Below are positions 1 through 64,000 of a stretch of DNA of 64,000 nucleotides, piece after piece. Every line of letters begins with the position of its first letter. Position 1 is the first letter of the stretch. Source of the stretch: a virus; IMG/VR virus record IMGVR_UViG_3300009158_000001, positions 96,001 through 160,000 of that record. One strand, 5' to 3'. Both the position numbers and the translations under genes were made by a program. The notes under the pieces were generated by a model that made no database searches, was not told the DNA's origin, and worked only from the letters and a program-made list of their open reading frames with translations.

Positions 1-1080
1 CTCCAAGCCAAGCTTAAAGCTTTTAAGCCCTCCCCATGCTCCATCAAGAAAACAATCAAAACAATTGCTTAAGACGTCGTCAAACTCAAAATGAAACTTT
101 CTACCTTTGAATCCTACATTCAAAGGTTCTTTCTTTCCGAACAAATTATCTACATATGAATTTTGCTCGTCTACTGCCCCAAGAGTAGTTTCGATAAAAG
201 AAGCTGAATTCTTTATGTCATTTGCAGAACTTCTAAGTGGAATGATAGCAAGCTTATTTGAGATATTCCCTTCTTTGAGAAAAGCTTCATCATTGTCCCA
301 GTATCCAGTTAACTCATCTAGAGCACCAGCAAAAGTAGTATTCTCGATATCCTTGACTTGGAACTTAGTAAAAAGATAAATTCTATACCCTAATTCTATA
401 CCTGCTCCAGAGCCAGGAGAGATAACTTCTGCTGCTATATATTTAGCATCATTTTTTTTGAAATTATCAAGCAACCAAGTAATTGCTTCTTGCTTAAATT
501 CTTTATGCTTTTCTTCTATGTCAATGTACTTGCCACTGTTACTTTTATAATAAAACTTATTTAAAGCAATGTCTGCCTTAATTTCTGCTAGTTTTTCTTT
601 CTTGTCTTTTATCTTTCTACTTTCAGTATAACTAGCTTGGCCAAGTACATGATTTGGATTATAGAAATCCATTAGTGATTTGTGGTTTTCGTTGTCCACG
701 TCGTATGGCAAATCATAATCAATTGTTTCTAGTTCCTTATCAAGATTGGTAATGAGATTTTCAACCTTAGATTTTAACTCAGAAACTCTTTTTCTATTGT
801 CTTGGCGAAGAAGATTTACAGCTTCTGGATTATAAGCCTCATCATTTGCACCAAAGACTACTTTCTCATCTAAGACTTGGTTATAAACCTGATTCTTTTT
901 AAATGAATTTATTAAGTCAGAGATAACTTTTGAGGCTTGCTCTGGTGTTAAAGTAGAGCCTTTGTTTTGCGCATCTTTAGTTAAGTTGGGGTCAATGACT
1001 GTAACATCAGATAGACTAAGATTCTGAGTTACCTCTTTGTCAATGTTAAGAGGTGGGCGACTAAGTTTTCCAGATCTCAT
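1..1080 (-). CDS. hypothetical protein, partial (runs off window start), probable virion/structural module gene
   Basis: ATG at 1080 overlaps the TAA of the upstream gene (TAATG); begins MRSGKLSRPPLNIDKEV; no stop in the stretches I translated (not every codon was checked). Confidence 0.75.
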   Translation of the reverse strand, partial: MRSGKLSRPPLNIDKEVTQNLSLSDVTVIDPNLTKDAQNKGSTLTPEQASKVISDLINSFKKNQVYNQVLDEKVVFGANDEAYNPEAVNLLRQDNRKRVSELKSKVENLITNLDKELETIDYDLPYDVDNENHKSLMDFYNPNHVLGQASYTESRKIKDKKEKLAEIKADIALNKFYYKSNSGKYIDIEEKHKEFKQEAITWLLDNFKKNDAKYIAAEVISPGSGAGIELGYRIYLFTKFQVKDIENTTFAGALDELTGYWDNDEAFLKEGNISNKLAIIPLRSSANDIKNSASFIETTLGAVDEQNSYVDNLFGKKEPLNVGFKGRKFHFEFDDVLSNCFDCFLDGAWGGLKSFKLGLE

Positions 1081-1511
1081 TATGCAATCTCCGCAGCAGT
1101 AATAACAATGTTAGATTCTGTTAGATATTTTGCACCAGTACCTCTTGGTACGTAAATACGAAGAGCAAAATAAACAGATGACTCTTCTCCCTTGGGAATA
1201 GAAGTAAGTGTTATAGAATTACTGTAAGGTACGTTCTCCCAGAGCTCAAGGCTAGGAATATCAGTTAGTGTTTCAATTGCTAGTAGTTGATAATATATTC
1301 CAGTCTGCTCAGAGATAGGAAGATCTTGACCAGCATTATCTTTTAAGGAAATAGTTATATTGCTATAACCTTTACTATAGTCGCTTATATTGGACAAGTA
1401 GAATTTACTTATTTGATAGGTACCATCAGTTGTGTCGTGGTACGAAACAATAGGATTTTCATTGTTATTGATTTCTGAATCATCAATGACAGTGTAGAGT
1501 TTTAAAGCCAT
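1080..1511 (-). CDS. hypothetical beta-rich virion protein
   Basis: 143-aa ORF with GAGGA SD, directly downstream of terminase. Confidence 0.7.
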   Translation of the reverse strand: MALKLYTVIDDSEINNNENPIVSYHDTTDGTYQISKFYLSNISDYSKGYSNITISLKDNAGQDLPISEQTGIYYQLLAIETLTDIPSLELWENVPYSNSITLTSIPKGEESSVYFALRIYVPRGTGAKYLTESNIVITAAEIA

Positions 1512-1518
1512 GTGTCCT

Positions 1519-3660
1519 CTATTTAATAGTTCGACCGCTAGGTCGTTGGTAGTTGTGTCGTGAGTTAAACACTGGAGCTATTGCTTGTCCCATGTTTCCT
1601 TTTCCGTCTCTAGTAACAATCATATCTCTTTCCCAGGCCCTTCTATCAAGGTCACTGTAGTGTTCTGTTGTCTTTTGGTAAGGACCAGAACCATTTTTCC
1701 TGCTATCTATAGCAGAGTTTCTTTCATTTTGCAAGTGTCTTAGTAACTCGCCACCTGTTAATTTCTTGCCATAAGGATCTTGATTCTGATCATTTAGCAT
1801 TGAATGGCCAAGCGTCTCAGTTATTCCAAAGTTAGAAACCATTCCCTTAGACATAGCTAAAGGTCCTTCTTCTATAGTAAAAGCTACAAGGCTAAGCATA
1901 AATGCGTCCAGAGCATGGTCACCAATGCTAGTATTGTCTTGTCCAAATACAGGAGTTCCGTTTGGCTGACGAGACTTAATAATATAGTTAAGTAGTTGTT
2001 TTCTAAGCAATTCATCTTCAAAGGAAAACCTAACAATCTTGTCTTCAAATCTTCTGACTGCGTTCTCTACTAGAAATGGCTTAGCCGGGTGTTCAACAAT
2101 TCTCCCCGTTGACGGTTCTCTTATAGAAACTTTGCTACCAAAGTCATAAGCCTTTACTTTTCTTTGAACATTAAATTCGTATGTGCCCGCTTTCTGCTGA
2201 GAGGACCACATTTTGAGTGTCTCCCATTGAGTAGCACCGTGTCCTTTGTCAACATAGATATGTTGAGGTTGCCAGAAACTTAAAAGTTCTGTTATTTTCT
2301 GGAGACCTTGCAACTGTGTAAAGTTTTGCTTTGGAACATTTATAATTTCCATTACCTGTAATCCAACTTGCGGATGAAATCCAGTTATACATATCCAAGT
2401 ACCAAAGCTAGTATTCCAGTCAACTCCTAGACTAAATCTAAATCCAGTAAGATCTCCTTTCATTTTTGCTTCTCTCATCTGACTATAACTATAGCCATCC
2501 ATAGCACTAGCAACTAATGGAGCAGCAAAGACGCCATCTGCATTGCTAATAAACATAGCCATGACTTCCTGCAACCAACTGTCACTTGTATACTCGCGCC
2601 TCATTTCGTTTCTTAATGATCTCCAACTAATCTTTGTCTGTGCAAAAGGAGTTTCATCAATAACTGCAGTTGGAAAATAGAATTCTTTCCAGTCTACTGC
2701 TTCTTGGCACCATTCATAAAACTTGCTACGAAGACCACTTGGAGTAGATGCAGCTCTTATTAAGCAATCACTGTGAGACTGTGCAATAGGAAGGATTGTA
2801 GTAAAGTCCTTCTCAGTCATATAATCAACCTCATCAAGAATAATAACGTGGGCATCCTGACCACGGACTGCACTAGCACCATTACTGCCAGTCGTGAATC
2901 CAGAGATAATTGCGCCATTATCAAGTCTTAACTGATGATAAGGTGACTGCTTATATCTAAACTCTTTTTTAAGACTAAGGTTGCTATTAAGCAATTCAAG
3001 TATTCTATTAAATATTGCAGTTACTTGAGAATCAAAAGGGCAACAAACAAGAATCTTGATTCCATTGACTTTCTCTTTTATGTCTTCGTCAAAGTATTCT
3101 CTGATTCGAGTAAAAGCATGAAACAATATTTCAATAGCCAAAGCATCTGACTTCCCAGATCTTCTACCAAACCTATAAACCTTTTTCTTACTTTGACATC
3201 TTAAGGCAATCTCTTGATGTGCTCTAGGTTTCCAGTTAAACATTTTACTAGCAAATGTGACGGGATCAGTATTGATGACTAATGCGTCCTTCTCTTCAGG
3301 TGAAAGTTCACTAGCAAATTCTGAGTACTGTTCTAGGTAGTCCTCTGGTATTAGTGGGCAACTAATCTGAAAAGCATGAGTGGGAAAAGTCTTTGGATCA
3401 GCTTTAACCTTTCTCTTGCTTTCAATGGGATGTGTTGGATAGTCTTTCTTGTATTTCTCAATATGAGATACTTGACAGTTCTGGCATCCTACTGTGCACT
3501 TTGCATTTGTTTTAGTTTTTGTGCGAAGACCATAGTTCTCAATATAATCTTGCAAAAACCCAGAGTCTATTTTTGTCCAGTAGTCTACATAAGAAACATC
3601 TACACTCTCCGTATCAACTTTCTTAAATAGATCTTCTAATTTTAATATTTTATTTTTCAT
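1519..3660 (-). CDS. terL: terminase large subunit
   Basis: Walker A RFGRRSGKS, Walker B VIILDE, ASTP coupling motif, RNaseH-like nuclease GVDWN...DHALDA; start moved to ATG 3660, right after the upstream stop. Confidence 0.93.
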   Translation of the reverse strand: MKNKILKLEDLFKKVDTESVDVSYVDYWTKIDSGFLQDYIENYGLRTKTKTNAKCTVGCQNCQVSHIEKYKKDYPTHPIESKRKVKADPKTFPTHAFQISCPLIPEDYLEQYSEFASELSPEEKDALVINTDPVTFASKMFNWKPRAHQEIALRCQSKKKVYRFGRRSGKSDALAIEILFHAFTRIREYFDEDIKEKVNGIKILVCCPFDSQVTAIFNRILELLNSNLSLKKEFRYKQSPYHQLRLDNGAIISGFTTGSNGASAVRGQDAHVIILDEVDYMTEKDFTTILPIAQSHSDCLIRAASTPSGLRSKFYEWCQEAVDWKEFYFPTAVIDETPFAQTKISWRSLRNEMRREYTSDSWLQEVMAMFISNADGVFAAPLVASAMDGYSYSQMREAKMKGDLTGFRFSLGVDWNTSFGTWICITGFHPQVGLQVMEIINVPKQNFTQLQGLQKITELLSFWQPQHIYVDKGHGATQWETLKMWSSQQKAGTYEFNVQRKVKAYDFGSKVSIREPSTGRIVEHPAKPFLVENAVRRFEDKIVRFSFEDELLRKQLLNYIIKSRQPNGTPVFGQDNTSIGDHALDAFMLSLVAFTIEEGPLAMSKGMVSNFGITETLGHSMLNDQNQDPYGKKLTGGELLRHLQNERNSAIDSRKNGSGPYQKTTEHYSDLDRRAWERDMIVTRDGKGNMGQAIAPVFNSRHNYQRPSGRTIK

Positions 3661-3661
3661 A

Positions 3662-6600
3662 CTAAAATGATAGCATTTGTCTACTTCCCCAAACCTTTGT
3701 TGTTGTTGCATATCTTGATCTTGGAGCACTTAACATTGATGCTTCACTTCCTAGATGTCTTAAAGTCGAGAATTGAGACTGCTCCATTGCTTTCAAACTC
3801 CGGCCTCTCATTGTAGCAGGAACACTGCCAGAAAAACTTGAGACTCCTTTTGCCCAACTTGTTTTCTGTGATCTCATAGACTGTAAGTATTGATTCCCTT
3901 CGTTTCTGACATCAAAAATCTTAAAAGCAGCATATCCTATACCAACTAGCGCCCCTGCGCCCATTACCCCTGCCGCGCCATTAAGAAGTAGAGTTCCTGC
4001 AACTTTATTAAATATGGCTGCCGAAAGATAGCCAGTAATTGCTCCTTTTATTCCTCCAATCAATCCTTCTTTTTGGTAACCGTGTATAGCATCTTTTGCT
4101 GCAAAATATAAAGACATAGCACCCGGAAACAAAGTGCCAACACCACCCCATCTTGCCAAGAATTTATTTACACTTGAACCTTTTCCGCCTAAAGCTCTAT
4201 AGGCAGTTCGTCTAGTGCCACTGCCAAGTCCTTGTGAGTTCATTATGTAGTGATCCCAAGCTTGGTATAACTCCTTCTCACTCCTAACAGTAGCCCAACC
4301 TTCTATTCCCCCATTTCTTGCAATGCCAGGGGCCGCATACTTTCCTGTGCCATTTGCGTTCCATACTCTACCCCATTTAGTATCGATGACACCGCCAGTA
4401 GTACTTTGTCGTCTAACATATCCCCAGTCGTTAATGACTGATGACATACTGCCAGCAAGTCCTCTAGTAGTTAATTCAAGTTCATTCTCAATAAGAGAAG
4501 CTCTTCCTCCTATGAGATCCCTTCCGGTTGGAATTCTAAATCGAGGTGCTTTGTCTCCTAAAGCTTCCTCAGCAAACTCTCCTATCTTCTTTTCCGATTT
4601 AGCTACCCTAGAAGACCAAGCTTTCCAGCCAGCGATAGCAATACCAGTACCAGCAACCGCTGCAATTACTGGCATAATATTACTGCCTCCTGCGGCCCCT
4701 CCTAATTCTGCAGCTTTTGCAGTTGCGGGTAAACCTACCAGAAGAGCAACCGCACCTCCTGCGCCAAAGATTTTTAAGAATTTACCAAAGAAACCTTTTT
4801 TGCCAGCAACCTCAACAGTCTCTTCAATTGCTGATTCTATTGCGCCTTTGGGAACAGTTCTTTTTACTTTACCAGCTCTAACTCTTTTCTTAAAGTTCTC
4901 AACAGCGTCTCTACCGCTGGCAAAAAAAGATTTCTTAGCATTTGCTTCTTTTGGAAGTAATTCTTCAACATAATCAGGAGCCGTCATTGTATTAACAATT
5001 GAATTCTTATCATAACTATCTGGATTGATATTCAATGCCGGATTTATAGTTGGATCTATAGCCTGAGCAAGAACAAGTGCACCTTTTTCATCTACTGCAT
5101 AAAGTCCTGTCCCATTAGCAATCGCGTGCGTACTGTCATTCATCTTGTGGCCAGGGTTTATATTGAAATAGTGTTGATAGATGGGATGGCCTGCAATGAG
5201 ATCTATATCATCTATAGATGTCACCATAAGAACTCTTAAAACTTCCTGAGCATCTCTTGTAAGTTTGCCTTTGTCAATGTATGCACCAGTCAACATCCAT
5301 TTTAACTCTTGGAGGCCCCTCGCTTTCATAATATCTGGGTCGTCAAGTTGGTTCGTCAACCGAAGATGTCCATAGCGCTCAAAAACTTTATTAACCTTTG
5401 CTTCTATATCGGCCATATGTTCATAAAGGGTTTTTTCTTCACTTGTTTTTATAAGTTCAATGCCAAGATCAGTATTCGCATTTTGATGAAAAATTTCCGA
5501 GCTTATGTGTCTACCCTCATCGCTCCTCACAAAATTATAAGTCTCCTCAGAATTCATAAAATTAGCTGCTGTGGGTTTTCCTGTTGTTGGATTTGGTCTT
5601 CCTCCCAACAACATTCTTACATGCTCTACTTGCTCTACCAGCTTTTGCTGTCTTGGTGACCTCTCTGCGGGTGCCGTCATAAGAATCTTTTCCCATCCAT
5701 GCATTGATTGAGATTGTCTTGTAAACGCTAATCGTCCAGCATTTGTTTCATTAGGCCTATAAAAAAAGGTTAAACGCTGAAACCCGCGTGGTGCAGGCAT
5801 TAACATTCCTCTTTTATTAAATCTTTTATTAATTCTTGATAATTTTAATCTATCTTCAAATTCTTTTATAGGTAAACGAACTGAAGACTCACGAATGGGA
5901 CCATACTTTGCCTTGCGAAGTCTGTCACGTTCAGGATACCTTCCTTCTCTGGTTTTTCTGAAAGATTTAAATTTCTCTTTTCTTTCTTTCTTTAGCCTTT
6001 GAGCTCTTTCTTTCTTTCTTTTTTCTCGTATCTCAAGTTGTTTTTCTTTTGTTTGTCTAGGGTATTTCCTTCGAAGTTTTCTTTTTCTCTCTATTGCCTC
6101 GCTTTGTACCTTTGCTTTGGCCATTTTTTTCTTTCGTCGCTCAAGATCACGAAGCTCTAACCTACGTTCTTGAGATGAAAGTCCGCTATTATTAATCCTG
6201 TCATTCTCATATCTGAGTGTTTGTTCTTCTAAGTACTTACTGTGGGCTTTTTTATTTATAGGCATCCAATCAGTATGTTTTTTAGTATCAAAAGGCTGAT
6301 CAACACCTTCTTTGTCGAGAGCGTGTAAAGCTTTTTTTCTGTCAAATTTTAAAGCTGACCTGTCAAGTACGGCACCAACAGTCCCACCTCTATGATGGCC
6401 TAGGCCATCAACTGTAAAGAAATCATAACCAAGATCTCTTATTGCATCTTGGGTAACTTTATTTTCAAGAGCATACCATTTACCTTGCTGTATTTTCTCT
6501 TGAAGGCTATTGACAGCTCTTTCCCCAAGTGCAGGATTTGTTGATCCCCATTCTCCATCACGTAAAAATTCAGCAGCGGATCCTTCTGCCGACTGGCCAC

Positions 6601-7264
6601 CAGCAGTGGCGCGCCTCATTTCTGCAGTTTCTTCTTTGGTATAAACTTCTCCTCTTAATACAGCGTGAAGTCTATCACTTAACTCTGCAACATGCGTTGG
6701 GTCATGGTGGTTGAAGACTTTTTTTGGACTAACTCGTCCTTCATACATCCATTTTGTATGAAGATTTTCCATGGTCTCCGACCGTAAAAAACTCTGCGAT
6801 GTAAATTCGCTATGACTGACAAAGACTGCATTTGCTGTTCGCGCGCCGCCTGTGTCAAATCCCGCTGCATTTGCTATATTTCCACCGGGTCTTCTTTGAC
6901 CATGGAACACAGGTGTTTCTTCCCAATATTTTTCAATAGTTGGAGGAAAACTTTCTTGTGGATTTGCTCTTACATCTTCTCTTGTTAAACGATAATGATC
7001 CTTTGCTCTTCCCCAGCCAGGAACATCTTCACCAACCATTTGATCTTCAGTCCAGCCAGCATATCTTCTCATTGCAACTTCATGACGTTTCATGGCGGCT
7101 TCGCTGCGCGGTTGAACTTCAGGTCCGACTGGACCAGACTTCAACTGTTGTCGCCAGCTTGAAGGACTCACTGTATCAATGCCCTTCATATAGTCTGGGC
7201 TTAAAACGCTAAGTACTTTTTTTTGCTCTACAGCTTCTTTTCGTCCTATAGGGCGTGTTTTCAT
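3662..7264 (-). CDS. large virion-associated protein: N-terminal ART-PolyVal-like domain, basic linker, shared C-terminal domain
   Basis: PVFHG...AVFVS...MYEGRV...LGYD pattern; C-terminal ~280 aa clearly paralogous to the next two ORFs. Confidence 0.6.
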   Translation of the reverse strand: MKTRPIGRKEAVEQKKVLSVLSPDYMKGIDTVSPSSWRQQLKSGPVGPEVQPRSEAAMKRHEVAMRRYAGWTEDQMVGEDVPGWGRAKDHYRLTREDVRANPQESFPPTIEKYWEETPVFHGQRRPGGNIANAAGFDTGGARTANAVFVSHSEFTSQSFLRSETMENLHTKWMYEGRVSPKKVFNHHDPTHVAELSDRLHAVLRGEVYTKEETAEMRRATAGGQSAEGSAAEFLRDGEWGSTNPALGERAVNSLQEKIQQGKWYALENKVTQDAIRDLGYDFFTVDGLGHHRGGTVGAVLDRSALKFDRKKALHALDKEGVDQPFDTKKHTDWMPINKKAHSKYLEEQTLRYENDRINNSGLSSQERRLELRDLERRKKKMAKAKVQSEAIERKRKLRRKYPRQTKEKQLEIREKRKKERAQRLKKERKEKFKSFRKTREGRYPERDRLRKAKYGPIRESSVRLPIKEFEDRLKLSRINKRFNKRGMLMPAPRGFQRLTFFYRPNETNAGRLAFTRQSQSMHGWEKILMTAPAERSPRQQKLVEQVEHVRMLLGGRPNPTTGKPTAANFMNSEETYNFVRSDEGRHISSEIFHQNANTDLGIELIKTSEEKTLYEHMADIEAKVNKVFERYGHLRLTNQLDDPDIMKARGLQELKWMLTGAYIDKGKLTRDAQEVLRVLMVTSIDDIDLIAGHPIYQHYFNINPGHKMNDSTHAIANGTGLYAVDEKGALVLAQAIDPTINPALNINPDSYDKNSIVNTMTAPDYVEELLPKEANAKKSFFASGRDAVENFKKRVRAGKVKRTVPKGAIESAIEETVEVAGKKGFFGKFLKIFGAGGAVALLVGLPATAKAAELGGAAGGSNIMPVIAAVAGTGIAIAGWKAWSSRVAKSEKKIGEFAEEALGDKAPRFRIPTGRDLIGGRASLIENELELTTRGLAGSMSSVINDWGYVRRQSTTGGVIDTKWGRVWNANGTGKYAAPGIARNGGIEGWATVRSEKELYQAWDHYIMNSQGLGSGTRRTAYRALGGKGSSVNKFLARWGGVGTLFPGAMSLYFAAKDAIHGYQKEGLIGGIKGAITGYLSAAIFNKVAGTLLLNGAAGVMGAGALVGIGYAAFKIFDVRNEGNQYLQSMRSQKTSWAKGVSSFSGSVPATMRGRSLKAMEQSQFSTLRHLGSEASMLSAPRSRYATTTKVWGSRQMLSF

Positions 7265-7274
7265 TTTAGTTTCC

Positions 7275-10200
7275 TTAGTAAGACATCATTGGGGAACTAT
7301 TACCCATTATAGTATTACTTGCGTATCTACTTCTAGGTGAGGTAATCATATAGGCTTCATTGCCTAAGCTCTTCATAGAGGAGTACTTTGAATTTTCTAT
7401 TGCCGCAATTGCGCGTTGTCTCATTGTTGCAACAGTTGAACTAGCAATAGACATACTAACATTTGTTGTCCAACTTGTACGTTGTCTGTTGTTTTGCAAA
7501 TATAGATTGCCCTCTGTCATTACCTCAAACATTCTTTTACTTGCGTACCCAACAGCACCAAGAACGCCCAAGGCTGCCGTCCCAGCAATAGGATTAAGTA
7601 ATGCGCTTCCTATTATTCTATTAGTTATAGCTGCCTTTAAGTATCCCTGTGCTGCTCCCGTTATCCCTCCCATAATGCCATTTTTATCATAGCCTTCTAC
7701 CGCATCTTTACCTGCAAAATACAAAGCAATACCTGTAGGAAGAACAGTACCAAATCCGCCCATTCTAGCAAGCCATCTATTTGCACTTGAATTTTTACCG
7801 CCTAAAAGACCATAGGCAAATCTTCTAGTACCAGATCCCAATCCTTTGCTATTAGTTATATAATCGTCCCATTGCGAATAAAGTTCTCTTTTGCCGGAAA
7901 CTCTCATCCATCCTTCTTCTGAAGGAGCAACGTATCTGCCCAATCCCTTTGTAGTCCATGCTCTGCCCCATCTTGTATCAATGGTTCCACCTGTTGCAGA
8001 CTCTCGACGATTAAAGCCCCATTCGTTAATAATGGATGACATGCTACCTGCAAGTCCTTTGGTCGTAAGCTCTAGCTCGCGTTCAATAAAGCCACCTCGA
8101 CTAGAGGCTACGCTCATAATACTTGGAATTTTTCCTAACGCAGAACCAACTGAAGAAGTTAACCTAGATCTTGTTGCTGGATTAATTCTAGAGTAACCAA
8201 ATGCAAGAGCACCAACAGCTGCTATTCCTCCTAGGACTGCAAGTCCTCCTGCTCCTGAGGAAGAACCTGCTGCTGCGCCTAAAGTACTTGCACTTGCAAC
8301 AGAAGGCAAACCAACGCCAACGCCTACGGCAAGTAAAGCTCCAAGTATTCCTTTGTTAGAAAGTTTTTCTCTTATTTCTCCAGCTAATTTCTTTGCGCCC
8401 TTTCTTTTAACAAAATTTCTAACTGCTTCTGAATAGGACCTTCTTACAGCCTTGGCAGTGTCACCTATTTTTAAGACCTGAGGGCCAGTTTCGCCAGAGG
8501 CAGCTCGGCGAAGCGAAGTTGATTCTTCTATCCTGGTGTCCATAGTACGTAAAGAGTCTACGAATTCATCGTACTCGCGGCTATCTCTGAATGAGCCCTG
8601 AAAAGTAGATATAAGCCTTTGCTCGTCTCCAGAAAACTGTAAATTATTCGAGGCTCGGCGATAAACTTTCATTTCATCTGCGTATTGCGCTTTTAAAGCT
8701 TCTGTTTGTCCAAAATCTCCTCTAGCCTGTGCTTCTTTTATTGCTTCTGTAGGAGCAACAGGCTGAGTGGGTAACTCCGCACCATACAGTAATTTTTCAA
8801 ATTCTTTTTTAAAAGCTATGACTTCTTCATCATTTGCTAGCTCTGACTCTTTCCATTTTATAGGATTATCCAGTATAGCCTCATCAGTGCCTGGTATATA
8901 GTCTTCAGGATGCTTAACTTTACCAGCATAGTAATCGTGCAAAGTTTCTTCAAGTTCTTTCCAACCTACAGGGTCTGCTTCAAATATCTCAGGACTTAGT
9001 CTGGCTTGATCGCCAATATTGTCATATAGAATATCCCATGTCTCAGTCTCAGGATTATGTTTCCATATTCTAACTGGATCAGCAAGAGTAGGCGTTCTTG
9101 GAGGCACCATTGAGTCGGGATTCGGAACTTCTTTTTGGTGCATACTAAGCCACGTACTTTCGTCGTACGCTGACTCAATTAAAATATTTCCTTTTGCAAT
9201 CCTATGATCTGGGTCGCTAGAAGTAAACTGGTCACGAATATATGGAGACAGCCTTGCACCTGGGCTTTTAAAATTTCTTGGCGCAGTTCCACTCGGCCCA
9301 TAGCCAAATTCGGGAGTTCCTTTTGCAAAATAAGGATCTGGTGCAATTCCCCCCTTCAAGGTTACTGATCTTGGTCCAAAAGAATCACGCTCTGCCATTA
9401 ATCCCTGAACGCCACTGCCCCCAGCAAGAGGATCAACGCCAATAATAGTTGCTTTCTCTGGACTTAATTTCCCAGCCTTAACAGCTTTAATATCCTCAAG
9501 TAAATCTTGAGCCCCATGCTCATCAGTAAATCGATAAGCTCTGTCTTCTCGAAATAAAATATCAAAATCAGCTAGTGGAGCAGACGTGCCATGGGCTGCT
9601 CCAGCGGCCGCAGCCGAGTATATTCTTTGATTAGTCTTAGCAATTCTAGTAAGGTTAGTATATTGGCTATTAGCGGGGCCAATGCTAGTAATTTGAGGTT
9701 CAGCTTTTGTCCATTCTGACAAATGCTCTGCAAAGATTTGGCTATTCAAAAACTCAGGAAAAGTTTCCTGTCTCTTATCAGTAAACCTATGAAGTATGCC
9801 TTGCCATCTGTTATTTTCACCTCTACCAAAAAGAGCAAATCCAGGAGATGGAACATTGGCGGTATTTGGATCAATCCCTGCTGTTCGAAGTTTAATATCT
9901 TCTATGCCTGGCGTGTCAAACTGAATAAGAGCTGAACCATATGTTGGGTCTGCTAAAAGTGCCTCACTAGCAATTGGCTTACCTTTTGATACAGTAGCCA
10001 TGATTTCTTGGACACGTGGATCTCGAAAATTCAACTCTCCTGAATTTTCTATCATAGAGTCAAGAAAACCTTGATGAGCATAGGCATAATGTCTTTCTGG
10101 AGTATATAAAAGATTATCAGGTAATCTTTCACCCCCTAGAGCAAGGTCTCCGCCTCGACGTAAGCCAAGATTATACTCGCTTAAAGCTTGGTTTGTTCCA

Positions 10201-10460
10201 AAGAGAGGTTTTCCATATGCAGCTTCTAATTCACGCTCTGTCTTTGCAAACGCCGCCGCAAATCCCTCTCTGCCTTCATCGTATCTTGATGCATAAGGAA
10301 TATCAATTCCTCTGTGCACACTACTTGAATCAAGTGACGAGAAATCACCAAGATTACTGGTAAACGAACGCTTATATAAGTTGAATTTAGGTAGATGGCC
10401 CTGCAATTGGGCAATCGTCTCAGGACTCAACATCCTTGGACCTTTTTTTATTTGACTCAT
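7275..10460 (-). CDS. large virion-associated protein, unknown N-terminal cargo plus shared C-terminal domain
   Basis: 1061 aa; C-terminus IERELELTTKGLAGSMSSIINEWG...TMRQRAIAAIENSKYSSMKSLGNEAYM. Confidence 0.65.
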   Translation of the reverse strand: MSQIKKGPRMLSPETIAQLQGHLPKFNLYKRSFTSNLGDFSSLDSSSVHRGIDIPYASRYDEGREGFAAAFAKTERELEAAYGKPLFGTNQALSEYNLGLRRGGDLALGGERLPDNLLYTPERHYAYAHQGFLDSMIENSGELNFRDPRVQEIMATVSKGKPIASEALLADPTYGSALIQFDTPGIEDIKLRTAGIDPNTANVPSPGFALFGRGENNRWQGILHRFTDKRQETFPEFLNSQIFAEHLSEWTKAEPQITSIGPANSQYTNLTRIAKTNQRIYSAAAAGAAHGTSAPLADFDILFREDRAYRFTDEHGAQDLLEDIKAVKAGKLSPEKATIIGVDPLAGGSGVQGLMAERDSFGPRSVTLKGGIAPDPYFAKGTPEFGYGPSGTAPRNFKSPGARLSPYIRDQFTSSDPDHRIAKGNILIESAYDESTWLSMHQKEVPNPDSMVPPRTPTLADPVRIWKHNPETETWDILYDNIGDQARLSPEIFEADPVGWKELEETLHDYYAGKVKHPEDYIPGTDEAILDNPIKWKESELANDEEVIAFKKEFEKLLYGAELPTQPVAPTEAIKEAQARGDFGQTEALKAQYADEMKVYRRASNNLQFSGDEQRLISTFQGSFRDSREYDEFVDSLRTMDTRIEESTSLRRAASGETGPQVLKIGDTAKAVRRSYSEAVRNFVKRKGAKKLAGEIREKLSNKGILGALLAVGVGVGLPSVASASTLGAAAGSSSGAGGLAVLGGIAAVGALAFGYSRINPATRSRLTSSVGSALGKIPSIMSVASSRGGFIERELELTTKGLAGSMSSIINEWGFNRRESATGGTIDTRWGRAWTTKGLGRYVAPSEEGWMRVSGKRELYSQWDDYITNSKGLGSGTRRFAYGLLGGKNSSANRWLARMGGFGTVLPTGIALYFAGKDAVEGYDKNGIMGGITGAAQGYLKAAITNRIIGSALLNPIAGTAALGVLGAVGYASKRMFEVMTEGNLYLQNNRQRTSWTTNVSMSIASSTVATMRQRAIAAIENSKYSSMKSLGNEAYMITSPRSRYASNTIMGNSSPMMSY

Positions 10461-10471
10461 CTAATCTCCTA

Positions 10472-11377
10472 TTAGTAAGAAATCATAGAGTGAGTATTGC
10501 TTAGTATAGTATTGTTTCCATACCTACCTCTTGGAGCAGTAGCCATATAAGCCTCATTTCCTAGACCTCTCATAGAAGAGTATCTTGAGTTTTCTACTGC
10601 AGCTATACTTCTTTGTTTCTGCATTTGGGCATTAGAACTAATCATGGCTGATCCTGGTCCGCGCTTCCAACTGACTAAATTCATTTTTCCCATTTTTAAA
10701 TAGTCATTGCCATCATTCAAGACACCAAGAACTCTATTGCCTGCATATCCTGCTCCAATAAGTAAACCACCTGCTACTGTGGCCCGCAAAGGATTCATAA
10801 GAGCACTGCCAATAATTCTATTAACAATTGCCATACTAACATAACCTTTTGCAGCCCCTATTAATCCACCAACAATTCCATCCTTCTTGTAACCTTCCAT
10901 AGCATCTTGCGATGCAAAATACAAAGATACGGCAGGAGGAAGTATTGTTGAGAAACCTCCACCAATTGCAAGGAATTTATTTACACTAGAACCTTTGCCA
11001 CCTAAGGCCCTATAAGCGACTCGTCTGGTGCCAGTTCCAAATCCTTGACTATTCATAATATAATCGTCCCAGGCCGTGTAAAGTTCTTTCTTACTTAAAC
11101 CTCGTCTCCAAACTGTTTCTGATCCTTGTTGCACTACAGGAGCAACATAATTATTTTGGCGAAAACCTCCATTTCTTGACCATCTTCTACCAAAATGGGC
11201 ATTAAAATGACTACCATCTGCGCCCATACGACGATTAAAACCCCAATCATTAATGACAGAAGACATTGCTCCTGCCAATCCTTTTGTTGTAAGTTCTAGT
11301 TCATTTTCAATAAAGCTAGCACGAGAGTTGAAATTATCATTAATCCACTGCCTTTGCGTTTCAAATCTTCTTGCCAT
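10472..11377 (-). CDS. stand-alone copy of the shared C-terminal domain
   Basis: 301 aa; IENELELTTKGLAGAMSSVINDWG...GLGNEAYM, with Gly-rich hydrophobic helices. Confidence 0.7.
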   Translation of the reverse strand: MARRFETQRQWINDNFNSRASFIENELELTTKGLAGAMSSVINDWGFNRRMGADGSHFNAHFGRRWSRNGGFRQNNYVAPVVQQGSETVWRRGLSKKELYTAWDDYIMNSQGFGTGTRRVAYRALGGKGSSVNKFLAIGGGFSTILPPAVSLYFASQDAMEGYKKDGIVGGLIGAAKGYVSMAIVNRIIGSALMNPLRATVAGGLLIGAGYAGNRVLGVLNDGNDYLKMGKMNLVSWKRGPGSAMISSNAQMQKQRSIAAVENSRYSSMRGLGNEAYMATAPRGRYGNNTILSNTHSMISY

Positions 11378-11378
11378 C

Positions 11379-13604
11379 TTAACCTCTTCTTAAAGCTGAA
11401 AGAGCTAGTGTAAGGTTTCCAGTGTCGTTATACTTACCCGGAGTATGCCGTCCTCTTGTTGGGCTCATAGAAGGATTTGTAAAGTAATTTTCTTCTATAT
11501 CATTCAAGCCAATGGCTCCTGGGTTTGTCATTCTTACTCTTTCACTTGAATCGGCTTGCATCTGAGCTTGAGCACTCATGTATTTATCTCTTGCCCCTGT
11601 CAGTACATTTGCTGGATGGTCAAGGCCTCCATTTGTTGCACTGCTCATTGCTCCAGTATAGGCAGCCACACCAGCGGCACCCGCAAAGACTGCAGCACCA
11701 CCCAGACCAGACATACCGCTTTTAAAACCTGACATTGCAGGTCCATGATGCTGCGGCACATCAAGTATTGAAGCTTCAGTCTCATCTGCCATACCCAGAT
11801 AGTTTGGATTTCTTCTGCGAAAAAATGAGGAACTTTCCGCTTTTGCTTCAGGTGCAACGTTTTCTTTGTAGAAACTTCTCGTTGCACTCATGCTTTTCTG
11901 TACACCGGCTGCTGCCTGGCCACCATAGAATGCTGCTAAGTTTGGAAGCTCTGAAATAGTTTTACCAGGCCGATTTTGATTTAAATCTGCACCAGTGTTG
12001 TAGTTAACAAAGTCGTTTGCGCTTTGTTGTACTTTATTGTCTAATGAATTTAATTCTCCACCTTGAGTATATCGAGTTTTATCTGCAGGTGACATATCTC
12101 TAAGTCTTTGATTTGATTCACTTTTAGACATGCCTGATATGTCGTCTGTTGTCTGAGAGTGGAATGCTCTTGCATTATCAGGAGTGTAAGCCCCAGCTTT
12201 CGTAATTTGCTCTTCTAGACCTGTACGTTGACGGCTTGCATCTTCCATTGTGTCAAGACTTGCCTTTAAGCCACTTTCATTAGCAGTCTCACTCAAAGCT
12301 CTTGTACCTAGCTGTGAACTTTCCGCCCATCCTTGACTTTCAACTCTGTCTCCTACTTTCATTCCTTGAAGAAAACTACTAGTCAACGACTTAGTGCCAG
12401 AGCCACCAAACATTCTTTGTCCGCCTTTAACTGCAGCAATACCTACTGCGCCTACTGCCGCTCCCTTCATTGCTCCTTGAGTAAAAGCCTTTGCAGTACC
12501 CGTAGCCTTAAGTCCTTGAAATTCTTGATCTTTTGAGTTGTCATATGCCATTGCCCCTTGGACGCCACCAACCGCTGCACCTATAACTGGTGCTGCTGCA
12601 AAGTCTGCAAGATGACTAGCTCCTGTCCCTTGTTTACTTAAAGGTCCAAAGTCTTTATTCATACCTTGATTTGGGCTTGCAATTGAATTTGCTTTTTGGC
12701 CTAGTTCATTGTAGTCAGTCTGAGTCTCTGCTTCCTGCTCAATTGTCTGACCAGCAGCTGTTTTTCTTTGAGTTGACTTTTGTGTTTTTTCCTCTTGCTG
12801 AGTTGTTTCTCTGCTCTCTTGTTGTTCTCTTTTTGCTTCTTGGTATGCCTTCCTATTTTCTTTTCTCTTCTTTGGATCTGTCTCAGGAGCGGTTCTTTCT
12901 TGCCGCTTCATATCAGCAATTTTTTGTCCTTCACTCTCAACATCGTCTGCATATAATGCTGCTTCGTCTACTTTTTCAGGCGGTGGCTTAGGTTTGCTAA
13001 TCTCAGCCTCTTGCTCTTCAAACTGTTGTACTGCGCGTTTTTGTGCAGGACTATAATTGCTTGGATCATCCTCCATTACCTTTCTAGGTGGAGCAGGCTC
13101 TGCCATTTGTCGAGGAGGAGTTACTTTACTTGCTTCTTGTGCTGCTATTTTTTCTTCATTAGTAGAAAATTTTGCAAAGTCTTGAGCTATGTCTTCCCCT
13201 TTAGGTAAAGCTTTCTCAAGTAATGAGCCTATTCTTCCGGCACGTCGACCTGCAAATGCACCAAGTGTTGCTCCAACAGTCATTGTTGTACTAAGATTTC
13301 CTGGATCTCCTGAAAGGATTGAAGCTCCTAAGCCAGCAAATGCTCCTATCGCAGTACCTGCAAGAATTGCCGAACCGCCCGCCACTCCTTTCTTACTAAA
13401 TGTAGGACTGGCGCTAGCAGCTTCTTGGACTCTCTGATTTATAAATTTCTTAAAACCAGAACTTTCTTTTATGCCAAGAGCTGCTGTTCCTTGTTGTTTT
13501 AGAAGAGCTTCATAAAGAGTATTTCCAATTTCATGTTTTGCTGCACGTGTGCTAGACAGCAATGCTCCAATGAATGTCAATGTTTCTGTAACAAAATTTG
13601 CCAT
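11379..13604 (-). CDS. Gly/Ala-rich putative internal virion/ejection protein
   Basis: 741 aa with glycine-zipper-like segments and low-complexity charged linkers, located in the packaging operon. Confidence 0.55.
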   Translation of the reverse strand: MANFVTETLTFIGALLSSTRAAKHEIGNTLYEALLKQQGTAALGIKESSGFKKFINQRVQEAASASPTFSKKGVAGGSAILAGTAIGAFAGLGASILSGDPGNLSTTMTVGATLGAFAGRRAGRIGSLLEKALPKGEDIAQDFAKFSTNEEKIAAQEASKVTPPRQMAEPAPPRKVMEDDPSNYSPAQKRAVQQFEEQEAEISKPKPPPEKVDEAALYADDVESEGQKIADMKRQERTAPETDPKKRKENRKAYQEAKREQQESRETTQQEEKTQKSTQRKTAAGQTIEQEAETQTDYNELGQKANSIASPNQGMNKDFGPLSKQGTGASHLADFAAAPVIGAAVGGVQGAMAYDNSKDQEFQGLKATGTAKAFTQGAMKGAAVGAVGIAAVKGGQRMFGGSGTKSLTSSFLQGMKVGDRVESQGWAESSQLGTRALSETANESGLKASLDTMEDASRQRTGLEEQITKAGAYTPDNARAFHSQTTDDISGMSKSESNQRLRDMSPADKTRYTQGGELNSLDNKVQQSANDFVNYNTGADLNQNRPGKTISELPNLAAFYGGQAAAGVQKSMSATRSFYKENVAPEAKAESSSFFRRRNPNYLGMADETEASILDVPQHHGPAMSGFKSGMSGLGGAAVFAGAAGVAAYTGAMSSATNGGLDHPANVLTGARDKYMSAQAQMQADSSERVRMTNPGAIGLNDIEENYFTNPSMSPTRGRHTPGKYNDTGNLTLALSALRRG

Positions 13605-16600
13605 TATCGTCTTTCCTTACCACGGCCTCGGTTTCTTTGCATGCTGCCCATTAATGCAGCCTGTTGCATCTCTGCCATCATTAATTTTCTACTATTACCA
13701 GACTCAGAAGAAGTAATAGGTGTAATTGAGTTGAGCTGAGAACTAGAACTGGTTAAGTTATTTATACTATTTAACTCTGGAGATTGATCATATCTTTCAA
13801 TCATTTGAGACTCAGATGTGCCTGGGCTTTTATCAAAATGAAAACGATTATAACTAAAAGCACTTAAAGTATTCCATCCTTTTCTTTCAGCTCCACCCAT
13901 TCCGCTTTGAGCTCCAAAATAGAAAGGCTGACTCCACATGCCCTTGCCTTTGCTTTTTGCAGAGTATTCAGCTTGCATATAAGCTGTTTGGCTAACTAAA
14001 TCTTCCGTAGATTTTTCTCTAAAAAGAACTGAACCAAGTCCCTGCTTAACCATTTCATATGAATAGTTTGTTCCTTCTTGGTCTGTTATAAGACCAACTG
14101 AACGACCAAAAGTTTGTCTTCCGCCAACTACAACTTGAGATCCTGTTCTTGCAGATAAAACATTTGTTAAGTAATTTTTACCAGGTTGAGCATATGCCAT
14201 TTCTCCTGGCCCAGTACCTACTCCTTCGTGAGCTGTTTCAGGGGTGTCAATGCCAGATACGCGCACACTACCTAGCTTTCTTCTGCCCATGCCAAGAAAG
14301 CCTTTGCTAATCAATTCAACTGTATCACCGTCACCAACCGCGTAGTCAACCTTTGCACCATCAACTGCCTGGAGTGCAACACCAGCATCATTTGTTTTGT
14401 CAATTGGTGCAGTGTATGAAGTCAAAGCACTCTTAATATCTCCGCCAGCGGCATAGTTACCGCCTTCTAAGATTTGTTTCTCATCACCACTCTTTTTTAA
14501 AATTGCTTCAGTTGTTGGTTTCCAACTAGGTTGATCAATCATGTAATCGGCTGCAAGAGCAAGCCCAGCACCAACTATTCCACCTATAGCACCAGCAGTT
14601 CTTCCTACATTAGAAACAAACCAACTTGCGTCTTTCAGCGCAGATACCGCAATCTTTCCTCCCGCACCCGCAGGAGAAACAGCATTCGCAAGAAACCTAT
14701 CTGCGGTTTCTCTCTGTAGTTTTATTTTTCCTAATCCTTGCATTGTCAGGCTAGCCATCGCCTTAAAGTGACCAACACTTTGAGGTCTTGCAAATTTAAC
14801 AGCACTTAAAGAACTACTCAATTCATGTAGTCCTCTACCTAGACCTCCTATAGTCAGACCATATCCCTTAGAGGAAACATTCTTAAAAATTTGATCTAGA
14901 GTTCCTTTAGTCTGTTCTATTATTTGCCGGGTAAGAGCTCCATCACCTTGATCAAATCTCAACTTTAATTCATCAGTCAATTTCTGTCCAAGACTTCCAT
15001 TTGGTTCCCGAAGTCTTCCTGTTAAAGTCTCAAACCTTTCCATCAAACTTTCTGGAGTTAATCCCCTACTCGCAATGCTTTCACTCTCAGCATACTGCCC
15101 AACCATATGTTCAAAAACACGCCTATGCGCTGTTTCCGCACTTGCACCGCCTGCAATCAAGTCTGCGTGCATTTTCTTCATATCGTCTACTAGATGATAG
15201 TCATGCGTCTTATTAAAGAAAGAGTATGTTGCTCCATCCTTTGTAACTTTTTCATGCCGGACTTGGCCTTGTCGAGTTCCAAGGTTAAATGGCTCGTAGG
15301 CATCAGTCTGAATATTGATTGGTTCAGTGTGATATTGAATTTCACCACTCAAATCAGCAACTGGCATAGGCCTATTAACTATAACTTCATCTACTATGCC
15401 TTCCGCGTTTTCTAATTTAATAACCTTTCCTGGCTTTTCATCTGGATAAGGCAATTCTCTTTTGATAATAGGATTACCTTCTTCGTCCAATTTTAAAGCA
15501 TCAACAGTTAATTCCTTTTTTGCATCAAACAAAGATGCTTGTCCAGATACCAGATTAGCAGTCTCATGAATCCTAAGAAGTTCCTTGTCAATGTTGTAAT
15601 TTTTTGTTACATCACCTATTGTTCCCTGATTCCATCTGGCAAGAAGAGGATTTGCACTGCTTTCATCTACATCAAAAAGAACTCTACCTTGTGCATCTGT
15701 TGTTATAGGCTCAAGTTCCGTATCTTTCAAGTATGAAGTAAGACTTAGCCATCCTCTTTTCTTGCTGTCAAACAGTATACTTGTTGCCGCAATAAGGGAC
15801 TTCATCTGTCCACCAATTGACGCGGTTTCTTTTCCTTGGTTTACGGTATAGACATCTTTAACTGTTTCATACAGTTTTGCATCTGTTAAAAGTTTTCCCT
15901 GAAGAACTGTGTCCATCAAAGCTAAATGCTCTTCCTTTGCTCCATAGAAGGCCCTAGATGCCCAGTCAATTTTTGTACCAGAAAATACATCTGGCCCTGT
16001 TGGAATATATCCAGTTTGCATAAGACCAGAAAATAACATCTTAGTAAGTTCAAGCTGATCTTTGTTATGAAGTCCTTGTCCTATATTTTTTTCCCACATT
16101 GGGAAAAGACTAATCATTTCATTGGTTTTCCCTTCCATTCTTAATCTATCCACACCTTGTGTATAGTGATAGTTGGTAGGATCCATAATGTTTCTTTTAT
16201 ACTGTGACTTCCAGTATGCATCAAACATTTGTCTAATTTCTGATAGATCTTGAATTCCTTCTGGTCCAGTCCTGAAAGCTTTCATAATATCAGGATCTTG
16301 ATTTAAAGGAACACGGTCCTCTGGGAACATTGCTACATTGTAATTGCCTTTGAAATCCCTGACATGCGCTCCTATTCCGTCATCTGCTGGTCGAATAACA
16401 GATATCTGTCTTTCTCCTGCGTCATCCACAGAAGGAACAATAGCGGTAAAGAATTTATTCTTGTTTGGTAATTTGCTTTTATCAGAAACATTCTGGGTAA
16501 AGTATTCCCAAAGTTTGCCAAGTCTGAAGGATTCAAAGGTCATATTTGCAGCAATTAATGCTTTATTATTGTCACTTCCTTGCTTCGCAAATATCATAGA

Positions 16601-17593
16601 CCACTTAGCAGCTTCTCTTTGGCTATAAATACGCTGGCCGTCTGCAAGTTCAACAAACCCTTGCTCTTCTAGTTTTTTAAAGATGCCTGTAATCTTCTCA
16701 TCATCTATGGCACCATCAGCACCTGCATTTTCTTCATAGAACTTTTTAAGGAAATCATATTTACTTTCTGCCCATCCTCCAAAGAGTGTTCTGAAACTAT
16801 CTAAGCTTTCAGGGGTGTGCTCAACAACTCTATATGTTCTTTCTCTTGCTTCACCTGCGGCATTCTCCGCTGCAGTGTCAGTAAGCAAAGCAGTAGGCAT
16901 CATATCTAAAGCAAGAAATCCTTTTTCCATTTGCTCAGAAGGTGACATCCGAGTAATCGAAGTTCTACCTTCTTGGGTTGAAATTAACTTGTCGATCTGA
17001 TTTAGATTTTCCATATCAATCATGGCAAGCTGAAGTATTGGAGCATTTCTTCCAAGACCACCAGTCTCAATGTCCACAATCATAGCATTTCTAATAATGT
17101 CAGGTGTCTTAAAGTTAAAGACTGACATTGCCGAAAGTTTTAATTTTAAATCCCTAATGCCTTGACTTGAAGCTCCACTCAGTATTTGTCCAAAAGTATC
17201 GCCTTGGCCTGCTGCAGCATAAGATGCTAATTTCGCAGTTACATCTTTAAATAATGCTGTCTTTTCTGCAAGTACAGTCTCTGTAAAGTTAATAAAGTTT
17301 TTACCAGGAGCAGCACCAATTAACTGTGCGCCCTTGCCTATCGCAGTATCTGTAGCAGTCATCAAGTACTGCTTGAAATTAGTCTTATCGTTTAGCGCTT
17401 TAACAACCTCAGATCCAAATCTGAATGTTCCTTTAGCAATACTTTTAACAAGAGTAAAAGTACCACGTGCACTAGCATCAACTTCAGAAAGATAGTTACT
17501 ACCTCTGTACTTGCCTGCCAAAGCAGTGATTCCTTTTATAGGATCTGCATCTGGATTTAAAAGATAATCTTTTAATGTGTATGCAGAGGCCAT
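13604..17593 (-). CDS. DEDDh 3'-5' exonuclease-like plus C-terminal staphylococcal-nuclease (SNase) fusion protein
   Basis: MIVDIETGG (ExoI), ANMTFE (ExoII-like), EHLALMD (ExoIII); GDGDTV...VRVSGIDTPE...TFGRSVG...MVKQGLG...AKSKGKGMW (SNase). Confidence 0.75.
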   Translation of the reverse strand: MASAYTLKDYLLNPDADPIKGITALAGKYRGSNYLSEVDASARGTFTLVKSIAKGTFRFGSEVVKALNDKTNFKQYLMTATDTAIGKGAQLIGAAPGKNFINFTETVLAEKTALFKDVTAKLASYAAAGQGDTFGQILSGASSQGIRDLKLKLSAMSVFNFKTPDIIRNAMIVDIETGGLGRNAPILQLAMIDMENLNQIDKLISTQEGRTSITRMSPSEQMEKGFLALDMMPTALLTDTAAENAAGEARERTYRVVEHTPESLDSFRTLFGGWAESKYDFLKKFYEENAGADGAIDDEKITGIFKKLEEQGFVELADGQRIYSQREAAKWSMIFAKQGSDNNKALIAANMTFESFRLGKLWEYFTQNVSDKSKLPNKNKFFTAIVPSVDDAGERQISVIRPADDGIGAHVRDFKGNYNVAMFPEDRVPLNQDPDIMKAFRTGPEGIQDLSEIRQMFDAYWKSQYKRNIMDPTNYHYTQGVDRLRMEGKTNEMISLFPMWEKNIGQGLHNKDQLELTKMLFSGLMQTGYIPTGPDVFSGTKIDWASRAFYGAKEEHLALMDTVLQGKLLTDAKLYETVKDVYTVNQGKETASIGGQMKSLIAATSILFDSKKRGWLSLTSYLKDTELEPITTDAQGRVLFDVDESSANPLLARWNQGTIGDVTKNYNIDKELLRIHETANLVSGQASLFDAKKELTVDALKLDEEGNPIIKRELPYPDEKPGKVIKLENAEGIVDEVIVNRPMPVADLSGEIQYHTEPINIQTDAYEPFNLGTRQGQVRHEKVTKDGATYSFFNKTHDYHLVDDMKKMHADLIAGGASAETAHRRVFEHMVGQYAESESIASRGLTPESLMERFETLTGRLREPNGSLGQKLTDELKLRFDQGDGALTRQIIEQTKGTLDQIFKNVSSKGYGLTIGGLGRGLHELSSSLSAVKFARPQSVGHFKAMASLTMQGLGKIKLQRETADRFLANAVSPAGAGGKIAVSALKDASWFVSNVGRTAGAIGGIVGAGLALAADYMIDQPSWKPTTEAILKKSGDEKQILEGGNYAAGGDIKSALTSYTAPIDKTNDAGVALQAVDGAKVDYAVGDGDTVELISKGFLGMGRRKLGSVRVSGIDTPETAHEGVGTGPGEMAYAQPGKNYLTNVLSARTGSQVVVGGRQTFGRSVGLITDQEGTNYSYEMVKQGLGSVLFREKSTEDLVSQTAYMQAEYSAKSKGKGMWSQPFYFGAQSGMGGAERKGWNTLSAFSYNRFHFDKSPGTSESQMIERYDQSPELNSINNLTSSSSQLNSITPITSSESGNSRKLMMAEMQQAALMGSMQRNRGRGKERR

Positions 17594-17605
17594 CTATCTT
17601 CTTAC

Positions 17606-18919
17606 TTATTCATCATAGTCAAAGGGATCATCTTTATTATCTCTTATTAGACTATTAATCTTACTTAATGCAGCAGACATTTTTGTCATAGTTGAACTAA
17701 CACTCTCAACCTTAGTAGACTCCATCTTAGCCTTAGCATTTAACTTGGCTTCTGGGGTGCTTAACAGTTCCTTCATTAGCTGACTGCGCATCTTTTGGAA
17801 ACGTTCCTTTAACGCAAAAGCAGGATGTTCCTTCATCGCAGTCTTAACAGGATTGCCGTGTAAGTCGCTACTTAGTACAGCCTCCTGCATCAAGTCTCTA
17901 CCCTCGCCAAGGCTATCTCCTTGACTTAATAGCATATTAACCCGGATCTCATAGATATCCAGTTCGGCAAGCTTAGTCGCCAAGCTAATAACACTAGGAG
18001 TAATATTATTCATATCTCTAAAGTTCTCACTACAGTATTGCTTAACCTTAACCTGGAGAATACTTGCTTCTACGGGGCAAGGTTGCAGTACTGGGAATTT
18101 ACTAGAGGCAAGATCAACACTTCCATTGTCTCTCTTAACAGCAAACCAGCATGAGCTGCGAATAGGGCAACTCTCATATCCTTTACATATTAAGGGCACA
18201 CTAGCATAAGTACCATGCTTAACAGCAGCAAGGTGCGACCTCATTCTAGCAGCACTCTGAGGTGTTATATGTAAGTCCTTATATAAGTCAGGATCACTAC
18301 CAAGAAAAGTCCCAAGACTACTGTTAGAGAAGAAAGCATTAACATCTATAGTATTAGGATCACTGGCGTCTAAGGCACTCTGAAAAGCTTCCTTAAGACT
18401 GATACTCGTAGCACTACTTTGATCAAGAGGCTCAGCCCTCTCTAGTAAATCTAAGTCACTATCTAGTATCTCCCCCACCCTATCAAGTAGCACTTGTGTA
18501 CTGGCCTCCACGCCGCCAAGACCATTAGTATTACGGTTCCCAGAGACCATACTAGAGTCCTTTAACAGGGGGCTAGTCTTAGTAAAGGACTTATCCTCAC
18601 TGATAGACATCTCCCTAGTAGGAAGGCCCTTTGCTGTCTCAGCTACGCTAATGTTAGTATCCTCTAAAGCCTGTAAGTCAAAAGGCATACCGTCTTCCTT
18701 AGGGGAAAACTCTAACGAGTTCCCCAAGGTGTATGGGTCAATAACTTGTCCAGATAACGTTCCAGTATAAGTAGGCTGAGAAAGCCGCGCCGCATTCTTA
18801 TATAGATTATCGGCTCCACGCCCTGCACTGTTGTCGTGGGAAGATCTAGGCTTCTTACCATTAGCCTTGTTTATATCATTGTAATGAGCCAAAACAGAGT
18901 ACTTCTTACTAGTAATCAA
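17606..18919 (-). CDS. putative terminase small subunit (P27-like C-terminus, Cys cluster); start uncertain
   Basis: C-terminal KEHPAF...KELLSTPEAK resembles the P27-family HPA...ELGLTP motif; first gene of the operon containing terL. Confidence 0.5.
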   Translation of the reverse strand: MITSKKYSVLAHYNDINKANGKKPRSSHDNSAGRGADNLYKNAARLSQPTYTGTLSGQVIDPYTLGNSLEFSPKEDGMPFDLQALEDTNISVAETAKGLPTREMSISEDKSFTKTSPLLKDSSMVSGNRNTNGLGGVEASTQVLLDRVGEILDSDLDLLERAEPLDQSSATSISLKEAFQSALDASDPNTIDVNAFFSNSSLGTFLGSDPDLYKDLHITPQSAARMRSHLAAVKHGTYASVPLICKGYESCPIRSSCWFAVKRDNGSVDLASSKFPVLQPCPVEASILQVKVKQYCSENFRDMNNITPSVISLATKLAELDIYEIRVNMLLSQGDSLGEGRDLMQEAVLSSDLHGNPVKTAMKEHPAFALKERFQKMRSQLMKELLSTPEAKLNAKAKMESTKVESVSSTMTKMSAALSKINSLIRDNKDDPFDYDE

Positions 18920-18921
18920 AC

Positions 18922-19185
18922 TAAAGTTTAAACTTTATTAACTTGATACCATAAGGAGCCTTATATATGTATAAGGACAAAACCTCTATATATATTTGGG
19001 GAAAAAATCTAGGGGAAAAGCTAGGGGGAAAGGGGTATAGGTCTGGGAAAGACGTAGACTTGCCTAAAGAACTCTATATAGGTTTATATATTTATATTTT
19101 TATTTTTATGGAAAAGAGTGGGTACTTTATATACTGGGACCCTTAAACAACCCATACCCCTATTCGTTTTAGCCCACCCCCTTTA
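18922..19185. other. divergent intergenic region with 16-bp palindrome, G-tract run and C-tract run; candidate packaging/terminus site
   Basis: TAAAGTTTAAACTTTA 18922-18937; G tracts at 18998, 19012, 19024, 19032, 19045; strand and composition switch here. Confidence 0.45.
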
Positions 19186-19268
19186 AACGTAAAACTCTGA
19201 CCGTTAGGGTGGGACATTGGGTTCCAAAAAGCCCTGCAATTGAGCAGGCACGCGTCTAGGAGTCTGCC

Positions 19269-22200
19269 ATGACTATTGCCCTTATCGTCCTCGCCATCTT
19301 CGTCTGCATTGTCATCCTTTCCAACACGGTGAGCTATCTCATGACCGCCAACAAGACCGCGCCCATCACCCCCGCCGAGGTTCGTATGAACAACAACAAC
19401 CACCCCCTCATCGTCCTGGCCATCGTCACCCTGGTTGTCATTGGTGGCCTTGTCACCTTCGGCATCGGCAAGACTGCTGGCCTGTGGGCTCAGCCCTCCT
19501 TCGAGGATCTCGTTGACCCCTACGCTGTCGCTGAGTATGAGCAGGTTGCCCTGCGCATTACCAGCTTCCCCCACCCTGGTGTTGGCCAGTACTCGCCTGA
19601 TGAGGGTACCAATTGCACGGGCTGGGCCTGGAAGGGCCACATGTACGGCATTACCCATTGTGATGTCGACACATACATCATTGGCAAGGAGACGGGTGAG
19701 ACCCCTGATCCAGTGGTCCGTATCAACACGGATCACGTTGTCAGTGTCCCTGTATTGGGCAATGACCTCTACACCGTTGGCATGGAATGCAGCCCTGACC
19801 TTCGCTGGTGGGGTGCTACCACTGGTGAGTGGCGTAACCTCGATTGGAGCGACATCGACGTTGAGACATTCAGCCCTAACAACCGCGCTGCTAGCCTCAT
19901 GCTTGAGCGCTGGCATGGTAGCGTAAACCGAGCACAGGACGCACTGGCTCAGCAGAACGAGTACAGCGCTAGCCTGTACACCAACACCGCCCTGTTCCAG
20001 CAGGGTGAGTGGGAGATCCTTAGCAAGGGTCAGCGCTACTGCTACGACAGCCAGGATGATGTGGTTGGCCATGGTGGCTGGTTCCGTAGTGGCGATAGCG
20101 GTGGTGTCCTTCTCGCAGGGGATGAGCCCATCGGCGCTGTTAGCTACAGCAACGGGTCTGAGACCCGCAACTGCTTCAGCGCAATTGCGTTGTCGCAGGA
20201 GAAGTCCTACCAGGACTTTGAGTTCCGGGAACTCTCTTCGACCACCATGGACCTGACTGGGAAGTTCAAGACCGCTGCTTCCCACTCGGGTATGCAGGGG
20301 CGGATTTTCCGTAGCCTCAACACCGAAACCACCAACGCCCATCAGGGCAAGGAGAATTTCATGCCTTACCTCATCCTCGCCATCCTCGGCCTCATCCTCG
20401 CTGCCGCCACCACGACCATCAAGGTCAAGGAGTTTCTCATGTCCAACCTTCGCACCATCGTCATTGGTTTCCTGATTGTCCTGGGCCTTGTGGTCCCGAT
20501 CGTTCTGGCGTGGAACCACGCCCTCACGGTTTGTCCTGTCACGGACGCATGGTTCAGTGTCAACTTTATGAACGGTGCCCTGGTTAGCATCGTCGTTGAA
20601 ATGGCTGCAATTGCGGCTGTTCTCGCCATGGCAACGCTTATCTCTGAGATGAGCTGCCCAAAGTGGATGGTTAAGCCTATCCTCGCCATCACCCCCAACC
20701 TTGCCACCATCACGGCCAATAAGGCCAAGGAGTCTGTCATGCCTATTCGCCTGTACATTGCAATCATCCTCACAATCGCCATCTTCGTCCCCATGGCGCT
20801 TATCGCCACCTTCCGAGAGGCCTTCGTGTGTATCTTGGGCCTTGGCCCCCTTGCATTCACGGCTATTGACCTCATTCTGCATGTGGAGTACCACTACCAT
20901 GTGCGTGAGCTTTCTATCGTGACCAAGAAGCTCATCGCCCACCAGAAGCTGCACAAGCTGCTCTTTGGCGGTATGGCTCTTCTCGCCATGGTTCTTGGTG
21001 GGTGCGGCGATACCATCCAGCAGGCTCCTGCTGGTATGGGCGAAATCGTCGCCGCTCACAACGGCGAATGCAGCGCCTTCCACTGGCAGGGCCAGATCAG
21101 GACGGCGGCTCACTGCACCTATGCCAGCACCGATTGGCGGGACAACGCAACAGCCGTTCTTCACCAGCAGCAAGGAAAGCATGCTATCCCAGAAGACTTG
21201 GCAGATATCGGCCAAGAGTGTAGCCCCGACCTGCGTTGGTGGGGTGCCACCACTGGTCGGACTCTGCCTGTGGAGGACGTCAAATTCTACGCTGTAAAGC
21301 GTGGGCAAAACGTCTGGGACCTTGGCGAACAAGTTCCTCCATGGACTCCTGGAGCACAGGCCTGCTTCACCCAGACCCTGCACAACCGCTTCTCCGACGG
21401 AGATAGCGGAGGACCCCTTCTCGCCGGTGATGAGCCGGTGGGCAGCGTCTCCTGGAGCAGCAACCTGCCTTGGGGCATGGCCTGCTTCGGCCGACTGGAA
21501 AAACAACCAATGTGGGGAAATCTCTCCACGTCTTCCCCGCAAGGGGGTAAGGGCTTCCGCATGAAGTCCATCGAAATGACTGACAGCCTCGCTGTCACTT
21601 TGACCCAGGTCTTCACGGACCTTGCCATTGCAGGAGCAATCCTGGCGCTGGCCTTCCTTCTGGCCCGAGTCCGGGCCAAGTTCCGCACGCACGACGAAAC
21701 CAACGCCGGCAATTCTGCTGGCCTCATTGGGGCTAAGAACCCCAGTAAGGGACACATGTCCCCCATTTTGGCCTTCGTGGCCCGCCTGACGAGCGTAATC
21801 GTCATCCTCCTCCTTGGTGTCTGCCTGCTGGCAGCACCCGGCGTGACCCCGCTGGTCTCTTCGAACAACAGCCCGACCATCGAGACGGGCATCGACCCTG
21901 AGGCCATTGCCAAGATTGTCCAGCGCTTGAAGAAGCGCCTGGCGTACGGCATGCGGATGGCCAAGAAGAAGCGGTGGACCGTGCGTCGCTTGAACCGCTG
22001 GCTCGTTGCAAACGGTTACAAGGCCAAGGCCAAGAAGGCCAAGAAGGCGGTCGCAAAGGCCGTTGTCAAGTTTGACCGTGCGGGTATGACCCGCCGTCAG
22101 CGTCGCGCAAAGGCCCATAAGGCCAAGGTTGCAGCAACGAAGGCAGAAACCAAGGCTCGTGGCGTTAAGCGCCGCGCAGAAGCCAAGGCAACGAACGACG

Positions 22201-25200
22201 CAATCGCCAAGCTGGAGGCTGCGATTGCCTTCCTCGGGCTCATTGCCCGCGTGGCCCGTCACCAACGGCGCATGGAAGTGTCGGCTGCGCGGTCGAAGCG
22301 CAAGGTGGCTCGCAAGGCCACTGCTAAGCCCGCCGCCAAGAAGATCATTGTCAGGGCCGAGGGTGCAGGTCGTCCCACCTTCCACCCCCGCCGCAGCAAA
22401 GTCCAGGGATACAACCCTGCCGCACAAAGCCGACAGGAGATCATCACCTCACGCGAAAAGCGGGAAGAGCGTCGCCTTGCACGCGAGGCTCGGCACCTCA
22501 CGCTCCTTAATAGGGCATATGCTGCCCTCCTCAACATGGTCGTTGAGGGAACGGCATTCAAAGCAGGCTGGACCCTTCGAGGTGCATGCATGCTGCTGGC
22601 GGACAACATGGCTTGGGTTGCCGCCCAGGCCGAGATCCAAACGTTCGATCAAGATGACGACGTGGCCTGGCAGTATGAGGCAGCCGTCCGCAACATCCCC
22701 TTCGAGATTAAGCGGGAGGTTGAGAACGCAGAGGTCGACGCAGCATGGGCGCTCATCGAGGCCAACGACAAGAAAGTCCTTGCCGAGATCAAGCAAGCGA
22801 ACGCTAAGGCGCGGGCCAAGAGGAAGGCAGAGCGTGAAGAGCGCATTGCCACTCACAGGGCGAAGGTCGACGCAGAGCGGGCCGAACGTGAAGCCGCCAA
22901 GGCCGTAAAGGCCGAAGAGCGCAGGAAGCGGGAAATGGCAAAGGCGGAGCGCCTGGTTGAAGCCCTCAAGGCCCGTGAGGCCAAGAAGGGCAAGACCACC
23001 AAGGTGGATGTTACTCCTGTGTCTCCCGTGGCTAAGCTGCGGGAAGTCCAGGCAAACAGCCCCGTTCTCGCCGTTGTCGCAGGTCTTGGGCTTGCGACTG
23101 GCATGGTGGCCGTTGCCGTCATTGCCCTTGCTGCAATTGCCTTCTTCGCTATTCGCAAGAATCGTGCCGAAGACTGCAAAGAAGAAACGGTCGACGCAGA
23201 TTGGGGCGATCTGCTTGAAGCTCCTGCTGAGCCACAGCCCCAGTCCCTGTTGCTGCGTCTGACAGAGCTCTTGGGCCAAGAGTCTCCTGCGCGGGAGGTT
23301 GTTGCATATGAACCTGCTCCTGCACCAGTTACTGTACCTGCCGAGCCAGAGCCGCAATCTCTTCTTGGGCGTCTTATTGAGCTTCTGCCTGAGGCTGAGG
23401 CGCGTGCTACTGAGCCTGCCACCTGCGCTTGCGGAATACCGCAGGAAGAAGGCTACGTCTGCGATACCTGCGTACTCAATGAGTATGCTGCTGGTATGGC
23501 AAATGCCCTCGAAAATGCGGTCGAAGAGTTTCCCTTCACCGATCCTGGTGACTGGGATGGCGGGGCAATCGATGACGTGTATGCGGCTCAGCTCATGGCG
23601 GCTGACCGTGAAGCCGCGCAACGCGATGCGGCAGACTTGGAAGAGCACCTGCAGGTTCTTGCGGCAGAAGCTGCTCTTGCAGACCTCGACCAGGAAGCAG
23701 AACAGGACATTGATCCGCTAGATCTTCTAGTGGAGAAGGCCAAGGAGGAAGAGATGGAAGAGGAAAAGACCCCTGAGCAGGTCTGGGCAGAAATCTGCAA
23801 TGAGCTGACGGTATCCCCTAGGAACTACTCGGCTAATGCTGCAATGAACATCTTGATTGAGATGTATCAGCGCAAGATTGACCTGTTCCGTTTCCGCCAT
23901 TTCGGCACTACTCGTACGTTCACCCGCAAAGACAAAGACGGGGATAGGCGTACCAGTAAGACAAAGACTCTGCGCAAGGACGTTATTGTCCGGTTTGCCA
24001 GCATCCTGCGTCAGGACAAGGAGATGGCAACGTGGTTTGCGGAAGCAAGTCACGATCCCTCTTGGGAGCAGTTCTGGGTTGGCATCGAGTCCCTTATGAA
24101 GGACAAGAAGCAGGCTTGGACTGCCCAGGATTGGCGTATCCTTCGAGCCAGGTACGAAGCGGCTGTCTTGGTCGTTAACGACCTCTGCATCGAGTTCCTC
24201 GGTCAGTCGAAGAGCAAGCCAAAGTTCATGGCAAGTGAAGTCTCTTGTCTTGTAACCAAAGACACCTTCCGCTACCGTGCAGTTGGTGCGCAGGAAGCGA
24301 TGGAAGCCTGCAAGCGCATTAACGCAAAGCACAAAGGTGGCTTCTGTGTGGCTCGTGGTGTCTACCAAGAGCAAATGCTTAGCGGCTCTCACCTGCCCTG
24401 GGTTGTTGATAAGGCTGACGGGGAAGGCAACTGGCTGGAGTTTGGCTTTGTTCTCACCACCAGCGCTGGTGTTGCAGACTGGGGCTTTGGCCGTGAAAAC
24501 CGCAACAATAGCAGTGTTGAGCTGAAGACTGCCACAGAAATGCTTGGTGGAATTGTCCAGCTTGATCAGTACAAGCCAGAACGTGCGTACATCGAGATGT
24601 TCCACAAGAACTGGACCTTGATGAAGAAGCCCAGCCTTAACGACTGGAAGACTTTCATTAAGACAGCCTTTGCCAATGGCAACATGTTATTCATTAACCC
24701 AACGACAATGGATACCAGGCATGTCGCCAAGAACGGCACCAGTTACAGTAAGTCTGTAACTGACAATGGCACAACAGCCAGCACGGTCCATACTTTCTTC
24801 AACGATGGTAGCGTGACCACGGTAATGACGCGCAAGACTCTTGATGCAAATTCGAAAGGCTTTGCTCACAAGTTCAGCAGTGCGCGGACGACTATCAGGA
24901 AGTTCTTCTTGAAACACTCTGGTATTCGTGATCTCAAGGTTCTTCCTTGGGAAGTTGTCGAAAGCCGAGATGAGCTGGCAACAAAGTTTGGCAATGAGTC
25001 GTATGACCAATACCAGGCATGCCGTAAAGCAATCTCTGCTGATCGCAATCATCGGCTAGACGTTGTAGTTCTTAGCCGCGTGAACAATGCACGGTTTGAG
25101 GCTTGGGCTACTGAGTATGTGCAGAATAAGCAATCATCGGTTGTTTATCACATCAAGACTCGGCAGCCTTTGACGCTCAGCCAGCTCAACAAGCAGAATA

Positions 25201-28200
25201 AGGCCCTTGCAAAGCTGCAGGGTAATTACTTCTTGGCTCAAACTGAGTTGGAAACTAGCCGCGCTGGTATTGCAGCCATTAGGCATACGATTGAGACGAG
25301 TGCTTATACGTCTCAAGAACTGTCTTCTGATTTGATTGAGGCCTTCAAAGAAGGTTACCAATGGATGAAGACTCCTGGTGGCTATCAGTTGGTTAGCGCA
25401 AGAAAAGCTGCAGCAAACCCAGAGAAGATTCTCAAGGGCGAAGCTCTTGCTGCTGTGCTGGATGCGTGGATCAAGACTGCCATTGACGTTCAGGCAGACT
25501 CTCTTCGCGCAGAGGGTGCGAAGATTGTGCGCAGGTACGAAGAAGCACTTCAGCTTCTGCTTCCTGGGTACAGCTGCAAGGTCAATGGTGAGGATTGTCT
25601 CATGGCTGCATACAATAAAGCAGAACATGCGAAAAAGACAGACCCCAGCAATCCTGAGATTGCCTTGCTTCTTGCAGCGTACTATGCGGAGTACGAGAAA
25701 GAGCAAGCGGAGTACGAGAATGAGCAAGCGAAAATCCAAGCGCGTTACGAGAAAACCCATAAGGAATGTCAGGAGTATGAGCAGCGCGTTAAGGAGCAGG
25801 AAGGATGGGATGAAATCCCGTTCTGTAAAGCAGGTGCCGTTCTTTCGGCATTGGCTCTTGCAGCTGGGCTTCCTGCCTTCGTGGTAGTGTTGCCGCTTGC
25901 ACTGACGGCACTGGCTGCTTTCATGAAGATGGAAAACTCTGACGTTGAAGGTGAGGAGATCCTCGCTGACAATGCAGAGTTCTGCCTGTACAGTACACCA
26001 ATTGTCCGTCACACAACAGGCAAGTGGACTGCAGTCAAAGACAACAACACTGGGGAATCCGCCCCAGTCGAAGCTGGCGAAAGCCAGAAGGAGAAGCCCA
26101 TGAGCTTCCTTGACAAGATGAACCAGACCATCCGAAATGTCTGGAACGAGCTCACCGGCCGTGAGAGAATTGGTACTGACGTGAAGACCAAGGCACCTGC
26201 CACGTACGGCTCTATCCTTGCTGCCAGCAAGGTTGAGCACACGGCACTTACCCGTATCTGCGGTGGTAAGATCCGTGAGATGCAAGTCACCGAACTCAGC
26301 AGTGAAGAGCTGCGTGAGATCAAAGACTTCATCCGCCGTGATGGTGACACCTGGATCATTGTCCGCGACTCTCAGAAGTTCCACTTCCCGAACTGGGCAA
26401 TGGAGAAGCTGGTGTCTGAGATTGTGATTGCAGGTCACGCTGTCGACAAGAAGGTCAGCCAGCAGGAAGTGAATAAGTATTTCGGCAGCTTGCTTTGGGC
26501 TCCTGCTGAGATTGTTTCCTTCCAGGCTAGCGAAGCCAAGGTCATGAGTGATGGGCTTGCCGCCATGTACGACGGTACCAACCTGATGAGCGATGAGCTT
26601 GCATCGACTATCGACTGGGTTGGCTATGCAATTCGTCGACTGCTTACGGTACTCGGCTTGTTCAAGGGTATGTTCATTATCCTTCCTGCTGGGTACTTCC
26701 CGTCTGGGGTCAAGCTATTCGGCAGTGAGGTGAAGAAGCACCTTCGTCTGCGTCGGGATAGCGGTCGTGCACTTGCACTGCAGCCTCAGGCTAACGGTCA
26801 CAGTGATGTGGCTAGGACTCTAGGCATGCAGCTTTGGTCCATGCTGTTGGGCCCCTGGATTGCTAGTGTTGGTTTTGCCAATCTAGCGAAGGGAGCGTAC
26901 GGCTATGCAATGTCGAACCTGAACAAGGCTAATGAGCGTCTTCTTGCTCCTGCAGAGGAAGAAGAAGAAGGCCGCGATGCCTTGATGGCTGAGGCTAGCC
27001 GCCTGCACGGGTTCAATCCAATTGCTGTATTCAGGTCTTTTGCGACCAGCATGGCAAACGGGCTCACGAAGTCCTTCAATCCCAACAAGGTGAACATTGC
27101 ACCTGTTGACGAGAAGGGCAGAAGCCTTGTGCCAAACGGCTATCCGATGATGCTGCCTTGGCTTGCGCTGGCAGAGCTGTGGCTCAAGGTCACGGGCAAA
27201 GTGCCAGAAGAGCTTGCTAAGAAGGTTGAAGATACCGAAAAGCTTCGTCTGCGGCTCTTTAAGCTTGCGAACGGCGCAATTCCAGTGCTTGTGCACAACA
27301 TGCACCGCCTTGATGCGGCTAAGGTTGCAGGCATTCGTCGCATGGCTATTGCTGCTATTGCGACTCGCATCCCGACTGGCAAGACCAGCGGTATCGAGGT
27401 TATGCTCTTCGACGCAGAAGAGTATGGGGCAGATCTACTGCCTGAGATCGTTGGCCGTAAGAAGAACGACATTGAGTTCTGGCTCTTCCCTTGCGAGGAG
27501 ACCACGGCCTTCAAGGTTGCTTCTGAGGGCGGCGACGACGACGACCTGTACGAGTTCCTCCTGGGAATTCTGCACAAGCTGGCTCGCCTTGGCCTTGAGT
27601 GGCGGGCAAAGATCCTCGATGTGAGTGCCGATACGCAAAAGGCCATGGACGAAATCAAAGTTCGCTTTGCTCGTCAGGTGGCAGCATTCAAAGAAGACCG
27701 TAAGCTTCTTGCAAAGCTGATGGAGATGCCTTATGCAAAAGTCTTCACGGCAAATGGCAAGGTCAGGGCAGGCTGGCCGTCTCTCTTGGGTGTTACCATG
27801 GCACCAGGTGGATGGCAGATCCGTCACACGGAAGCTGTTGAAGATATCATCGTGATGACCGAGGAGTCCCGTGAAGATATCGCCACCCAGGCTCGCCTCT
27901 TTGCTGAGGTAATGACAGCAAACAACGACAGCCCGTTCACCAGCGCCATTGGCACTGTTGCGCAGAGCCACAAGTTTGCCACTGGCATCTTGACTGGAAA
28001 CGTTGTGCTGACGAACAGTATCGGTGCTCTGGATAAGATCTGGGCACTCTTTGTTCTTGCTACCATTCTGCTGTCGGATATGGTAGACGCTTGCAACAAG
28101 GGCAAGAAGTACGCAGAGGCTGGTGCTGCACTCATGTACCTTAACTGGGCATGGGGCTGGCTGTGCTATCGTATTGCTAGCAATCCAGATGCTAAGGTTA

Positions 28201-30560
28201 TCTGCCCTGCGCAGTATCTAGTATCTGTGCCTCCTGCTGCCAAAGAGCTGTTCAACGCACGTCATGCTAATAAGATGACTGTTGATGGCAAAGTTGTTCA
28301 GCCGGGCAAGCTTCTCAACAATCTCTATGAGAACCATAGAGAGCTTGGCGAGACGGTCGAGGCTATGATCCGCGAAGAGCACAACCGTGCTGAGTTCTCG
28401 GCTACGGTAACTGCGATGCTTCAGACTGTTAGCGTTCCTGTGCCTGGGGCTGCTTCTGCTCAGGGTATGGGCTCGGAAGTCTGGGCTGAAGTCTGGACTG
28501 CAAGCGGCCGCAAGAAGATCTACCTGGATGGTCTCAAGCAGAAGTCTGCTATGAGGTTCGAAGACATTCGGGCAGAGCAGCGTTACATGGCAGAACTCAA
28601 CAATGCAACCGTCTACGCAGCACATGCTGAGTTTGACCGTATTGTCATGGGTCGCCTTGTGAAAGCTGATCCTAACGCTACTAGTGAGGAGATTGCAGCT
28701 ATGTTCAAGCTTTGCAAGCTTGGCATGGTCTACTCGTATGCTTTCAAGACTGTTGGCTACGAAGAGAACTGCGTCAAGATCCTTATGGATGAAGAGGGAG
28801 AGTTCGGCGCTTCTGGCGGCGTTCCTACCTACATCATCCCTGTCAGCGGCAACTGCACCTTTATCGGCAACTTTGCAGGTAGCAGCGAGATCCTCCTTGA
28901 GTGGATGATGAATCCTGCTACACTCGCACTTGTTGCTGAGATCAAAGCCAAGGCTGGCGACTTCAAGTACGTCGTTCTCTCCATGAAGGGTGAAGCCTTT
29001 GGAGAGATGATTGACGGCGGTCGTGACCTCAGGTACAGCGAGGCTGACTTTGATGGCAAATCCATCACGGAGATCCTCTGTATGCCTGGCGTTGCTCTTG
29101 CTGGCAATCAGCGTGAAGAAAGCCACGTTGATCAGAGCACCTGGCTTGCAAGTGTAGCAGACACGGTCACGCAACGTCGCAACGACATTCTTCGCAAGCT
29201 GAAGGCGGAGAACAAAGCAGCAGAAGCATTGCTTCGCGGCAAGACTTTCGGAGAGCTTCTTCAGGAGTTCAACGTAACGGTCGTCGCAGAGTCCGTCACT
29301 GGCACTGCCAAGGTCGAAAAGATCGAGGCGTTCAAGTGGATGGACAAGAAGCATGCGGGTCGTACGTACCCAAACACCTTTGTCATTGTTCGCTTCGGGA
29401 ATGAAGCAGATCCTGTGACTGAGGAGATGGAAGAGGATGATATTACCATCTTCCTTGCTGACGAAGTGATTGAGGCTGCTCCTGACACCAAGGAGAACAT
29501 TACGATCGAGGCCTCTGCTCCTGTGGTTGAAAAGACTGCAGAAGCAAAAAAAGACAGCATAAGCGATAAGCTCAACCGCATCTTCGGCAAGAAGGAGGCT
29601 GTTAAGCCCCCTGCTCCTATCGAAGTCGTGCCTGCTGCTGTTGTTGCGGCTGCTACTGGACAAGAGGAGCTCAAGATCCTGAGCATTTCTGAGCCTGCCT
29701 TTGCGAAAGAAGGATGGTCCCAGACCAGCGAAGGAAAGCTTGTGCGCCGCACTTTCAGCAAGACCAAAGTCAAGGAAGTCTTTGCTGCTGGCTGGAACTT
29801 CTGCTTCTGCGAGGGCGATGGAGACAAGTGGGTCATTGCAGACACCCGCTTTGGTTTTGTCATTGGCCGCGGACAGACTCAGGTCATAGCGTTGCAAAGG
29901 GCAATTGCAAACACCCAGGCTGCTAAGGTTGGACGCAACCTTCTTGACGAAGTCCAGTTCTCGAACTGGCTCTTTGACCGTGCAACTCAGGCTCAGCGTC
30001 CGCTTGTTGACCTGATTGCAGAGCACAACAAGAAGGAAGAGCCCGTGGCCGAGGCAACTCCTGCTACTCCTGTTGTTGTCGCAGAGACTGCTGGTACTAA
30101 GCCTACTAGCCGTTGCGTTGGTAACTTCGCATTGGCTGGCCTTCAGCACTCTAGTAACGTCAATGTTGCTGAGCGTGAGCTTGTTGAGGGCGTAAAGATT
30201 ACTCTCATCCGCAATGTGGCTCACCCCAAGGATGCAAATGCCGTTGAGGTCCATGTGAATGGTTACCGCTTCGGGTATGTTCCTAAGGAAGCCGCTGCAA
30301 GGCTGGCTCCTCGGATGGACATCGGCGTGAAGGCGTGGGCCATTGTCACGGGATGGGAAAACGGGTACGCCCGCTTCGATCTGTTCCTTGGCAAGACGCC
30401 CACTACCTTGGAGACGTTCAACTACCAGCGTGACGAAATCGAGCGTGCATGCGAGGGGCTTGCCTGGCTGGAGTCGTACGACGCGACCGATGAACAGAAG
30501 GCTCCGGCTAATGCCCTCCTTGCGCACTTTGCTGCCCTTTGTGGTAGCCTTAAGCTCTGA
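19269..30560 (+). CDS. 3763-aa polyprotein: TM segments, two trypsin-like serine proteases, YonO/RdRP-like double-psi-barrel RNA polymerase, HIRAN domain
   Basis: GITHC...GDSGG and TAAHC...GDSGG; YDGTNLMSDELA, IRR...FKGM, TRIP, GGDDDD, SAIG, SDMVDACNKG in cellular-RdRP order; HPKDANAVEV...FGYVP (HIRAN). Confidence 0.75.
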   Translation: MTIALIVLAIFVCIVILSNTVSYLMTANKTAPITPAEVRMNNNNHPLIVLAIVTLVVIGGLVTFGIGKTAGLWAQPSFEDLVDPYAVAEYEQVALRITSFPHPGVGQYSPDEGTNCTGWAWKGHMYGITHCDVDTYIIGKETGETPDPVVRINTDHVVSVPVLGNDLYTVGMECSPDLRWWGATTGEWRNLDWSDIDVETFSPNNRAASLMLERWHGSVNRAQDALAQQNEYSASLYTNTALFQQGEWEILSKGQRYCYDSQDDVVGHGGWFRSGDSGGVLLAGDEPIGAVSYSNGSETRNCFSAIALSQEKSYQDFEFRELSSTTMDLTGKFKTAASHSGMQGRIFRSLNTETTNAHQGKENFMPYLILAILGLILAAATTTIKVKEFLMSNLRTIVIGFLIVLGLVVPIVLAWNHALTVCPVTDAWFSVNFMNGALVSIVVEMAAIAAVLAMATLISEMSCPKWMVKPILAITPNLATITANKAKESVMPIRLYIAIILTIAIFVPMALIATFREAFVCILGLGPLAFTAIDLILHVEYHYHVRELSIVTKKLIAHQKLHKLLFGGMALLAMVLGGCGDTIQQAPAGMGEIVAAHNGECSAFHWQGQIRTAAHCTYASTDWRDNATAVLHQQQGKHAIPEDLADIGQECSPDLRWWGATTGRTLPVEDVKFYAVKRGQNVWDLGEQVPPWTPGAQACFTQTLHNRFSDGDSGGPLLAGDEPVGSVSWSSNLPWGMACFGRLEKQPMWGNLSTSSPQGGKGFRMKSIEMTDSLAVTLTQVFTDLAIAGAILALAFLLARVRAKFRTHDETNAGNSAGLIGAKNPSKGHMSPILAFVARLTSVIVILLLGVCLLAAPGVTPLVSSNNSPTIETGIDPEAIAKIVQRLKKRLAYGMRMAKKKRWTVRRLNRWLVANGYKAKAKKAKKAVAKAVVKFDRAGMTRRQRRAKAHKAKVAATKAETKARGVKRRAEAKATNDAIAKLEAAIAFLGLIARVARHQRRMEVSAARSKRKVARKATAKPAAKKIIVRAEGAGRPTFHPRRSKVQGYNPAAQSRQEIITSREKREERRLAREARHLTLLNRAYAALLNMVVEGTAFKAGWTLRGACMLLADNMAWVAAQAEIQTFDQDDDVAWQYEAAVRNIPFEIKREVENAEVDAAWALIEANDKKVLAEIKQANAKARAKRKAEREERIATHRAKVDAERAEREAAKAVKAEERRKREMAKAERLVEALKAREAKKGKTTKVDVTPVSPVAKLREVQANSPVLAVVAGLGLATGMVAVAVIALAAIAFFAIRKNRAEDCKEETVDADWGDLLEAPAEPQPQSLLLRLTELLGQESPAREVVAYEPAPAPVTVPAEPEPQSLLGRLIELLPEAEARATEPATCACGIPQEEGYVCDTCVLNEYAAGMANALENAVEEFPFTDPGDWDGGAIDDVYAAQLMAADREAAQRDAADLEEHLQVLAAEAALADLDQEAEQDIDPLDLLVEKAKEEEMEEEKTPEQVWAEICNELTVSPRNYSANAAMNILIEMYQRKIDLFRFRHFGTTRTFTRKDKDGDRRTSKTKTLRKDVIVRFASILRQDKEMATWFAEASHDPSWEQFWVGIESLMKDKKQAWTAQDWRILRARYEAAVLVVNDLCIEFLGQSKSKPKFMASEVSCLVTKDTFRYRAVGAQEAMEACKRINAKHKGGFCVARGVYQEQMLSGSHLPWVVDKADGEGNWLEFGFVLTTSAGVADWGFGRENRNNSSVELKTATEMLGGIVQLDQYKPERAYIEMFHKNWTLMKKPSLNDWKTFIKTAFANGNMLFINPTTMDTRHVAKNGTSYSKSVTDNGTTASTVHTFFNDGSVTTVMTRKTLDANSKGFAHKFSSARTTIRKFFLKHSGIRDLKVLPWEVVESRDELATKFGNESYDQYQACRKAISADRNHRLDVVVLSRVNNARFEAWATEYVQNKQSSVVYHIKTRQPLTLSQLNKQNKALAKLQGNYFLAQTELETSRAGIAAIRHTIETSAYTSQELSSDLIEAFKEGYQWMKTPGGYQLVSARKAAANPEKILKGEALAAVLDAWIKTAIDVQADSLRAEGAKIVRRYEEALQLLLPGYSCKVNGEDCLMAAYNKAEHAKKTDPSNPEIALLLAAYYAEYEKEQAEYENEQAKIQARYEKTHKECQEYEQRVKEQEGWDEIPFCKAGAVLSALALAAGLPAFVVVLPLALTALAAFMKMENSDVEGEEILADNAEFCLYSTPIVRHTTGKWTAVKDNNTGESAPVEAGESQKEKPMSFLDKMNQTIRNVWNELTGRERIGTDVKTKAPATYGSILAASKVEHTALTRICGGKIREMQVTELSSEELREIKDFIRRDGDTWIIVRDSQKFHFPNWAMEKLVSEIVIAGHAVDKKVSQQEVNKYFGSLLWAPAEIVSFQASEAKVMSDGLAAMYDGTNLMSDELASTIDWVGYAIRRLLTVLGLFKGMFIILPAGYFPSGVKLFGSEVKKHLRLRRDSGRALALQPQANGHSDVARTLGMQLWSMLLGPWIASVGFANLAKGAYGYAMSNLNKANERLLAPAEEEEEGRDALMAEASRLHGFNPIAVFRSFATSMANGLTKSFNPNKVNIAPVDEKGRSLVPNGYPMMLPWLALAELWLKVTGKVPEELAKKVEDTEKLRLRLFKLANGAIPVLVHNMHRLDAAKVAGIRRMAIAAIATRIPTGKTSGIEVMLFDAEEYGADLLPEIVGRKKNDIEFWLFPCEETTAFKVASEGGDDDDLYEFLLGILHKLARLGLEWRAKILDVSADTQKAMDEIKVRFARQVAAFKEDRKLLAKLMEMPYAKVFTANGKVRAGWPSLLGVTMAPGGWQIRHTEAVEDIIVMTEESREDIATQARLFAEVMTANNDSPFTSAIGTVAQSHKFATGILTGNVVLTNSIGALDKIWALFVLATILLSDMVDACNKGKKYAEAGAALMYLNWAWGWLCYRIASNPDAKVICPAQYLVSVPPAAKELFNARHANKMTVDGKVVQPGKLLNNLYENHRELGETVEAMIREEHNRAEFSATVTAMLQTVSVPVPGAASAQGMGSEVWAEVWTASGRKKIYLDGLKQKSAMRFEDIRAEQRYMAELNNATVYAAHAEFDRIVMGRLVKADPNATSEEIAAMFKLCKLGMVYSYAFKTVGYEENCVKILMDEEGEFGASGGVPTYIIPVSGNCTFIGNFAGSSEILLEWMMNPATLALVAEIKAKAGDFKYVVLSMKGEAFGEMIDGGRDLRYSEADFDGKSITEILCMPGVALAGNQREESHVDQSTWLASVADTVTQRRNDILRKLKAENKAAEALLRGKTFGELLQEFNVTVVAESVTGTAKVEKIEAFKWMDKKHAGRTYPNTFVIVRFGNEADPVTEEMEEDDITIFLADEVIEAAPDTKENITIEASAPVVEKTAEAKKDSISDKLNRIFGKKEAVKPPAPIEVVPAAVVAAATGQEELKILSISEPAFAKEGWSQTSEGKLVRRTFSKTKVKEVFAAGWNFCFCEGDGDKWVIADTRFGFVIGRGQTQVIALQRAIANTQAAKVGRNLLDEVQFSNWLFDRATQAQRPLVDLIAEHNKKEEPVAEATPATPVVVAETAGTKPTSRCVGNFALAGLQHSSNVNVAERELVEGVKITLIRNVAHPKDANAVEVHVNGYRFGYVPKEAAARLAPRMDIGVKAWAIVTGWENGYARFDLFLGKTPTTLETFNYQRDEIERACEGLAWLESYDATDEQKAPANALLAHFAALCGSLKL

Positions 30561-30582
30561 GGTTACTATGAAGGAGATCCTC

Positions 30583-30840
30583 ATGAAGTACATGGGTGGT
30601 GCTAAGTATCCTGGTCCTTGCCGCAATTGCAGCCGCTACTGTGGTTGTGATACACTGCGGCTCTTCCGAGATGACCGATATAAGGCAGCGAAGTGGGTCA
30701 CAATCTGCACAGATTGCTGTGAAGAATGGGATGCCCGCTTCAACAAGCCCAAGGCCATTGTGGCTCCTCAACCTGCTCCTGTAAAGGAAGTGAAGGTTGT
30801 GGAAGTCGCTAAGCCAAAGCAACTTTCGTTGTTCGGCTAG
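30583..30840 (+). CDS. small Zn-finger protein ending in beta-clamp-binding motif QLSLF
   Basis: AAGGAG SD at 30571; CRNC...C..C and CTDCC; C-terminal QLSLFG. Confidence 0.7.
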   Translation: MKYMGGAKYPGPCRNCSRYCGCDTLRLFRDDRYKAAKWVTICTDCCEEWDARFNKPKAIVAPQPAPVKEVKVVEVAKPKQLSLFG

Positions 30841-30884
30841 AGAACTGACAGTTTGAACTAAAGCCCTATTCTACAACCCTTTTC

Positions 30885-30913
30885 AAAAGAGCTCACTTTG
30901 TGAGCTTTTTTTT
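30885..30913 (+). terminator. intrinsic terminator of the polyprotein operon
   Basis: AAAAGAGCTCAC-TTT-GTGAGCTTTTTTTT. Confidence 0.8.
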
Positions 30914-31225
30914 ACTACTTACTTACAGAGGCCAAACGACTCCGCTACTCCGCTCCCCCTCGAAAGCCTGTGTGTATTTTGTAATTTCTGCACCCCCTTG
31001 GAGAGGCTCCTGCGTCGCCCAGAGCATTGTAGGCTTCGCTCCCTGGCAACAAAGCTAGACCAACGAGAGGTCTGGTGGGCCTCCTGCGTCGGCCAGATAT
31101 AGTGAGCGTTCACGCTTGCTATACTGGCGGATCCGTCCCAGTAGATGCGAGAGATAACGGATAGGTACCTCCCAAACGTCTACCTTGTCGGGTGTGGGAA
31201 GGCCGAAAACGCTGACAAGGAAAGA

Positions 31226-31260
31226 ACCTCTGGCCTCACGGCTGGGGGTTCTTTTTTTTC
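31226..31260 (+). terminator. intrinsic terminator
   Basis: AACCTCTGGCC-TCAC-GGCTGGGGGTT followed by T-run. Confidence 0.75.
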
Positions 31261-31524
31261 CACTCCGCTGAATAACCAGATAACTTGTGGCAACCAGGGG
31301 TCTTACGAGGCTCCTTCGTCGCCCAAAGCATCGGATGGTGGCTGCCGCTACCCGTATCAGAGAAGGCCTGTCGGTCTCTGGTATGTATCAGACAGGGGCG
31401 GTTGCCAGTCCGCCTAACAGAAAAACTGGCCGTCATCCCCTTTAGGATGGCATGTTTACGTCCCCTCTTGGACGGGTTCCTGGTAGTGGTAATCCTACTT
31501 ACTGCGTACCAGGATAGAGAGGTA

Positions 31525-31563
31525 AAGCCCCAGCACAGTAGGATGTGTTGGGGTTTTATTTTT
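31525..31563 (+). terminator. intrinsic terminator
   Basis: AAGCCCCAGCAC...GTGTTGGGGTTTTATTTTT. Confidence 0.7.
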
Positions 31564-31747
31564 GTTACTCCGCTATATAAGTAGATTACTAGTAACTATA
31601 TAGTGGTTTGTTGGCGGCTCCTACGTCGCCCAAAGCACTGGGCGTTGACGCTCTGCCATCTCCGTTGGTAGAGACTAGCTTTAAAACACGGGGAGTCCCA
31701 GGTCGGCCTTACGGGCTTGGATAAGACTATTGGCAGAAGGACAGATT

Positions 31748-31781
31748 CCCACTACTAGGCCGGTAGTGGGTTTCTTTTTTT
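31748..31781 (+). terminator. intrinsic terminator
   Basis: CCCACTACT-AGGCC-GGTAGTGGG followed by T-run. Confidence 0.75.
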
Positions 31782-31843
31782 GGCCTCCTTCGTCGGCCAG
31801 AGATTATGAGGCACTTTCGCCTCTCGGTCCTTAGGAGGACACC

Positions 31844-32056
31844 ATGAAGGCAGGTAAGTATCACTCGTACGACTGGCGAACCGAGCGGGATGCGGATGCT
31901 GATAGGAGCGTCTTCGTCCAGGCCTGGAAAGCCAAGTTCCCTGGGGTCGTGCCGCAGTTCGCCATCATCCTGGATGACGGCAGTTGCCACTGGTGGAACG
32001 AATGGCCAGACGGGCGGACTCGGCGGCTTCCGCCTAGCACATTCAAGATCGGCTAA
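31844..32056 (+). CDS. hypothetical early protein
   Basis: AGGAGG SD; lies between a hairpin motif and a terminator. Confidence 0.75.
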   Translation: MKAGKYHSYDWRTERDADADRSVFVQAWKAKFPGVVPQFAIILDDGSCHWWNEWPDGRTRRLPPSTFKIG

Positions 32057-32061
32057 AGATA

Positions 32062-32095
32062 GACCCTCGGCTTCGGTTGGGGGTTTTTCTTTTCT
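32062..32095 (+). terminator. intrinsic terminator, cUUCGg loop
   Basis: ACCCTCGGC-TTCG-GTTGGGGGT plus T-run. Confidence 0.8.
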
Positions 32096-32480
32096 CACTC
32101 CGCTACACAGTGGGGTGGCTCCAGCTCCCGGACTCTTCGGCGGTCAGCAGGTAGGAACCCAATAGCAAAAAGAGGCGAAAAAATATAGACTCCGCTATAG
32201 GCCGGAAAGGTTATATCAACTAGTAGTGTTGAGAGCTCCTGCGTCGCCTAAGTGTTGTGAGGTAATCGCGGACCTCTTAGTCATGTTCCAACCCTGGGGA
32301 GCATGATGAGCCTAGTTAGACAAGGCAAAACGAACAAAGGGAGTAGGTGTCCATCCGCCGAAGTTAAGAGCACCTGTACGCGGGACTCGGGATGGAACTC
32401 ATGTGCTGGATCTCCTAAGGAGGCACATGTTTAAACAGAAGAGGGGATGACCTGCGCATGTCACAAAACTGCCCCAATTT

Positions 32481-32515
32481 TAACCCTCTGGCTTCGGTCG
32501 GAGGGTTTTTCTTTT
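32481..32515 (+). terminator. intrinsic terminator, cUUCGg loop
   Basis: AACCCTCTGGC-TTCG-GTCGGAGGGTT plus T-run. Confidence 0.8.
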
Positions 32516-32573
32516 GGCCTCCTGCGTCGTCCAGAGAAAGTGGGCAACTTTCGCCCCAAACGGAGAAGAGAAC

Positions 32574-32753
32574 ATGCAGTACGATCTTACAGTGACACAA
32601 AGCCCCAGCGGACTCGTATACTTTCGGGTATACAGCAAAGAGACCGGTGATTGCAAGTGCATCCTGAGCATCGACCCCAAGGACGGGTCTCTCGAGGCGG
32701 CAACGGGTGACGAGGAGTTCACGGGCTACTCCATCGTTGGAGAACTCGTCTAA
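32574..32753 (+). CDS. hypothetical early protein
   Basis: GGAG SD, MQYDLTVTQS...; followed by a terminator. Confidence 0.7.
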   Translation: MQYDLTVTQSPSGLVYFRVYSKETGDCKCILSIDPKDGSLEAATGDEEFTGYSIVGELV

Positions 32754-32757
32754 GAGA

Positions 32758-32788
32758 GACCCTGGCTTCGGCTGGGGTTTCTTTTTTC
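32758..32788 (+). terminator. intrinsic terminator, cUUCGg loop
   Basis: ACCCTGGC-TTCG-GCTGGGGT plus T-run. Confidence 0.8.
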
Positions 32789-32847
32789 AGGCTCCTTCGT
32801 CGCCCAAGGAAAATGGGTAATGTCACCCTTCCTTTACGGAGTCGAAG

Positions 32848-33252
32848 ATGAACAGTGTCAATTTTGTCGGGTTTCTTACTTCCACCCATAAGGAAGTGGG
32901 CGATGTCCTCTGTGTCGTCGTGAAGAGTGTCGATGGGAACAGTGCTCCCACTGTGCGTTTCACGGGCAAGCAGCGTGAGGCTCTCAAGAAGTGGGGCACC
33001 CCCGGACGTCTTGTGAGCATCAGTGGCAGCTTCGGAACGGAGGTGAATGGCAAGGTGAAGGACTCCTTCATCGCCTGCGCCTACAGCCGTTTCTTGGACA
33101 AGCAGGAGACTGTGGCTAAGGCTGCTGCTCCTGTTGCGGCACCTGTCGTGGCTGCTGCACCTGTCAAGGCTGCAAAGGCTCCCAAGGCTGCAAAGGCCAC
33201 AAAGGCTGCTCCTCCCGCGAATGTCGATCCTGACGACGTTCCGTGGGCGTAA
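32848..33252 (+). CDS. divergent single-stranded DNA-binding (OB-fold) protein
   Basis: MNSVNFVGFL start, GRLVSISG strand, AKA-rich linker, acidic tail DDVPW. Confidence 0.6.
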   Translation: MNSVNFVGFLTSTHKEVGDVLCVVVKSVDGNSAPTVRFTGKQREALKKWGTPGRLVSISGSFGTEVNGKVKDSFIACAYSRFLDKQETVAKAAAPVAAPVVAAAPVKAAKAPKAAKATKAAPPANVDPDDVPWA

Positions 33253-33255
33253 CTA

Positions 33256-33287
33256 ACCCCTGGCTTCGGCTGGGGGTTCTTTTTCTT
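33256..33287 (+). terminator. intrinsic terminator, cUUCGg loop
   Basis: AACCCCTGGC-TTCG-GCTGGGGGTT plus T-run. Confidence 0.8.
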
Positions 33288-33434
33288 GACTCCGCTATGG
33301 GCCGGTGCAGTTCCAGCTCCGAGACGTCTGGCGGCTGTCAGGGAGAAGACCATCATCAAAAAGAGGCGAAAATAAATGGGCTCCTGCGTCGCCTAGGTAC
33401 AGTGAGGGTTTGTCCTCGTTGCCAGGAGTCTGTC

Positions 33435-33575
33435 ATGTTTGAGAAAGTGTCGCTTGAAGACTGTTACGGTATCGCTGTGGGTGGTGAGGACGAGATGATC
33501 GCCCGCATCGACGAGGCCAATGAGTACGTGTACAACCACGATGAGTTGGATGACTTCGACTACAGCGAAGGTTGA
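33435..33575 (+). CDS. small acidic hypothetical protein (46 aa)
   Basis: AGGAG SD, MFEKVSLEDC...; followed by a GAAA-loop terminator. Confidence 0.6.
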   Translation: MFEKVSLEDCYGIAVGGEDEMIARIDEANEYVYNHDELDDFDYSEG

Positions 33576-33639
33576 AGAGATGGCCCGAAAGGGTCTTTTC
33601 TTTTCTAAGACAAAGGGGCCTCCTGCGTCGGCCATATGT

Positions 33640-34078
33640 CTTGAGTCTCGGCTCTACAGTTTACGGCGTCGAGTAGGTTACATTGCGAATAATAGGGGAT
33701 GTAAACCCTATTGCTCGTACTGCAAGACGTCATCCTTTGAGAGTTTACTAGTAAAATCATAAGTGCGCCTGCCGCTTATGGGAACCTAGTGAGAGTCAGG
33801 GTTGCAAACCTGGCTATAACAAATAGGCTGACTATTATGGGACCCTGCCCTGGTAGTTATATGAACATGGGGTGGTCTGCTGCAGCGGGCCTTTGATCAG
33901 TCGGGTGTTCGCTATACAGATACTGAACGGGTGACCACGCCCACAGTTGAGTGCAAGGCTCAGCAATTAGGATTCCTACGAGAAGGGTTCAATCCCCTTT
34001 TTCATCGGCCACATGCCATGTAGGGTTCAGTATCAGCGCAATGTATGGCTATGGGTTCGAGTCCCATATGATTGAATT
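33640..34078 (+). ncRNA. structured non-coding region with several tRNA T-arm-like hairpins
   Basis: GAAGGG-TTCAAT-CCCCTT at 33982, ATGGG-TTCGAGT-CCCAT at 34051; no convincing ORF; follows the hairpin motif at 33618. Confidence 0.45.
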
Positions 34079-34105
34079 ACTTTACACCGTCCTAAGGAGG
34101 ACAAC

Positions 34106-34684
34106 ATGGATAAGAGCATGATCTTCAATTTCAATACCGTTGTCTTGTTTGCGACCGAGATCGCCAAGAGGATGAACTTCCTGGGATACGATACGACCTA
34201 CAGCGTCTCTATGACCGAGTTCAGTGGCCCGACCATCTCGGCTGCCATCAGGGGCAACACCGAGAAAGAAGGGTGGTACATTGTGGAGCACGGGATGTTC
34301 CATGATGCGCACAAAGGCTTCGAGGTCAATTTCACGATTGGCCTCCCCAGCGCAGAGGGTGAGTACATCTCCGAGTGGGTGAAGGCCAAGATCAACAGGA
34401 TCCGCCTCCGTGACTGCTTGGAGATCAACGAGACCCTGTACTCCGTTCCGACTCTGGAAGTTTACTCGGAGCGGTTTGGAGGGACGTATGCTTTCTACAG
34501 TGCAATCCCCACCTTGACGAAACACTTCGACTTCACGGTCAAGAACGTCAAGGGTGACATGGATGGCCTCATCGATCTGTTCTGGGGACAGAAGGGCCTC
34601 CTCAGCAAGATTGAAGACCCCGACTGTGCAATCGAAGAGTTCAACAACCTCCTGGTTGAGTTGGGCGATTCTGTCTCGTCCTAG
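34106..34684 (+). CDS. hypothetical protein
   Basis: 192 aa, AAGGAGG SD. Confidence 0.8.
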   Translation: MDKSMIFNFNTVVLFATEIAKRMNFLGYDTTYSVSMTEFSGPTISAAIRGNTEKEGWYIVEHGMFHDAHKGFEVNFTIGLPSAEGEYISEWVKAKINRIRLRDCLEINETLYSVPTLEVYSERFGGTYAFYSAIPTLTKHFDFTVKNVKGDMDGLIDLFWGQKGLLSKIEDPDCAIEEFNNLLVELGDSVSS

Positions 34685-34771
34685 TAGTCCAATAGGTCCA
34701 CAGCCTGCAACCTGCCCGTTGGTAGGCTAACCTATCAGATGTCATGTCTGGTAGCCACAAAGGCTGCATCA

Positions 34772-34813
34772 CTTCCTTATGGTAATAGATAGGTTCGAAT
34801 CCTATCAGGAAGA
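34772..34813 (+). ncRNA. minimal tRNA-like element (acceptor-like stem plus T arm, no anticodon arm)
   Basis: CTTCCT...ATAGG-TTCGAAT-CCTAT-C-AGGAAG. Confidence 0.4.
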
Positions 34814-34839
34814 CTTTACCCCCTTATATAGGTGACAAG

Positions 34840-35043
34840 ATGAAACATGTGCCCGGACATAGTTCGATGGATGAGCAGGCTATGGAGACTGTAATCTCTC
34901 ATGGGAAGTTTCTTCTTGAGAGAGCAAATGCAGTACTACATTTATATCCCCAGCTCCAAGAGTATAGGGATGCACTGGTAGAGATGCAGAAGTATGCCGA
35001 GAAGGCAATGGATAATGGACACTTCCCCGATTCCGACCTCTAA
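34840..35043 (+). CDS. hypothetical protein
   Basis: 67 aa, AGGTG SD. Confidence 0.6.
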   Translation: MKHVPGHSSMDEQAMETVISHGKFLLERANAVLHLYPQLQEYRDALVEMQKYAEKAMDNGHFPDSDL

Positions 35044-35061
35044 CGTCCTTAGGAGGACACC

Positions 35062-35244
35062 ATGCGAATAAAGCATAACATTATCGTTACGTGGAAAGAT
35101 TGTGACAAGGGGTGCTGCGAGGACTATAGGGTATTCCAGTTCTCTGGTAGTCCCGGACAGGCAATTAGGTTTTCCCAAGAGGTAGCAAAACTTCATCCTA
35201 CTACATTCCGTATTAGGATCTATCAATACGACAACGAGGAATAA
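35062..35244 (+). CDS. hypothetical protein
   Basis: AGGAGG SD. Confidence 0.65.
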   Translation: MRIKHNIIVTWKDCDKGCCEDYRVFQFSGSPGQAIRFSQEVAKLHPTTFRIRIYQYDNEE

Positions 35245-35246
35245 TC

Positions 35247-35705
35247 ATGAATATGAATACCGTTGAGGATATGCACAAGATCTTGAGAATCCTGGATGCC
35301 GAAGTAGCAAAGAGGAAGATTCCTTTTGATGTGATTCCAGAGAGAACAGCGGCGGAGTATCGTGCCCTGGCCGAAGACCATGAAGAGTATGTTGCTCTTC
35401 TTGCAAGAGAGAGGAAGGTAATCAATGCCTACTTCAATGCCGTTCAGATGCAGGAGTGGGCACAGAACCACAAGCGCTGGATACAGACGGGATTGAACGG
35501 TTATACTACCCATGAGTTGAGCCCTGTTGGCAAAGAGACCCTGAACAGATACCTCAACAAAGTAGTTGAGGAAATCTGGTGGGATGCCAATGAGGACCGT
35601 CTTGTGACAGAATTCGAAAGTTCCCGCCAGTACCTCGGCGATGATGATCGCAACTTTGAGTGGTACATCAACAGGGAATATGAAACTTACCTTCAAACCC
35701 TCTAA
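35247..35705 (+). CDS. hypothetical protein
   Basis: 152 aa, GAGGA SD, coupled to the previous gene. Confidence 0.75.
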   Translation: MNMNTVEDMHKILRILDAEVAKRKIPFDVIPERTAAEYRALAEDHEEYVALLARERKVINAYFNAVQMQEWAQNHKRWIQTGLNGYTTHELSPVGKETLNRYLNKVVEEIWWDANEDRLVTEFESSRQYLGDDDRNFEWYINREYETYLQTL

Positions 35706-36274
35706 CAGGAAAAACAATGAAAATGATACCTGTTGATCTTTGGATGAACTTTGATGGATGGCTAGACGAAAACTACGATCTTCTTGATAAGGAGTTCGTT
35801 GAGATCTATGGAAAGGATGGATCAAGTAAAGACTTTGGCCAGTTCGCTGCAAGTAAACACAATGAATACTGTGAATCCCTTAAGAAGTAAGAGGTGTACT
35901 GTGAATAAGTTTATCAATGTGACTGTCCGCGTTCCTACGTCCAACATCGTAATCAGTGAGTCTCATGACGACATTGATACTGCGATGTGTAGGGGAGAAA
36001 TTCTGTCTAAGGCCTTGGGCGGTTCTTGGACTATGACCTTCAATGCTAACCAGGTCAAGATCTAATGGTCTGGTATACTTGGCAATTTCGTTTCTTCCTT
36101 GCCTTTTGGCAACTTTACCTGTGAGGTTATAATGCACGAAATTAAGATTGATGATCATGTTGTCCAGCTCAATAACTGGCAGTTCGGTACTTTGTTCTTC
36201 TTTTGTTTGTCGGGGCTTGGCGCTCTCTCCATGGTTCTCATGGTTATCATCGACATCATCCGTTGGAGTATGCA

Positions 36275-36424
36275 ATGAAGATTACATTCAATGTTAACGA
36301 GTCCTTCGCTGAGGTTCATAGCCTTGGCTTCGCAACAACTTGCCTTCTTTTTGCCAGTCTCATCTCTGGCATCTCTTACTGGATCATCGCAGCAGTGATG
36401 TTCTTTGATTCCAGTTACGTATAG
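36275..36424 (+). CDS. small membrane protein
   Basis: GGAG SD, hydrophobic helix. Confidence 0.5.
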   Translation: MKITFNVNESFAEVHSLGFATTCLLFASLISGISYWIIAAVMFFDSSYV

Positions 36425-36527
36425 GACATATAATGAAGATGACGTTTCTGTATATCCTGGCAATCACCTTACTTATTACTGTGATCAAGATCATTCAGAT
36501 CCTTGATCCTACTTACTGGAGTTAGTC

Positions 36528-36692
36528 ATGAGCAAGACAAAGAAGTTTGAAAAGGTTCCCCGCCGTGATGTCGCCGCAATGACGCTTGCTTGCGGTGGTT
36601 TCAAGAACGGTAACCATGGAGATCCCCGCAAGGAGGAATCCAAGAATGGTTGCCGCAAGTTCAAGTTCAACAACAATTCCTCGGAGGAATAG
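36528..36692 (+). CDS. small basic hypothetical protein
   Basis: GGAG SD; MSKTKKFEKVPRR..., 54 aa. Confidence 0.55.
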   Translation: MSKTKKFEKVPRRDVAAMTLACGGFKNGNHGDPRKEESKNGCRKFKFNNNSSEE

Positions 36693-36974
36693 ATGTACGA
36701 GACAAAGAGTCTGATCATTGATGGGTTCCGTCACCTTACTTACGTTAGCCTTACCGCTAGCACACGTGATGGTCGAAAGGAACAACTTCGAGAGTACCGG
36801 ACAGCATTCAATTTGCTTCAGGATACCGCTCCTCTTTGGGATGAACACTTTGACATCAAAGAAGGATCCCGGAAGGCGCGTTACCGTATGGACTATCTCG
36901 AAAAGCACTTCGAGAATCTTGAGTGTATCATCCTTGTAGCAGAGGCAATCGCCCGCGCTGAAAACATCAAGTAG
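36693..36974 (+). CDS. hypothetical protein
   Basis: GGAGG SD, 93 aa. Confidence 0.7.
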   Translation: MYETKSLIIDGFRHLTYVSLTASTRDGRKEQLREYRTAFNLLQDTAPLWDEHFDIKEGSRKARYRMDYLEKHFENLECIILVAEAIARAENIK

Positions 36975-36983
36975 GAGAAGAAC

Positions 36984-37169
36984 ATGGAAAACGTAGATCC
37001 TATGGACAATGTCGACTCGCGCCTCTTTCAAATCAACTACCGAAACGCCGAAAACATTGCCTACCTAGTAGCAATGCTGGAAACAGTCTGGGGAGTTGAC
37101 CGTATCAATACACTAATGCTTGCTGTGCGGGACATTCGTATCAGTCAAGAAAACCACCAGGAGATCTAA
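36984..37169 (+). CDS. hypothetical protein
   Basis: AGGAG SD, 61 aa. Confidence 0.65.
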   Translation: MENVDPMDNVDSRLFQINYRNAENIAYLVAMLETVWGVDRINTLMLAVRDIRISQENHQEI

Positions 37170-37600
37170 TGAGAAGCATCCTTATGAGTACTGTATCCTT
37201 TACTATGGAGCATATCAATGGAACTGCAAACATTGTAGTCCCTGTGTGGTTTGTGTTTCTCTATACTGCGGCTAGTTTGATCTGGCCAGCCATTGCTATC
37301 TTGGCCCTCGTAAATAGAGGGTAGCCTCCTTCGTCGGCTAGTTCTTCCCTATTGGAGAGTAAACCTAAGATAGAGAAAACAATGATCAATGAAATCAAAC
37401 AACTTCTATTAGGAGCCGCAGGTCTCGCAGGTGCATTTCTTATAGTGCTTCTGTGCTTTGAAGTCTTGATCGCAATCAAAGACATCGCAATAGTTATGAT
37501 TAACTAGATAAAGGAGTAGCCTCCTGCGTCGGCTAGATGTCGTGCTATTGTGTCCTATTCAATAAGTTTCCTTCGATAAGAAGGGTAAGTGAGAGTTGTC

Positions 37601-38062
37601 ATGAAAGATAAGAATCGTGTTGAACTTCGTGGTCGTCTTGGTGCAGATCCTATTCTCTCTACTACGGAGACCGGACGTAGTCGGACTAGCCTTCGTCTCT
37701 GTACTAATTACGAGTATAAGACTGCTGATGGTACGGAAGTAAAGAACTCCGAGTGGCACACTATCGTTGTCTGGGGTAAGGCTGCCGAGAACGCAGTCAA
37801 GTACCTGTCAAAGGGTAGTGAAGCAGAGGTCGAGGGTCGTCTTCAGTCCCGTAAGTACACGGACAAGGCGGGAGTTGAGCGTTACACTACGGAGATCGTG
37901 GCGAACGAGATCAACTATGGTCGTCGTCCTACTGCTAAGACTGCAGAGGAAGCGGCCCCAGCTGCTCAGGCCAGTCCTGTTCAGCGTACTACGGTTCGTC
38001 GCCGAGAGAATGAGGTTACTGCTTCTAGTAACTTTCAGTCTGATGACGAGATTCCGTTCTAG
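37601..38062 (+). CDS. ssb: single-stranded DNA-binding protein
   Basis: NRVELRGRLGADP...EWHTIVVWGKAAE...KGSEAEVEGRLQSRKY...TEIVA; tail DDEIPF. Confidence 0.95.
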   Translation: MKDKNRVELRGRLGADPILSTTETGRSRTSLRLCTNYEYKTADGTEVKNSEWHTIVVWGKAAENAVKYLSKGSEAEVEGRLQSRKYTDKAGVERYTTEIVANEINYGRRPTAKTAEEAAPAAQASPVQRTTVRRRENEVTASSNFQSDDEIPF

Positions 38063-38090
38063 TCAACTACTAGGGTAAAACCTAGGCTGC

Positions 38091-38165
38091 GTGCCCGTAG
38101 CACAGTTGGATAGTTGCAACGGCCTTCTAAGCCGTAGGTCACTGGTTCAAGTCCAGTCGGGCACA
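38091..38165 (+). tRNA. tRNA-Arg(TCT)
   Basis: acceptor GTGCCCG/CGGGCAC; anticodon arm ACGGC-CTTCTAA-GCCGT; T loop TTCAAGT. Confidence 0.9.
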
Positions 38166-38210
38166 CTTTCCCCAAACGCTCTATATTCTAGAGTACAACA
38201 TGAGAGGTAT

Positions 38211-38525
38211 ATGATGAGTGATGTTTTGACCGCGAGTGGTGTGATTCGAGTTGGTTCTTCTAACCCTGCAGTTCCTACTGTAGCACGAGTTCGTACAGAG
38301 GCTGGGTCCTTTGTCGTAACCCGTTGCAAGATGGGTGGTGATGATATCGAGGTATGGAGCAATGGGGAGATTGGTGCCGAGGGATTCACCTTGGGCTTCA
38401 AGAACCTTCCTCTATTTCTAAAGCGACACAAGAAGGATGCGACGGGTAAGCCGCTTCATCCAGGTTATCGCGCTATTCAGATTCACGCACCTAATGCAGG
38501 TGCATTCTATCGAGTGGAGGGTTAA
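38211..38525 (+). CDS. hypothetical protein
   Basis: GAGG SD, MMSDVLTAS... Confidence 0.7.
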   Translation: MMSDVLTASGVIRVGSSNPAVPTVARVRTEAGSFVVTRCKMGGDDIEVWSNGEIGAEGFTLGFKNLPLFLKRHKKDATGKPLHPGYRAIQIHAPNAGAFYRVEG

Positions 38526-38528
38526 GTT

Positions 38529-38903
38529 ATGGCTGAAGGAGCAGTTGAGGCAGGAGTTATGGCAAAGGCGGCAAGCGCTGGCATGGCAGGTGCCCTGTGG
38601 GGTATCTTCGCTAGTGCCTTCCTTGTCATTCCAGCAATCTTTGGTTCGCTATTCGCACCAGCGCTAAAGAAGACTCATTCGACTATCACACGAAAGTTGG
38701 ATGAGACTAAGGTTGGGCAAGGCAAAACCACAGTACAGATGGCAGGCAAGAAGATGAGTAAGGTAGAGCGTGAACATCAGGCTCGTCTTGCTGAGATTAA
38801 TGCCGACCTTGAGGAGCAGAAGTTGCGTCAGGAACTGGCACGACTTTCTTCTCGTCGGAAGACAAAGAGCAGCGGACGTAACGCTAGCGCCCAGTCTATC
38901 TAA
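38529..38903 (+). CDS. membrane-anchored coiled-coil hypothetical protein
   Basis: GGAGG SD; N-terminal TM helix. Confidence 0.7.
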   Translation: MAEGAVEAGVMAKAASAGMAGALWGIFASAFLVIPAIFGSLFAPALKKTHSTITRKLDETKVGQGKTTVQMAGKKMSKVEREHQARLAEINADLEEQKLRQELARLSSRRKTKSSGRNASAQSI

Positions 38904-38905
38904 AG

Positions 38906-38940
38906 AAGACCCTCATCGCAAGATGGGGGTTTTTTCTTTT
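38906..38940 (+). terminator. intrinsic terminator
   Basis: ACCCTCATC-GCAA-GATGGGGGT plus T-run. Confidence 0.8.
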
Positions 38941-39306
38941 CCAAATCAGGGAGATCAGGGAGGCCGGTGCTTCAATAGACCGGTAACAGGATTCCAGCTC
39001 CCAGCTCCGTTCCGAGACCAGGGCAAGGACAAGAGTTACTAGCCAAAAAGAGTCGAGAGATTAACAGTCAAAAAGATAAAACTTTACTAGAAATAAAATG
39101 GACAAAAAGAGTCCAGAGTTACGAAGGCAGCTTTTACCCTATAGGGGTATATACAGTATATAGTATAGAGGTATATAGACTGGTCAAAAAGAGTCGAGAG
39201 AATAGCTTTATATGGCTTTTGGCATATAGGGGTATATAGAGGTATAAGACGGGCTTACGCGAGGACAAGGTATATTGGTATAGTTTGTAGGAGCGGGGTA
39301 GGTATA

Positions 39307-39400
39307 GCAGGGAATATGCAGGGAATCTGCAGGGAATATGCAGGGAATCTGCAAGGTATAACGCAGGGTTTGCAGGGAATATGCAGGGAACTAGCAGGTC
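39307..39400 (+). repeat. tandem 11-bp repeats GCAGGGAAT(A/C)T (iteron-like)
   Basis: four contiguous copies 39307-39350 plus further copies and variants to 39400, followed by an AT-rich stretch. Confidence 0.8.
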
Positions 39401-39571
39401 ATAGCATAGTCTAATACTGTATCCTCTATATACTCTTATATGCTTTATGCTATTTACTCTTTAAAACACTAGTTTATTTTAGGCGGCCTCCTGCGTCGGC
39501 TAAATTGCTTGTATTTACTTTTTGATCTTGTTTACGAAGATCTTTAACTAATCTTTAATGGAGACTTACCT

Positions 39572-40972
39572 ATGTATGACTTTAATGCGTTTGTTGAGGA
39601 TAAGCACTACCTGTGGACTAATATGATTGATCGTCTTGATATCAAGATGAAGAATATGCCGCCCAGAGTCAGTAGCAAGTCAAAAGACGGAGCTCGTAGA
39701 CTAAGTAATAAGTATCACTATATTAAGCCTATGATGTCCCGTCATTCGTCTCTTATTAACTTGGTTGCCAAGTTGGGCTACTGGCATAAGAATATTGACG
39801 ATAGACTTGATGCTGCTATCAGCACTATCTCTGCTTGCTATCAGACTACTGAGATGAGTAAGGGTCGTCGTGCCCTTCCTAGGGAGTCTAATGATCTTGT
39901 TGATCTTACTTGGGCTCTTAAGGATCTTCATAATGCTAAGGGATCCTGGGAAAAGTTCACTGTAAAGCGCGCTTTTAACCATGGGTATTCCTGCTTAAAG
40001 TATACTGATAGACGGCTAGTTCTTAATAAGATTCCCCAGTCTATTAGGACTATAAAGGCTTGGGATTCTGTTACAGTTTGGCCTACTGGCAGTATTGATG
40101 ACGATACTACTTTGTCTCTAATTCAGAATCATCCTGTTAATGCAGAATTCATTCAAGCTTACAAGTACCGTACCTTTAGTAATCGGCGGCTTAGTTGGTT
40201 CCATTCTGGTCTTGCTGCAGAGTATGTCCAGCTGATTCCTATTAATCATGCTGAACGTACTAGTAGTGATACTCTTCCTAAGCTACTCGCTGAGATTGAT
40301 AAGAACCAGGCTACTCTTTATACAAAGATGAGCCGAGTTAATGACGTTAAGATTCTTGATGGCTGGGTAAAGGCTATGAAGGATCTTCATCCTGTTAATG
40401 TTGGTACTGGTCTTGCAGAGGCTGTAGAGAAGTTTATCAAGGATGGATACCGTATGGGCCTTCCTGGTCTTCGAGCCAGAGATGAGCGTCTTAGTGCTAT
40501 TGATTACGAGAATATGAGTGTTCTTGAAATGATCAATGCTAGTGTTAATAATCATAGAATTGCGGCGGAACAGAATCGTCTTGCCTTGCTTAAGTATGAT
40601 GTTAATGTTCCTGACCGTGAGATGCCTACTCTTACTTTGCCTGAGCATCTTGAGACGATTCGGATCAAGACCTCTAATGAAATGAGAATTGCTGGCAGTG
40701 ACTGTGCACACTGTATTGGCAGCTACTATGATGATAGGAGCCATATGTTTTTCCGTAAAGGAAATGTATGTGCTATGGTCAGCATGACTAATGGTCAGAT
40801 TATTCAGTGCTTTGACCGGAATAATAAGAGCACTCCAGCTAGTAAGAACTTCTCTTCTTATCTCAACGCTGAGATTAAGAAGGCTAAGTTGGAATATCCT
40901 GCTCCTGCTCCGAAGAAAGTTAAATTTGCTATTCCTGCATATGGTTACGAAATGATTGATCCACCCTACTAA
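39572..40972 (+). CDS. PcfJ-like domain protein
   Basis: C-terminal EMRIAGSDCAHCIGSY...IIQCFDRNN pattern. Confidence 0.6.
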   Translation: MYDFNAFVEDKHYLWTNMIDRLDIKMKNMPPRVSSKSKDGARRLSNKYHYIKPMMSRHSSLINLVAKLGYWHKNIDDRLDAAISTISACYQTTEMSKGRRALPRESNDLVDLTWALKDLHNAKGSWEKFTVKRAFNHGYSCLKYTDRRLVLNKIPQSIRTIKAWDSVTVWPTGSIDDDTTLSLIQNHPVNAEFIQAYKYRTFSNRRLSWFHSGLAAEYVQLIPINHAERTSSDTLPKLLAEIDKNQATLYTKMSRVNDVKILDGWVKAMKDLHPVNVGTGLAEAVEKFIKDGYRMGLPGLRARDERLSAIDYENMSVLEMINASVNNHRIAAEQNRLALLKYDVNVPDREMPTLTLPEHLETIRIKTSNEMRIAGSDCAHCIGSYYDDRSHMFFRKGNVCAMVSMTNGQIIQCFDRNNKSTPASKNFSSYLNAEIKKAKLEYPAPAPKKVKFAIPAYGYEMIDPPY

Positions 40973-40985
40973 AAAGGAGAACTAA

Positions 40986-41207
40986 ATGTCCTACATTGGA
41001 GCTACTGTTACTGGTAATGAGAATATTCGTGAGTATCTTAAGAATGAACGCAATGAATTGAACTTTGATGAAATTGCACTTCAGCAAGCTGAAACATTTC
41101 ATCTAGTTCATAGTTCTTTTAGTGATCCTGGAGATGATTGGAATTCTTGGCGTCTTTATGATAAAGATCACTACGAGATTGCGCACATAACTCGTTCTGG
41201 ATATTAA
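40986..41207 (+). CDS. hypothetical protein, tandem paralogue 1
   Basis: 73 aa, aligns gap-free with the next ORF. Confidence 0.75.
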   Translation: MSYIGATVTGNENIREYLKNERNELNFDEIALQQAETFHLVHSSFSDPGDDWNSWRLYDKDHYEIAHITRSGY

Positions 41208-41429
41208 ATGCCTTTTAACGGAACTATCATTACTGGCAATGGGAACATTCGTACTTATCTCATAGATGGTAAATACGAATTGAAATTCTATGAACATCAA
41301 CTCAGTAGAGCTGTTAAGCTTAAGGTAGCTCATAGCTCTCTTAACGACCGTGGAAATGGTTGGAAGTCTTGGCGGCTTTACGATGAGAACAACGATAAGA
41401 TTGGCGATATCACACAATATGGATACTAA
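41208..41429 (+). CDS. hypothetical protein, tandem paralogue 2
   Basis: TGNxNIRxYL...HSSxxD...SWRLYD...GY shared with the previous ORF. Confidence 0.75.
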   Translation: MPFNGTIITGNGNIRTYLIDGKYELKFYEHQLSRAVKLKVAHSSLNDRGNGWKSWRLYDENNDKIGDITQYGY

Positions 41430-41756
41430 ATGGAAATTGAGACAGCTGTGATTGTGTTTTTGATCGTTGCTTTTATTTTAATTTGTTTGCCAATTTAGGC
41501 TAAAAAGAAAGAAAACCTTAGGTTTTATGCTAATTTTAACTATTTTTATTTTACTTTTAACTAGTAAAATAGATAGTCTGGAATACCGCATAGAACCTAG
41601 GGTTTTTTGTTTCTAAAAAATACATCAAAAGTATAACATACTGTAAAGTCTAGTATAATTACACTATGATTTAGGGCTAAACATAACTGTTTAGTTCCCT
41701 CTATACAGGTGGTGAAAATGTTTTAACAATACTATTTATTTATAGAGGATTTTCTA

Positions 41757-42335
41757 ATGTCAAACTCAACCGATTGCCCTAATTCTTTACTTGATTCCAT
41801 CAACAGTAAGCTTGATGATCTAAAGAAAAGTCATGAAAAACATGATAAAGCAATCGATGATCTAAAGACAATAGTCCTTGGATCTTATGATGGGAATCCC
41901 GGAATAAATATGCGTCTTAGAGACGTAGAAAAAGATCTTGATTCGCTTGCTGAACTTCAGCGTCAGCAGATAGAAGCAATTAATAAAACTATAGAGTTAA
42001 ATAGAACTGAGAATGAAAAATTACTTACGCGATTTACGATTGATCAAAATGACCGTATAGCTAAAGAAATTGAGCGTGTAAAAGCCGATATTCGCACAGA
42101 AAAAGAGAAAAAAGAATCAGAAAACCGTGAATGGCTAACTAGAACTATAGTTAGAACAATAATTGGTTTGCTTTTTGGCGGCTTAGCTCTTGGCTTTGCA
42201 AGCTTATTTAAAAATGAAGTAGCAAAAGCAGTGCAACAGCAACAAATACAAGATAGAGATACTGGATTTTATTACAAAGAACAAGAGTATATAGAAGACT
42301 CTGAACTTTATAAGAAAGTCTTCTCTATTATTTAA
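41757..42335 (+). CDS. coiled-coil protein with C-terminal TM (holin/XhlA-like)
   Basis: GNPGINMRL, coiled coil, TM RTIIGLLFGGLALGFASLF. Confidence 0.45.
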   Translation: MSNSTDCPNSLLDSINSKLDDLKKSHEKHDKAIDDLKTIVLGSYDGNPGINMRLRDVEKDLDSLAELQRQQIEAINKTIELNRTENEKLLTRFTIDQNDRIAKEIERVKADIRTEKEKKESENREWLTRTIVRTIIGLLFGGLALGFASLFKNEVAKAVQQQQIQDRDTGFYYKEQEYIEDSELYKKVFSII

Positions 42336-42397
42336 GTACTTTTTGATTATTTCTTATTATTAGTTATTTTTAGTAATTAATAATGAGGAGATAATAT

Positions 42398-42658
42398 ATG
42401 TACGTTTATGCTGATCCAATGAATAAGACTTGTCAGATTGTTGAATCTGAAGATATTCTTGATGCAATTGCTATTTCTAATGGCAGGGGAATTATTTATA
42501 AGACTGACGACAGCGAAGATGAGCCAGACGCATCATCTATGACAGACAATGAAGTTACCCAAGCTATGTACGATTCAATCGCTTGGAAAGACGGAATTCT
42601 TAGCAAACTTGGCAAAACTCTAATTGATTATTCAAATTTCAAAAATTATATTGATTAA
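42398..42658 (+). CDS. hypothetical protein
   Basis: GAGGAG SD. Confidence 0.7.
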   Translation: MYVYADPMNKTCQIVESEDILDAIAISNGRGIIYKTDDSEDEPDASSMTDNEVTQAMYDSIAWKDGILSKLGKTLIDYSNFKNYID

Positions 42659-42666
42659 GGACATTT

Positions 42667-42975
42667 ATGGAAACTCCTGAGAGTCTCAAAAGAAAGCTTA
42701 AAGAACTTGCTTTGATAGTGAAAATAGCTTCACAGACTTTATTTGATAAAAATAAAGTTGTACAGAATCCTCCTAGTCAAAGCCCTGAAAGTTAAATCTT
42801 GCAAAGATATAACGTAACAGATCTTAATTATTGTATTGTTTATACTTTTATGAAAGATGGGATTAAACAGTATATACTTTTTGGTCCTGATCTCTCTAAG
42901 TTTAAGCAGTTTAATGATGGTCAAGAGCTTGCAGATTATGCAACTTCTAATGGCTTAATATTGCAGTTTAAATAA
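42667..42975 (+). pseudogene. ORF interrupted by one in-frame TAA (42793)
   Basis: AAGGA SD + ATG; the same frame stays open 59 codons beyond the TAA and fills the gap between neighbours. Confidence 0.4.
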
Positions 42976-43016
42976 TATTTTTACCTATTAAGTAACACTT
43001 AATAAGAGGTGATAAT

Positions 43017-43415
43017 ATGGGACTTGATATGTATCTTAGGATTGAGAATACAGACAATCCTGAGGAAAACGATGAGGAGATTGCCGCTTGGCGTAAACAT
43101 GGCGATCTTAATGCCTGGTTTGAGAGACTATGGCTTACTAAGTATATGCCAGAAGAAACTACTCGTACGATTAAATTTGGCGACGACTATTTTGACGTTA
43201 GTGCATTTAATATTGAAAAAGTTTATCTAGATTTACAGGATCTTCAGGAACTTTTTGATGATTTGATTGCGCAAGAATTGCCAGATGCTAGTGGACCTTT
43301 TCATACTGCTAATGTGTCTAATCTAGATAGGCTTGCATATGATCTTGAAGCCGTAGCTAAGGCTTGTGTAGAAGTTATTCTTGGAAAGAAAGTTTACTAT
43401 ATCTGTTGGTGGTAA
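43017..43415 (+). CDS. conserved phage hypothetical protein
   Basis: MGLDMYL...WRK...YYxxWW pattern common in phages. Confidence 0.75.
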   Translation: MGLDMYLRIENTDNPEENDEEIAAWRKHGDLNAWFERLWLTKYMPEETTRTIKFGDDYFDVSAFNIEKVYLDLQDLQELFDDLIAQELPDASGPFHTANVSNLDRLAYDLEAVAKACVEVILGKKVYYICWW

Positions 43416-43547
43416 CATGGGAAGAATGAAAGACCTTGCTATTGATGAGCTTAATAAGCTTGCTGATGAGTCCTCTGATGAATATCTAGAAGACGAAGAG
43501 TCTTGGTATGTTGAAGACGATTATCTTTTTACAGAAGAGAATGACTA

Positions 43548-44018
43548 ATGAAACAAGAGCTACAAGACCAGCTTTATGCAAAATATCCTGATATCTTTGC
43601 TCAGAAAGATCTTCCTATGAACCAGACATGTATGTGTTGGGGCATTGATACTGGTGATGGCTGGTATCAGATTATTGATGATCTTTGTGCTAAGATTAAG
43701 GCTCATGTTGATGAGACTAAGCTTAAGTACCCTAAGTACAATATTGAGTTTGTTCAAGTAAAAGAGAAGTTTGGTACATTGCGTGTCTCTCTGGACTATA
43801 GCCATCCTGCTATTGATAAGTTTATCTCAGAAGCAGTAGCTCTTAGTGCTAAGACTTGCGATGTTTGTGGTGAGCCCGGACATTGCGGCTCATACAGGGG
43901 ATGGTGGATGACTTTGTGTAAGACTCATAGCGATGAGCATATTGCAGAAACTGGTAATAAGCTTGTAGAGCTTGACTATGAGGAAGACGAAGAGCAAGAC
44001 GAACCAGATGCTGAGTGA
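43548..44018 (+). CDS. conserved phage hypothetical protein with Zn-ribbon
   Basis: GDGW...QVKEKFGTLR...CDVCG...TLC. Confidence 0.8.
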   Translation: MKQELQDQLYAKYPDIFAQKDLPMNQTCMCWGIDTGDGWYQIIDDLCAKIKAHVDETKLKYPKYNIEFVQVKEKFGTLRVSLDYSHPAIDKFISEAVALSAKTCDVCGEPGHCGSYRGWWMTLCKTHSDEHIAETGNKLVELDYEEDEEQDEPDAE

Positions 44019-44086
44019 TGTTTTACTTTGTCTATTTATGATTACACTATTTACGTATACAGCAATACTACTTTATAGGAATTTAG

Positions 44087-44371
44087 ATGAGTGATTACCA
44101 ATACGACCTTGATTATAGCTTTACATGGAATCATAGAGTCCTTAAAACTACTAGTGAACTTGAAGGATCCGTTTATGAGGATTTTCGCATTGTAGAAGTA
44201 CAGTATAGAAATGGACTAATTTCGACTTACTGTGAGCCTTTTACAAGTGCAGAGTCCCTAGATCAGCTACAGAAAACCCTTAATCAGATGCAAGATGCAT
44301 TGAGTAAGCCTGTTCTTGTTCTAGAGGATTTTACTGACCTTGAAGAAGATGAGGAAGACGACAATGCCTGA
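44087..44371 (+). CDS. conserved phage hypothetical protein
   Basis: WNHRV...EVxY...DALSKPVL. Confidence 0.7.
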   Translation: MSDYQYDLDYSFTWNHRVLKTTSELEGSVYEDFRIVEVQYRNGLISTYCEPFTSAESLDQLQKTLNQMQDALSKPVLVLEDFTDLEEDEEDDNA

Positions 44372-44494
44372 TGAGTATGATCTGGAATTTAAGATTACTC
44401 AGCTTGAAAGACAAGTTGAGGATTTAATTACAAAAGTTGAAGATATCCGCGAAGATATTCAACATCTATTAAGTATGCAAAGAGAGGATAACTA

Positions 44495-44821
44495 ATGAAT
44501 AAGGGCGATGAAGAGTTTCTTACATATCGAGAACATCTAGAAGCTACGTATAAAATACTTTTTGATAAAGCTAAAGATGGTGTTTGGTATTGTAGGTTTG
44601 GCAGATTTAGATTTGAGATGTGGCTAAATAGTGAAGGGCGATGGGCTACATGTTTTATGCATGCAGATGATCGTGGCACTTTACTTGGCACAGCTTATAG
44701 TCTACATCCTGTAACTTCATTTGCTCTTGCATTAGAGAAATTTCACAGTATTGCTGCTGATGTTCCTCAACCACAAAGCAAAGATCTTAAGTTTAAGCTT
44801 AAGAATCATGAACCTACCTAG
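44495..44821 (+). CDS. hypothetical protein
   Basis: GAGGA SD, 108 aa. Confidence 0.65.
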   Translation: MNKGDEEFLTYREHLEATYKILFDKAKDGVWYCRFGRFRFEMWLNSEGRWATCFMHADDRGTLLGTAYSLHPVTSFALALEKFHSIAADVPQPQSKDLKFKLKNHEPT

Positions 44822-44829
44822 GAGATTTA

Positions 44830-45075
44830 ATGGATAATCTTAATACTGGATTTGATATTGACACGACAGAAGGTCAGTTTGCTTTGCTTATGAGCAGAGG
44901 CGCTGGTTTCTATCCAGATATTCAAGCAACTAGTTCAATTGCGCAAATGCTTAATGCTAGATTTGTAGCTAAAGCTTACAATCTAGATGATTGCGATGTT
45001 TATACTGTTTACGCTGAGATTATAACAATTCTAAACGAGGTAGCTCAGGCCTCAAATTTTGACAAAGGAGAATAA
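44830..45075 (+). CDS. hypothetical protein
   Basis: AGGAG SD. Confidence 0.65.
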   Translation: MDNLNTGFDIDTTEGQFALLMSRGAGFYPDIQATSSIAQMLNARFVAKAYNLDDCDVYTVYAEIITILNEVAQASNFDKGE

Positions 45076-45077
45076 TT

Positions 45078-45473
45078 ATGAGTGTTGATGGTACTGATCT
45101 TTCAAAGATTACTGGTGATAGTGCAAAGGTTATCGCTGAGGCTGCGATTGCTGCCGCTGCTCCTAGAGCTGGCTGGTTCCTGTCTCGTGTAGCTGCTGCA
45201 GTTCTTGCATTGGTCCTTCCTCTTCTGGGTGGCGTTGTCGGTTTTGTGACTGGCCGTGCTACTACTGCTCCTGCTGCAGTTGAGACTCCAGCTGGTTCAG
45301 GTGTTGGCTCTGGTTCTGGCAGTGCAGCTACTCCTGAGGTTCGGACTGTTCCTTACGATGCTAAGAGTGTGGCAGCAGAGGCTGTTGTCGGTCCTCTTGG
45401 TGGTACTGGTGAAGTTATTCATCCTGCTCATCCTGCCGATGCAGCTACTGCTGCTGAGGCTGATGCTCAGTAA
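45078..45473 (+). CDS. membrane protein (holin/spanin-like candidate)
   Basis: single TM, Ala/Gly-rich tail; coupled (TAATG) to a lysozyme-like gene. Confidence 0.5.
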   Translation: MSVDGTDLSKITGDSAKVIAEAAIAAAAPRAGWFLSRVAAAVLALVLPLLGGVVGFVTGRATTAPAAVETPAGSGVGSGSGSAATPEVRTVPYDAKSVAAEAVVGPLGGTGEVIHPAHPADAATAAEADAQ

Positions 45474-46114
45474 TGAGCACATTACCTTACTACGGTAGGT
45501 ATTGGAAGAATAAAGTTCCTCCTGGTATGCCAGCTACTGCTAAGACAGTGGTTGAAATGGGAGATGCGATTGAGCTAATTCAGTCTGTAACTGCAAATGA
45601 TTCTGTGGAATTCCAGAGATGGGCAATTCTACTTGCCAAGCATGAGAGCTCAGCTACTCTTTCTTTGCCTGCCAATACCTTTAATTACCTTCCCAAGGAA
45701 CAAAGGAATGGTAAGGCTAAGATTACTGCTTGGGGTTGTTATCAATTTAATGACCCTGCTTATCAGGATCTAAGGCGTAAGCTTAACTGGGTTCCTGGCT
45801 ATAAGCCTGAGACAGAAGTTACTATTCCTAAAGATTCAAAACCTTGGAGTATGACTTCAACTCAAGAGATCACTTTAACTCTGAATAGATATAGACAGAT
45901 TTATCTTGCGTGTCTTGCTGCAGGTTTCAGTGAGCTTCAAGCTCTTACTATAACTTCACAGTCTCATTGTACAGAGACTGGGGCTAAGAGATTATTTAGG
46001 GCTGGACCTGATCCTATTAAGCAACAGGAAACTGTTGCTGCGTTTGATAAGATGAATAGGGCTTGGTATGATGGTCATGGTACCAAGATGGCACTGGCAG
46101 CAACTCACGCTTAA
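45473..46114 (+). CDS. lysozyme-like/transglycosylase-fold protein
   Basis: LLAKHES (catalytic Glu) ... AWGCYQF. Confidence 0.55.
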   Translation: MSTLPYYGRYWKNKVPPGMPATAKTVVEMGDAIELIQSVTANDSVEFQRWAILLAKHESSATLSLPANTFNYLPKEQRNGKAKITAWGCYQFNDPAYQDLRRKLNWVPGYKPETEVTIPKDSKPWSMTSTQEITLTLNRYRQIYLACLAAGFSELQALTITSQSHCTETGAKRLFRAGPDPIKQQETVAAFDKMNRAWYDGHGTKMALAATHA

Positions 46115-46123
46115 AGGAATATC

Positions 46124-46567
46124 ATGACTGAAGGTTACATTACATATACAGACGGTTGGAAATATCAATTGGCGGAAGATTACACTTGTAAAATAAATGT
46201 AATTCCTCCTTTGAATGTCAAGACCGAATATATAGAACTTCTTGGTGATGGCACATTGACGATTCGTCATGGCTATGCATGGGATGGGCCTTCAGGTCCA
46301 ACCGTTGACAGCAAGAATTTTATGCGTGGATCTTTAGTTCATGATGCTCTTTATCAGCTTATTAGAGAAAAGCATCTTCCTCTCTCTTACAGAGACAAAG
46401 CAGATCGTCTTCTTCAGCAAATGTGCAAAGAAGATGGAATGTGGGCGATTAGAGCTTGGTATGTTTACCAAGGAGTCTCTACTTTTGGTGGAGAAGCTGG
46501 AATTAAACATGGCAAACATAAAGTTAGTTATGCTCCAAAGAAAATAGCTAAGAAAACTTTAGAATAG
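46124..46567 (+). CDS. DUF1353-like protein
   Basis: GYAWDGPSGP...SLVHDALYQ...ADRLL. Confidence 0.75.
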   Translation: MTEGYITYTDGWKYQLAEDYTCKINVIPPLNVKTEYIELLGDGTLTIRHGYAWDGPSGPTVDSKNFMRGSLVHDALYQLIREKHLPLSYRDKADRLLQQMCKEDGMWAIRAWYVYQGVSTFGGEAGIKHGKHKVSYAPKKIAKKTLE

Positions 46568-46591
46568 TAATATTCAAATGTAAGTAATAAA

Positions 46592-46627
46592 GAAGTTCCA
46601 AGTAGAAATACTTGGGACTTTTTGTTT
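46592..46627 (+). terminator. intrinsic terminator
   Basis: AAGTTCCAAGTA-GAAA-TACTTGGGACTT plus T-run. Confidence 0.7.
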
Positions 46628-46693
46628 ATCTGTATTTGTTTACAATGTATTCTTTGATATTTGATTTTTAATTATTCATATTAGGATATTTAT

Positions 46694-47398
46694 ATGAATT
46701 ACGATAATATTTTAGAATCACTACAGTCCCCTTCGCAAGAAGTAGACTTTAACCTTATTTGGAATGCTCAGGCTGTTAATGTCAAGACTGGCAATGTTCC
46801 TACTTTATATATTGGTCATACTAAGCAAGAAGCATGGGAGAGTTGCAATGGATGTAGCCTCAGAGGTAACGGCTGCTACGCTTGGAGTGGCAGTGTCAAT
46901 ATTGGAGCTAGTTCGACTAGGCGTGCCCTTGCAAAAGGAGCTGATAAGACTTTATCTTACGCCCTTAACAATAGACACAAAACCGCTAGAATGGTTCGTG
47001 TATCCGCCATTGGAGACATTGGCAGATGTCCCTCAACACAAGCATCTCAGATCAAAGAAACTATTGGCAAAACAAAACTTGAGTTAGTAGGGTATACCCA
47101 TCACTGGAGAGAAGAGAAAGTAGCTAAGAATTGGCGCGGTTCTCTTATGGCAAGCTGCGAAAAGATTAATGACGCAGATCTTGCTGTTGCTCAGGGATGG
47201 AGAGCTACTACAATTGTAGGTGAAGATAGCCCTCATGCATTTACTAGTCCAGCTGGTAATAAAGTAGTTGTCTGTCCAGCACAAACCAAAAGCAGTATTA
47301 CTTGTAATCAGTGTAGGCTTTGTAATGGTAGCAAGAAAGCTGCACCTATTATTGCATTTATTGCACATGGTAATCAAATGGAAAAAGCTTTAGCTTAA
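46694..47398 (+). CDS. Cys-rich Gp88-like phage protein
   Basis: NVKTG...SCxGC...GCYA...RVSAIGD...YTH...CPAQ...TCNQCRLC. Confidence 0.65.
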   Translation: MNYDNILESLQSPSQEVDFNLIWNAQAVNVKTGNVPTLYIGHTKQEAWESCNGCSLRGNGCYAWSGSVNIGASSTRRALAKGADKTLSYALNNRHKTARMVRVSAIGDIGRCPSTQASQIKETIGKTKLELVGYTHHWREEKVAKNWRGSLMASCEKINDADLAVAQGWRATTIVGEDSPHAFTSPAGNKVVVCPAQTKSSITCNQCRLCNGSKKAAPIIAFIAHGNQMEKALA

Positions 47399-47408
47399 GG
47401 AGTTAACA

Positions 47409-47690
47409 ATGACTGGTCCATCAATTAATTCAGATCTTATTTTTCAAGTCTATAGGCTTCAGCAAATTGATCAGATTAGCAAGAGTGAATTGTATGACAT
47501 GATTATTCATGACTTGAATGGCCAGATTCCTGGGCACCTACTATCAACAATGTGGTACTTGTCTAATCAGATGGCAGAGCAAGTTAATGATACTTCATGT
47601 CTTTGTATTCTAAATGCATTTGTTTCATTACTTAAGGCTATTCATCAATTTAAGGTTGAATACGCCATCGATGGAACAGAAAATTTTTGA
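47409..47690 (+). CDS. hypothetical protein
   Basis: AAGGAG SD. Confidence 0.65.
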   Translation: MTGPSINSDLIFQVYRLQQIDQISKSELYDMIIHDLNGQIPGHLLSTMWYLSNQMAEQVNDTSCLCILNAFVSLLKAIHQFKVEYAIDGTENF

Positions 47691-47730
47691 TGCACTTGCC
47701 TCCTGCGTCGGCTAAATATTTACTATTTAA

Positions 47731-47949
47731 ATGATACTTAAGTTAAATCTTGCAAAACCAGGTTTTTATACAATTAAAGCTATTGATCCCTGGTCAGTAA
47801 GATTACAAGAAATTGGTTTTCTTACTAATAGAACTATTTATATCTTTGCAAATAATGCTCTTGGTATCCAAGTACGTATTAATAATGCAGTTTATCTTTT
47901 TAATGAAGTGATTGCATCTACAATTTACGTTGAATTAATAGAGGAATAA
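47731..47949 (+). CDS. FeoA-like SH3 domain protein
   Basis: RLQEIGFLTNRTI...VRINNAVYL...ASTIYV. Confidence 0.55.
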   Translation: MILKLNLAKPGFYTIKAIDPWSVRLQEIGFLTNRTIYIFANNALGIQVRINNAVYLFNEVIASTIYVELIEE

Positions 47950-48329
47950 TGTCTCATTCTATGTACCTTTCTGGTATTCTTGGTAATTATAATGCTGATA
48001 GTTCTGACTATATGTATATTAAAGTAACAAGCTCAGAGGCTAATAAGAAGTACACAACTTTTATGGTTAGACTTCAGAAGGGGCCACTTACTAATAAGAT
48101 TATGGGAGTGCCCGCTGGTAGTGTAATTGGATTGCATAACTGTAAGTTGGGCGATCCGTACATTACTAAACCTTTTGTACCCAAGGGCGAGACAGAAGCT
48201 ATTAGAGTAACCTATAATCATATTGTGCATGTTGAGGACATTATTTGTCCTAGTATGCAGAATCAGTCAGCTAAGACCCAAACTTTTACTGCTAGTCAGA
48301 CTGAAGACGCAGTTAAAATGCTTGGATAA
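47949..48329 (+). CDS. hypothetical OB-fold-like protein
   Basis: GAGGA SD; SMYLSGIL N-terminus and beta-rich pattern. Confidence 0.5.
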   Translation: MSHSMYLSGILGNYNADSSDYMYIKVTSSEANKKYTTFMVRLQKGPLTNKIMGVPAGSVIGLHNCKLGDPYITKPFVPKGETEAIRVTYNHIVHVEDIICPSMQNQSAKTQTFTASQTEDAVKMLG

Positions 48330-48432
48330 AATTACTTGACACAATTATACTTGTGTCTAAATATTCAAATAACGCAGGAACATTTTGTTTATTTCCTGTT
48401 GTTGTTTTGTAACTAATTGTTTTTAAAGGAGA

Positions 48433-49134
48433 ATGAATATGGAAGTAAAGTCTAATTTTCGTCAGATTATCGTTTTTGATGCCCCTACCAAGGGATACTA
48501 CACTGCTGATCTCCCTGAGGCTGAGGGTCCTGTGACCGTTGCTGGTTTTAATGGCATTTCCGTTGCCAAGCAACTTACTGCACTTTTTCCTCAGTACCAG
48601 TTTATCTACCAGAAGGATCCTTCTTATGTTTATGACGTTAAGGTTGATCGTGCTGTTCAGTCTCGTGATGCTAGTGAGCATGCACTAATTAGCAATGGTC
48701 TTGCCATTCTAGAGACTGCCTGTCATGAAGTTCGCAGAGAACTTATTCTAGCGGAAGACGAGAAGCGTGCTCCTCAGTACTCTGAGCTTGTAGCTAAGAT
48801 TGTCTCCGCATTTAATACTGCTGATAAGTATTTCTGGATTGTCGAGGATAGAGAGCGTAAGCCTAAGGCACCTGCTGCAAAGTCTGCGTTTCCTGGCCTT
48901 CGTTCTCCTATCTGGACTAAGCAATCTTCAGATTACGAAGGTGATAAGACAAATGAGATGCGCAATAAGGATGTCTGCTGTAAGCAGCAAGACCCATGTT
49001 GCAAGCAGAAGCCTACAGGTTGGATAACAACTAAGCTACCTTTTGGTGTAGGCTATGCGTTTGATGGCGATATTAATGATATTGACAAGTTGACTAAGGA
49101 ACTTGAGGCAATCTTTAAGGGATTTCGCCGATAA
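48433..49134 (+). CDS. hypothetical protein
   Basis: AAGGAG SD, 233 aa. Confidence 0.75.
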   Translation: MNMEVKSNFRQIIVFDAPTKGYYTADLPEAEGPVTVAGFNGISVAKQLTALFPQYQFIYQKDPSYVYDVKVDRAVQSRDASEHALISNGLAILETACHEVRRELILAEDEKRAPQYSELVAKIVSAFNTADKYFWIVEDRERKPKAPAAKSAFPGLRSPIWTKQSSDYEGDKTNEMRNKDVCCKQQDPCCKQKPTGWITTKLPFGVGYAFDGDINDIDKLTKELEAIFKGFRR

Positions 49135-49157
49135 GTTAAATATAAAATAAGGTAAGA

Positions 49158-50537
49158 ATGCAGCAATATACTAAGCCGTTTCGGCTATTGATGAACGACA
49201 ATCCTTTCTTTGGATTGTATCTATTGGGTGTCAATAAGTATGAGGTCGATCATTCGATTCCTATCGCGGCAGTTGCGATGGAAGGATACAACTTTAAGTT
49301 GTTGCTTAGAAAAGGTGCGTATCTTGATATGCCCGCTGAGCATCAGGTTGGTGTACTAAAGCATGAGATTCTTCATATCTCACTTGGCCACTTGAGTCCT
49401 TACTATCGTAACCGTTGTCCTGATCATAAGATCTTTAATATTGCTGCTGATCTTGAGATCAATCAGTACATTGAAAGATCCGAGCTCCCAGAAGGCTGTA
49501 TCCACATGGATACCTTCCCAGATTATGACTTGCCTGAGAAGGCAGGTACTGTCTTCTACTATGATTTTCTAAAGCAGAAGATTGAAGACTTGAAAGGAGA
49601 GTATCCTGAGGAATTCTATGGAGATCCCTGTCCTGGTGATGGACCAGACCAGGGCCCTAAGAATCCTGGTGATAGTCCTGATGGCGGTCAGGATGGGCAA
49701 GAAGGATCTTCTCCTGCTCCATCAGGAGATAAAGATGGTGACTCTGAAAGTCAGTCTGGCAAAGGTCCATCCAAGGCAGATCAGAATCTAATGGATATGT
49801 ATGGCCAGGGCGATCCTAGTCATAGCCAGTGGGACAAGCCAGACCTTGAGCCTGGTGAAGATTCTACGGGCTACTGGGAAGCGGTCGATGAGATCCGTCG
49901 TCAGCAGGTTCGTAGAGCTTACCATGAGACTATTCGTCAGTCTGGATCTACTGCTCGCGGCTATATCCCTGGTAACCTACTTTCAGAGATTGATCGTCTT
50001 CTTGAAAAGAAGGATCCAGTTACTAACTGGAAAGCTTACTTCAGAAGATTCATTGCTGCGAGTACTAGCGTAATTGTAAAGAAGACTAAGCGTAAGGAAT
50101 CTATTCGTTTTCTTGGTCAGCCTGGTCTCAAGTTCAATCCTAAGCATAAGTTGCTTATTGCAATTGACACTAGCGGTAGCGTTAGTGATCAGGAGTTGGC
50201 AAACTTTATGGCAGAACTAGAGTTTATCTCTAAGACTGGTGCAAAGATGACGCTTCTTCATTGCGATGCTGCGATTGCTAAGGTTGAAGAATATTCTAAG
50301 CAGAATACTGTTAAAATCTATGGCCGTGGTGGTACTGATTTTGATCCTCCTGTTCAGTATATGAATAGGAATAAGAGCAAGTATACTTGTCTTGTTTATT
50401 TTAGTGATGGAGCATGTACTCCTCCGTCTATTAAGACGACTAAGCCTATTCTTTGGGTTATGACTCGCGGTGAACGTGAGCAATACAAGGACCAAAAGTT
50501 TCCTGGCGATGTTGTTATTATGAAGGAAGTTCTTTAG
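49158..50537 (+). CDS. HExxH metallopeptidase-like plus VWA domain protein (DUF2201-like)
   Basis: KHEILH, NIAADLEIN, IDTSGSV (MIDAS), GRGGTDF, FSDG. Confidence 0.88.
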   Translation: MQQYTKPFRLLMNDNPFFGLYLLGVNKYEVDHSIPIAAVAMEGYNFKLLLRKGAYLDMPAEHQVGVLKHEILHISLGHLSPYYRNRCPDHKIFNIAADLEINQYIERSELPEGCIHMDTFPDYDLPEKAGTVFYYDFLKQKIEDLKGEYPEEFYGDPCPGDGPDQGPKNPGDSPDGGQDGQEGSSPAPSGDKDGDSESQSGKGPSKADQNLMDMYGQGDPSHSQWDKPDLEPGEDSTGYWEAVDEIRRQQVRRAYHETIRQSGSTARGYIPGNLLSEIDRLLEKKDPVTNWKAYFRRFIAASTSVIVKKTKRKESIRFLGQPGLKFNPKHKLLIAIDTSGSVSDQELANFMAELEFISKTGAKMTLLHCDAAIAKVEEYSKQNTVKIYGRGGTDFDPPVQYMNRNKSKYTCLVYFSDGACTPPSIKTTKPILWVMTRGEREQYKDQKFPGDVVIMKEVL

Positions 50538-50621
50538 AACTTTTTGATTATTAATTAAAGTAAAACAGATTAAAGTATTCTTTACTATTTATCCTAATAC
50601 CTTATAACCAAGGATAAATAA

Positions 50622-51815
50622 ATGTCTCAAATTAAGATTGATGATAGTCTAATTCTCAACTCTCGTGAAATTGTTACGTTTCTCGAGCATGTAATTCGTA
50701 CCAATAGGAATCTTCAAGACCGTGGGATGATGCCTACTGCTGTTAACATCGAGGGTCATGCTGGTCTTGGTAAGACTTCTACTGTCCTTCAGGTTGCTCA
50801 GCGCAATGATCTTCACATGGTCAAGATTAATCTTGCACAGTGTGAGGAGCTTGGCGATATCGTAGGCTTTCCTGTTAAGGAATATGAACGCGAGAATGGT
50901 ACTTGGATTACCAGTGACCACCTTAGTGTCCTTACTGGTGACCATCTTGATAGCAATCCCTTGACTGGTCAGGCTCGTATGGGCTATGCCGTTCCTTCAT
51001 GGATTCAGGGCCGGAGTGATAAGGGTGGCATCCTTCTCTTGGATGACTATACTCGTGCAGACCCCCGCTATATGCAGGCTGTCATGGAGCTTATTGACCG
51101 TCAGGAGTACATTAGCTTCAAGCTCCCGAAGGGCTGGACGATTGTCCTGACTAGTAACCCTGCTAATGATAATTACATGGTTCAGGAGATCGACAATGCC
51201 ATGAAGACTCGTTTCATTACGATTCAGTATGGCTTCGATGCAGAGACTTGGGCTACCTGGGCAGAGCAGAATGCGCTAGACCAGCGTTGTATCAACTTTG
51301 TTCTTAAGCATCCTGAGATTATGTCTCCTGAGAAGATTAATCCGCGTTCAATCGTGCATTTCTTTAATCAGATTAGCGACTTCAAGGACTTCAAGAAGCA
51401 GCTTAAGTTTATTCGACTTGTCGGTGATGCCAGCTGTGGTCCTGAGACTACCAGTCTCTTTATCAACTTCATTAATGATGAGCTAGATAAGCTTCCTGAT
51501 ATTCGTGCTGCTTACGATCACAAGGATGTTGATTTCCTTGGCAATCAGATCCGCAGTGCTACGAATACTGACGGTACCTACAAGGCAGCAATCGCAAGCA
51601 TTCTTGCTACTCGACTTGTAATTTTCCTTAATCAGCTTCACTCTAAGAAGCCTGTTGATAAGGGAACCAAGGATCGGCTTACGCATATTGTGAAGGAAAA
51701 GATCTTTATGGAAGATCTGACCCGTCATATTTGTCAGTCTCTTATTGCGAATAATGATAAGTTCGCAAGTCTTGCAATGCAGCAAGAGTTTTCTAGCTAC
51801 GTCCTTGGGGCGTAA
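50622..51815 (+). CDS. AAA+ ATPase (MoxR-like, partner of VWA protein)
   Basis: GHAGLGKT, ILLLDD, TSNP, RF arginine finger, NPRS. Confidence 0.88.
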   Translation: MSQIKIDDSLILNSREIVTFLEHVIRTNRNLQDRGMMPTAVNIEGHAGLGKTSTVLQVAQRNDLHMVKINLAQCEELGDIVGFPVKEYERENGTWITSDHLSVLTGDHLDSNPLTGQARMGYAVPSWIQGRSDKGGILLLDDYTRADPRYMQAVMELIDRQEYISFKLPKGWTIVLTSNPANDNYMVQEIDNAMKTRFITIQYGFDAETWATWAEQNALDQRCINFVLKHPEIMSPEKINPRSIVHFFNQISDFKDFKKQLKFIRLVGDASCGPETTSLFINFINDELDKLPDIRAAYDHKDVDFLGNQIRSATNTDGTYKAAIASILATRLVIFLNQLHSKKPVDKGTKDRLTHIVKEKIFMEDLTRHICQSLIANNDKFASLAMQQEFSSYVLGA

Positions 51816-51829
51816 GGGTAAGGATAACA

Positions 51830-54097
51830 ATGATTGGGAGAAAGTCTAATATAAAGTCTATTGTTCTCGATATTGTTGCAACTAAACCAAATGATTCTAG
51901 TACTTATCTTCTTAATAATATTAAGTATAATCTAGATAACATTTTGGTGTCCGAGTGGGATACAGTTTGTTGTATTCCCAACCAGGGTACCCGGCATCAT
52001 TATAATGGTCGTGGTAGATTGCCTATTCCTTTTTACAACGAAGGCTCATCTTGTGATCTTGTTGTTACTCAGGAAGAAGCAGTGCGTCGTCTTGGAATGC
52101 AGTATGTTGATATCTCAACCAAGCCAATTCCTAATGACTCTACAATTGCTTTTGGCTCTGGCTATTACTCCAATGACGAGCAAAAAGCTTTTGCCTTAAA
52201 GTATGATTGTAGCATTGCAAAGGCTCCTAGCAAGACACAGTATTATGTTTTGTCTAGCGATGAAGAGCGCTCTCTTAATCATATTGTAAAGTATCCTCAG
52301 GGTATGATGAAGGCTGCTCCTATTAAGGCAGTTATTGCAACACCACATGCTATTAAGAATGCTCTTGAGCGGCATTTTCTAGACAATCAATTAGAAATCA
52401 AGGATAACATTGTTAAGTTACTTGTTGGTACTCGTTCAATGGACTCTAGCGGTGCTACTAGTCGCGGCAATTATCAACATAGTCCTTACGAAGGAATACT
52501 TGAAGCTATTAAGTATGGTTATCTTGGCCCTGTTTATAGCAGTCCTTACTCTGATTTGAAGATAGAGGAAATTCCAGGCAGAGGCCGTGTACTCAGCTCT
52601 CCTCATTTTACCTTTGACTGGGGATGGCAAAATCGCATCCTCAGAGGACTAGATATCCCAAAATCTACTACTGGATTTGCACATATATATAATGTTCCCA
52701 TGCTTTATATGTCTTTTATGTCTGATGCAGACATCTTAGATCTTAAGAATGGCCCTAAGCTTGAAATGCCTTTGGCTCAATGGAATGAGTGGCAGGCTAG
52801 GTGGGAAAGAAAGACTACTGGACAATACTATGGCAATAGCTATGGTCTTAACAGTGGATCATTTTCTTCTGAAGTTATTCCTGCAAAGCTAGAGATTGAT
52901 CTTTTAGATACTGAGCACTACGAAGTTATAAATACTGATAGATATATTGCACTGGAAACTCATTTTGATTCACTAGACCGTTTGTTTGGATTTCTTTCTG
53001 AGAATCCTGACATTACGGTTGTAAGTGAAAGTACGTTTGTCTCTCAGTTAAAGCAAAGTAATCCTACTTTGAATCTTACAACATATGATTCCTTGTATGG
53101 AATGTTCCGAAGCGAAGATCAGAACACTAGAAAGACTGCAAGTAAAATGCTTCAGTCTTTTGACTTGCCTGAACTTGCTCCAGATCAAAACTATAATGGA
53201 TCTATTTGGCAAAATTCCGAAGAGCCTAAGTCTTATGCTCTTCATATGGCTATGGATCTTGTGGCTAACTCTAATGTTACAGGCGCAAGCCTCAACAAGT
53301 GGGTTCAAAAGAAGGTTGGCGAGACTCTTACTAGTCTGGTCAATAGTCGTAGCAGAACCAGACATGGATATGCATCGACTCCTTATCAGTATGGCGTAAA
53401 TAATTATAGACGCACATTCTGTGGTTTCAATGAGAAGGATGCTCATCCAGCAATGCCCTATGATGATAGGGCTAAGTGGTACGAGATCGTAAATGCTATT
53501 AATGAACTTATTCCTGCTTACTTTGACGAGCAGACAAAGCATATGCCTAAGTACTTTAATACTTTTACAATTTCTATTGTAAAGAATAAGACCTTTGAAG
53601 CATACACTGCAATGTATGTGGATCTTACTAGCAGGGAAGACAGTCTTACCCAAGAGGAAAAGATTAATCTTGGATATCTTCAATTGTTTATGAGACATTA
53701 CGTCGAGTATACATTTACAAGATACTACCTTGGTCAGAGCAATAATATTGGCTATGATTTGAATGTCAAATGTGGTGCCGATATCCCAGCTGTTGCCGAT
53801 GCTAAGCTTATGAACTCAATTTTTGGTGAGTATAAGAAGAAGTTTATTCAAGCTAAGGCTAAGGCTCTTGCCAATCCTGTCAAGTACATGGAAATTCTAA
53901 TCAAGAACGAGACAGACTATCGAGTAAAGTATATTCATAGTCTTTCTGGATATAGATCTGAGTTAATTGCTGATTATGCTAATCAGTCATTTCTTTTAGG
54001 ATTTCCTAAGAATATCATTACTCAAGGTCGTCCTGATATTACAGTACAGTCTACTGAAATTCTAGACGTATTTGACTACTATATCGCTAATCTTTAA
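51830..54097 (+). CDS. large hypothetical protein
   Basis: 755-aa ORF in operon with the VWA/AAA pair. Confidence 0.75.
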   Translation: MIGRKSNIKSIVLDIVATKPNDSSTYLLNNIKYNLDNILVSEWDTVCCIPNQGTRHHYNGRGRLPIPFYNEGSSCDLVVTQEEAVRRLGMQYVDISTKPIPNDSTIAFGSGYYSNDEQKAFALKYDCSIAKAPSKTQYYVLSSDEERSLNHIVKYPQGMMKAAPIKAVIATPHAIKNALERHFLDNQLEIKDNIVKLLVGTRSMDSSGATSRGNYQHSPYEGILEAIKYGYLGPVYSSPYSDLKIEEIPGRGRVLSSPHFTFDWGWQNRILRGLDIPKSTTGFAHIYNVPMLYMSFMSDADILDLKNGPKLEMPLAQWNEWQARWERKTTGQYYGNSYGLNSGSFSSEVIPAKLEIDLLDTEHYEVINTDRYIALETHFDSLDRLFGFLSENPDITVVSESTFVSQLKQSNPTLNLTTYDSLYGMFRSEDQNTRKTASKMLQSFDLPELAPDQNYNGSIWQNSEEPKSYALHMAMDLVANSNVTGASLNKWVQKKVGETLTSLVNSRSRTRHGYASTPYQYGVNNYRRTFCGFNEKDAHPAMPYDDRAKWYEIVNAINELIPAYFDEQTKHMPKYFNTFTISIVKNKTFEAYTAMYVDLTSREDSLTQEEKINLGYLQLFMRHYVEYTFTRYYLGQSNNIGYDLNVKCGADIPAVADAKLMNSIFGEYKKKFIQAKAKALANPVKYMEILIKNETDYRVKYIHSLSGYRSELIADYANQSFLLGFPKNIITQGRPDITVQSTEILDVFDYYIANL

Positions 54098-54105
54098 AGG
54101 AAAGT

Positions 54106-54780
54106 ATGTATCTTAAGTACGACAAAAGATTACTCTCAAAAGACAAACCATTTATTTTTGCCTGCTCAGGTGGGCCGGATAGTATGGCTTGCTTGCACTT
54201 CTTAACAAAGGGTAAGCATAGTCAGCATGGCATGGTGGTATTTATCCATCATGGCACAATAACCTCCGATCTTTCTGAAAAGATTGTTAGAGATTATTGT
54301 AAGGCTCATTCTTGGCAGTTTAAGTCCTTGGCTATCAATCCAGATAGACCAATGGCTTCCAGTCAAGAAGAGTACTGGCGCGACGAGAGATACAGACTTT
54401 TTGGTCAAGTAGCAGCGAGTTTTAGCGCTTGTGAAATTATTACAGCTCATCACTTAGATGATGCTGTCGAAACATACCTTTTTAATACGTTGAATGGCAA
54501 AGCTTATACTATGCCAGTCAGTCGTCGTTTAAAAGAAGATTCAGATGTCTTTGTAGTTAGACCTTTCATTAGAAACAAAAAAGAATCTTTACTAATGTAT
54601 TGCAAGGAAAATAATCTTTGCTATTATGTTGATCCAACTAATTTTGATGGCTCAAACATGAGATCTTACATTAGGAAGAACATTGTGCCTCAAGCACTAT
54701 TCGTAAATGCTGGTCTATATACTGTAGTGGAAAAGATTCTTTATCCACCAAATAATAAAGTACTATTTGAATACATTTAG
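54106..54780 (+). CDS. tilS: tRNA(Ile)-lysidine synthetase, catalytic domain only
   Basis: PP-loop SGGPDS, HHG, R.ERY, TAHHLDDAVET, RPF, DPTN, R..IR. Confidence 0.85.
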   Translation: MYLKYDKRLLSKDKPFIFACSGGPDSMACLHFLTKGKHSQHGMVVFIHHGTITSDLSEKIVRDYCKAHSWQFKSLAINPDRPMASSQEEYWRDERYRLFGQVAASFSACEIITAHHLDDAVETYLFNTLNGKAYTMPVSRRLKEDSDVFVVRPFIRNKKESLLMYCKENNLCYYVDPTNFDGSNMRSYIRKNIVPQALFVNAGLYTVVEKILYPPNNKVLFEYI

Positions 54781-54839
54781 AAAAGTAATTGTACTATGGT
54801 GCAATTTGCTTTTCTTGGGGATGGGATATCCCCTCTTTT

Positions 54840-54920
54840 GGACTGGCCTCCGAATTGGTTACGGAATTCCGCTCATAACGGAACGCGCAAGCTATGTGGG
54901 TTCGACCCCCACCCAGTCTA
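54840..54920 (+). tRNA. atypical tRNA with CAT anticodon (probably Ile2), long variable region
   Basis: acceptor GGACTGG/CCAGTCT; TTCCG-CTCATAA-CGGAA; T arm GTGGG-TTCGACC-CCCAC. Confidence 0.7.
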
Positions 54921-54945
54921 CTTTATAAAAATAAATGAGGATATT

Positions 54946-55452
54946 ATGAATTGTATTTCTTGCGGAAACCAAACTACAAATCCAAAGTTTTGCGCAAGAT
55001 CTTGTGCGGCTAAATTTAATAATAAAATAAAGCCAAAGAGAATTTCATCTAATAAATGCAAATCTTGTAGTTTATCAATCTCACATAATAAGACATATTG
55101 CATGGTTTGTGACTCAAAAAGGATTAGATATCCCATAGAGACTAAGACATTGCAAGAATCTATTGATTCTGTTGGTAAGACTGCTAATAGATATAGGTCT
55201 ATTAGGGATTCTGCAAGAAATAAACTTATTGCTTCAGGCATTCCAACCTGTTGTAATAATTGCAATTATAATAAACATGTTGAAGTTTGTCATATTAAAT
55301 CTATATCATCTTTCCCTCTGGATACTAAAATCGCAGAGATTAATAATATTTCTAATTTAATTTATCTTTGTCCAAATTGCCATTGGGAATTTGATAATGA
55401 TCTGTTGGATATTAATCTAATTTTTGCGACGGTAACTCAGTTGGTAGAGTAG
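54946..55452 (+). CDS. HNH endonuclease with N-terminal Zn fingers
   Basis: GAGGA SD; CNNC...EVCHIK...NLIYLCPNCH; stop lies inside tRNA-Lys. Confidence 0.85.
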   Translation: MNCISCGNQTTNPKFCARSCAAKFNNKIKPKRISSNKCKSCSLSISHNKTYCMVCDSKRIRYPIETKTLQESIDSVGKTANRYRSIRDSARNKLIASGIPTCCNNCNYNKHVEVCHIKSISSFPLDTKIAEINNISNLIYLCPNCHWEFDNDLLDINLIFATVTQLVE

Positions 55453-55498
55453 CGGACTTTTAATCCGTCAGTCGAGGGTTCGAGCCCCTCCCGTCGTA
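55426..55498 (+). tRNA. tRNA-Lys(TTT)
   Basis: GCGGA-CTTTTAA-TCCGT; GGTTCGAG. Confidence 0.92.
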
Positions 55499-55532
55499 CT
55501 TGTACGGTACTTGTACGTGTACTTGTACGGTA
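55496..55532 (+). repeat. three tandem GTACTTGTACG units between tRNAs
   Basis: gtacttgtacg gtacttgtacgt gtacttgtacg gta. Confidence 0.75.
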
Positions 55533-55545
55533 TCTTATTGTTAAT

Positions 55546-55620
55546 CGGGATGTAGCGCAGTGGTAGCGCGCTTGCTTTGGGAGCAAGATGTCGCAGGTTC
55601 GATCCCTGTCATCCCGACCA
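55546..55620 (+). tRNA. tRNA-Pro(TGG), CCA encoded
   Basis: CTTGC-TTTGGGA-GCAAG; ends ACCA. Confidence 0.95.
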
Positions 55621-55621
55621 T

Positions 55622-55694
55622 GCTTCAATAGCTCAGTTGGTAGAGCCCTGGTTTTGTAAACCAGTGGTCGTAGGTTCGAGTCCTACTTGAAGCA
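55622..55694 (+). tRNA. tRNA-Thr(TGT)
   Basis: CTGGT-TTTGTAA-ACCAG. Confidence 0.93.
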
Positions 55695-55742
55695 CTTATA
55701 ATTAGTTATTTGAAAATTAATCTGTAACAAAGGAGATATATT

Positions 55743-56057
55743 ATGTTGTATCCTCATGCTGATACTTTTTGGATTCCTAGTCTTGCTGGTGATTATCATA
55801 CAGTTCAGACTCCAAGAGGGCCGCTTACGGCTTATATTGTAGAACAGACTGATGAGATTAGACTTATTCGGCGCGATCCGTTTAGCCAAGTGTATTATGT
55901 TCTTGATCCTCAAATGTCTGGTAGCACATTCATGATGTCTGTTGCAGAATGGAATGGTGGCAAGATGGTACAAGACGCATTCCCTATGCTTAGGTCAGAG
56001 GAGCGTGAATTCCTTCTTACTGGCATGGTAGACAGCTGGCCTGTTAAGGAACTATGA
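55743..56057 (+). CDS. conserved phage hypothetical protein
   Basis: VQDAFPML..EEREFLLTG motif. Confidence 0.75.
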   Translation: MLYPHADTFWIPSLAGDYHTVQTPRGPLTAYIVEQTDEIRLIRRDPFSQVYYVLDPQMSGSTFMMSVAEWNGGKMVQDAFPMLRSEEREFLLTGMVDSWPVKEL

Positions 56058-57193
56058 TCACACTTGGCTATTGTTGTAATAGCATAGGGACGCATAAAAC
56101 TAACTTTAAGACTATTACTCTTAAGAAAATTAAGACTCTTGACTTTTGGCCAGTTCCGTTTGATGGCAGTTGGCGTCATCTTGATGACTGGTATGCGCAC
56201 TATGATCATATGGAAAGCGGCGCTAAAGTTCTTTTCAATATCTATGTTCATAATATTAAAGAGCTAATTGCTGTTCTAGATTACAACATTGCTAACAATA
56301 TTAAGTTGTATAGAATTAGCAGTAGCCTTTTCCCGTTATGGAGTTATAACGTTAGCATACACCACTTTAAACCATCTAAAGTCTTTATCTCTATGATCAA
56401 AGGTAGGTTTGACGGTGCCTTTAATGGCCTTGAGCTTAAGCTGAAGAAGACTGTTCAAAAATATCTAGAAGGAGGCGGGCGATTAAGCATGCATCCTCCA
56501 GAGTTTGTTAGTCTTGGTGCTTCACCTGTTGTTCAGTTAGCATCTCAGTCAGAGCTCATTGCTCATGCTATGTTTCTTGACTGGATTGGCGCTCCTGAAG
56601 ACTACTCTTGCCCTTTGAATATTCATGTTAGCAGAGGCGCTCAAGACCCAGCTATTACTGGAAATAATGTTAATGTTGGGTTACTACATATCCTTAAGAT
56701 TTTTCCTAGTGCCTTTAAGCGAATTGTTCTTGAAACAGAGGATAAAGGTTGCTGGACATGGCAAAAACTTATTAAACATTTTCCTGGCATGCCTATTACA
56801 TTAGATGTTCATCACTGGAAGATTAACAATGAAGGAGAATCGCTCACTGAAGCTCTTGAAGCATGTGCCGCTACGTGGAAAACACGTACTCCTTATGTTA
56901 AGAATATTCAGTTTGTAATAGATCATCCTTCTGAGATTAATAATACTTATTCTCAGCTGGATATTAGACGATATACAGACTTCTACTATTGGCGTTCTAA
57001 GACATATAGTCCTTTAATGCATATTTCAGAAGGTAGAGATAAAGAATACGATAGATCTCATCATGATTATGTAAATGAGATTCCTGAGCTATTACTTTAT
57101 GCACCTTTTGATATTAGTCTTGAGGTTGAAGCTAAGGCTAAAGATTTAGCTTATTTTGCATTGCGTGACAAGTATAAAGAACTTGTGGCGTAA
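56054..57193 (+). CDS. uvsE: UV-damage endonuclease
   Basis: LGYCC, YRISSSLFP, RLSMHP, NIH, LETED, LDVHH, HISE, HHDY, VEAKAKD. Confidence 0.9.
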   Translation: MITLGYCCNSIGTHKTNFKTITLKKIKTLDFWPVPFDGSWRHLDDWYAHYDHMESGAKVLFNIYVHNIKELIAVLDYNIANNIKLYRISSSLFPLWSYNVSIHHFKPSKVFISMIKGRFDGAFNGLELKLKKTVQKYLEGGGRLSMHPPEFVSLGASPVVQLASQSELIAHAMFLDWIGAPEDYSCPLNIHVSRGAQDPAITGNNVNVGLLHILKIFPSAFKRIVLETEDKGCWTWQKLIKHFPGMPITLDVHHWKINNEGESLTEALEACAATWKTRTPYVKNIQFVIDHPSEINNTYSQLDIRRYTDFYYWRSKTYSPLMHISEGRDKEYDRSHHDYVNEIPELLLYAPFDISLEVEAKAKDLAYFALRDKYKELVA

Positions 57194-57373
57194 TGCCTTT
57201 GCTCAGGTGGCGAAATCGGCATACGCAGCAGACTTATAGAAAATTTGAGCCCTATAGGGGAAACCTTATAGGTGAACACAATCAAATTCGGTGAAGGCTA
57301 AACTAGTTTACTAGCATGCTAATACCGAGCTAAGCCTTAAATGGCAAACGCACAGTTTATTCTCCATTACCTA

Positions 57374-57382
57374 TGCTATAAT
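57374..57382 (+). promoter_or_regulatory. extended -10 promoter for a leaderless HNH mRNA
   Basis: TGCTATAAT ends 6 nt before ATG 57389; no SD. Confidence 0.55.
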
Positions 57383-57388
57383 ATTACT

Positions 57389-57826
57389 ATGAGAAAATAT
57401 AAAGATTATACAGATCAGCAAATAATAGATGCTGTTAAGGCTAGTAAAAGCATTTCCCAAGTACTTAAAATTCTTGGGTTAAAGCAAGCTGGAGGTAATT
57501 ACGCAAATGTCCAACGGAATATCCAAAGACTATTGTGTGACACCTCTCACTTTACTGGCAAGGGTTGGAATAAAGATCAACAGTTGAAAGACTGGGGTTC
57601 TTATTCTAAAGCTGCTAATCTAAAACCTCATTTAATAAAAAAGCGTACTCATCAATGCGAACAATGTAATCTTTCAGAATGGCTTTCTGAGCAGATAAAA
57701 TTGGAAATACATCACATTGATGGAGACAGGACAAATAATGTAGAAGAAAACTTGCAGTTGCTTTGTCCAAACTGTCATTCTATGACAGACTCTTGGAGAA
57801 AAGCAAACCATTTAAGGAAAGTGTAG
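57389..57826 (+). CDS. intron-encoded HNH homing endonuclease
   Basis: CEQC...LEIHHIDGDRTNN...NLQLLCPNCH. Confidence 0.9.
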   Translation: MRKYKDYTDQQIIDAVKASKSISQVLKILGLKQAGGNYANVQRNIQRLLCDTSHFTGKGWNKDQQLKDWGSYSKAANLKPHLIKKRTHQCEQCNLSEWLSEQIKLEIHHIDGDRTNNVEENLQLLCPNCHSMTDSWRKANHLRKV

Positions 57827-57978
57827 AGACTAGACGGTTGTTACCTAATGTAGAAATACTATGGTAAAGGTATAGTCCAGACCACAAACGGCATATGCTG
57901 GTAGTGAAAACTATAGTGGTAAGAAAATCTGCCTTCCTCGGAATTACGGGTTCAAGTCCCGTCCTGAGCACTTATATT

Positions 57979-58060
57979 GGGAGTATCGCATAGTGGCAAT
58001 TGCAGGGGACTGTAAATCCCCCGACTTCGGTCTACGTTGGTTCGAGTCCATCTACTCCCA
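57979..58060 (+). tRNA. tRNA-Tyr(GTA)
   Basis: GGGGA-CTGTAAA-TCCCC; long variable arm. Confidence 0.92.
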
Positions 58061-58097
58061 CTTATTTATTTACTTTATCACTGGAGATTCTACTAGA

Positions 58098-58499
58098 ATG
58101 AAAGATGAACTAAATGAACTCTTAGATTATTTTGAGAAGTTAGGCCAGCGGGCTATTGCTTGCAAACATTGGCAATGGAAAATTGGCATGTCTACTAGTA
58201 GTAATCAACGTGTTATTCGCATTGATTCTGATGGATATGTTCTAGGTTATCAAAGCTACATTAATTATCTAACACAGGTAACTCAAGATACAATTCCAGA
58301 TCTCTCAGACTCTGCAACGCTTGGTTGCCTCTTGGTTTTGGTGCGCGCTGCCTGGGGCGATCCGTTTGCCATGCTTCTTGGGCATCAAAGTGGGTGGCAT
58401 GTGCACATACCAAGAGTTGACCACGACTATGATGGAGACACCGAAGCCGAGGCTTTAGTAGAAGCTCTTGAGGCTGCCTCACTACAATCCGCGCCATAA
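58098..58499 (+). CDS. hypothetical protein, paralogue A
   Basis: WxWxxGM...PDxxDxATxGCLLxLVRxA...AL..ALE shared with 58670-59035. Confidence 0.75.
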   Translation: MKDELNELLDYFEKLGQRAIACKHWQWKIGMSTSSNQRVIRIDSDGYVLGYQSYINYLTQVTQDTIPDLSDSATLGCLLVLVRAAWGDPFAMLLGHQSGWHVHIPRVDHDYDGDTEAEALVEALEAASLQSAP

Positions 58500-58669
58500 A
58501 TATCTATTACTCCCTATTGAAGATCTAAATAATAACTGGAGACTTTTATGGAAGATTACGATCTAGAAGAGAGTGAAACTTATTGGGAAACAGCAATGCT
58601 TCATGGTATTGCTGGTGTTAATGATTGTTATGATCTTGAGCCACCTTCTGGTGACAGAGAGGAATACTA

Positions 58670-59035
58670 ATGAATATAATTGCAGTTCGAGATACACTTG
58701 AGAAGGCTATTGAGTCTAAGTACTGGAAATGGACCGGAGGTATGCGCGTCTATTTTCCTGAGACTAAATCTTATATCCGCATTCCCGACGGGGAGTACGA
58801 AGATCTGCCTGGTGGACTACCAGACTTTAACGATCCTGCAACAGTAGGATGTTTACTTAGTCTTGTTCGCCTAGCTTACAAAGACAACAGTATTTATGTC
58901 CGCCTTGCTGAAGGCAAAGCCGCAGAAGATCTTTATGCGATTCCCAGATGGGAAGTCAAGGGTAGAGCTTGTAATGCTTGGGGTTATCCCCTTGAAGGGC
59001 TAGCTCTTATTGATGCGCTGGAAGGCGCTCCCTAA
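58670..59035 (+). CDS. hypothetical protein, paralogue B
   Basis: same motif set as 58098-58499. Confidence 0.75.
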   Translation: MNIIAVRDTLEKAIESKYWKWTGGMRVYFPETKSYIRIPDGEYEDLPGGLPDFNDPATVGCLLSLVRLAYKDNSIYVRLAEGKAAEDLYAIPRWEVKGRACNAWGYPLEGLALIDALEGAP

Positions 59036-59107
59036 GGTTTAAAATGTCTTATTTAAGCCATAATATTCCTACAGTTACTTGTAGAGTTTACAACCGTGGA
59101 GTAAACC

Positions 59108-60166
59108 TTGAAGTTAGACTTTAAGACTATCTATGTAGAGAATAATAACTATTCACAGTCTGAGCAAAACAGACTTGATTCTGTTCTAAATAGATTTCCT
59201 GATGCTCAGGTTAAAAAAGTTGCTAGCCATTGGAAGATTCCAGATCTAGTAGATATGGATCCTGTTGATTGGATTAAGGCTAAGAAGCACATCTTGGTTC
59301 TTGGTAAGCTTAAGATTCTTGCAAGCACAGTCAACGGTAGAAGTTCTGACTTTATTGCTCCATCTCATAGCAACGGATGCCTAAGTGCATGCCAGTATTG
59401 CTACGTTGCTCGCCGCAAGGGTGGCAGTAATCCTTTGACAGTATTTCTTAATAGTGAGAAGGTTGCTGAAAGCATTGTAGACCACTGCAATGAGCTTGGT
59501 CCTAAGAACGAGCCTAATCAATGTGATCCCGAATACTGGATCTATGACATTGGCAACAACAATGACGTTAGTATTGACGCAATGATTAGTGACAATCCAT
59601 TTGTACTAATGGAAGCTATCAAGAGTACTAAGCATGGTAAGTTGACTTTTGCAACTAAAACTGTTAATATTGATCCATTCTTAAAGTTCAATCCTAAGAG
59701 TAGAACTAGAATTCGTTACAGTTTGATGCCTCAGGCAGTGTCTAAGTATGTTGACATTAGAACTTCGCCGATCGAAGATCGCATTGATGCGATGAACGAA
59801 CTTGTTGAAGCAGGCTATGAGGTCCATGCCAACTTTTCTCCTGTCATTATGTACGGAGATAAGCAGTGGAAGAAAGATTGGGTTGAGTTGTGGCGACTTA
59901 TGGATAGTAAGCTGACAGACAAAGCCAAGCTTCAGATGAAATCTGAGGTTATTTTCCTAACTCACAGTACTGATTTACATGATATTAACATGCAATGGAA
60001 TCCTAAGGGTGAAGAATTTCTTTGGACTCCTGAGATTCAGCAAACTAAAGCTAATAAGCCTGACGTTCTATGCTATCAGTATGGACTTAAAGGTGAAAAT
60101 GTTAAAGCTTTTTCTGCTGGTATTAAGAAATTTATTCCCTGGTGTGAAGTTCGCTATGCCTTTTAA
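59108..60166 (+). CDS. spore photoproduct lyase-family radical SAM protein
   Basis: GCLSACQYCY, FATK, RIRYSLMP, GYEVHANFSP. Confidence 0.8.
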   Translation: MKLDFKTIYVENNNYSQSEQNRLDSVLNRFPDAQVKKVASHWKIPDLVDMDPVDWIKAKKHILVLGKLKILASTVNGRSSDFIAPSHSNGCLSACQYCYVARRKGGSNPLTVFLNSEKVAESIVDHCNELGPKNEPNQCDPEYWIYDIGNNNDVSIDAMISDNPFVLMEAIKSTKHGKLTFATKTVNIDPFLKFNPKSRTRIRYSLMPQAVSKYVDIRTSPIEDRIDAMNELVEAGYEVHANFSPVIMYGDKQWKKDWVELWRLMDSKLTDKAKLQMKSEVIFLTHSTDLHDINMQWNPKGEEFLWTPEIQQTKANKPDVLCYQYGLKGENVKAFSAGIKKFIPWCEVRYAF

Positions 60167-60174
60167 GGAAATTT

Positions 60175-61236
60175 ATGCAGTTTGCTAATTCTCGTGAGAT
60201 TGATACAGTAGATGTAGTCGTTGGACTTGCTTGGGGTGACGAAGGCAAAGGCAAGGTCGTTAGTTCATTGGTTAATTACCAGCACTATGACTTTGTCTGT
60301 CGCTTTAACGGCGGCCCTAATGCAGGTCATACTGTTTACTTGGATGGTAAGCAGTACAAGACTCATCTTATTCCTAGTGGTGTATTCCATGGCGTTCCTA
60401 GCATTATCGGTCCTGCTTGCGTAATTAACGTTAGCAAGTTCATGGCAGAGATTGCCTATCTAGAAGCTAATGGGTTTGATACAAGTCTTGTTAAGGTTTC
60501 ACCTAAGGCTCATGTAATTACTCAGGATCACATTAGCTATGACACTAATTATCTTTCGCATCTTGGTACTACCGGACAAGGTATTGCTCCATGTTACTCG
60601 GACAAAATGTTGCGTAAAGGAATTCGTGCAGCTGAAATCCTTGATCCTAAGTGGATCTGGGATGAAAAACTTTTTGGTTGTATCCTAGCCGAAGGAGCGC
60701 AGAGTGTTTGGCTAGATATCGACCATGGATCATACCCCTACGTTACTAGTAGTTCTACTTTGCCTTATAATGCTTGTTCACTAGGCTTCTCGCCTATGGA
60801 CATTACTCGTATTATTGGCATTGGTAAGATGTACGACACTAAGAGCGGCGCTGATCCTATGTTCCCTATTAGCCTAATGGAAGATCCAGTTCTTGCTGAG
60901 ATTGGCAGAATTGGCAAGGAGCAAGGTACTACGACCGGACGTCAAAGAATTATTAATTATCTTAATCTTGATAAAATGATTGCTGCAATTCGCTTGTCTG
61001 GTGTTACTTGCGTTGTACTTAATAAGGGTGACATTCTAACTAAGATAGAAGAAGGTAACCCATTCAAGTTCCGCTACCGTGACGAACTTGTTACATGTAA
61101 AACACTCAAAGAAATGCAGACTACTATTGCAGAGATCATCGAGGGCGAATGCTCTAATCTTCTTGAGGAAGATGTTATTTTCTCTGATCATCCAGAATTT
61201 GTTAATTGGGAGGACTACTTTGCATGGCAGAGCTAG
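60175..61236 (+). CDS. purA: adenylosuccinate synthetase (short form)
   Basis: WGDEGKGK, RFNGGPNAGHT, HLIPSG, GTTGQGIAP, EGAQ, YPYVTSS, GTTTGR. Confidence 0.93.
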   Translation: MQFANSREIDTVDVVVGLAWGDEGKGKVVSSLVNYQHYDFVCRFNGGPNAGHTVYLDGKQYKTHLIPSGVFHGVPSIIGPACVINVSKFMAEIAYLEANGFDTSLVKVSPKAHVITQDHISYDTNYLSHLGTTGQGIAPCYSDKMLRKGIRAAEILDPKWIWDEKLFGCILAEGAQSVWLDIDHGSYPYVTSSSTLPYNACSLGFSPMDITRIIGIGKMYDTKSGADPMFPISLMEDPVLAEIGRIGKEQGTTTGRQRIINYLNLDKMIAAIRLSGVTCVVLNKGDILTKIEEGNPFKFRYRDELVTCKTLKEMQTTIAEIIEGECSNLLEEDVIFSDHPEFVNWEDYFAWQS

Positions 61237-62372
61237 AAACTGTTGATGATAGTGTAACTAATTACTTTTTGCCTACACTTTATAAGAAAGTAAATGGCAA
61301 TAAGATTGAGGAATGGACCATTGCCGTTTTAGGTAATGGTTCATTTTATACAACCAGTGGGCATATTGATGGTATTAAGACTACCAGTAAGCCTACTGTT
61401 TGCGAGCCAATGAATGTTGGCAAGAAGAATGCGACTACTGCGGCTGACCAAGCTGCAAAGGAAGCAAAAGCTAAGTGGGATAAGCAGATCAAGAAGGGTT
61501 ATACTGAGACTGTCGAAAGCGTAGATGAGGCTCTACCTTATCAGGTAATGCTCGCTAAGAGCTACGATGACTACGCAGATGACATTACTTGGCCTGCCTA
61601 CACTCAGCCTAAGCTAGATGGTATTCGATGCCGGATCAATAAGGATGGTATGTGGACTAGAAACAATGAAAAGATTGTATCGTGTCCTCACATTAACTCA
61701 GCTCTTGAGCCATTCTTTGAGAAGTGTCCAGATGTCCAGCTAGATGGTGAACTTTACAATCATGAATTTAAGGATAACTTTAATAGGATTGTAGAACTTG
61801 TTAAGCGCCAAAAAATTGACGATGCTCAGCTTGCTGAAAGCAAGAAGTATATTCAGTTCTGGTGCTACGACAATATGGTAAGTGGTAACTTCATTGACCG
61901 CCTTAAGTTCTTTAAGCAATACAATACGTTTGGTATGAAGCTGATCGACATGAAATATGTCACAACAGTTGAAACACACACTGTAAACAGCCAGGAAGAA
62001 GTCCAGGCTAAGCTTAGTGCATATCTTAAGGAAGGATATGAAGGTCTTATGCTTAGAAGAAATACTGCTTATGAGAATAAGCGAAGTAAGAATCTTCTAA
62101 AGCTTAAGAAGTTTATCGATAGCGAGTATGAGATTGTTAACGTTGTTGAGGGCGAGGGGAACAAGTCTGGCATGGCTGGGGCATTTACCCTAGTCATGTC
62201 AGACGGCCGCCACTTTAATAGTAATATTATGGGCCCCCACGAGTATCTTGTAAGACTATGGGAGAGCAAGGATTCACTTATAGGTAAGCAGGTAACTATT
62301 CAATATTTCAATCTAACCCCTGATGGGGTACCTAGGTTTCCATATGCGAAAGCATTAAGAGACTACGAATAA
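61224..62372 (+). CDS. ATP-dependent DNA ligase
   Basis: QPKLDGIR, LDGELY, GYEGLMLR, KRSKNLLKLK, GVPRFP. Confidence 0.93.
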   Translation: MAELETVDDSVTNYFLPTLYKKVNGNKIEEWTIAVLGNGSFYTTSGHIDGIKTTSKPTVCEPMNVGKKNATTAADQAAKEAKAKWDKQIKKGYTETVESVDEALPYQVMLAKSYDDYADDITWPAYTQPKLDGIRCRINKDGMWTRNNEKIVSCPHINSALEPFFEKCPDVQLDGELYNHEFKDNFNRIVELVKRQKIDDAQLAESKKYIQFWCYDNMVSGNFIDRLKFFKQYNTFGMKLIDMKYVTTVETHTVNSQEEVQAKLSAYLKEGYEGLMLRRNTAYENKRSKNLLKLKKFIDSEYEIVNVVEGEGNKSGMAGAFTLVMSDGRHFNSNIMGPHEYLVRLWESKDSLIGKQVTIQYFNLTPDGVPRFPYAKALRDYE

Positions 62373-62384
62373 AGGAAATAATTT

Positions 62385-62780
62385 ATGGAGTATAACCTGA
62401 GTAAGAAAGAACTAGGATATATTCGAGTTGCTATTAAACAAGCTAGACGATCCAGTTATGAAAGGTTCTGCCATGGCGCAGTCCTAATTAAGGGTGGTAC
62501 AATCATTAGTACCGGTTTTAACACGGTCAAAGGTTCACCCTTCCTAAAGCATAACTTCCCGAATAGTTTAAGAGATACAATGCACGCTGAGATGACATGT
62601 CTACATGGATTCCCTACTAGCGACCTTAGTGGTGCTAGCTTGTATGTAGTTAGGGTTCAACCTAACACTCTTGAACTTAAGAATAGTAAGCCTTGTGCGC
62701 TCTGCGAAGAGCTCATTAGCTGGTACCCTTTGAAAAAGGTAATCTATTCTAATGGAGGAGGGTTGTTTAGCGCATTGTAA
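62385..62780 (+). CDS. cytidine/deoxycytidylate deaminase-family protein
   Basis: HGAVL...GFN...HAE...PCALC. Confidence 0.85.
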   Translation: MEYNLSKKELGYIRVAIKQARRSSYERFCHGAVLIKGGTIISTGFNTVKGSPFLKHNFPNSLRDTMHAEMTCLHGFPTSDLSGASLYVVRVQPNTLELKNSKPCALCEELISWYPLKKVIYSNGGGLFSAL

Positions 62781-62792
62781 TACAAGGAGAAA

Positions 62793-63338
62793 ATGCTTAC
62801 GAAAATACTAATGTTGTTGTGGATGTGGAGTACGCCAATGAAGAATTTCATTGAGTATGACGCAATCAAAGCAACAGACACATATCGGATCTTGGATAAA
62901 TATGAATACATCTCTGATTCAGATAAATACTTAATCTCTGATGCAATTGAAAAAACTTCAATTGACAAAGAATTATCCAAGGAAGAAAAAGCAATTGTTC
63001 TAGCCGTCGCATTCCAAGAAAGCAGATTTACTAAAGAGGCAATGGGCTCTTCTGGCGAATGTGGTCTGTATCAACAGATACCTAAATGGCTACCTAATAA
63101 AGAATTGCGTAAAATGAAATACGATGATGCTTGTGATCTGCTAAAGAACCCATATAGTGGAACTAAAGAGTTCATAAATACCTATAGGCACCTTGAGAAA
63201 CGCTATAAACAAGACTGGCCTTGCCATTATAATCAAGGCATTGTTTGCGGAGCTAGAGGCTATGCCTATTTGAAGAATCATTATCGATTGAGGAGACAGT
63301 TTGAGCGTCAGCAAGATAGATACGCCCAGCTTAACTAA
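62793..63338 (+). CDS. lytic transglycosylase (SLT) domain protein
   Basis: AVAFQESRF...GECGLYQ...HYNQG; hydrophobic N-terminus. Confidence 0.8.
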   Translation: MLTKILMLLWMWSTPMKNFIEYDAIKATDTYRILDKYEYISDSDKYLISDAIEKTSIDKELSKEEKAIVLAVAFQESRFTKEAMGSSGECGLYQQIPKWLPNKELRKMKYDDACDLLKNPYSGTKEFINTYRHLEKRYKQDWPCHYNQGIVCGARGYAYLKNHYRLRRQFERQQDRYAQLN

Positions 63339-63885
63339 TGATCAGATTATCTGGCAAATAGTAATATGGTTCTATACTCAAGTATTAGATATTACTGATT
63401 ATTTCAGTGATACACTTTTAGTTGATGTAAAAGATATTACCTTTCCAGAAACTCTAAATACTTTAGACTTAGATAAATACTATTATGATTTAAATAGTTA
63501 TACAGCTATAGAAGACTATACAAAAAAATTCAAACAACATCCCGACTCTAGAGCGTTCTTTGTATTTGAGTTAGCTATATTCTTTTATCTGCATGCTAAA
63601 TTAGGTCATAACATAGTGTTTTATCCTAGTGAAAGTTTTAGGAAGAAGAACGTATTCTTTATAGAGGAGGAAAACACCGTCTACTATATTAAATATGGGG
63701 ACGATGCAACCTATGATTCTATAAGGAATATTGTTCTTGATCTTAGTAAGAAGCATAAGATATGCAAGTACAAAATATTAACTTTAGATAAAGACTTTAA
63801 AAAAACTAAGATGTTTAAACGTTTTGTTTTTGATCTTTCTAGTTTGAAAGATTTAAATAAAATGACAAAACATCTTGAGGAGTAA
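63301..63885 (+). CDS. hypothetical protein
   Basis: 194-aa ORF. Confidence 0.65.
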   Translation: MSVSKIDTPSLTNDQIIWQIVIWFYTQVLDITDYFSDTLLVDVKDITFPETLNTLDLDKYYYDLNSYTAIEDYTKKFKQHPDSRAFFVFELAIFFYLHAKLGHNIVFYPSESFRKKNVFFIEEENTVYYIKYGDDATYDSIRNIVLDLSKKHKICKYKILTLDKDFKKTKMFKRFVFDLSSLKDLNKMTKHLEE

Positions 63886-63886
63886 G

Positions 63887-64000
63887 ATGCAGATTGAAAA
63901 AGTTATTGCTACTATTAGAAAATCTAATATAGGCAGTGTCCTTTATAAGGCCAAGCCAACAGGTAATTTTTTAGGAGTATTTGGAGTAAAAGAAAGACCG
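63887..64000 (+). CDS. hypothetical protein, partial
   Basis: GAGGAG SD, ATG 63887, open to window end. Confidence 0.55.
   Translation, partial: MQIEKVIATIRKSNIGSVLYKAKPTGNFLGVFGVKERP

Follow-up and report, generated by a model that had tools for sequence, protein, structure and literature searches.

The window analyzed here, a 64,000-nt stretch of viral DNA, carries on its plus strand a single open reading frame (ORF) of 3763 codons (11.3 kb), in which no in-frame stop was found; over the same span the two other plus-strand frames contain 92 and 232 stops. This giant ORF is the first plus-strand gene past an AT-rich divergent junction, and it lies inside a GC island (50-63%, versus 36-42% in the remaining genome). 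In a contig of 7.8 kb that comes from a different lake sample and is ~5% diverged, indels occur only in combinations summing to multiples of three. The fusion is real, and its reading frame is under selection. The features described below are collected in the table.

Features of the giant ORF and its candidate internal start sites (window coordinates; SD, Shine-Dalgarno sequence; TM, transmembrane).
Feature	Position	Strand	Remarks
ORF start: RBS TAGGAG, 6 nt, ATG	19256-19271	+	opens 39-aa TM peptide module
Giant ORF P0001	19269-30560	+	stop-free frame; protein-database entry P0002 100% identical
M40-364: TM helix and trypsin-like protease 1 (GDSGG)	19386-20360	+	weak SD, A+C-rich leader
AAGGAG-N6-ATG, M365	20349-20363	+	opens 26-aa TM peptide
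AAGGAG-N6-ATG, M391	20427-20441	+	opens ~100-aa multi-TM module
AAGGAG-N6-ATG, M491, peptide KESVM	20727-20741	+	opens 2-TM module
M569-765: lipoprotein-signal-like segment and trypsin-like protease 2	20973-21563	+	
ATG M765	21561-21563	+	weak/distant SD; hairpin upstream; uncertain start
Hairpins 21705-21722 and 21726-21746, weak SD TAAGGG, ATG M830	21705-21758	+	
AAGGAGG-N5-ATG, M1496	23742-23756	+	precedes ~680-aa globular module (23754-25808)
TM helix pair, then conserved F/W-x-L-Y-S-G/T-P	25815-25934	+	upstream of polymerase joint
Initiation region of polymerase joint	26049-26102	+	hairpins 1 and 2, AAGGAG 26088-26093, 6 nt, ATG 26100 (M2278)
Predicted two-barrel single-chain RNA polymerase module	26100-29468	+	pLDDT 82, fold matches
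HIRAN domain, C-terminus	30126-30347	+	33.6 bits, cutoff 24.7

TM-like hydrophobic helices follow M1, M40, M365, M391, M491, M569 and M830, which bears out the original remark that several internal starts open signal- or membrane-like peptides. The M569 module contains a lipobox, LGGC (residues 576-579, nt 20994-21005), and its protease matches the Pfam Trypsin family when the module is scanned alone (22.7 bits, cutoff 20.6); in L003, one of the related loci examined, the equivalent signal peptide directly follows AAGGAG-N6-ATG. M830 opens a TM helix and a Lys/Arg-rich module, and is preceded by hairpins with dG -26.3 (z -3.3). All aligned relatives (6/6) have a Met at this position, and L001 has a strong AAGGAG-N6-ATG there (2934). 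The RNA polymerase domain anticipated downstream of 26100 is present: judged by its modeled structure, the C-terminal module is a two-barrel polymerase of the QDE-1/gp64 type, with fold matches of Z 11-14 to QDE-1, RDR2 and phage gp64, and with the motifs R2700-x-P2702 (nt 27366-27374) and an invariant G-x-D-x-D-D (nt 27528-27545). A T7-like single-subunit polymerase was rejected, the fold being of the two-barrel type.

At least eight internal in-frame ATGs with SD sequences had been predicted within this ORF. All eight exist in frame, but only five carry a strong SD (AAGGAG or AAGGAGG with the ATG 6 nt after the hexamer, at 20361, 20439, 20739, 23754 and 26100), the other three being weak (19386, GAGGT with a 4-nt spacer; 21561, AAGG with 8 nt; 21756, AAGG with 5 nt). 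The five strong sites exceed the expectation from codon-shuffled controls (mean 0.91 with codon order shuffled, P=0.0045; 0.70 under a second motif definition, P=0.002), whereas loose 4-nt SD cores are only marginally in excess (17 observed versus 11.4 shuffled, P=0.06). When the protein is held fixed and synonymous codons are shuffled, 2.75 strong sites are expected (P=0.065), which places part of the signal in the K-E-x-x-M peptide itself: with a 6-nt spacer the linker translates in phase as x-Glu-x-x-Met, each of the ten AAGGAG copies in the ORF is a Lys-Glu codon pair, and 5/10 read K-E-x-x-M. In one genome alone, the SD signal is not fully separable from this peptide.

Genome-wide, AAGGAG-N5-8-ATG occurs 22 times, and 14 of the 16 copies outside the giant ORF lie at start-like positions, with a further one at the next gene (14-15/16). 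The GC island holds 13 of 22 AGGAG-N6-ATG copies; (A/C/G)AGGAG, 6 nt and ATG make up the ribosome-binding site typical of the phage's GC-rich early region, and this arrangement is kept at the joints. SD use is evidenced solely by the phage's own gene starts. Compared with the remaining 89 in-frame ATGs, the eight sites have a more open stretch from SD to ATG (MWU p=0.003), a comparison biased by the choice of the sites for purine-richness. The C/A-rich leaders noted earlier are found at 19386, 20361, 20439 and 20739, each reaching at least the 95th percentile among all in-frame ATGs.

Comparison with relatives settled where these segments come from. The syntenic modules are individual genes in L006 (130, 290, 176, 137, 506 and 1944 aa) and in L004 (nine genes), as a history of gene fusion would predict; they are part-fused in L001, L007 and L010, and fully fused in L002 (86%) and L003 (a mosaic), which are independent assemblies with single ORFs of 3725 aa and 3963 aa. 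Three internal starts, 19386 (M40), 20439 (M391) and 20739 (M491), align with true N-termini. P0011 (290 aa, L006 10001), which has its own SD and an upstream stop, is the stand-alone homologue of M40-364 and starts at about M40 (its residue 6 is placed at residue 47 of the giant protein, P1, by BLAST, and its residue 5 at 46 by local alignment); the giant ORF of L002 starts at a Met homologous to M391, with a stop 3 codons upstream; and P0020 starts at about M491 (its residue 4 matched P1 residue 493 in a search). The joint homologous to M491 retains AAGGAG-N6-ATG in L002 (849), L007 (7936) and L004 (10142). The fusion proposal is less exact at 26100, where the L006 gene start corresponds only roughly to M2278 (in BLAST, L006 residue 22 falls at P1 2310; the local score of 36 is weak). 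The 23754 site was absent from both of the closest giant relatives, L002 and L003, which fits the earlier suggestion that it is a by-product of encoding KEEEM; the globular module that follows it is a separate 665-aa gene in L004. Overall, these alignments support the view that the ORF segments were formerly, and elsewhere still are, separate genes.

At one joint, the unfused form (L006, L004) reads GGAGGT(T)AATCAGTAATG and the fused form (L003, L007) reads GGAGGTTAA(T/A)ATG, such that a 5-nt indel between them removes the TAA and places both frames in register. The linker at the start of the giant ORF, AGGAGTCTG(C/T)CATG, is also found at the ORF heads of L001, L002 and L003. Every junction-containing relative examined (L003, L004, L006, L007, L010 and L011) has the GC island and the same divergent junction, and relatives have swapped in modules including DprA, SLOG/YpsA, NADAR, DUF4326, a metallophosphatase and a PIF1 helicase.

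The initiation region at the polymerase joint is conserved. The CTGGC-GAAA-GCCAG hairpin described ahead of 26100 is real (hairpin 2, 26074-26087, with a GAAA loop) and is accompanied by a second one (hairpin 1, 26049-26068); the region folds with dG -22.1 (z -3.6), leaving the SD and ATG unpaired. We found (A/C/G)AGGAG-N6-ATG at this joint in nine fused loci (the window itself, W, and L001, L002, L003, L007, L008, L009, L011 and L012), representing at least five lineages and reaching down to 26-39% protein identity. The residues encoded there vary (QKEKP, QEEKP, PKEEG, AKEGK, NQEVN, NQEVK, AKEVK and QKEGK), and the linker ahead of the SD differs in length among loci. Three pairs in hairpin 1 and one in hairpin 2 show compensatory changes, which replace encoded residues (GESAPV versus EESPSV). 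Across these alignments, the ribosome-binding sites at the 20739 and 26100 joints prove to be under purifying selection over large distances, and the hairpin pair at 26100 to be maintained with its ribosome-binding site, base pairs being kept at the cost of amino acids. In L010 and its close kin, a membrane anchor is fused to the polymerase with no SD at that joint, so this polymerase does not strictly require an internal start.

We propose, with a probability of roughly 0.7, that the giant ORF is a stop-purged early operon whose cistrons were all fused in frame, with their ribosome-binding sites kept and the internal starts used. Its source would be the early operon of a family of freshwater tailed phages of ~150-176 kb, in which stops were lost from cistrons putatively encoding several small membrane peptides, a pair of trypsin-like proteases whose leaders resemble signal or lipoprotein sequences, a protein rich in Lys and Arg, one globular protein, and the two-barrel RNA polymerase fused to HIRAN. 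Ribosomes probably start at 19269 and at several internal sites, the best candidates being 20361, 20439, 20739 and 26100, with 19386 and 21756 probable too. As no stop occurs before 30558, each product would be C-coterminal and include the polymerase; the nested isoforms suggested originally follow logically if the internal sites initiate. A search for RNA runs containing the sequence returned none. A start at 26100 would yield a free 1486-aa polymerase-HIRAN protein, while upstream starts would yield membrane-tethered precursors that host signal peptidases, and perhaps the two putative embedded proteases, would have to cut. Conserved peptides directly upstream of some joints (LYSGP...; KEGKGFRM) show that read-through translation matters too. 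An in-phase linker permits module exchange between phages with the frame intact, and the mosaic relatives are evidence for such frame-safe swapping.

It is unlikely, in our estimation, that the ribosome-binding sites are functionless relics and that translation begins solely at 19269, producing a membrane-threaded polyprotein that signal peptidases I and II, together with both embedded trypsin-like proteases, would cleave in the manner of flavivirus-type polyproteins or phage polyvalent proteins. The selected stop-free frame, the presence of proteases together with internal signal-like and lipobox segments, the conserved peptide motifs upstream of some joints, the L010 joint lacking an SD and the unconserved 23754 site would all agree with such a polyprotein. 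However, the SD and ATG at 26100 and 20739 persist at 26-39% identity while linker residues and lengths change, which is not expected of a neutral relic, and the leader hairpins are held by protein-altering compensatory changes. An accessible strong SD with an AUG is, furthermore, expected to initiate in any SD-using bacterium.

We consider it highly improbable that K-E-x-x-M serves at the peptide level, for instance as a cap before a membrane helix, and owes its SD likeness to preferred AAG and GAG codons. The borderline synonymous shuffle, the Lys-Glu reading of all AAGGAG copies (10/10) and the TM helices following three sites are in line with it, but an identical nucleotide motif stands untranslated at the head of genes, a stop lying 3 codons ahead of the W, L001, L002 and L003 starts and 10-11 codons ahead of L006 10001, L002 11763 and L003 18350. 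At the polymerase joint, no TM helix follows, and GGAG is constant whereas position -4 can be K, Q or E and positions -2 and -1 accept any residue; genome-wide, the motif predicts gene starts. That the giant ORF is an artefact of chimeric assembly, stop-removing sequencing errors or an alternative genetic code is scarcely credible: although the source is a metagenome assembly and the GC content of the ORF departs from that of the remaining genome, the island and junction position recur in the six relatives named above, independent assemblies carry comparable single ORFs and the contig from another sample preserves the frame. Recoding is unnecessary, as there is no in-frame stop of any kind.

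The proposed fused operon shares traits with several known systems. In-frame nested phage genes expressed by internal initiation include lambda C/Nu3, T7 gene 4A/4B and phiX174 A/A*, and here too in-frame internal SD and ATG pairs are predicted to give shorter C-coterminal proteins; those cases have one internal start within one functional protein, whereas the giant ORF has five to eight sites at the seams of unrelated former genes. Coupled operons with stop-start overlaps (TAATG or ATGA) are the exact layout of the unfused L006 and L004, with the same SD, but the window ORF has no stop at all and all its cistrons share one frame. Flavi-like RNA virus polyproteins unite internal signal/anchor segments and a chymotrypsin-fold protease in one chain, as the giant ORF does, yet have no bacterial ribosome-binding sites at their joints.

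Polyvalent proteins of phages and conjugative elements are giant chains that can combine as many as 15 modules (Iyer, Burroughs, Anand, de Souza, Aravind 2017, PMC5512222), and it has been proposed that the virion carries them along with the DNA (PMC5512222). The giant ORF resembles them in being a giant multi-domain phage protein with modules varying between relatives and embedded peptidases, but it heads an early-type operon and its modules bear export signals and retained ribosome-binding sites. Searched by term, PMC5512222 mentions neither transmembrane segments nor trypsin-type peptidases nor 'separate genes', and neither of its two matches to 'internal' is about translation starts.

The polymerase module has the same fold as gp64 of Thermus phage P23-45 (VIA Z 11.3 over 421-458 residues), a non-virion two-barrel RNA polymerase with kin in P74-26 gp62 and P32 gp64 (PMC10770324). 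In P23-45, the gene for gp64 is expressed with the earliest ('pre-early'), and its partner is a second polymerase, a virion protein fused to the tape measure (PMC10770324). By analogy with this pre-early polymerase, the purpose suggested earlier for unbroken translation, protection against Rho along the first DNA to enter the cell, could be entertained. Gp64 is a stand-alone protein of ~600 aa with DxDxD, whereas the module described here spans ~1100 aa, has an invariant D-x-D-D, and is joined to HIRAN as well as to 2277 codons upstream. Elsewhere in the genome that contains the giant ORF, outside the window, lies a 1957-aa ORF with an ADFDHD motif.

The giant ORF (P0001), at 19269-30560 on the plus strand, runs for 3763 codons with no in-frame stop, compared with 92 and 232 stops in the other two plus frames and about 150 per frame predicted from base composition. 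The window corresponds to bases 96001-160000 of one phage contig of 174,107 bp, which begins and ends with the same ~77 bases, as a circular or permuted assembly would. An independent lake-sample contig (~5% diverged, spanning 22458-30316) differs by indels that add up to multiples of three. A minus-strand block, which carries the terminase along with several 700-1300-aa proteins, ends at 18919 and is separated from the ORF start by a 350-bp AT-rich gap. Exactly at this divergent junction begins a GC island of ~20 kb (19000-39000; 50-63% GC versus 36-42% elsewhere) that contains the giant ORF and the small genes downstream, and the island occupies the same position in all examined relatives that include the junction (L003, L004, L006, L007, L010 and L011; L numbers denote loci of related phages). 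The sequence was found in freshwater and lake metagenomes, with no RNA dataset listed as containing that of the giant ORF, and the phage terminase is no more than a distant relative of the Moorella phage MTATph1 and Bacillus phage 0305phi8-36 enzymes.

The original prediction held that at least eight in-frame ATGs inside this frame are preceded by Shine-Dalgarno (SD) sequences. All eight ATGs proved to be in frame; five carry a strong SD, as proposed, and the other three just a weak core. The hexamer AAGGAG occurs ten times in the ORF, each time as a Lys-Glu codon pair, and half of these form K-E-x-x-M, with Met making up just 2.6% of residues. The density of sites exceeds that of codon-shuffled controls, with five strong sites compared to 0.91 after shuffling codon order (P=0.0045) or, under an alternative motif definition, to a shuffled mean of 0.70 (P=0.002). 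A synonymous-only shuffle yields a mean of 2.75 sites (P=0.065), so that in this one genome the peptide itself carries part of the signal. AAGGAG-N5-8-ATG is a good predictor of gene starts in this phage: outside the giant ORF, across both strands of the 174 kb, 14 of 16 occurrences are start-like and a fifteenth heads the next gene downstream. AGGAG-N6-ATG is the GC island's own type of ribosome-binding site (RBS), since 13 of its 22 genome copies are located there.

The surroundings of the sites are also as had been described. Hydrophobic helices lie downstream of M1, M40, M365, M391, M491, M569 and M830 (codon numbers of the respective Met), and the 37 nt preceding the SD are 65-76% A+C at 19386, 20361, 20439 and 20739, at or above the 95th percentile among all in-frame ATGs. 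From SD to ATG, the eight sites were more accessible than the other 89 in-frame ATGs (MWU p=0.003), a test that is biased because the eight were picked as purine-rich.

Searches using residues 1-1200 and the C-terminal part of the giant ORF led to a family of phage contigs, syntenic and 150-176 kb long, whose junction-bearing loci have two minus-strand neighbours in common, an SNase-bearing protein of ~1300 aa and one of ~440 aa. The modules of the giant ORF occur in these relatives in every state, from separate to fully fused (see table). Former separate genes had been one of the proposed origins of the frame, and L006 and L004 do encode the segments separately, as unfused operons. Several internal Mets coincide with homologous starts: M40 and M491 fall within one or two residues of the N-termini of the stand-alone protease P0011 and of P0020 (P numbers denote database proteins or proteins of relatives), and M391 is the homologous start of the giant ORF of L002, where a stop lies three codons upstream. 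For M2278 the correspondence with the start of the 1944-aa gene of L006, whose ATG is overlapped by an upstream TAA, is approximate, with BLAST pairing L006 residue 22 with residue 2310 of the giant ORF and a weak local alignment (score 36). Viewed as an operon with one RBS per cistron, the giant ORF has an SD and start at its module seams (five strong and three weak sites) and lacks the stop ending each cistron, which is present in L006 and L004. Megablast with the giant ORF and tblastn with the polymerase module gave no match among 50,697 phage records; pattern-based scans with the single protein or the alignment gave nothing at first and later a single locus from IMG/VR and another from the JGI metagenomes, making a large count of joint states impossible.

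Features of the window and arrangement of the giant-ORF modules in related phages
Feature	Position	Strand	Description
Strong SD sites	20361, 20439, 20739, 23754, 26100 (first base of ATG)	+	AAGGAG or AAGGAGG, spacing of 6 nt from the AAGGAG hexamer
Weak SD cores	19386, 21561, 21756 (first base of ATG)	+	
Candidate metal-loop motif G-x-D-x-D-D	27528-27545 (residues 2754-2759)	+	16 of 16 aligned relatives
TCCTNCGTC repeats	31008-50428	+	mostly between small genes
L006			six called genes (130, 290, 176, 137, 506 and 1944 aa); SD-ATG at each start except that of the 137-aa gene
L004			nine genes; stop and start overlapping
L007			two genes (806 and 2836 aa)
L001			two genes in different frames (591 and 2088 aa)
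L010			one gene (1416 aa)
P0021			free-standing polymerase alone (1179 aa)
L002			single ORF like the giant ORF (3725 aa)
L003	6425-18316 (L003)		single ORF like the giant ORF (3963 aa)

At the polymerase joint (26100), (A/C/G)AGGAG-N6-ATG is found in nine fused loci (the window, L002, L001, L008, L009, L003, L007, L011 and L012), which represent at least five lineages with polymerase modules 20-94% identical. The residues encoded at this joint vary (QKEKP, QEEKP, PKEEG, AKEGK, NQEVN, NQEVK, AKEVK and QKEGK), and the linker upstream of it ranges from a few to ~60 residues. L010 is an exception, in which a conserved L-H-S-G-L-P leads directly into the polymerase without an SD. The AAGGAG-N6-ATG of the 20739 joint is retained in L002, L007 and L004, and the Met of the 21756 joint is present in six of six aligned relatives, with a strong SD in L001. 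A doubt raised about 23754, that this site may be a by-product of the encoded peptide, was well placed, as both SD and ATG are absent in L002 and L003. Conserved peptides lie directly upstream of two joints, namely F/W-x-L-Y-S-G-P (after a pair of transmembrane (TM) helices) and KEGKGFRM, which shows that read-through translation matters as well. Most relatives have the TM pair with F/W-x-L-Y(H)-S-G-P ahead of the polymerase (25815-26000 in the window; L008, L009, L010 and L011), even the minimal 1416-aa form, which points to a polymerase precursor anchored in the membrane or to a cleavage site. Besides the conserved L-Y-S-G-P of the polymerase joint, inspection of module ends by eye revealed no shared proteolytic cleavage motif.

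The hairpin reported ahead of 26100 exists (26074-26087, GAAA loop; hairpin 2), and another precedes the SD at 26049-26068 (hairpin 1). Folded together, the two reach -22.1 kcal/mol (z -3.6) and leave SD and ATG unpaired. Among four sequences compared, the stems are retained in L002 and L008 through changes on both sides, from CTGGGG/CCCCAG to CTGAGG/CCTCAG and CGGAG/CTCCG in hairpin 1 and from CTGGC/GCCAG to GGGC/GCCC in hairpin 2. As these compensatory changes alter the encoded residues, the stretch 26049-26087 seems to behave as an RNA leader while staying open and in frame, a reading that four sequences make suggestive, and such stretches of 'coding' sequence would keep RNA structure at the protein's expense. 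Comparable hairpin pairs lie upstream of 21561 and 21756.

How a joint may have closed can be read from a comparison of relatives. The unfused joint reads GGAGGT(T)AATCAGTAATG in L006 and L004, and the fused polymerase joint GGAGGTTAA(T/A)ATG in L003 and L007, whose polymerases group with that of L006 in one divergent clade. Through this 5-nt difference the TAA is lost, the overlapping frame downstream falls into register, and the SD is retained. Because start signals persist and export signals make sense only at N-termini, we infer fusion rather than fission, although a quick tree was unable to root the direction and the deep joins (L003, L006 and L007) are unsure on account of long branches. 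Mosaicism is extensive among these loci. L003 is 91% identical to the giant ORF across residues 1-355, yet a metallophosphatase cassette replaces the TM block there and identity in the polymerase is just 26%. L002 has its N-terminal modules in a different order; each rearranged arrangement remains one open frame. A linker, AGGAGTCTG(C/T)CATG, is repeated at ORF starts and internal joints and may be a point of in-phase recombination. The domains fused to the polymerase also differ among L008, L009, L006 and L004, with N-terminal side variants in relatives including DprA, SLOG/YpsA, NADAR, DUF4326 and metallophosphatase, and L006 has a PIF1-type helicase on the C-terminal side, where the giant ORF has HIRAN. 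We conclude with high confidence that the fusion is genuine, that it arose from separate genes and that it is selected. Since the relatives show every intermediate state, with one joint closed by a 5-nt indel, they give direct access to the transition from cistrons to a fused frame.

The polymerase module was modelled with AlphaFold2 (residues 2278-3450, from a 16-sequence alignment; pLDDT 82, pTM 0.72). Foldseek matched it to QDE-1 (2j7n; E 1.8e-7, prob 1.0), and VIA gave Z-scores of 13.6 for plant RDR2, 11.3-11.6 for QDE-1, P32 gp64 and P74 gp62, and 10.0 for P23-45 gp96, over 300-650 residues, with the following tier at Z of 7.2 or less. The model thus has the predicted fold of a two-barrel single-chain RNA polymerase, with two double-psi beta-barrels. 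R2700-x-P2702 is invariant in 16 of 16 sequences; an R-x-P motif ~50 residues before the metal loop is known from beta-prime (NRAPTLH) and QDE-1 (RSP). The literal DxDxD motif is absent from the module in all 16 aligned relatives. Relative to the canonical DxDxD (DxDGD), the candidate G-x-D-x-D-D (variants GGDDDD, GADLDD, GMDNDD and GGDVDD) has the first and third Asp, whereas its last acidic residue stands at position 4 instead of 5. A profile of the polymerase alignment retrieved no polymerase from the PDB sequences. A weak match to a kinase catalytic loop (7jv7, E 8.5e-5; residues ~3036-3172, window ~28374-28784) may be due to chance.

On the whole protein, PHROGs and Pfam recognised only the C-terminal HIRAN domain (PF08797; 33.6-37.1 bits, gathering cutoff 24.7) and a weak trypsin match, and scans of residues 40-364, 866-1500 and 1496-2190 gave no additional domain. 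GDSGG is present in both protease-like modules, with His surroundings TAAHC and ITHC. Pfam Trypsin scored 17.5 bits on the whole protein and 22.7 bits on module 2 alone (cutoff 20.6; just 25 residues), with module 1 unmatched, and PDB matches are restricted to the Ser loop. The two modules (19386-20360 and 20973-21563) are paralogues, and E-C-S-P-D-L-R-W-W-G-A-T-T-G is common to both and to the stand-alone P0011, P0015, P0017 and P0018. A lipoprotein-signal-like motif occupies residues 558-579 (KLHK..., lipobox LGGC at 576-579); it is internal unless M569, which lacks an SD in the giant ORF, serves as start, and in L003 the equivalent element immediately follows AAGGAG-N6-ATG.

Taken together, the start signals and their conservation make internal initiation at four to six sites probable (roughly 0.7). 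Ribosomes would begin both at 19269 and at the internal sites, and every product would end at 30560 because no stop intervenes. From 26100 they would make a free polymerase-HIRAN protein; chains begun further upstream would open with membrane or signal-like segments and need cutting into the units that are separate in relatives, with signal peptidases (at the LGGC lipobox) and the two GDSGG modules as candidate cutters. That the stop-free state was itself selected, rather than reached by neutral loss, is a more speculative and on balance doubtful proposal, in which an operon of about ten (pre-)early genes became a series of in-phase cassettes, each with leader, RBS and stopless ORF. Under such selection, no ribosome, wherever it loaded, would stop before the polymerase gene ended, the first transcript would be fully covered by ribosomes and resistant to polarity, Rho or nucleases, and both membrane-tethered and free polymerase would be made. 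The conserved 14-nt RBS linker would also let phages exchange cassettes with the frame intact, and leaders would be dual-coded, serving as linker peptides when read and constrained as RNA too. Should the main reading of internal initiation hold, the giant ORF would be a clear natural case of operon and polyprotein organisation together in one bacterial-virus gene, and it offers a testable model in which one frame yields membrane-anchored and free forms of the phage's own RNA polymerase.

Nested in-frame genes made by internal initiation are known from lambda C/Nu3, T7 4A/4B and phiX174 A/A*, but those systems each have one start within one protein. The nearest concept is that of the polyvalent proteins of phages and plasmids (PMC5512222), which are likewise giant, modular and peptidase-bearing; term searches of that paper found no mention of ribosome-binding sites kept at joints, of export signals or of relatives with unfused operons. 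As in that class, the giant ORF joins many unrelated domains in one polypeptide and varies them among relatives. Packaging into the virion with the DNA, as proposed for polyvalent proteins, may be less likely here, given the early-type position at the head of an operon and the export signals. In Thermus phage P23-45, which has another polymerase fused to its tape measure, the gene for the gp64-type polymerase is pre-early (PMC10770324). By analogy, the giant ORF may be an early or pre-early transcription unit. A 1957-aa ORF outside the window (genome 63898-69771, minus strand), with NKTSADFDHD at residue 1435, may encode a second, virion-type two-barrel polymerase as in P23-45.

Promoter-like sigma-70 sites are not enriched in the giant ORF (7 versus 6.1 ± 2.9 in shuffles), and terminator-like hairpins exceed shuffles by ~2 sd (18 versus 11.8 ± 3.1), 14 of the 18 being on the minus strand. 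The 9-mer TCCTNCGTC has 18 copies in the window, 1.0 being expected, with 16 on the plus strand downstream of the giant ORF, perhaps serving the phage polymerase as promoters or processing sites. As an explanation of the joints it was rejected, since its single copy in the giant ORF (24004) lies away from any joint. Gene callers shortened such giant ORFs to internal SD+ATG sites, which left P0008 and P0002 truncated; L003 was cut at an internal ATG, and two long antisense frames (561 and 634 aa) were called in its GC-rich part. Annotators should thus be aware that callers divide such ORFs or miss internal products. Antisense ORFs of up to 1094 aa also occur in the window (19143-22427, minus strand), as by-products of GC-rich third positions.

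What the first reader, a model, noticed from the sequence alone, without database searches (positions are those of the whole stretch)
30915..32515. Array of motif-to-terminator cassettes with no convincing ORF: probable early small-RNA genes
Seen: units ~31095-31260, ~31325-31563, ~31632-31781 and ~32250-32515 each start at a hairpin motif, contain stems (e.g. TACTGG/CCAGTA, CCTTGTCGG/CTGACAAGG, TCATGTTCC/GGAGCATGA) and end in a terminator. They have the same layout as the neighbouring coding cassettes but lack an SD-led ORF, except a 7-codon MFKQKRG. The 32250 and 31325 units are rich in GGA. Inference: a battery of phage sRNAs, possibly protein sponges (CsrA/RsmA-type) or anti-defence decoys.
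Basis: partly seen in the sequence, partly recalled or inferred. Interest (0 to 1): 0.72.

Follow-up and report, generated by a model that had tools for sequence, protein, structure and literature searches.

The report
Shuffled pseudoknot RNA genes in phage
An uncultured lake phage carries a set of small non-coding RNA genes, each with its own promoter and terminator and built from interchangeable knot-like folds that related phages mix and duplicate; they most likely act as decoys for host proteins early in infection, but no function has been shown.

Summary
The units are real. In a 174-kb freshwater phage, four ORF-free cassettes (about 31104-31260, 31333-31563, 31640-31780, 32259-32515) lie between a hairpin motif and an intrinsic terminator, just downstream of a phage two-barrel RNA polymerase gene. 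Eight related loci keep them as strings of pseudoknot modules with compensatory changes (double-pseudoknot module: 96% of cells paired, 7 pairs changed on both sides). Modules are swapped, duplicated and fused between cassettes. No ORF is conserved; the stop of MFKQKRG is a paired base that is lost in a relative. The 32259 unit appears at low depth in two lake metatranscriptomes; the other three were not seen. Rfam has no match. The CsrA-sponge idea fails: GGA is not enriched and is mostly paired. Best reading: stable, modular RNA decoys for host RNA-binding proteins, probably defence nucleases, like phiTE pseudo-ToxI (about 0.4), though these are not type III antitoxins by membership tests. 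The scan has flagged the double-pseudoknot unit and followed up a sibling RNA (here 33640-34080) on other DNA before.

The parts
26100..30560 (+). Two-barrel (QDE-1/RdRP/gp64-like) RNA polymerase part of the 3763-aa ORF 19269-30560; inferred enzyme for the hairpin promoters
   Evidence: Model pLDDT 89; Foldseek best hits QDE-1 (E 1e-5), P23-45 gp64 8F72 (E 2e-4); HIRAN at C-terminus. Link to the motif is inferred.
30939..30954 (+). Motif Q (ACTCCGCT) x2; further copies at 31262, 31567, 32097, 32189, 33289; upstream element, usually about 50 bp before motif P
   Evidence: 8 copies vs 1.3 expected; 26 of 45 Q-P distances are 48-53 bp across nine loci
31003..31076 (+). Mini-cassette A: motif P plus two short hairpins, no terminator; runs into cassette B
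   Evidence: conserved in L011
31078..31094 (-). Motif P, putative phage-polymerase promoter: on the template strand a stem, tandem G.A pairs and a C(GNA)G triloop. Copies for the other units at 31308, 31615, 31782, 32233
   Evidence: 81 copies in nine loci; flanking pairs swap C-G/G-C (47/29), inner pair swaps, loop centre varies; 32 of 40 SD-ATG starts lie 43-50 nt downstream. Promoter role inferred.
31104..31260 (+). ncRNA B: 5' hairpin, pseudoknot B1 (loop AUCCGU : ACGGAU), pseudoknot B2 (UCCCA : UGGGA, CUCCA : UGGAG in relatives), terminator
   Evidence: orthologs in L003 and L011; start inferred
31333..31563 (+). ncRNA C: 5' hairpin, double-pseudoknot module, C-rich-loop hairpins, AUAGAGA linker, terminator whose loop can kiss an upstream UCCUAC loop
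   Evidence: orthologs in L009-L012, L027
31352..31431 (+). Double-pseudoknot module (DPK): P1 stem with loop CCUGUC : GACAGG, then GGCGG/CCGCC stem with loop CCAGU : ACUGG and an A-rich linker
   Evidence: 10 copies, 96.1% cells paired, 7 pairs with changes on both sides, slid controls 33-49%; one copy in this genome, two in each of three relatives
31456..31563 (+). Shared 3' domain: CUCU-loop hairpin (partner AGAG in the linker), UCCUA loop or bulge, terminator with UAGGA loop
   Evidence: 12 copies; CUCU hairpin stems differ in sequence; UCCUA and UAGGA are lost together in L010:10497. The two loop-loop helices are invariant, so not proven by covariation.
31640..31780 (+). ncRNA D: tandem pseudoknots D1 (loop UCUCCGU : ACGGGGA) and D2 (two stems, loop CCUU/CUUUC : AAGG/GAAAG), terminator
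   Evidence: D2: 7 copies, 95.5% paired, 5 pairs changed on both sides; D1 stem wholly replaced in L003:713 with loop and partner kept
31844..32056 (+). Ordinary coding cassette, 70-aa orphan protein with strong SD, interleaved in the array
   Evidence: conserved in L009 and L012; no family hit
32097..32231 (.). Q-bounded spacer, related to 33289-33376; no folding signal
   Evidence: family D9; z = +1.3
32259..32515 (+). ncRNA G: 5' hairpin, pseudoknot M5 (32281-32349, loop CCCU : AGGG), multibranch G2, hairpin that buries SD and AUG, 3' pseudoknot (32447-32475), terminator
   Evidence: M5 in six loci, CCUC: GAGG in L027; 3' pseudoknot has two compensatory pairs vs L009; RNA contigs in runs X23 and X24
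32427..32450 (+). MFKQKRG: not a conserved peptide; the U of its stop codon is a paired base
   Evidence: TGA here is CGA in L009, with a compensating A to G, and the frame then runs through the terminator
33640..34080 (+). Sibling ncRNA H (outside the finding): repeated pseudoknots and a tRNA-like 3' domain; carries a D2 module in L010

Best explanation
These are early non-coding RNA genes of a phage. Shown: each unit lies between motif P and a terminator, has no conserved ORF, and is a string of pseudoknot modules that relatives keep by compensatory change and recombine, duplicate or fuse. Inferred: the phage's own two-barrel RNA polymerase reads motif P as a template-strand DNA hairpin and makes each RNA at high copy early in infection; the 5' hairpin, knots and knotted terminator make it long-lived. 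Most likely function (inferred): the modules are shapes, not guide sequences, and titrate host RNA-binding proteins, most plausibly anti-phage endoribonucleases of the type III toxin kind, as phiTE pseudo-ToxI does. The changing mix of modules would then track the changing defence arsenal of hosts, with the repeated terminator-Q-P joints as recombination points.
For: Covariation in DPK and D2, M5 and the G 3' knot. One-sided changes in the pseudoknot helices are G-U on the + strand, and all 15 units fold better as + strand RNA. Module order differs in every relative; L027 fuses C- and G-type modules into one 430-nt RNA. Nearly every C/U-rich loop has a conserved purine partner, leaving no free seed. 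The second knot of DPK has a short loop 1 and an A-rich long loop, the build described for cptI and tenpI (PMC13682666). A phage pseudoknot decoy that works by repeat expansion is known (PMC3475682). Neighbours are small orphan proteins, one very acidic and one SSB-like. G and H occur in lake RNA libraries in which the 3-kb polymerase stretch has no real cover.
Against: No target protein is identified and the host is unknown. Modules are diverse, not near-identical tandem repeats, and abut without single-stranded tails or recurring A-rich cleavage sites. No copy of DPK was found in bacterial genomes by one exact pattern, so no mimicked host RNA is in hand. B, C and D were not seen in the RNA libraries; contigs give neither strand nor ends. 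Motif P also occurs in microviruses that encode no polymerase, so its promoter role is inferred from position only.
Confidence: 0.4

Rival explanations
1. Nuclease roadblocks or sinks: tandem pseudoknots stall host exoribonucleases (RNase J, PNPase, RNase R) like flaviviral xrRNAs, tying up RNA decay and so stabilising phage mRNA.
For: Tandem knots near the 5' end and a knotted 3' end; xrRNAs block bacterial RNase J1 mechanically (PMC5760640).
Against: No Rfam xrRNA match; a mechanical block would not need eight or more different modules or invariant loop sequences; most units protect no downstream message.
Confidence: 0.15
2. Translation-machinery ligands: the RNAs bind ribosomes, ribosomal proteins or tRNA-handling enzymes to redirect translation; G, with a buried SD-AUG followed by a knot, would be a ribosome trap or regulated leader.
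For: G has SD, AUG and a pseudoknot 7 codons later; sibling RNAs H and I end in tRNA-like domains with covarying acceptor stems.
Against: B, C and D have no SD-AUG and no T-loop; the SD of G sits in a hairpin; the slippery-looking UUUAAAC is in the wrong frame and not conserved.
Confidence: 0.13
3. Parts of phage ribonucleoproteins: the RNAs scaffold or regulate phage proteins (the polymerase, the SSB-like protein, small orphan proteins).
For: Fixed position right behind the polymerase gene in all relatives that hold both; ornate phage RNAs that form complexes are known (bioRxiv 10.1101/2024.12.08.627333).
Against: Module content varies freely between close relatives, unlike a core machine; no TROVE, RT or CsrA gene in the genome.
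Confidence: 0.12
4. Selfish or near-neutral RNA or DNA modules that spread by recombination between repeated terminator-promoter joints, with no effect on the host.
For: Cassette shuffling like T4-type PeSL elements (PMC2839356); copy number varies.
Against: Compensatory changes across several helices show selection on RNA fold; no mobility enzyme found; no ribozyme core found.
Confidence: 0.08
5. Base-pairing small RNAs that silence host mRNAs through C-rich, anti-SD-like loops.
For: Loops such as CCUCUU, UCCUAC and UCUCCGU resemble anti-SD seeds.
Against: Each loop has a conserved partner inside the same RNA; no 13-nt antisense match to phage genes except one chance hit. Host mRNAs could not be tested.
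Confidence: 0.07
6. CsrA/RsmA sponges.
For: G has 10 GGA in 266 nt.
Against: No enrichment over shuffles (P 0.07-0.8); C has no ANGGA; most GGA are paired, and the one clearly open GGA of C is the kissing-loop partner.
Confidence: 0.03

Closest known systems
phiTE pseudo-ToxI and type III antitoxin RNAs ToxI, CptI, TenpI (PMC3475682, PMC5086642, PMC13682666)
   Same: Phage-borne non-coding RNA made of H-type pseudoknots, number of modules variable, no cognate toxin gene; one knot has the short-loop-1, A-rich-long-loop build of cptI and tenpI.
   Different: At least eight unrelated modules instead of one repeat; many separate promoter-terminator genes; knots abut without tails; no sequence match to any antitoxin family; no activity shown.
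T4-type PeSL cassettes (PMC2839356)
   Same: Repeated terminator-plus-promoter joints bound small exchangeable cassettes whose order differs between close relatives.
   Different: No sigma-70 promoter; a hairpin motif instead; cargo includes structured RNAs, not only small ORFs.
N4 virion-RNAP hairpin promoters (PMC4496689) and P23-45 gp64 non-virion RNAP (PMC10770324)
   Same: Template-strand hairpin with C:G-closed GNA triloop; a two-barrel phage polymerase like gp64, which uses a GC-rich motif.
   Different: Extra tandem G.A pairs, longer gap to the inferred start; N4's enzyme is T7-like, and no hairpin is described for gp64.
Flaviviral xrRNAs (PMC5760640)
   Same: Tandem pseudoknotted modules in a viral non-coding RNA.
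   Different: No three-way junction or 5' threading shown; DNA phage; stand-alone genes; no Rfam match.
CsrB/RsmZ sponges (PMC10729762)
   Same: Stand-alone terminated small RNAs with many stems.
   Different: No repeated GGA loops; loops are C/U-rich and knotted.

Membership tests
CsrB/RsmY/RsmZ sponge | Many GGA motifs above background | tested here: not met
   2.0-3.8 per 100 nt, P 0.07-0.8 vs shuffles; coding cassettes 1.4-3.0
CsrB/RsmY/RsmZ sponge | ANGGA displayed in hairpin loops | tested here: not met
   ANGGA counts 2, 0, 1, 3 in B, C, D, G; most GGA paired or used in pseudoknots
CsrB/RsmY/RsmZ sponge | Binds CsrA | not testable with these tools
   needs gel shift or reporter
Type III antitoxin / pseudo-ToxI | H-type pseudoknot monomer | tested here: met
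   covarying knots
Type III antitoxin / pseudo-ToxI | Tandem repeats of one monomer | tested here: not met
   units B, C, D, G hold different modules; DPK is single here and doubled, not adjacent as a rule, in relatives
Type III antitoxin / pseudo-ToxI | Single-stranded tails with A-rich cleavage sites between monomers | tested here: not met
   only one A5 run in the four units, inside a knot loop; no AAAU
Type III antitoxin / pseudo-ToxI | Toxin gene after the terminator (true TA locus) | tested here: inconclusive
   no ToxN hit in two genomes, but the control rang nowhere; downstream ORFs have no family hit
Type III antitoxin / pseudo-ToxI | Neutralises a ToxN/CptN/TenpN/AbiQ toxin | not testable with these tools
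   needs rescue assay
Any Rfam 15 family (riboswitches, ribozymes, GOLLD/ROOL, CRISPR repeats) | Score at gathering threshold | tested here: not met
   only tRNAs in the window; best weak hit NsiR1 26 bits vs 39 needed, driven by the terminator
Small self-cleaving ribozymes | Hammerhead, twister, pistol or HDV-like core | tested here: not met
   no Rfam hit; simple core patterns absent from the + strand of the four units; new classes not excluded
xrRNA | Blocks 5'-3' exoribonuclease | not testable with these tools
   needs RNase J1/Xrn1 assay
N4-type hairpin promoter | Template-strand hairpin, C:G-closed GNA loop, stem identity free | tested here: met
   a few L153 copies depart from GNA
N4-type hairpin promoter | Directs initiation by the phage polymerase | not testable with these tools
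   fixed spacing to start codons only
Y RNA / retron ncRNA | Partner Ro60 (TROVE) or reverse transcriptase gene | tested here: not met
   none in the complete genome, controls positive

The most novel reading that the evidence does not exclude
A combinatorial library of RNA decoys: the phage keeps eight or more distinct pseudoknot aptamers, each aimed at a different host RNA-binding defence or decay protein, and reshuffles them between independently transcribed cassettes, the RNA counterpart of an anti-CRISPR or anti-defence protein island.
Probability: 0.25. Interest if true: 0.88.

Novelty: new variant of a known kind. Interest (0 to 1): 0.64.

Why it matters
RNA-based counter-defence is known from few cases (pseudo-ToxI, RNA anti-CRISPRs), each with one motif. 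Here a phage group devotes much of its early region to several uncatalogued pseudoknot families in exchangeable cassettes. The modules are short (60-110 nt) and well delimited, so they can be used directly as baits to find host RNA-sensing or RNA-cutting defence proteins. The hairpin motif gives a testable promoter for a little-studied two-barrel phage polymerase.

Tried and rejected
Rfam, gathering and E-value modes, on the window and five relatives: nothing but tRNAs. BLAST against cultured phages: no match for the array or two proteins. Single-sequence fold of the polymerase failed; the alignment fold worked. Metagenome scan with the Q-P pattern returned chance hits only. DPK pattern hits in bacterial genomes and L148 lack the second knot: chance. 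Kissing-loop helix length alone does not beat control terminators (5-9 bp in both); the apparent compensations between the window and L012 at its ends are also explained by hairpin-closing pairs, so I count only register, invariance and joint loss. The 34077-to-33779 joint in an RNA library is not circular RNA: a DNA run has it too. Absence of B, C, D from RNA libraries is no evidence. DNA folding of motif P cannot score sheared G.A pairs and did not tell the strands apart. Motif P as an HDV-like P3/L3 element: rejected, as it follows terminators directly and lacks P1/P2 partners. One search used a mis-indexed structure (corrected); one search timed out. Literature searches found no description of these RNAs.

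Full report
Setting. The window is bases 96001-160000 of a complete 174,107-bp phage genome, found in lake and freshwater metagenomes, with no match among cultured phages. The flagged array lies in a GC-rich early block right after a 3763-aa ORF whose part from 26100 folds as a two-barrel RNA polymerase, closest to QDE-1/RdRP and the P23-45 gp64 and gp96 enzymes. In P23-45 a non-virion polymerase of this kind transcribes early genes from a GC-rich motif (PMC10770324). The host is unknown; one gene has weak similarity to myxosortase-anchored proteins (E 0.002), a hint at Myxococcota only.

Observation. The upstream motif P (TCCTNCGTC with complementary arms) has 14 exact copies in the window, all on the + strand and all downstream of the polymerase gene. 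No sigma-70 promoter lies inside the array. Whole units fold far better than shuffles, but much of that comes from the terminator and 5' hairpin: cores alone give z = +0.1, -2.5, -2.7 and -1.7 for B, C, D, G, against -1.0 to +0.2 for coding controls. The claim of GGA richness fails: counts match shuffles and neighbouring coding cassettes, and most GGA are paired.

Motif P. Across nine loci, 81 copies keep arm pairing while swapping C-G and G-C (47 vs 29 at the second pair); the inner pair also swaps, one relative (L027) adds a pair, and the loop centre varies. On the template strand this reads as stem, tandem G.A pairs and C(GNA)G triloop, the loop type of N4 hairpin promoters (PMC4496689). 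In coding cassettes 32 of 40 SD-led starts lie 43-50 nt downstream (the script only counted starts beyond 35 nt). A second motif Q sits 48-53 bp upstream in 26 of 45 cases. I read P as the promoter of the phage polymerase, with starts about 9-11 nt past the motif. This is inference. The same hairpin occurs on the coding strand of two microviruses that have no polymerase, so it may be a general single-stranded DNA signal.

Relatives. Homologues of the polymerase and of the 134-aa protein, and pattern scans, gave eight related loci. All that cover the region have the same P-cargo-terminator cassettes in different order. The non-coding cargo is modular: window C is C0-DPK-3' domain; L009 has C0-DPK-DPK-3' domain; L012 has M5-M6-DPK-3' domain; L003 has D1-D2-D2 and D1-D2-3' domain; L027 fuses C0-DPK-M5-M6-DPK-3' domain into one 430-nt unit; L010 places D2 inside the sibling RNA H.

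The modules are pseudoknots. DPK (31352-31431), ten copies: 96.1% of cells paired, 7 of 23 pairs changed on both sides, 0 of 500 shuffles as high, slid controls 33-49%. Its first knot helix varies only by G-U, its second has one compensated pair. D2, seven copies: 95.5% paired, 5 pairs changed on both sides, all in the two stems; the knot helix varies by G-U only. D1 keeps loop and partner while its stem is replaced. M5 in unit G changes loop and partner together in L027 (CCCU:AGGG to CCUC:GAGG). B has two knots, one with a matched change in relatives. The 3' domain, twelve copies, pairs a CUCU loop with an AGAG linker and a UCCUA loop with the UAGGA terminator loop; both helices are invariant, but UCCUA and UAGGA vanish together in one unit, and coding cassettes end in UUCG-type terminators instead. 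Copies are related, so these counts are not probabilities. All 15 units tested fold better on the + strand.

Not peptides. No ORF with a ribosome-binding site is conserved in B, C or D. In G the SD and AUG are buried in a hairpin; the stop codon's U pairs in a 3' pseudoknot and is C in L009 with a compensating change, after which the frame runs through the terminator (two sequences only).

Expression. Three lake metatranscriptomes were laid on 27500-36500. G appears in two (a 175-nt contig at 32267-32441 with 3 differences, depth 3; an L009-like contig ending at 32453). The sibling RNA H appears in all three (depth 22, 99, 501; the next ORF has depth 3-6 in the last run). The polymerase stretch has no real cover. 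The runs were chosen for holding this region and contigs show neither strand nor ends, so this is support, not proof; B, C and D were not seen.

What it does. Nothing matches Rfam; the genome has no TROVE, RT or CsrA gene; DPK was not found in bacterial genomes by one exact pattern. Knotted loops leave no free seed, which argues for recognition by shape. Several different shapes, freely duplicated and exchanged, in an early region among small orphan proteins, fit decoys under host-driven turnover better than a fixed machine. The precedent is phiTE pseudo-ToxI, which blocks ToxN by repeat expansion (PMC3475682), and the second knot of DPK has the build of cptI and tenpI (PMC13682666). But the units are not tandem repeats and lack A-rich tails, so they work like such decoys at best and are not members. 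I give the decoy model 0.4; that the units are real structured RNAs, about 0.9. Rivals are nuclease roadblocks (PMC5760640), translation ligands, phage RNP scaffolds, selfish modules, base-pairing sRNAs and CsrA sponges. The shuffling itself resembles PeSL cassettes (PMC2839356).

Verdict. A real, uncatalogued group of modular pseudoknot RNA genes in a small clade of lake phages; function unproven. The scan has met parts of it before on other DNA. New variant of a known kind; interest 0.64.

Noticed in passing
window 33640-34080: Larger non-coding RNA H behind motif P: repeated pseudoknots (loop CCCUGCC, partner ACAUGGG; 1-3 copies in relatives) and a tRNA-like 3' domain with an 8-bp covarying acceptor-like stem, D-loop-like segment and T arm, no CCA. 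Most abundant part of the region in three RNA libraries; tandemly duplicated in one relative.
   Followed up: partly
window 34690-34825: Second tRNA-like RNA (6-bp acceptor, T arm, optional inserted hairpin in L027); relatives have motif P in front of it, this genome and L027 do not.
   Followed up: partly
window 19269-30560: 3763-aa ORF that looks like many small genes fused in frame ahead of the polymerase; relatives have separate small genes and a 1535-2181-aa polymerase. Catalytic loop reads GGDDDD instead of GGDxDGD.
   Followed up: partly
L001:1328-1380 and L002:760-810: Two Microviridae genomes carry the same G.A-tandem, GNA-triloop hairpin twice in their non-coding region, on the coding strand; possible host-read priming or promoter signal.
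   Followed up: no
L027:2154 and 2622: This relative uses a longer variant of the hairpin motif (one extra pair) and has far fewer copies; its C- and G-type modules are fused.
   Followed up: partly
window 32848-33252 and 33435-33575: 134-aa SSB-like protein with an Ala/Lys/Pro linker and acidic DDVPW end, and a 46-aa very acidic protein; candidates for host-takeover or DNA-mimic functions.
   Followed up: partly
window 30568-30840: 90-aa Cys-rich protein ending in QLSLFG, a beta-clamp-binding-type motif.
   Followed up: no
window 39040-39460: Cluster of 11-nt tandem repeats, TATA-rich repeats and a 34-nt inverted repeat near the last early motif P copy; possible replication origin.
   Followed up: no
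L159:1600-2163: 187-aa Cys-rich protein with signal peptide and GC-TM-RRR tail, weakly like MYXO-CTERM proteins; hint at a Myxococcota host.
   Followed up: partly
window 56054-62372: UvdE, spore photoproduct lyase, adenylosuccinate synthetase and ATP-dependent DNA ligase genes.
   Followed up: no
L009:7315-7350: The unit-G frame in L009 reads MSKQKRGRPR, an AT-hook-like start, but has no stop before the terminator.
   Followed up: partly
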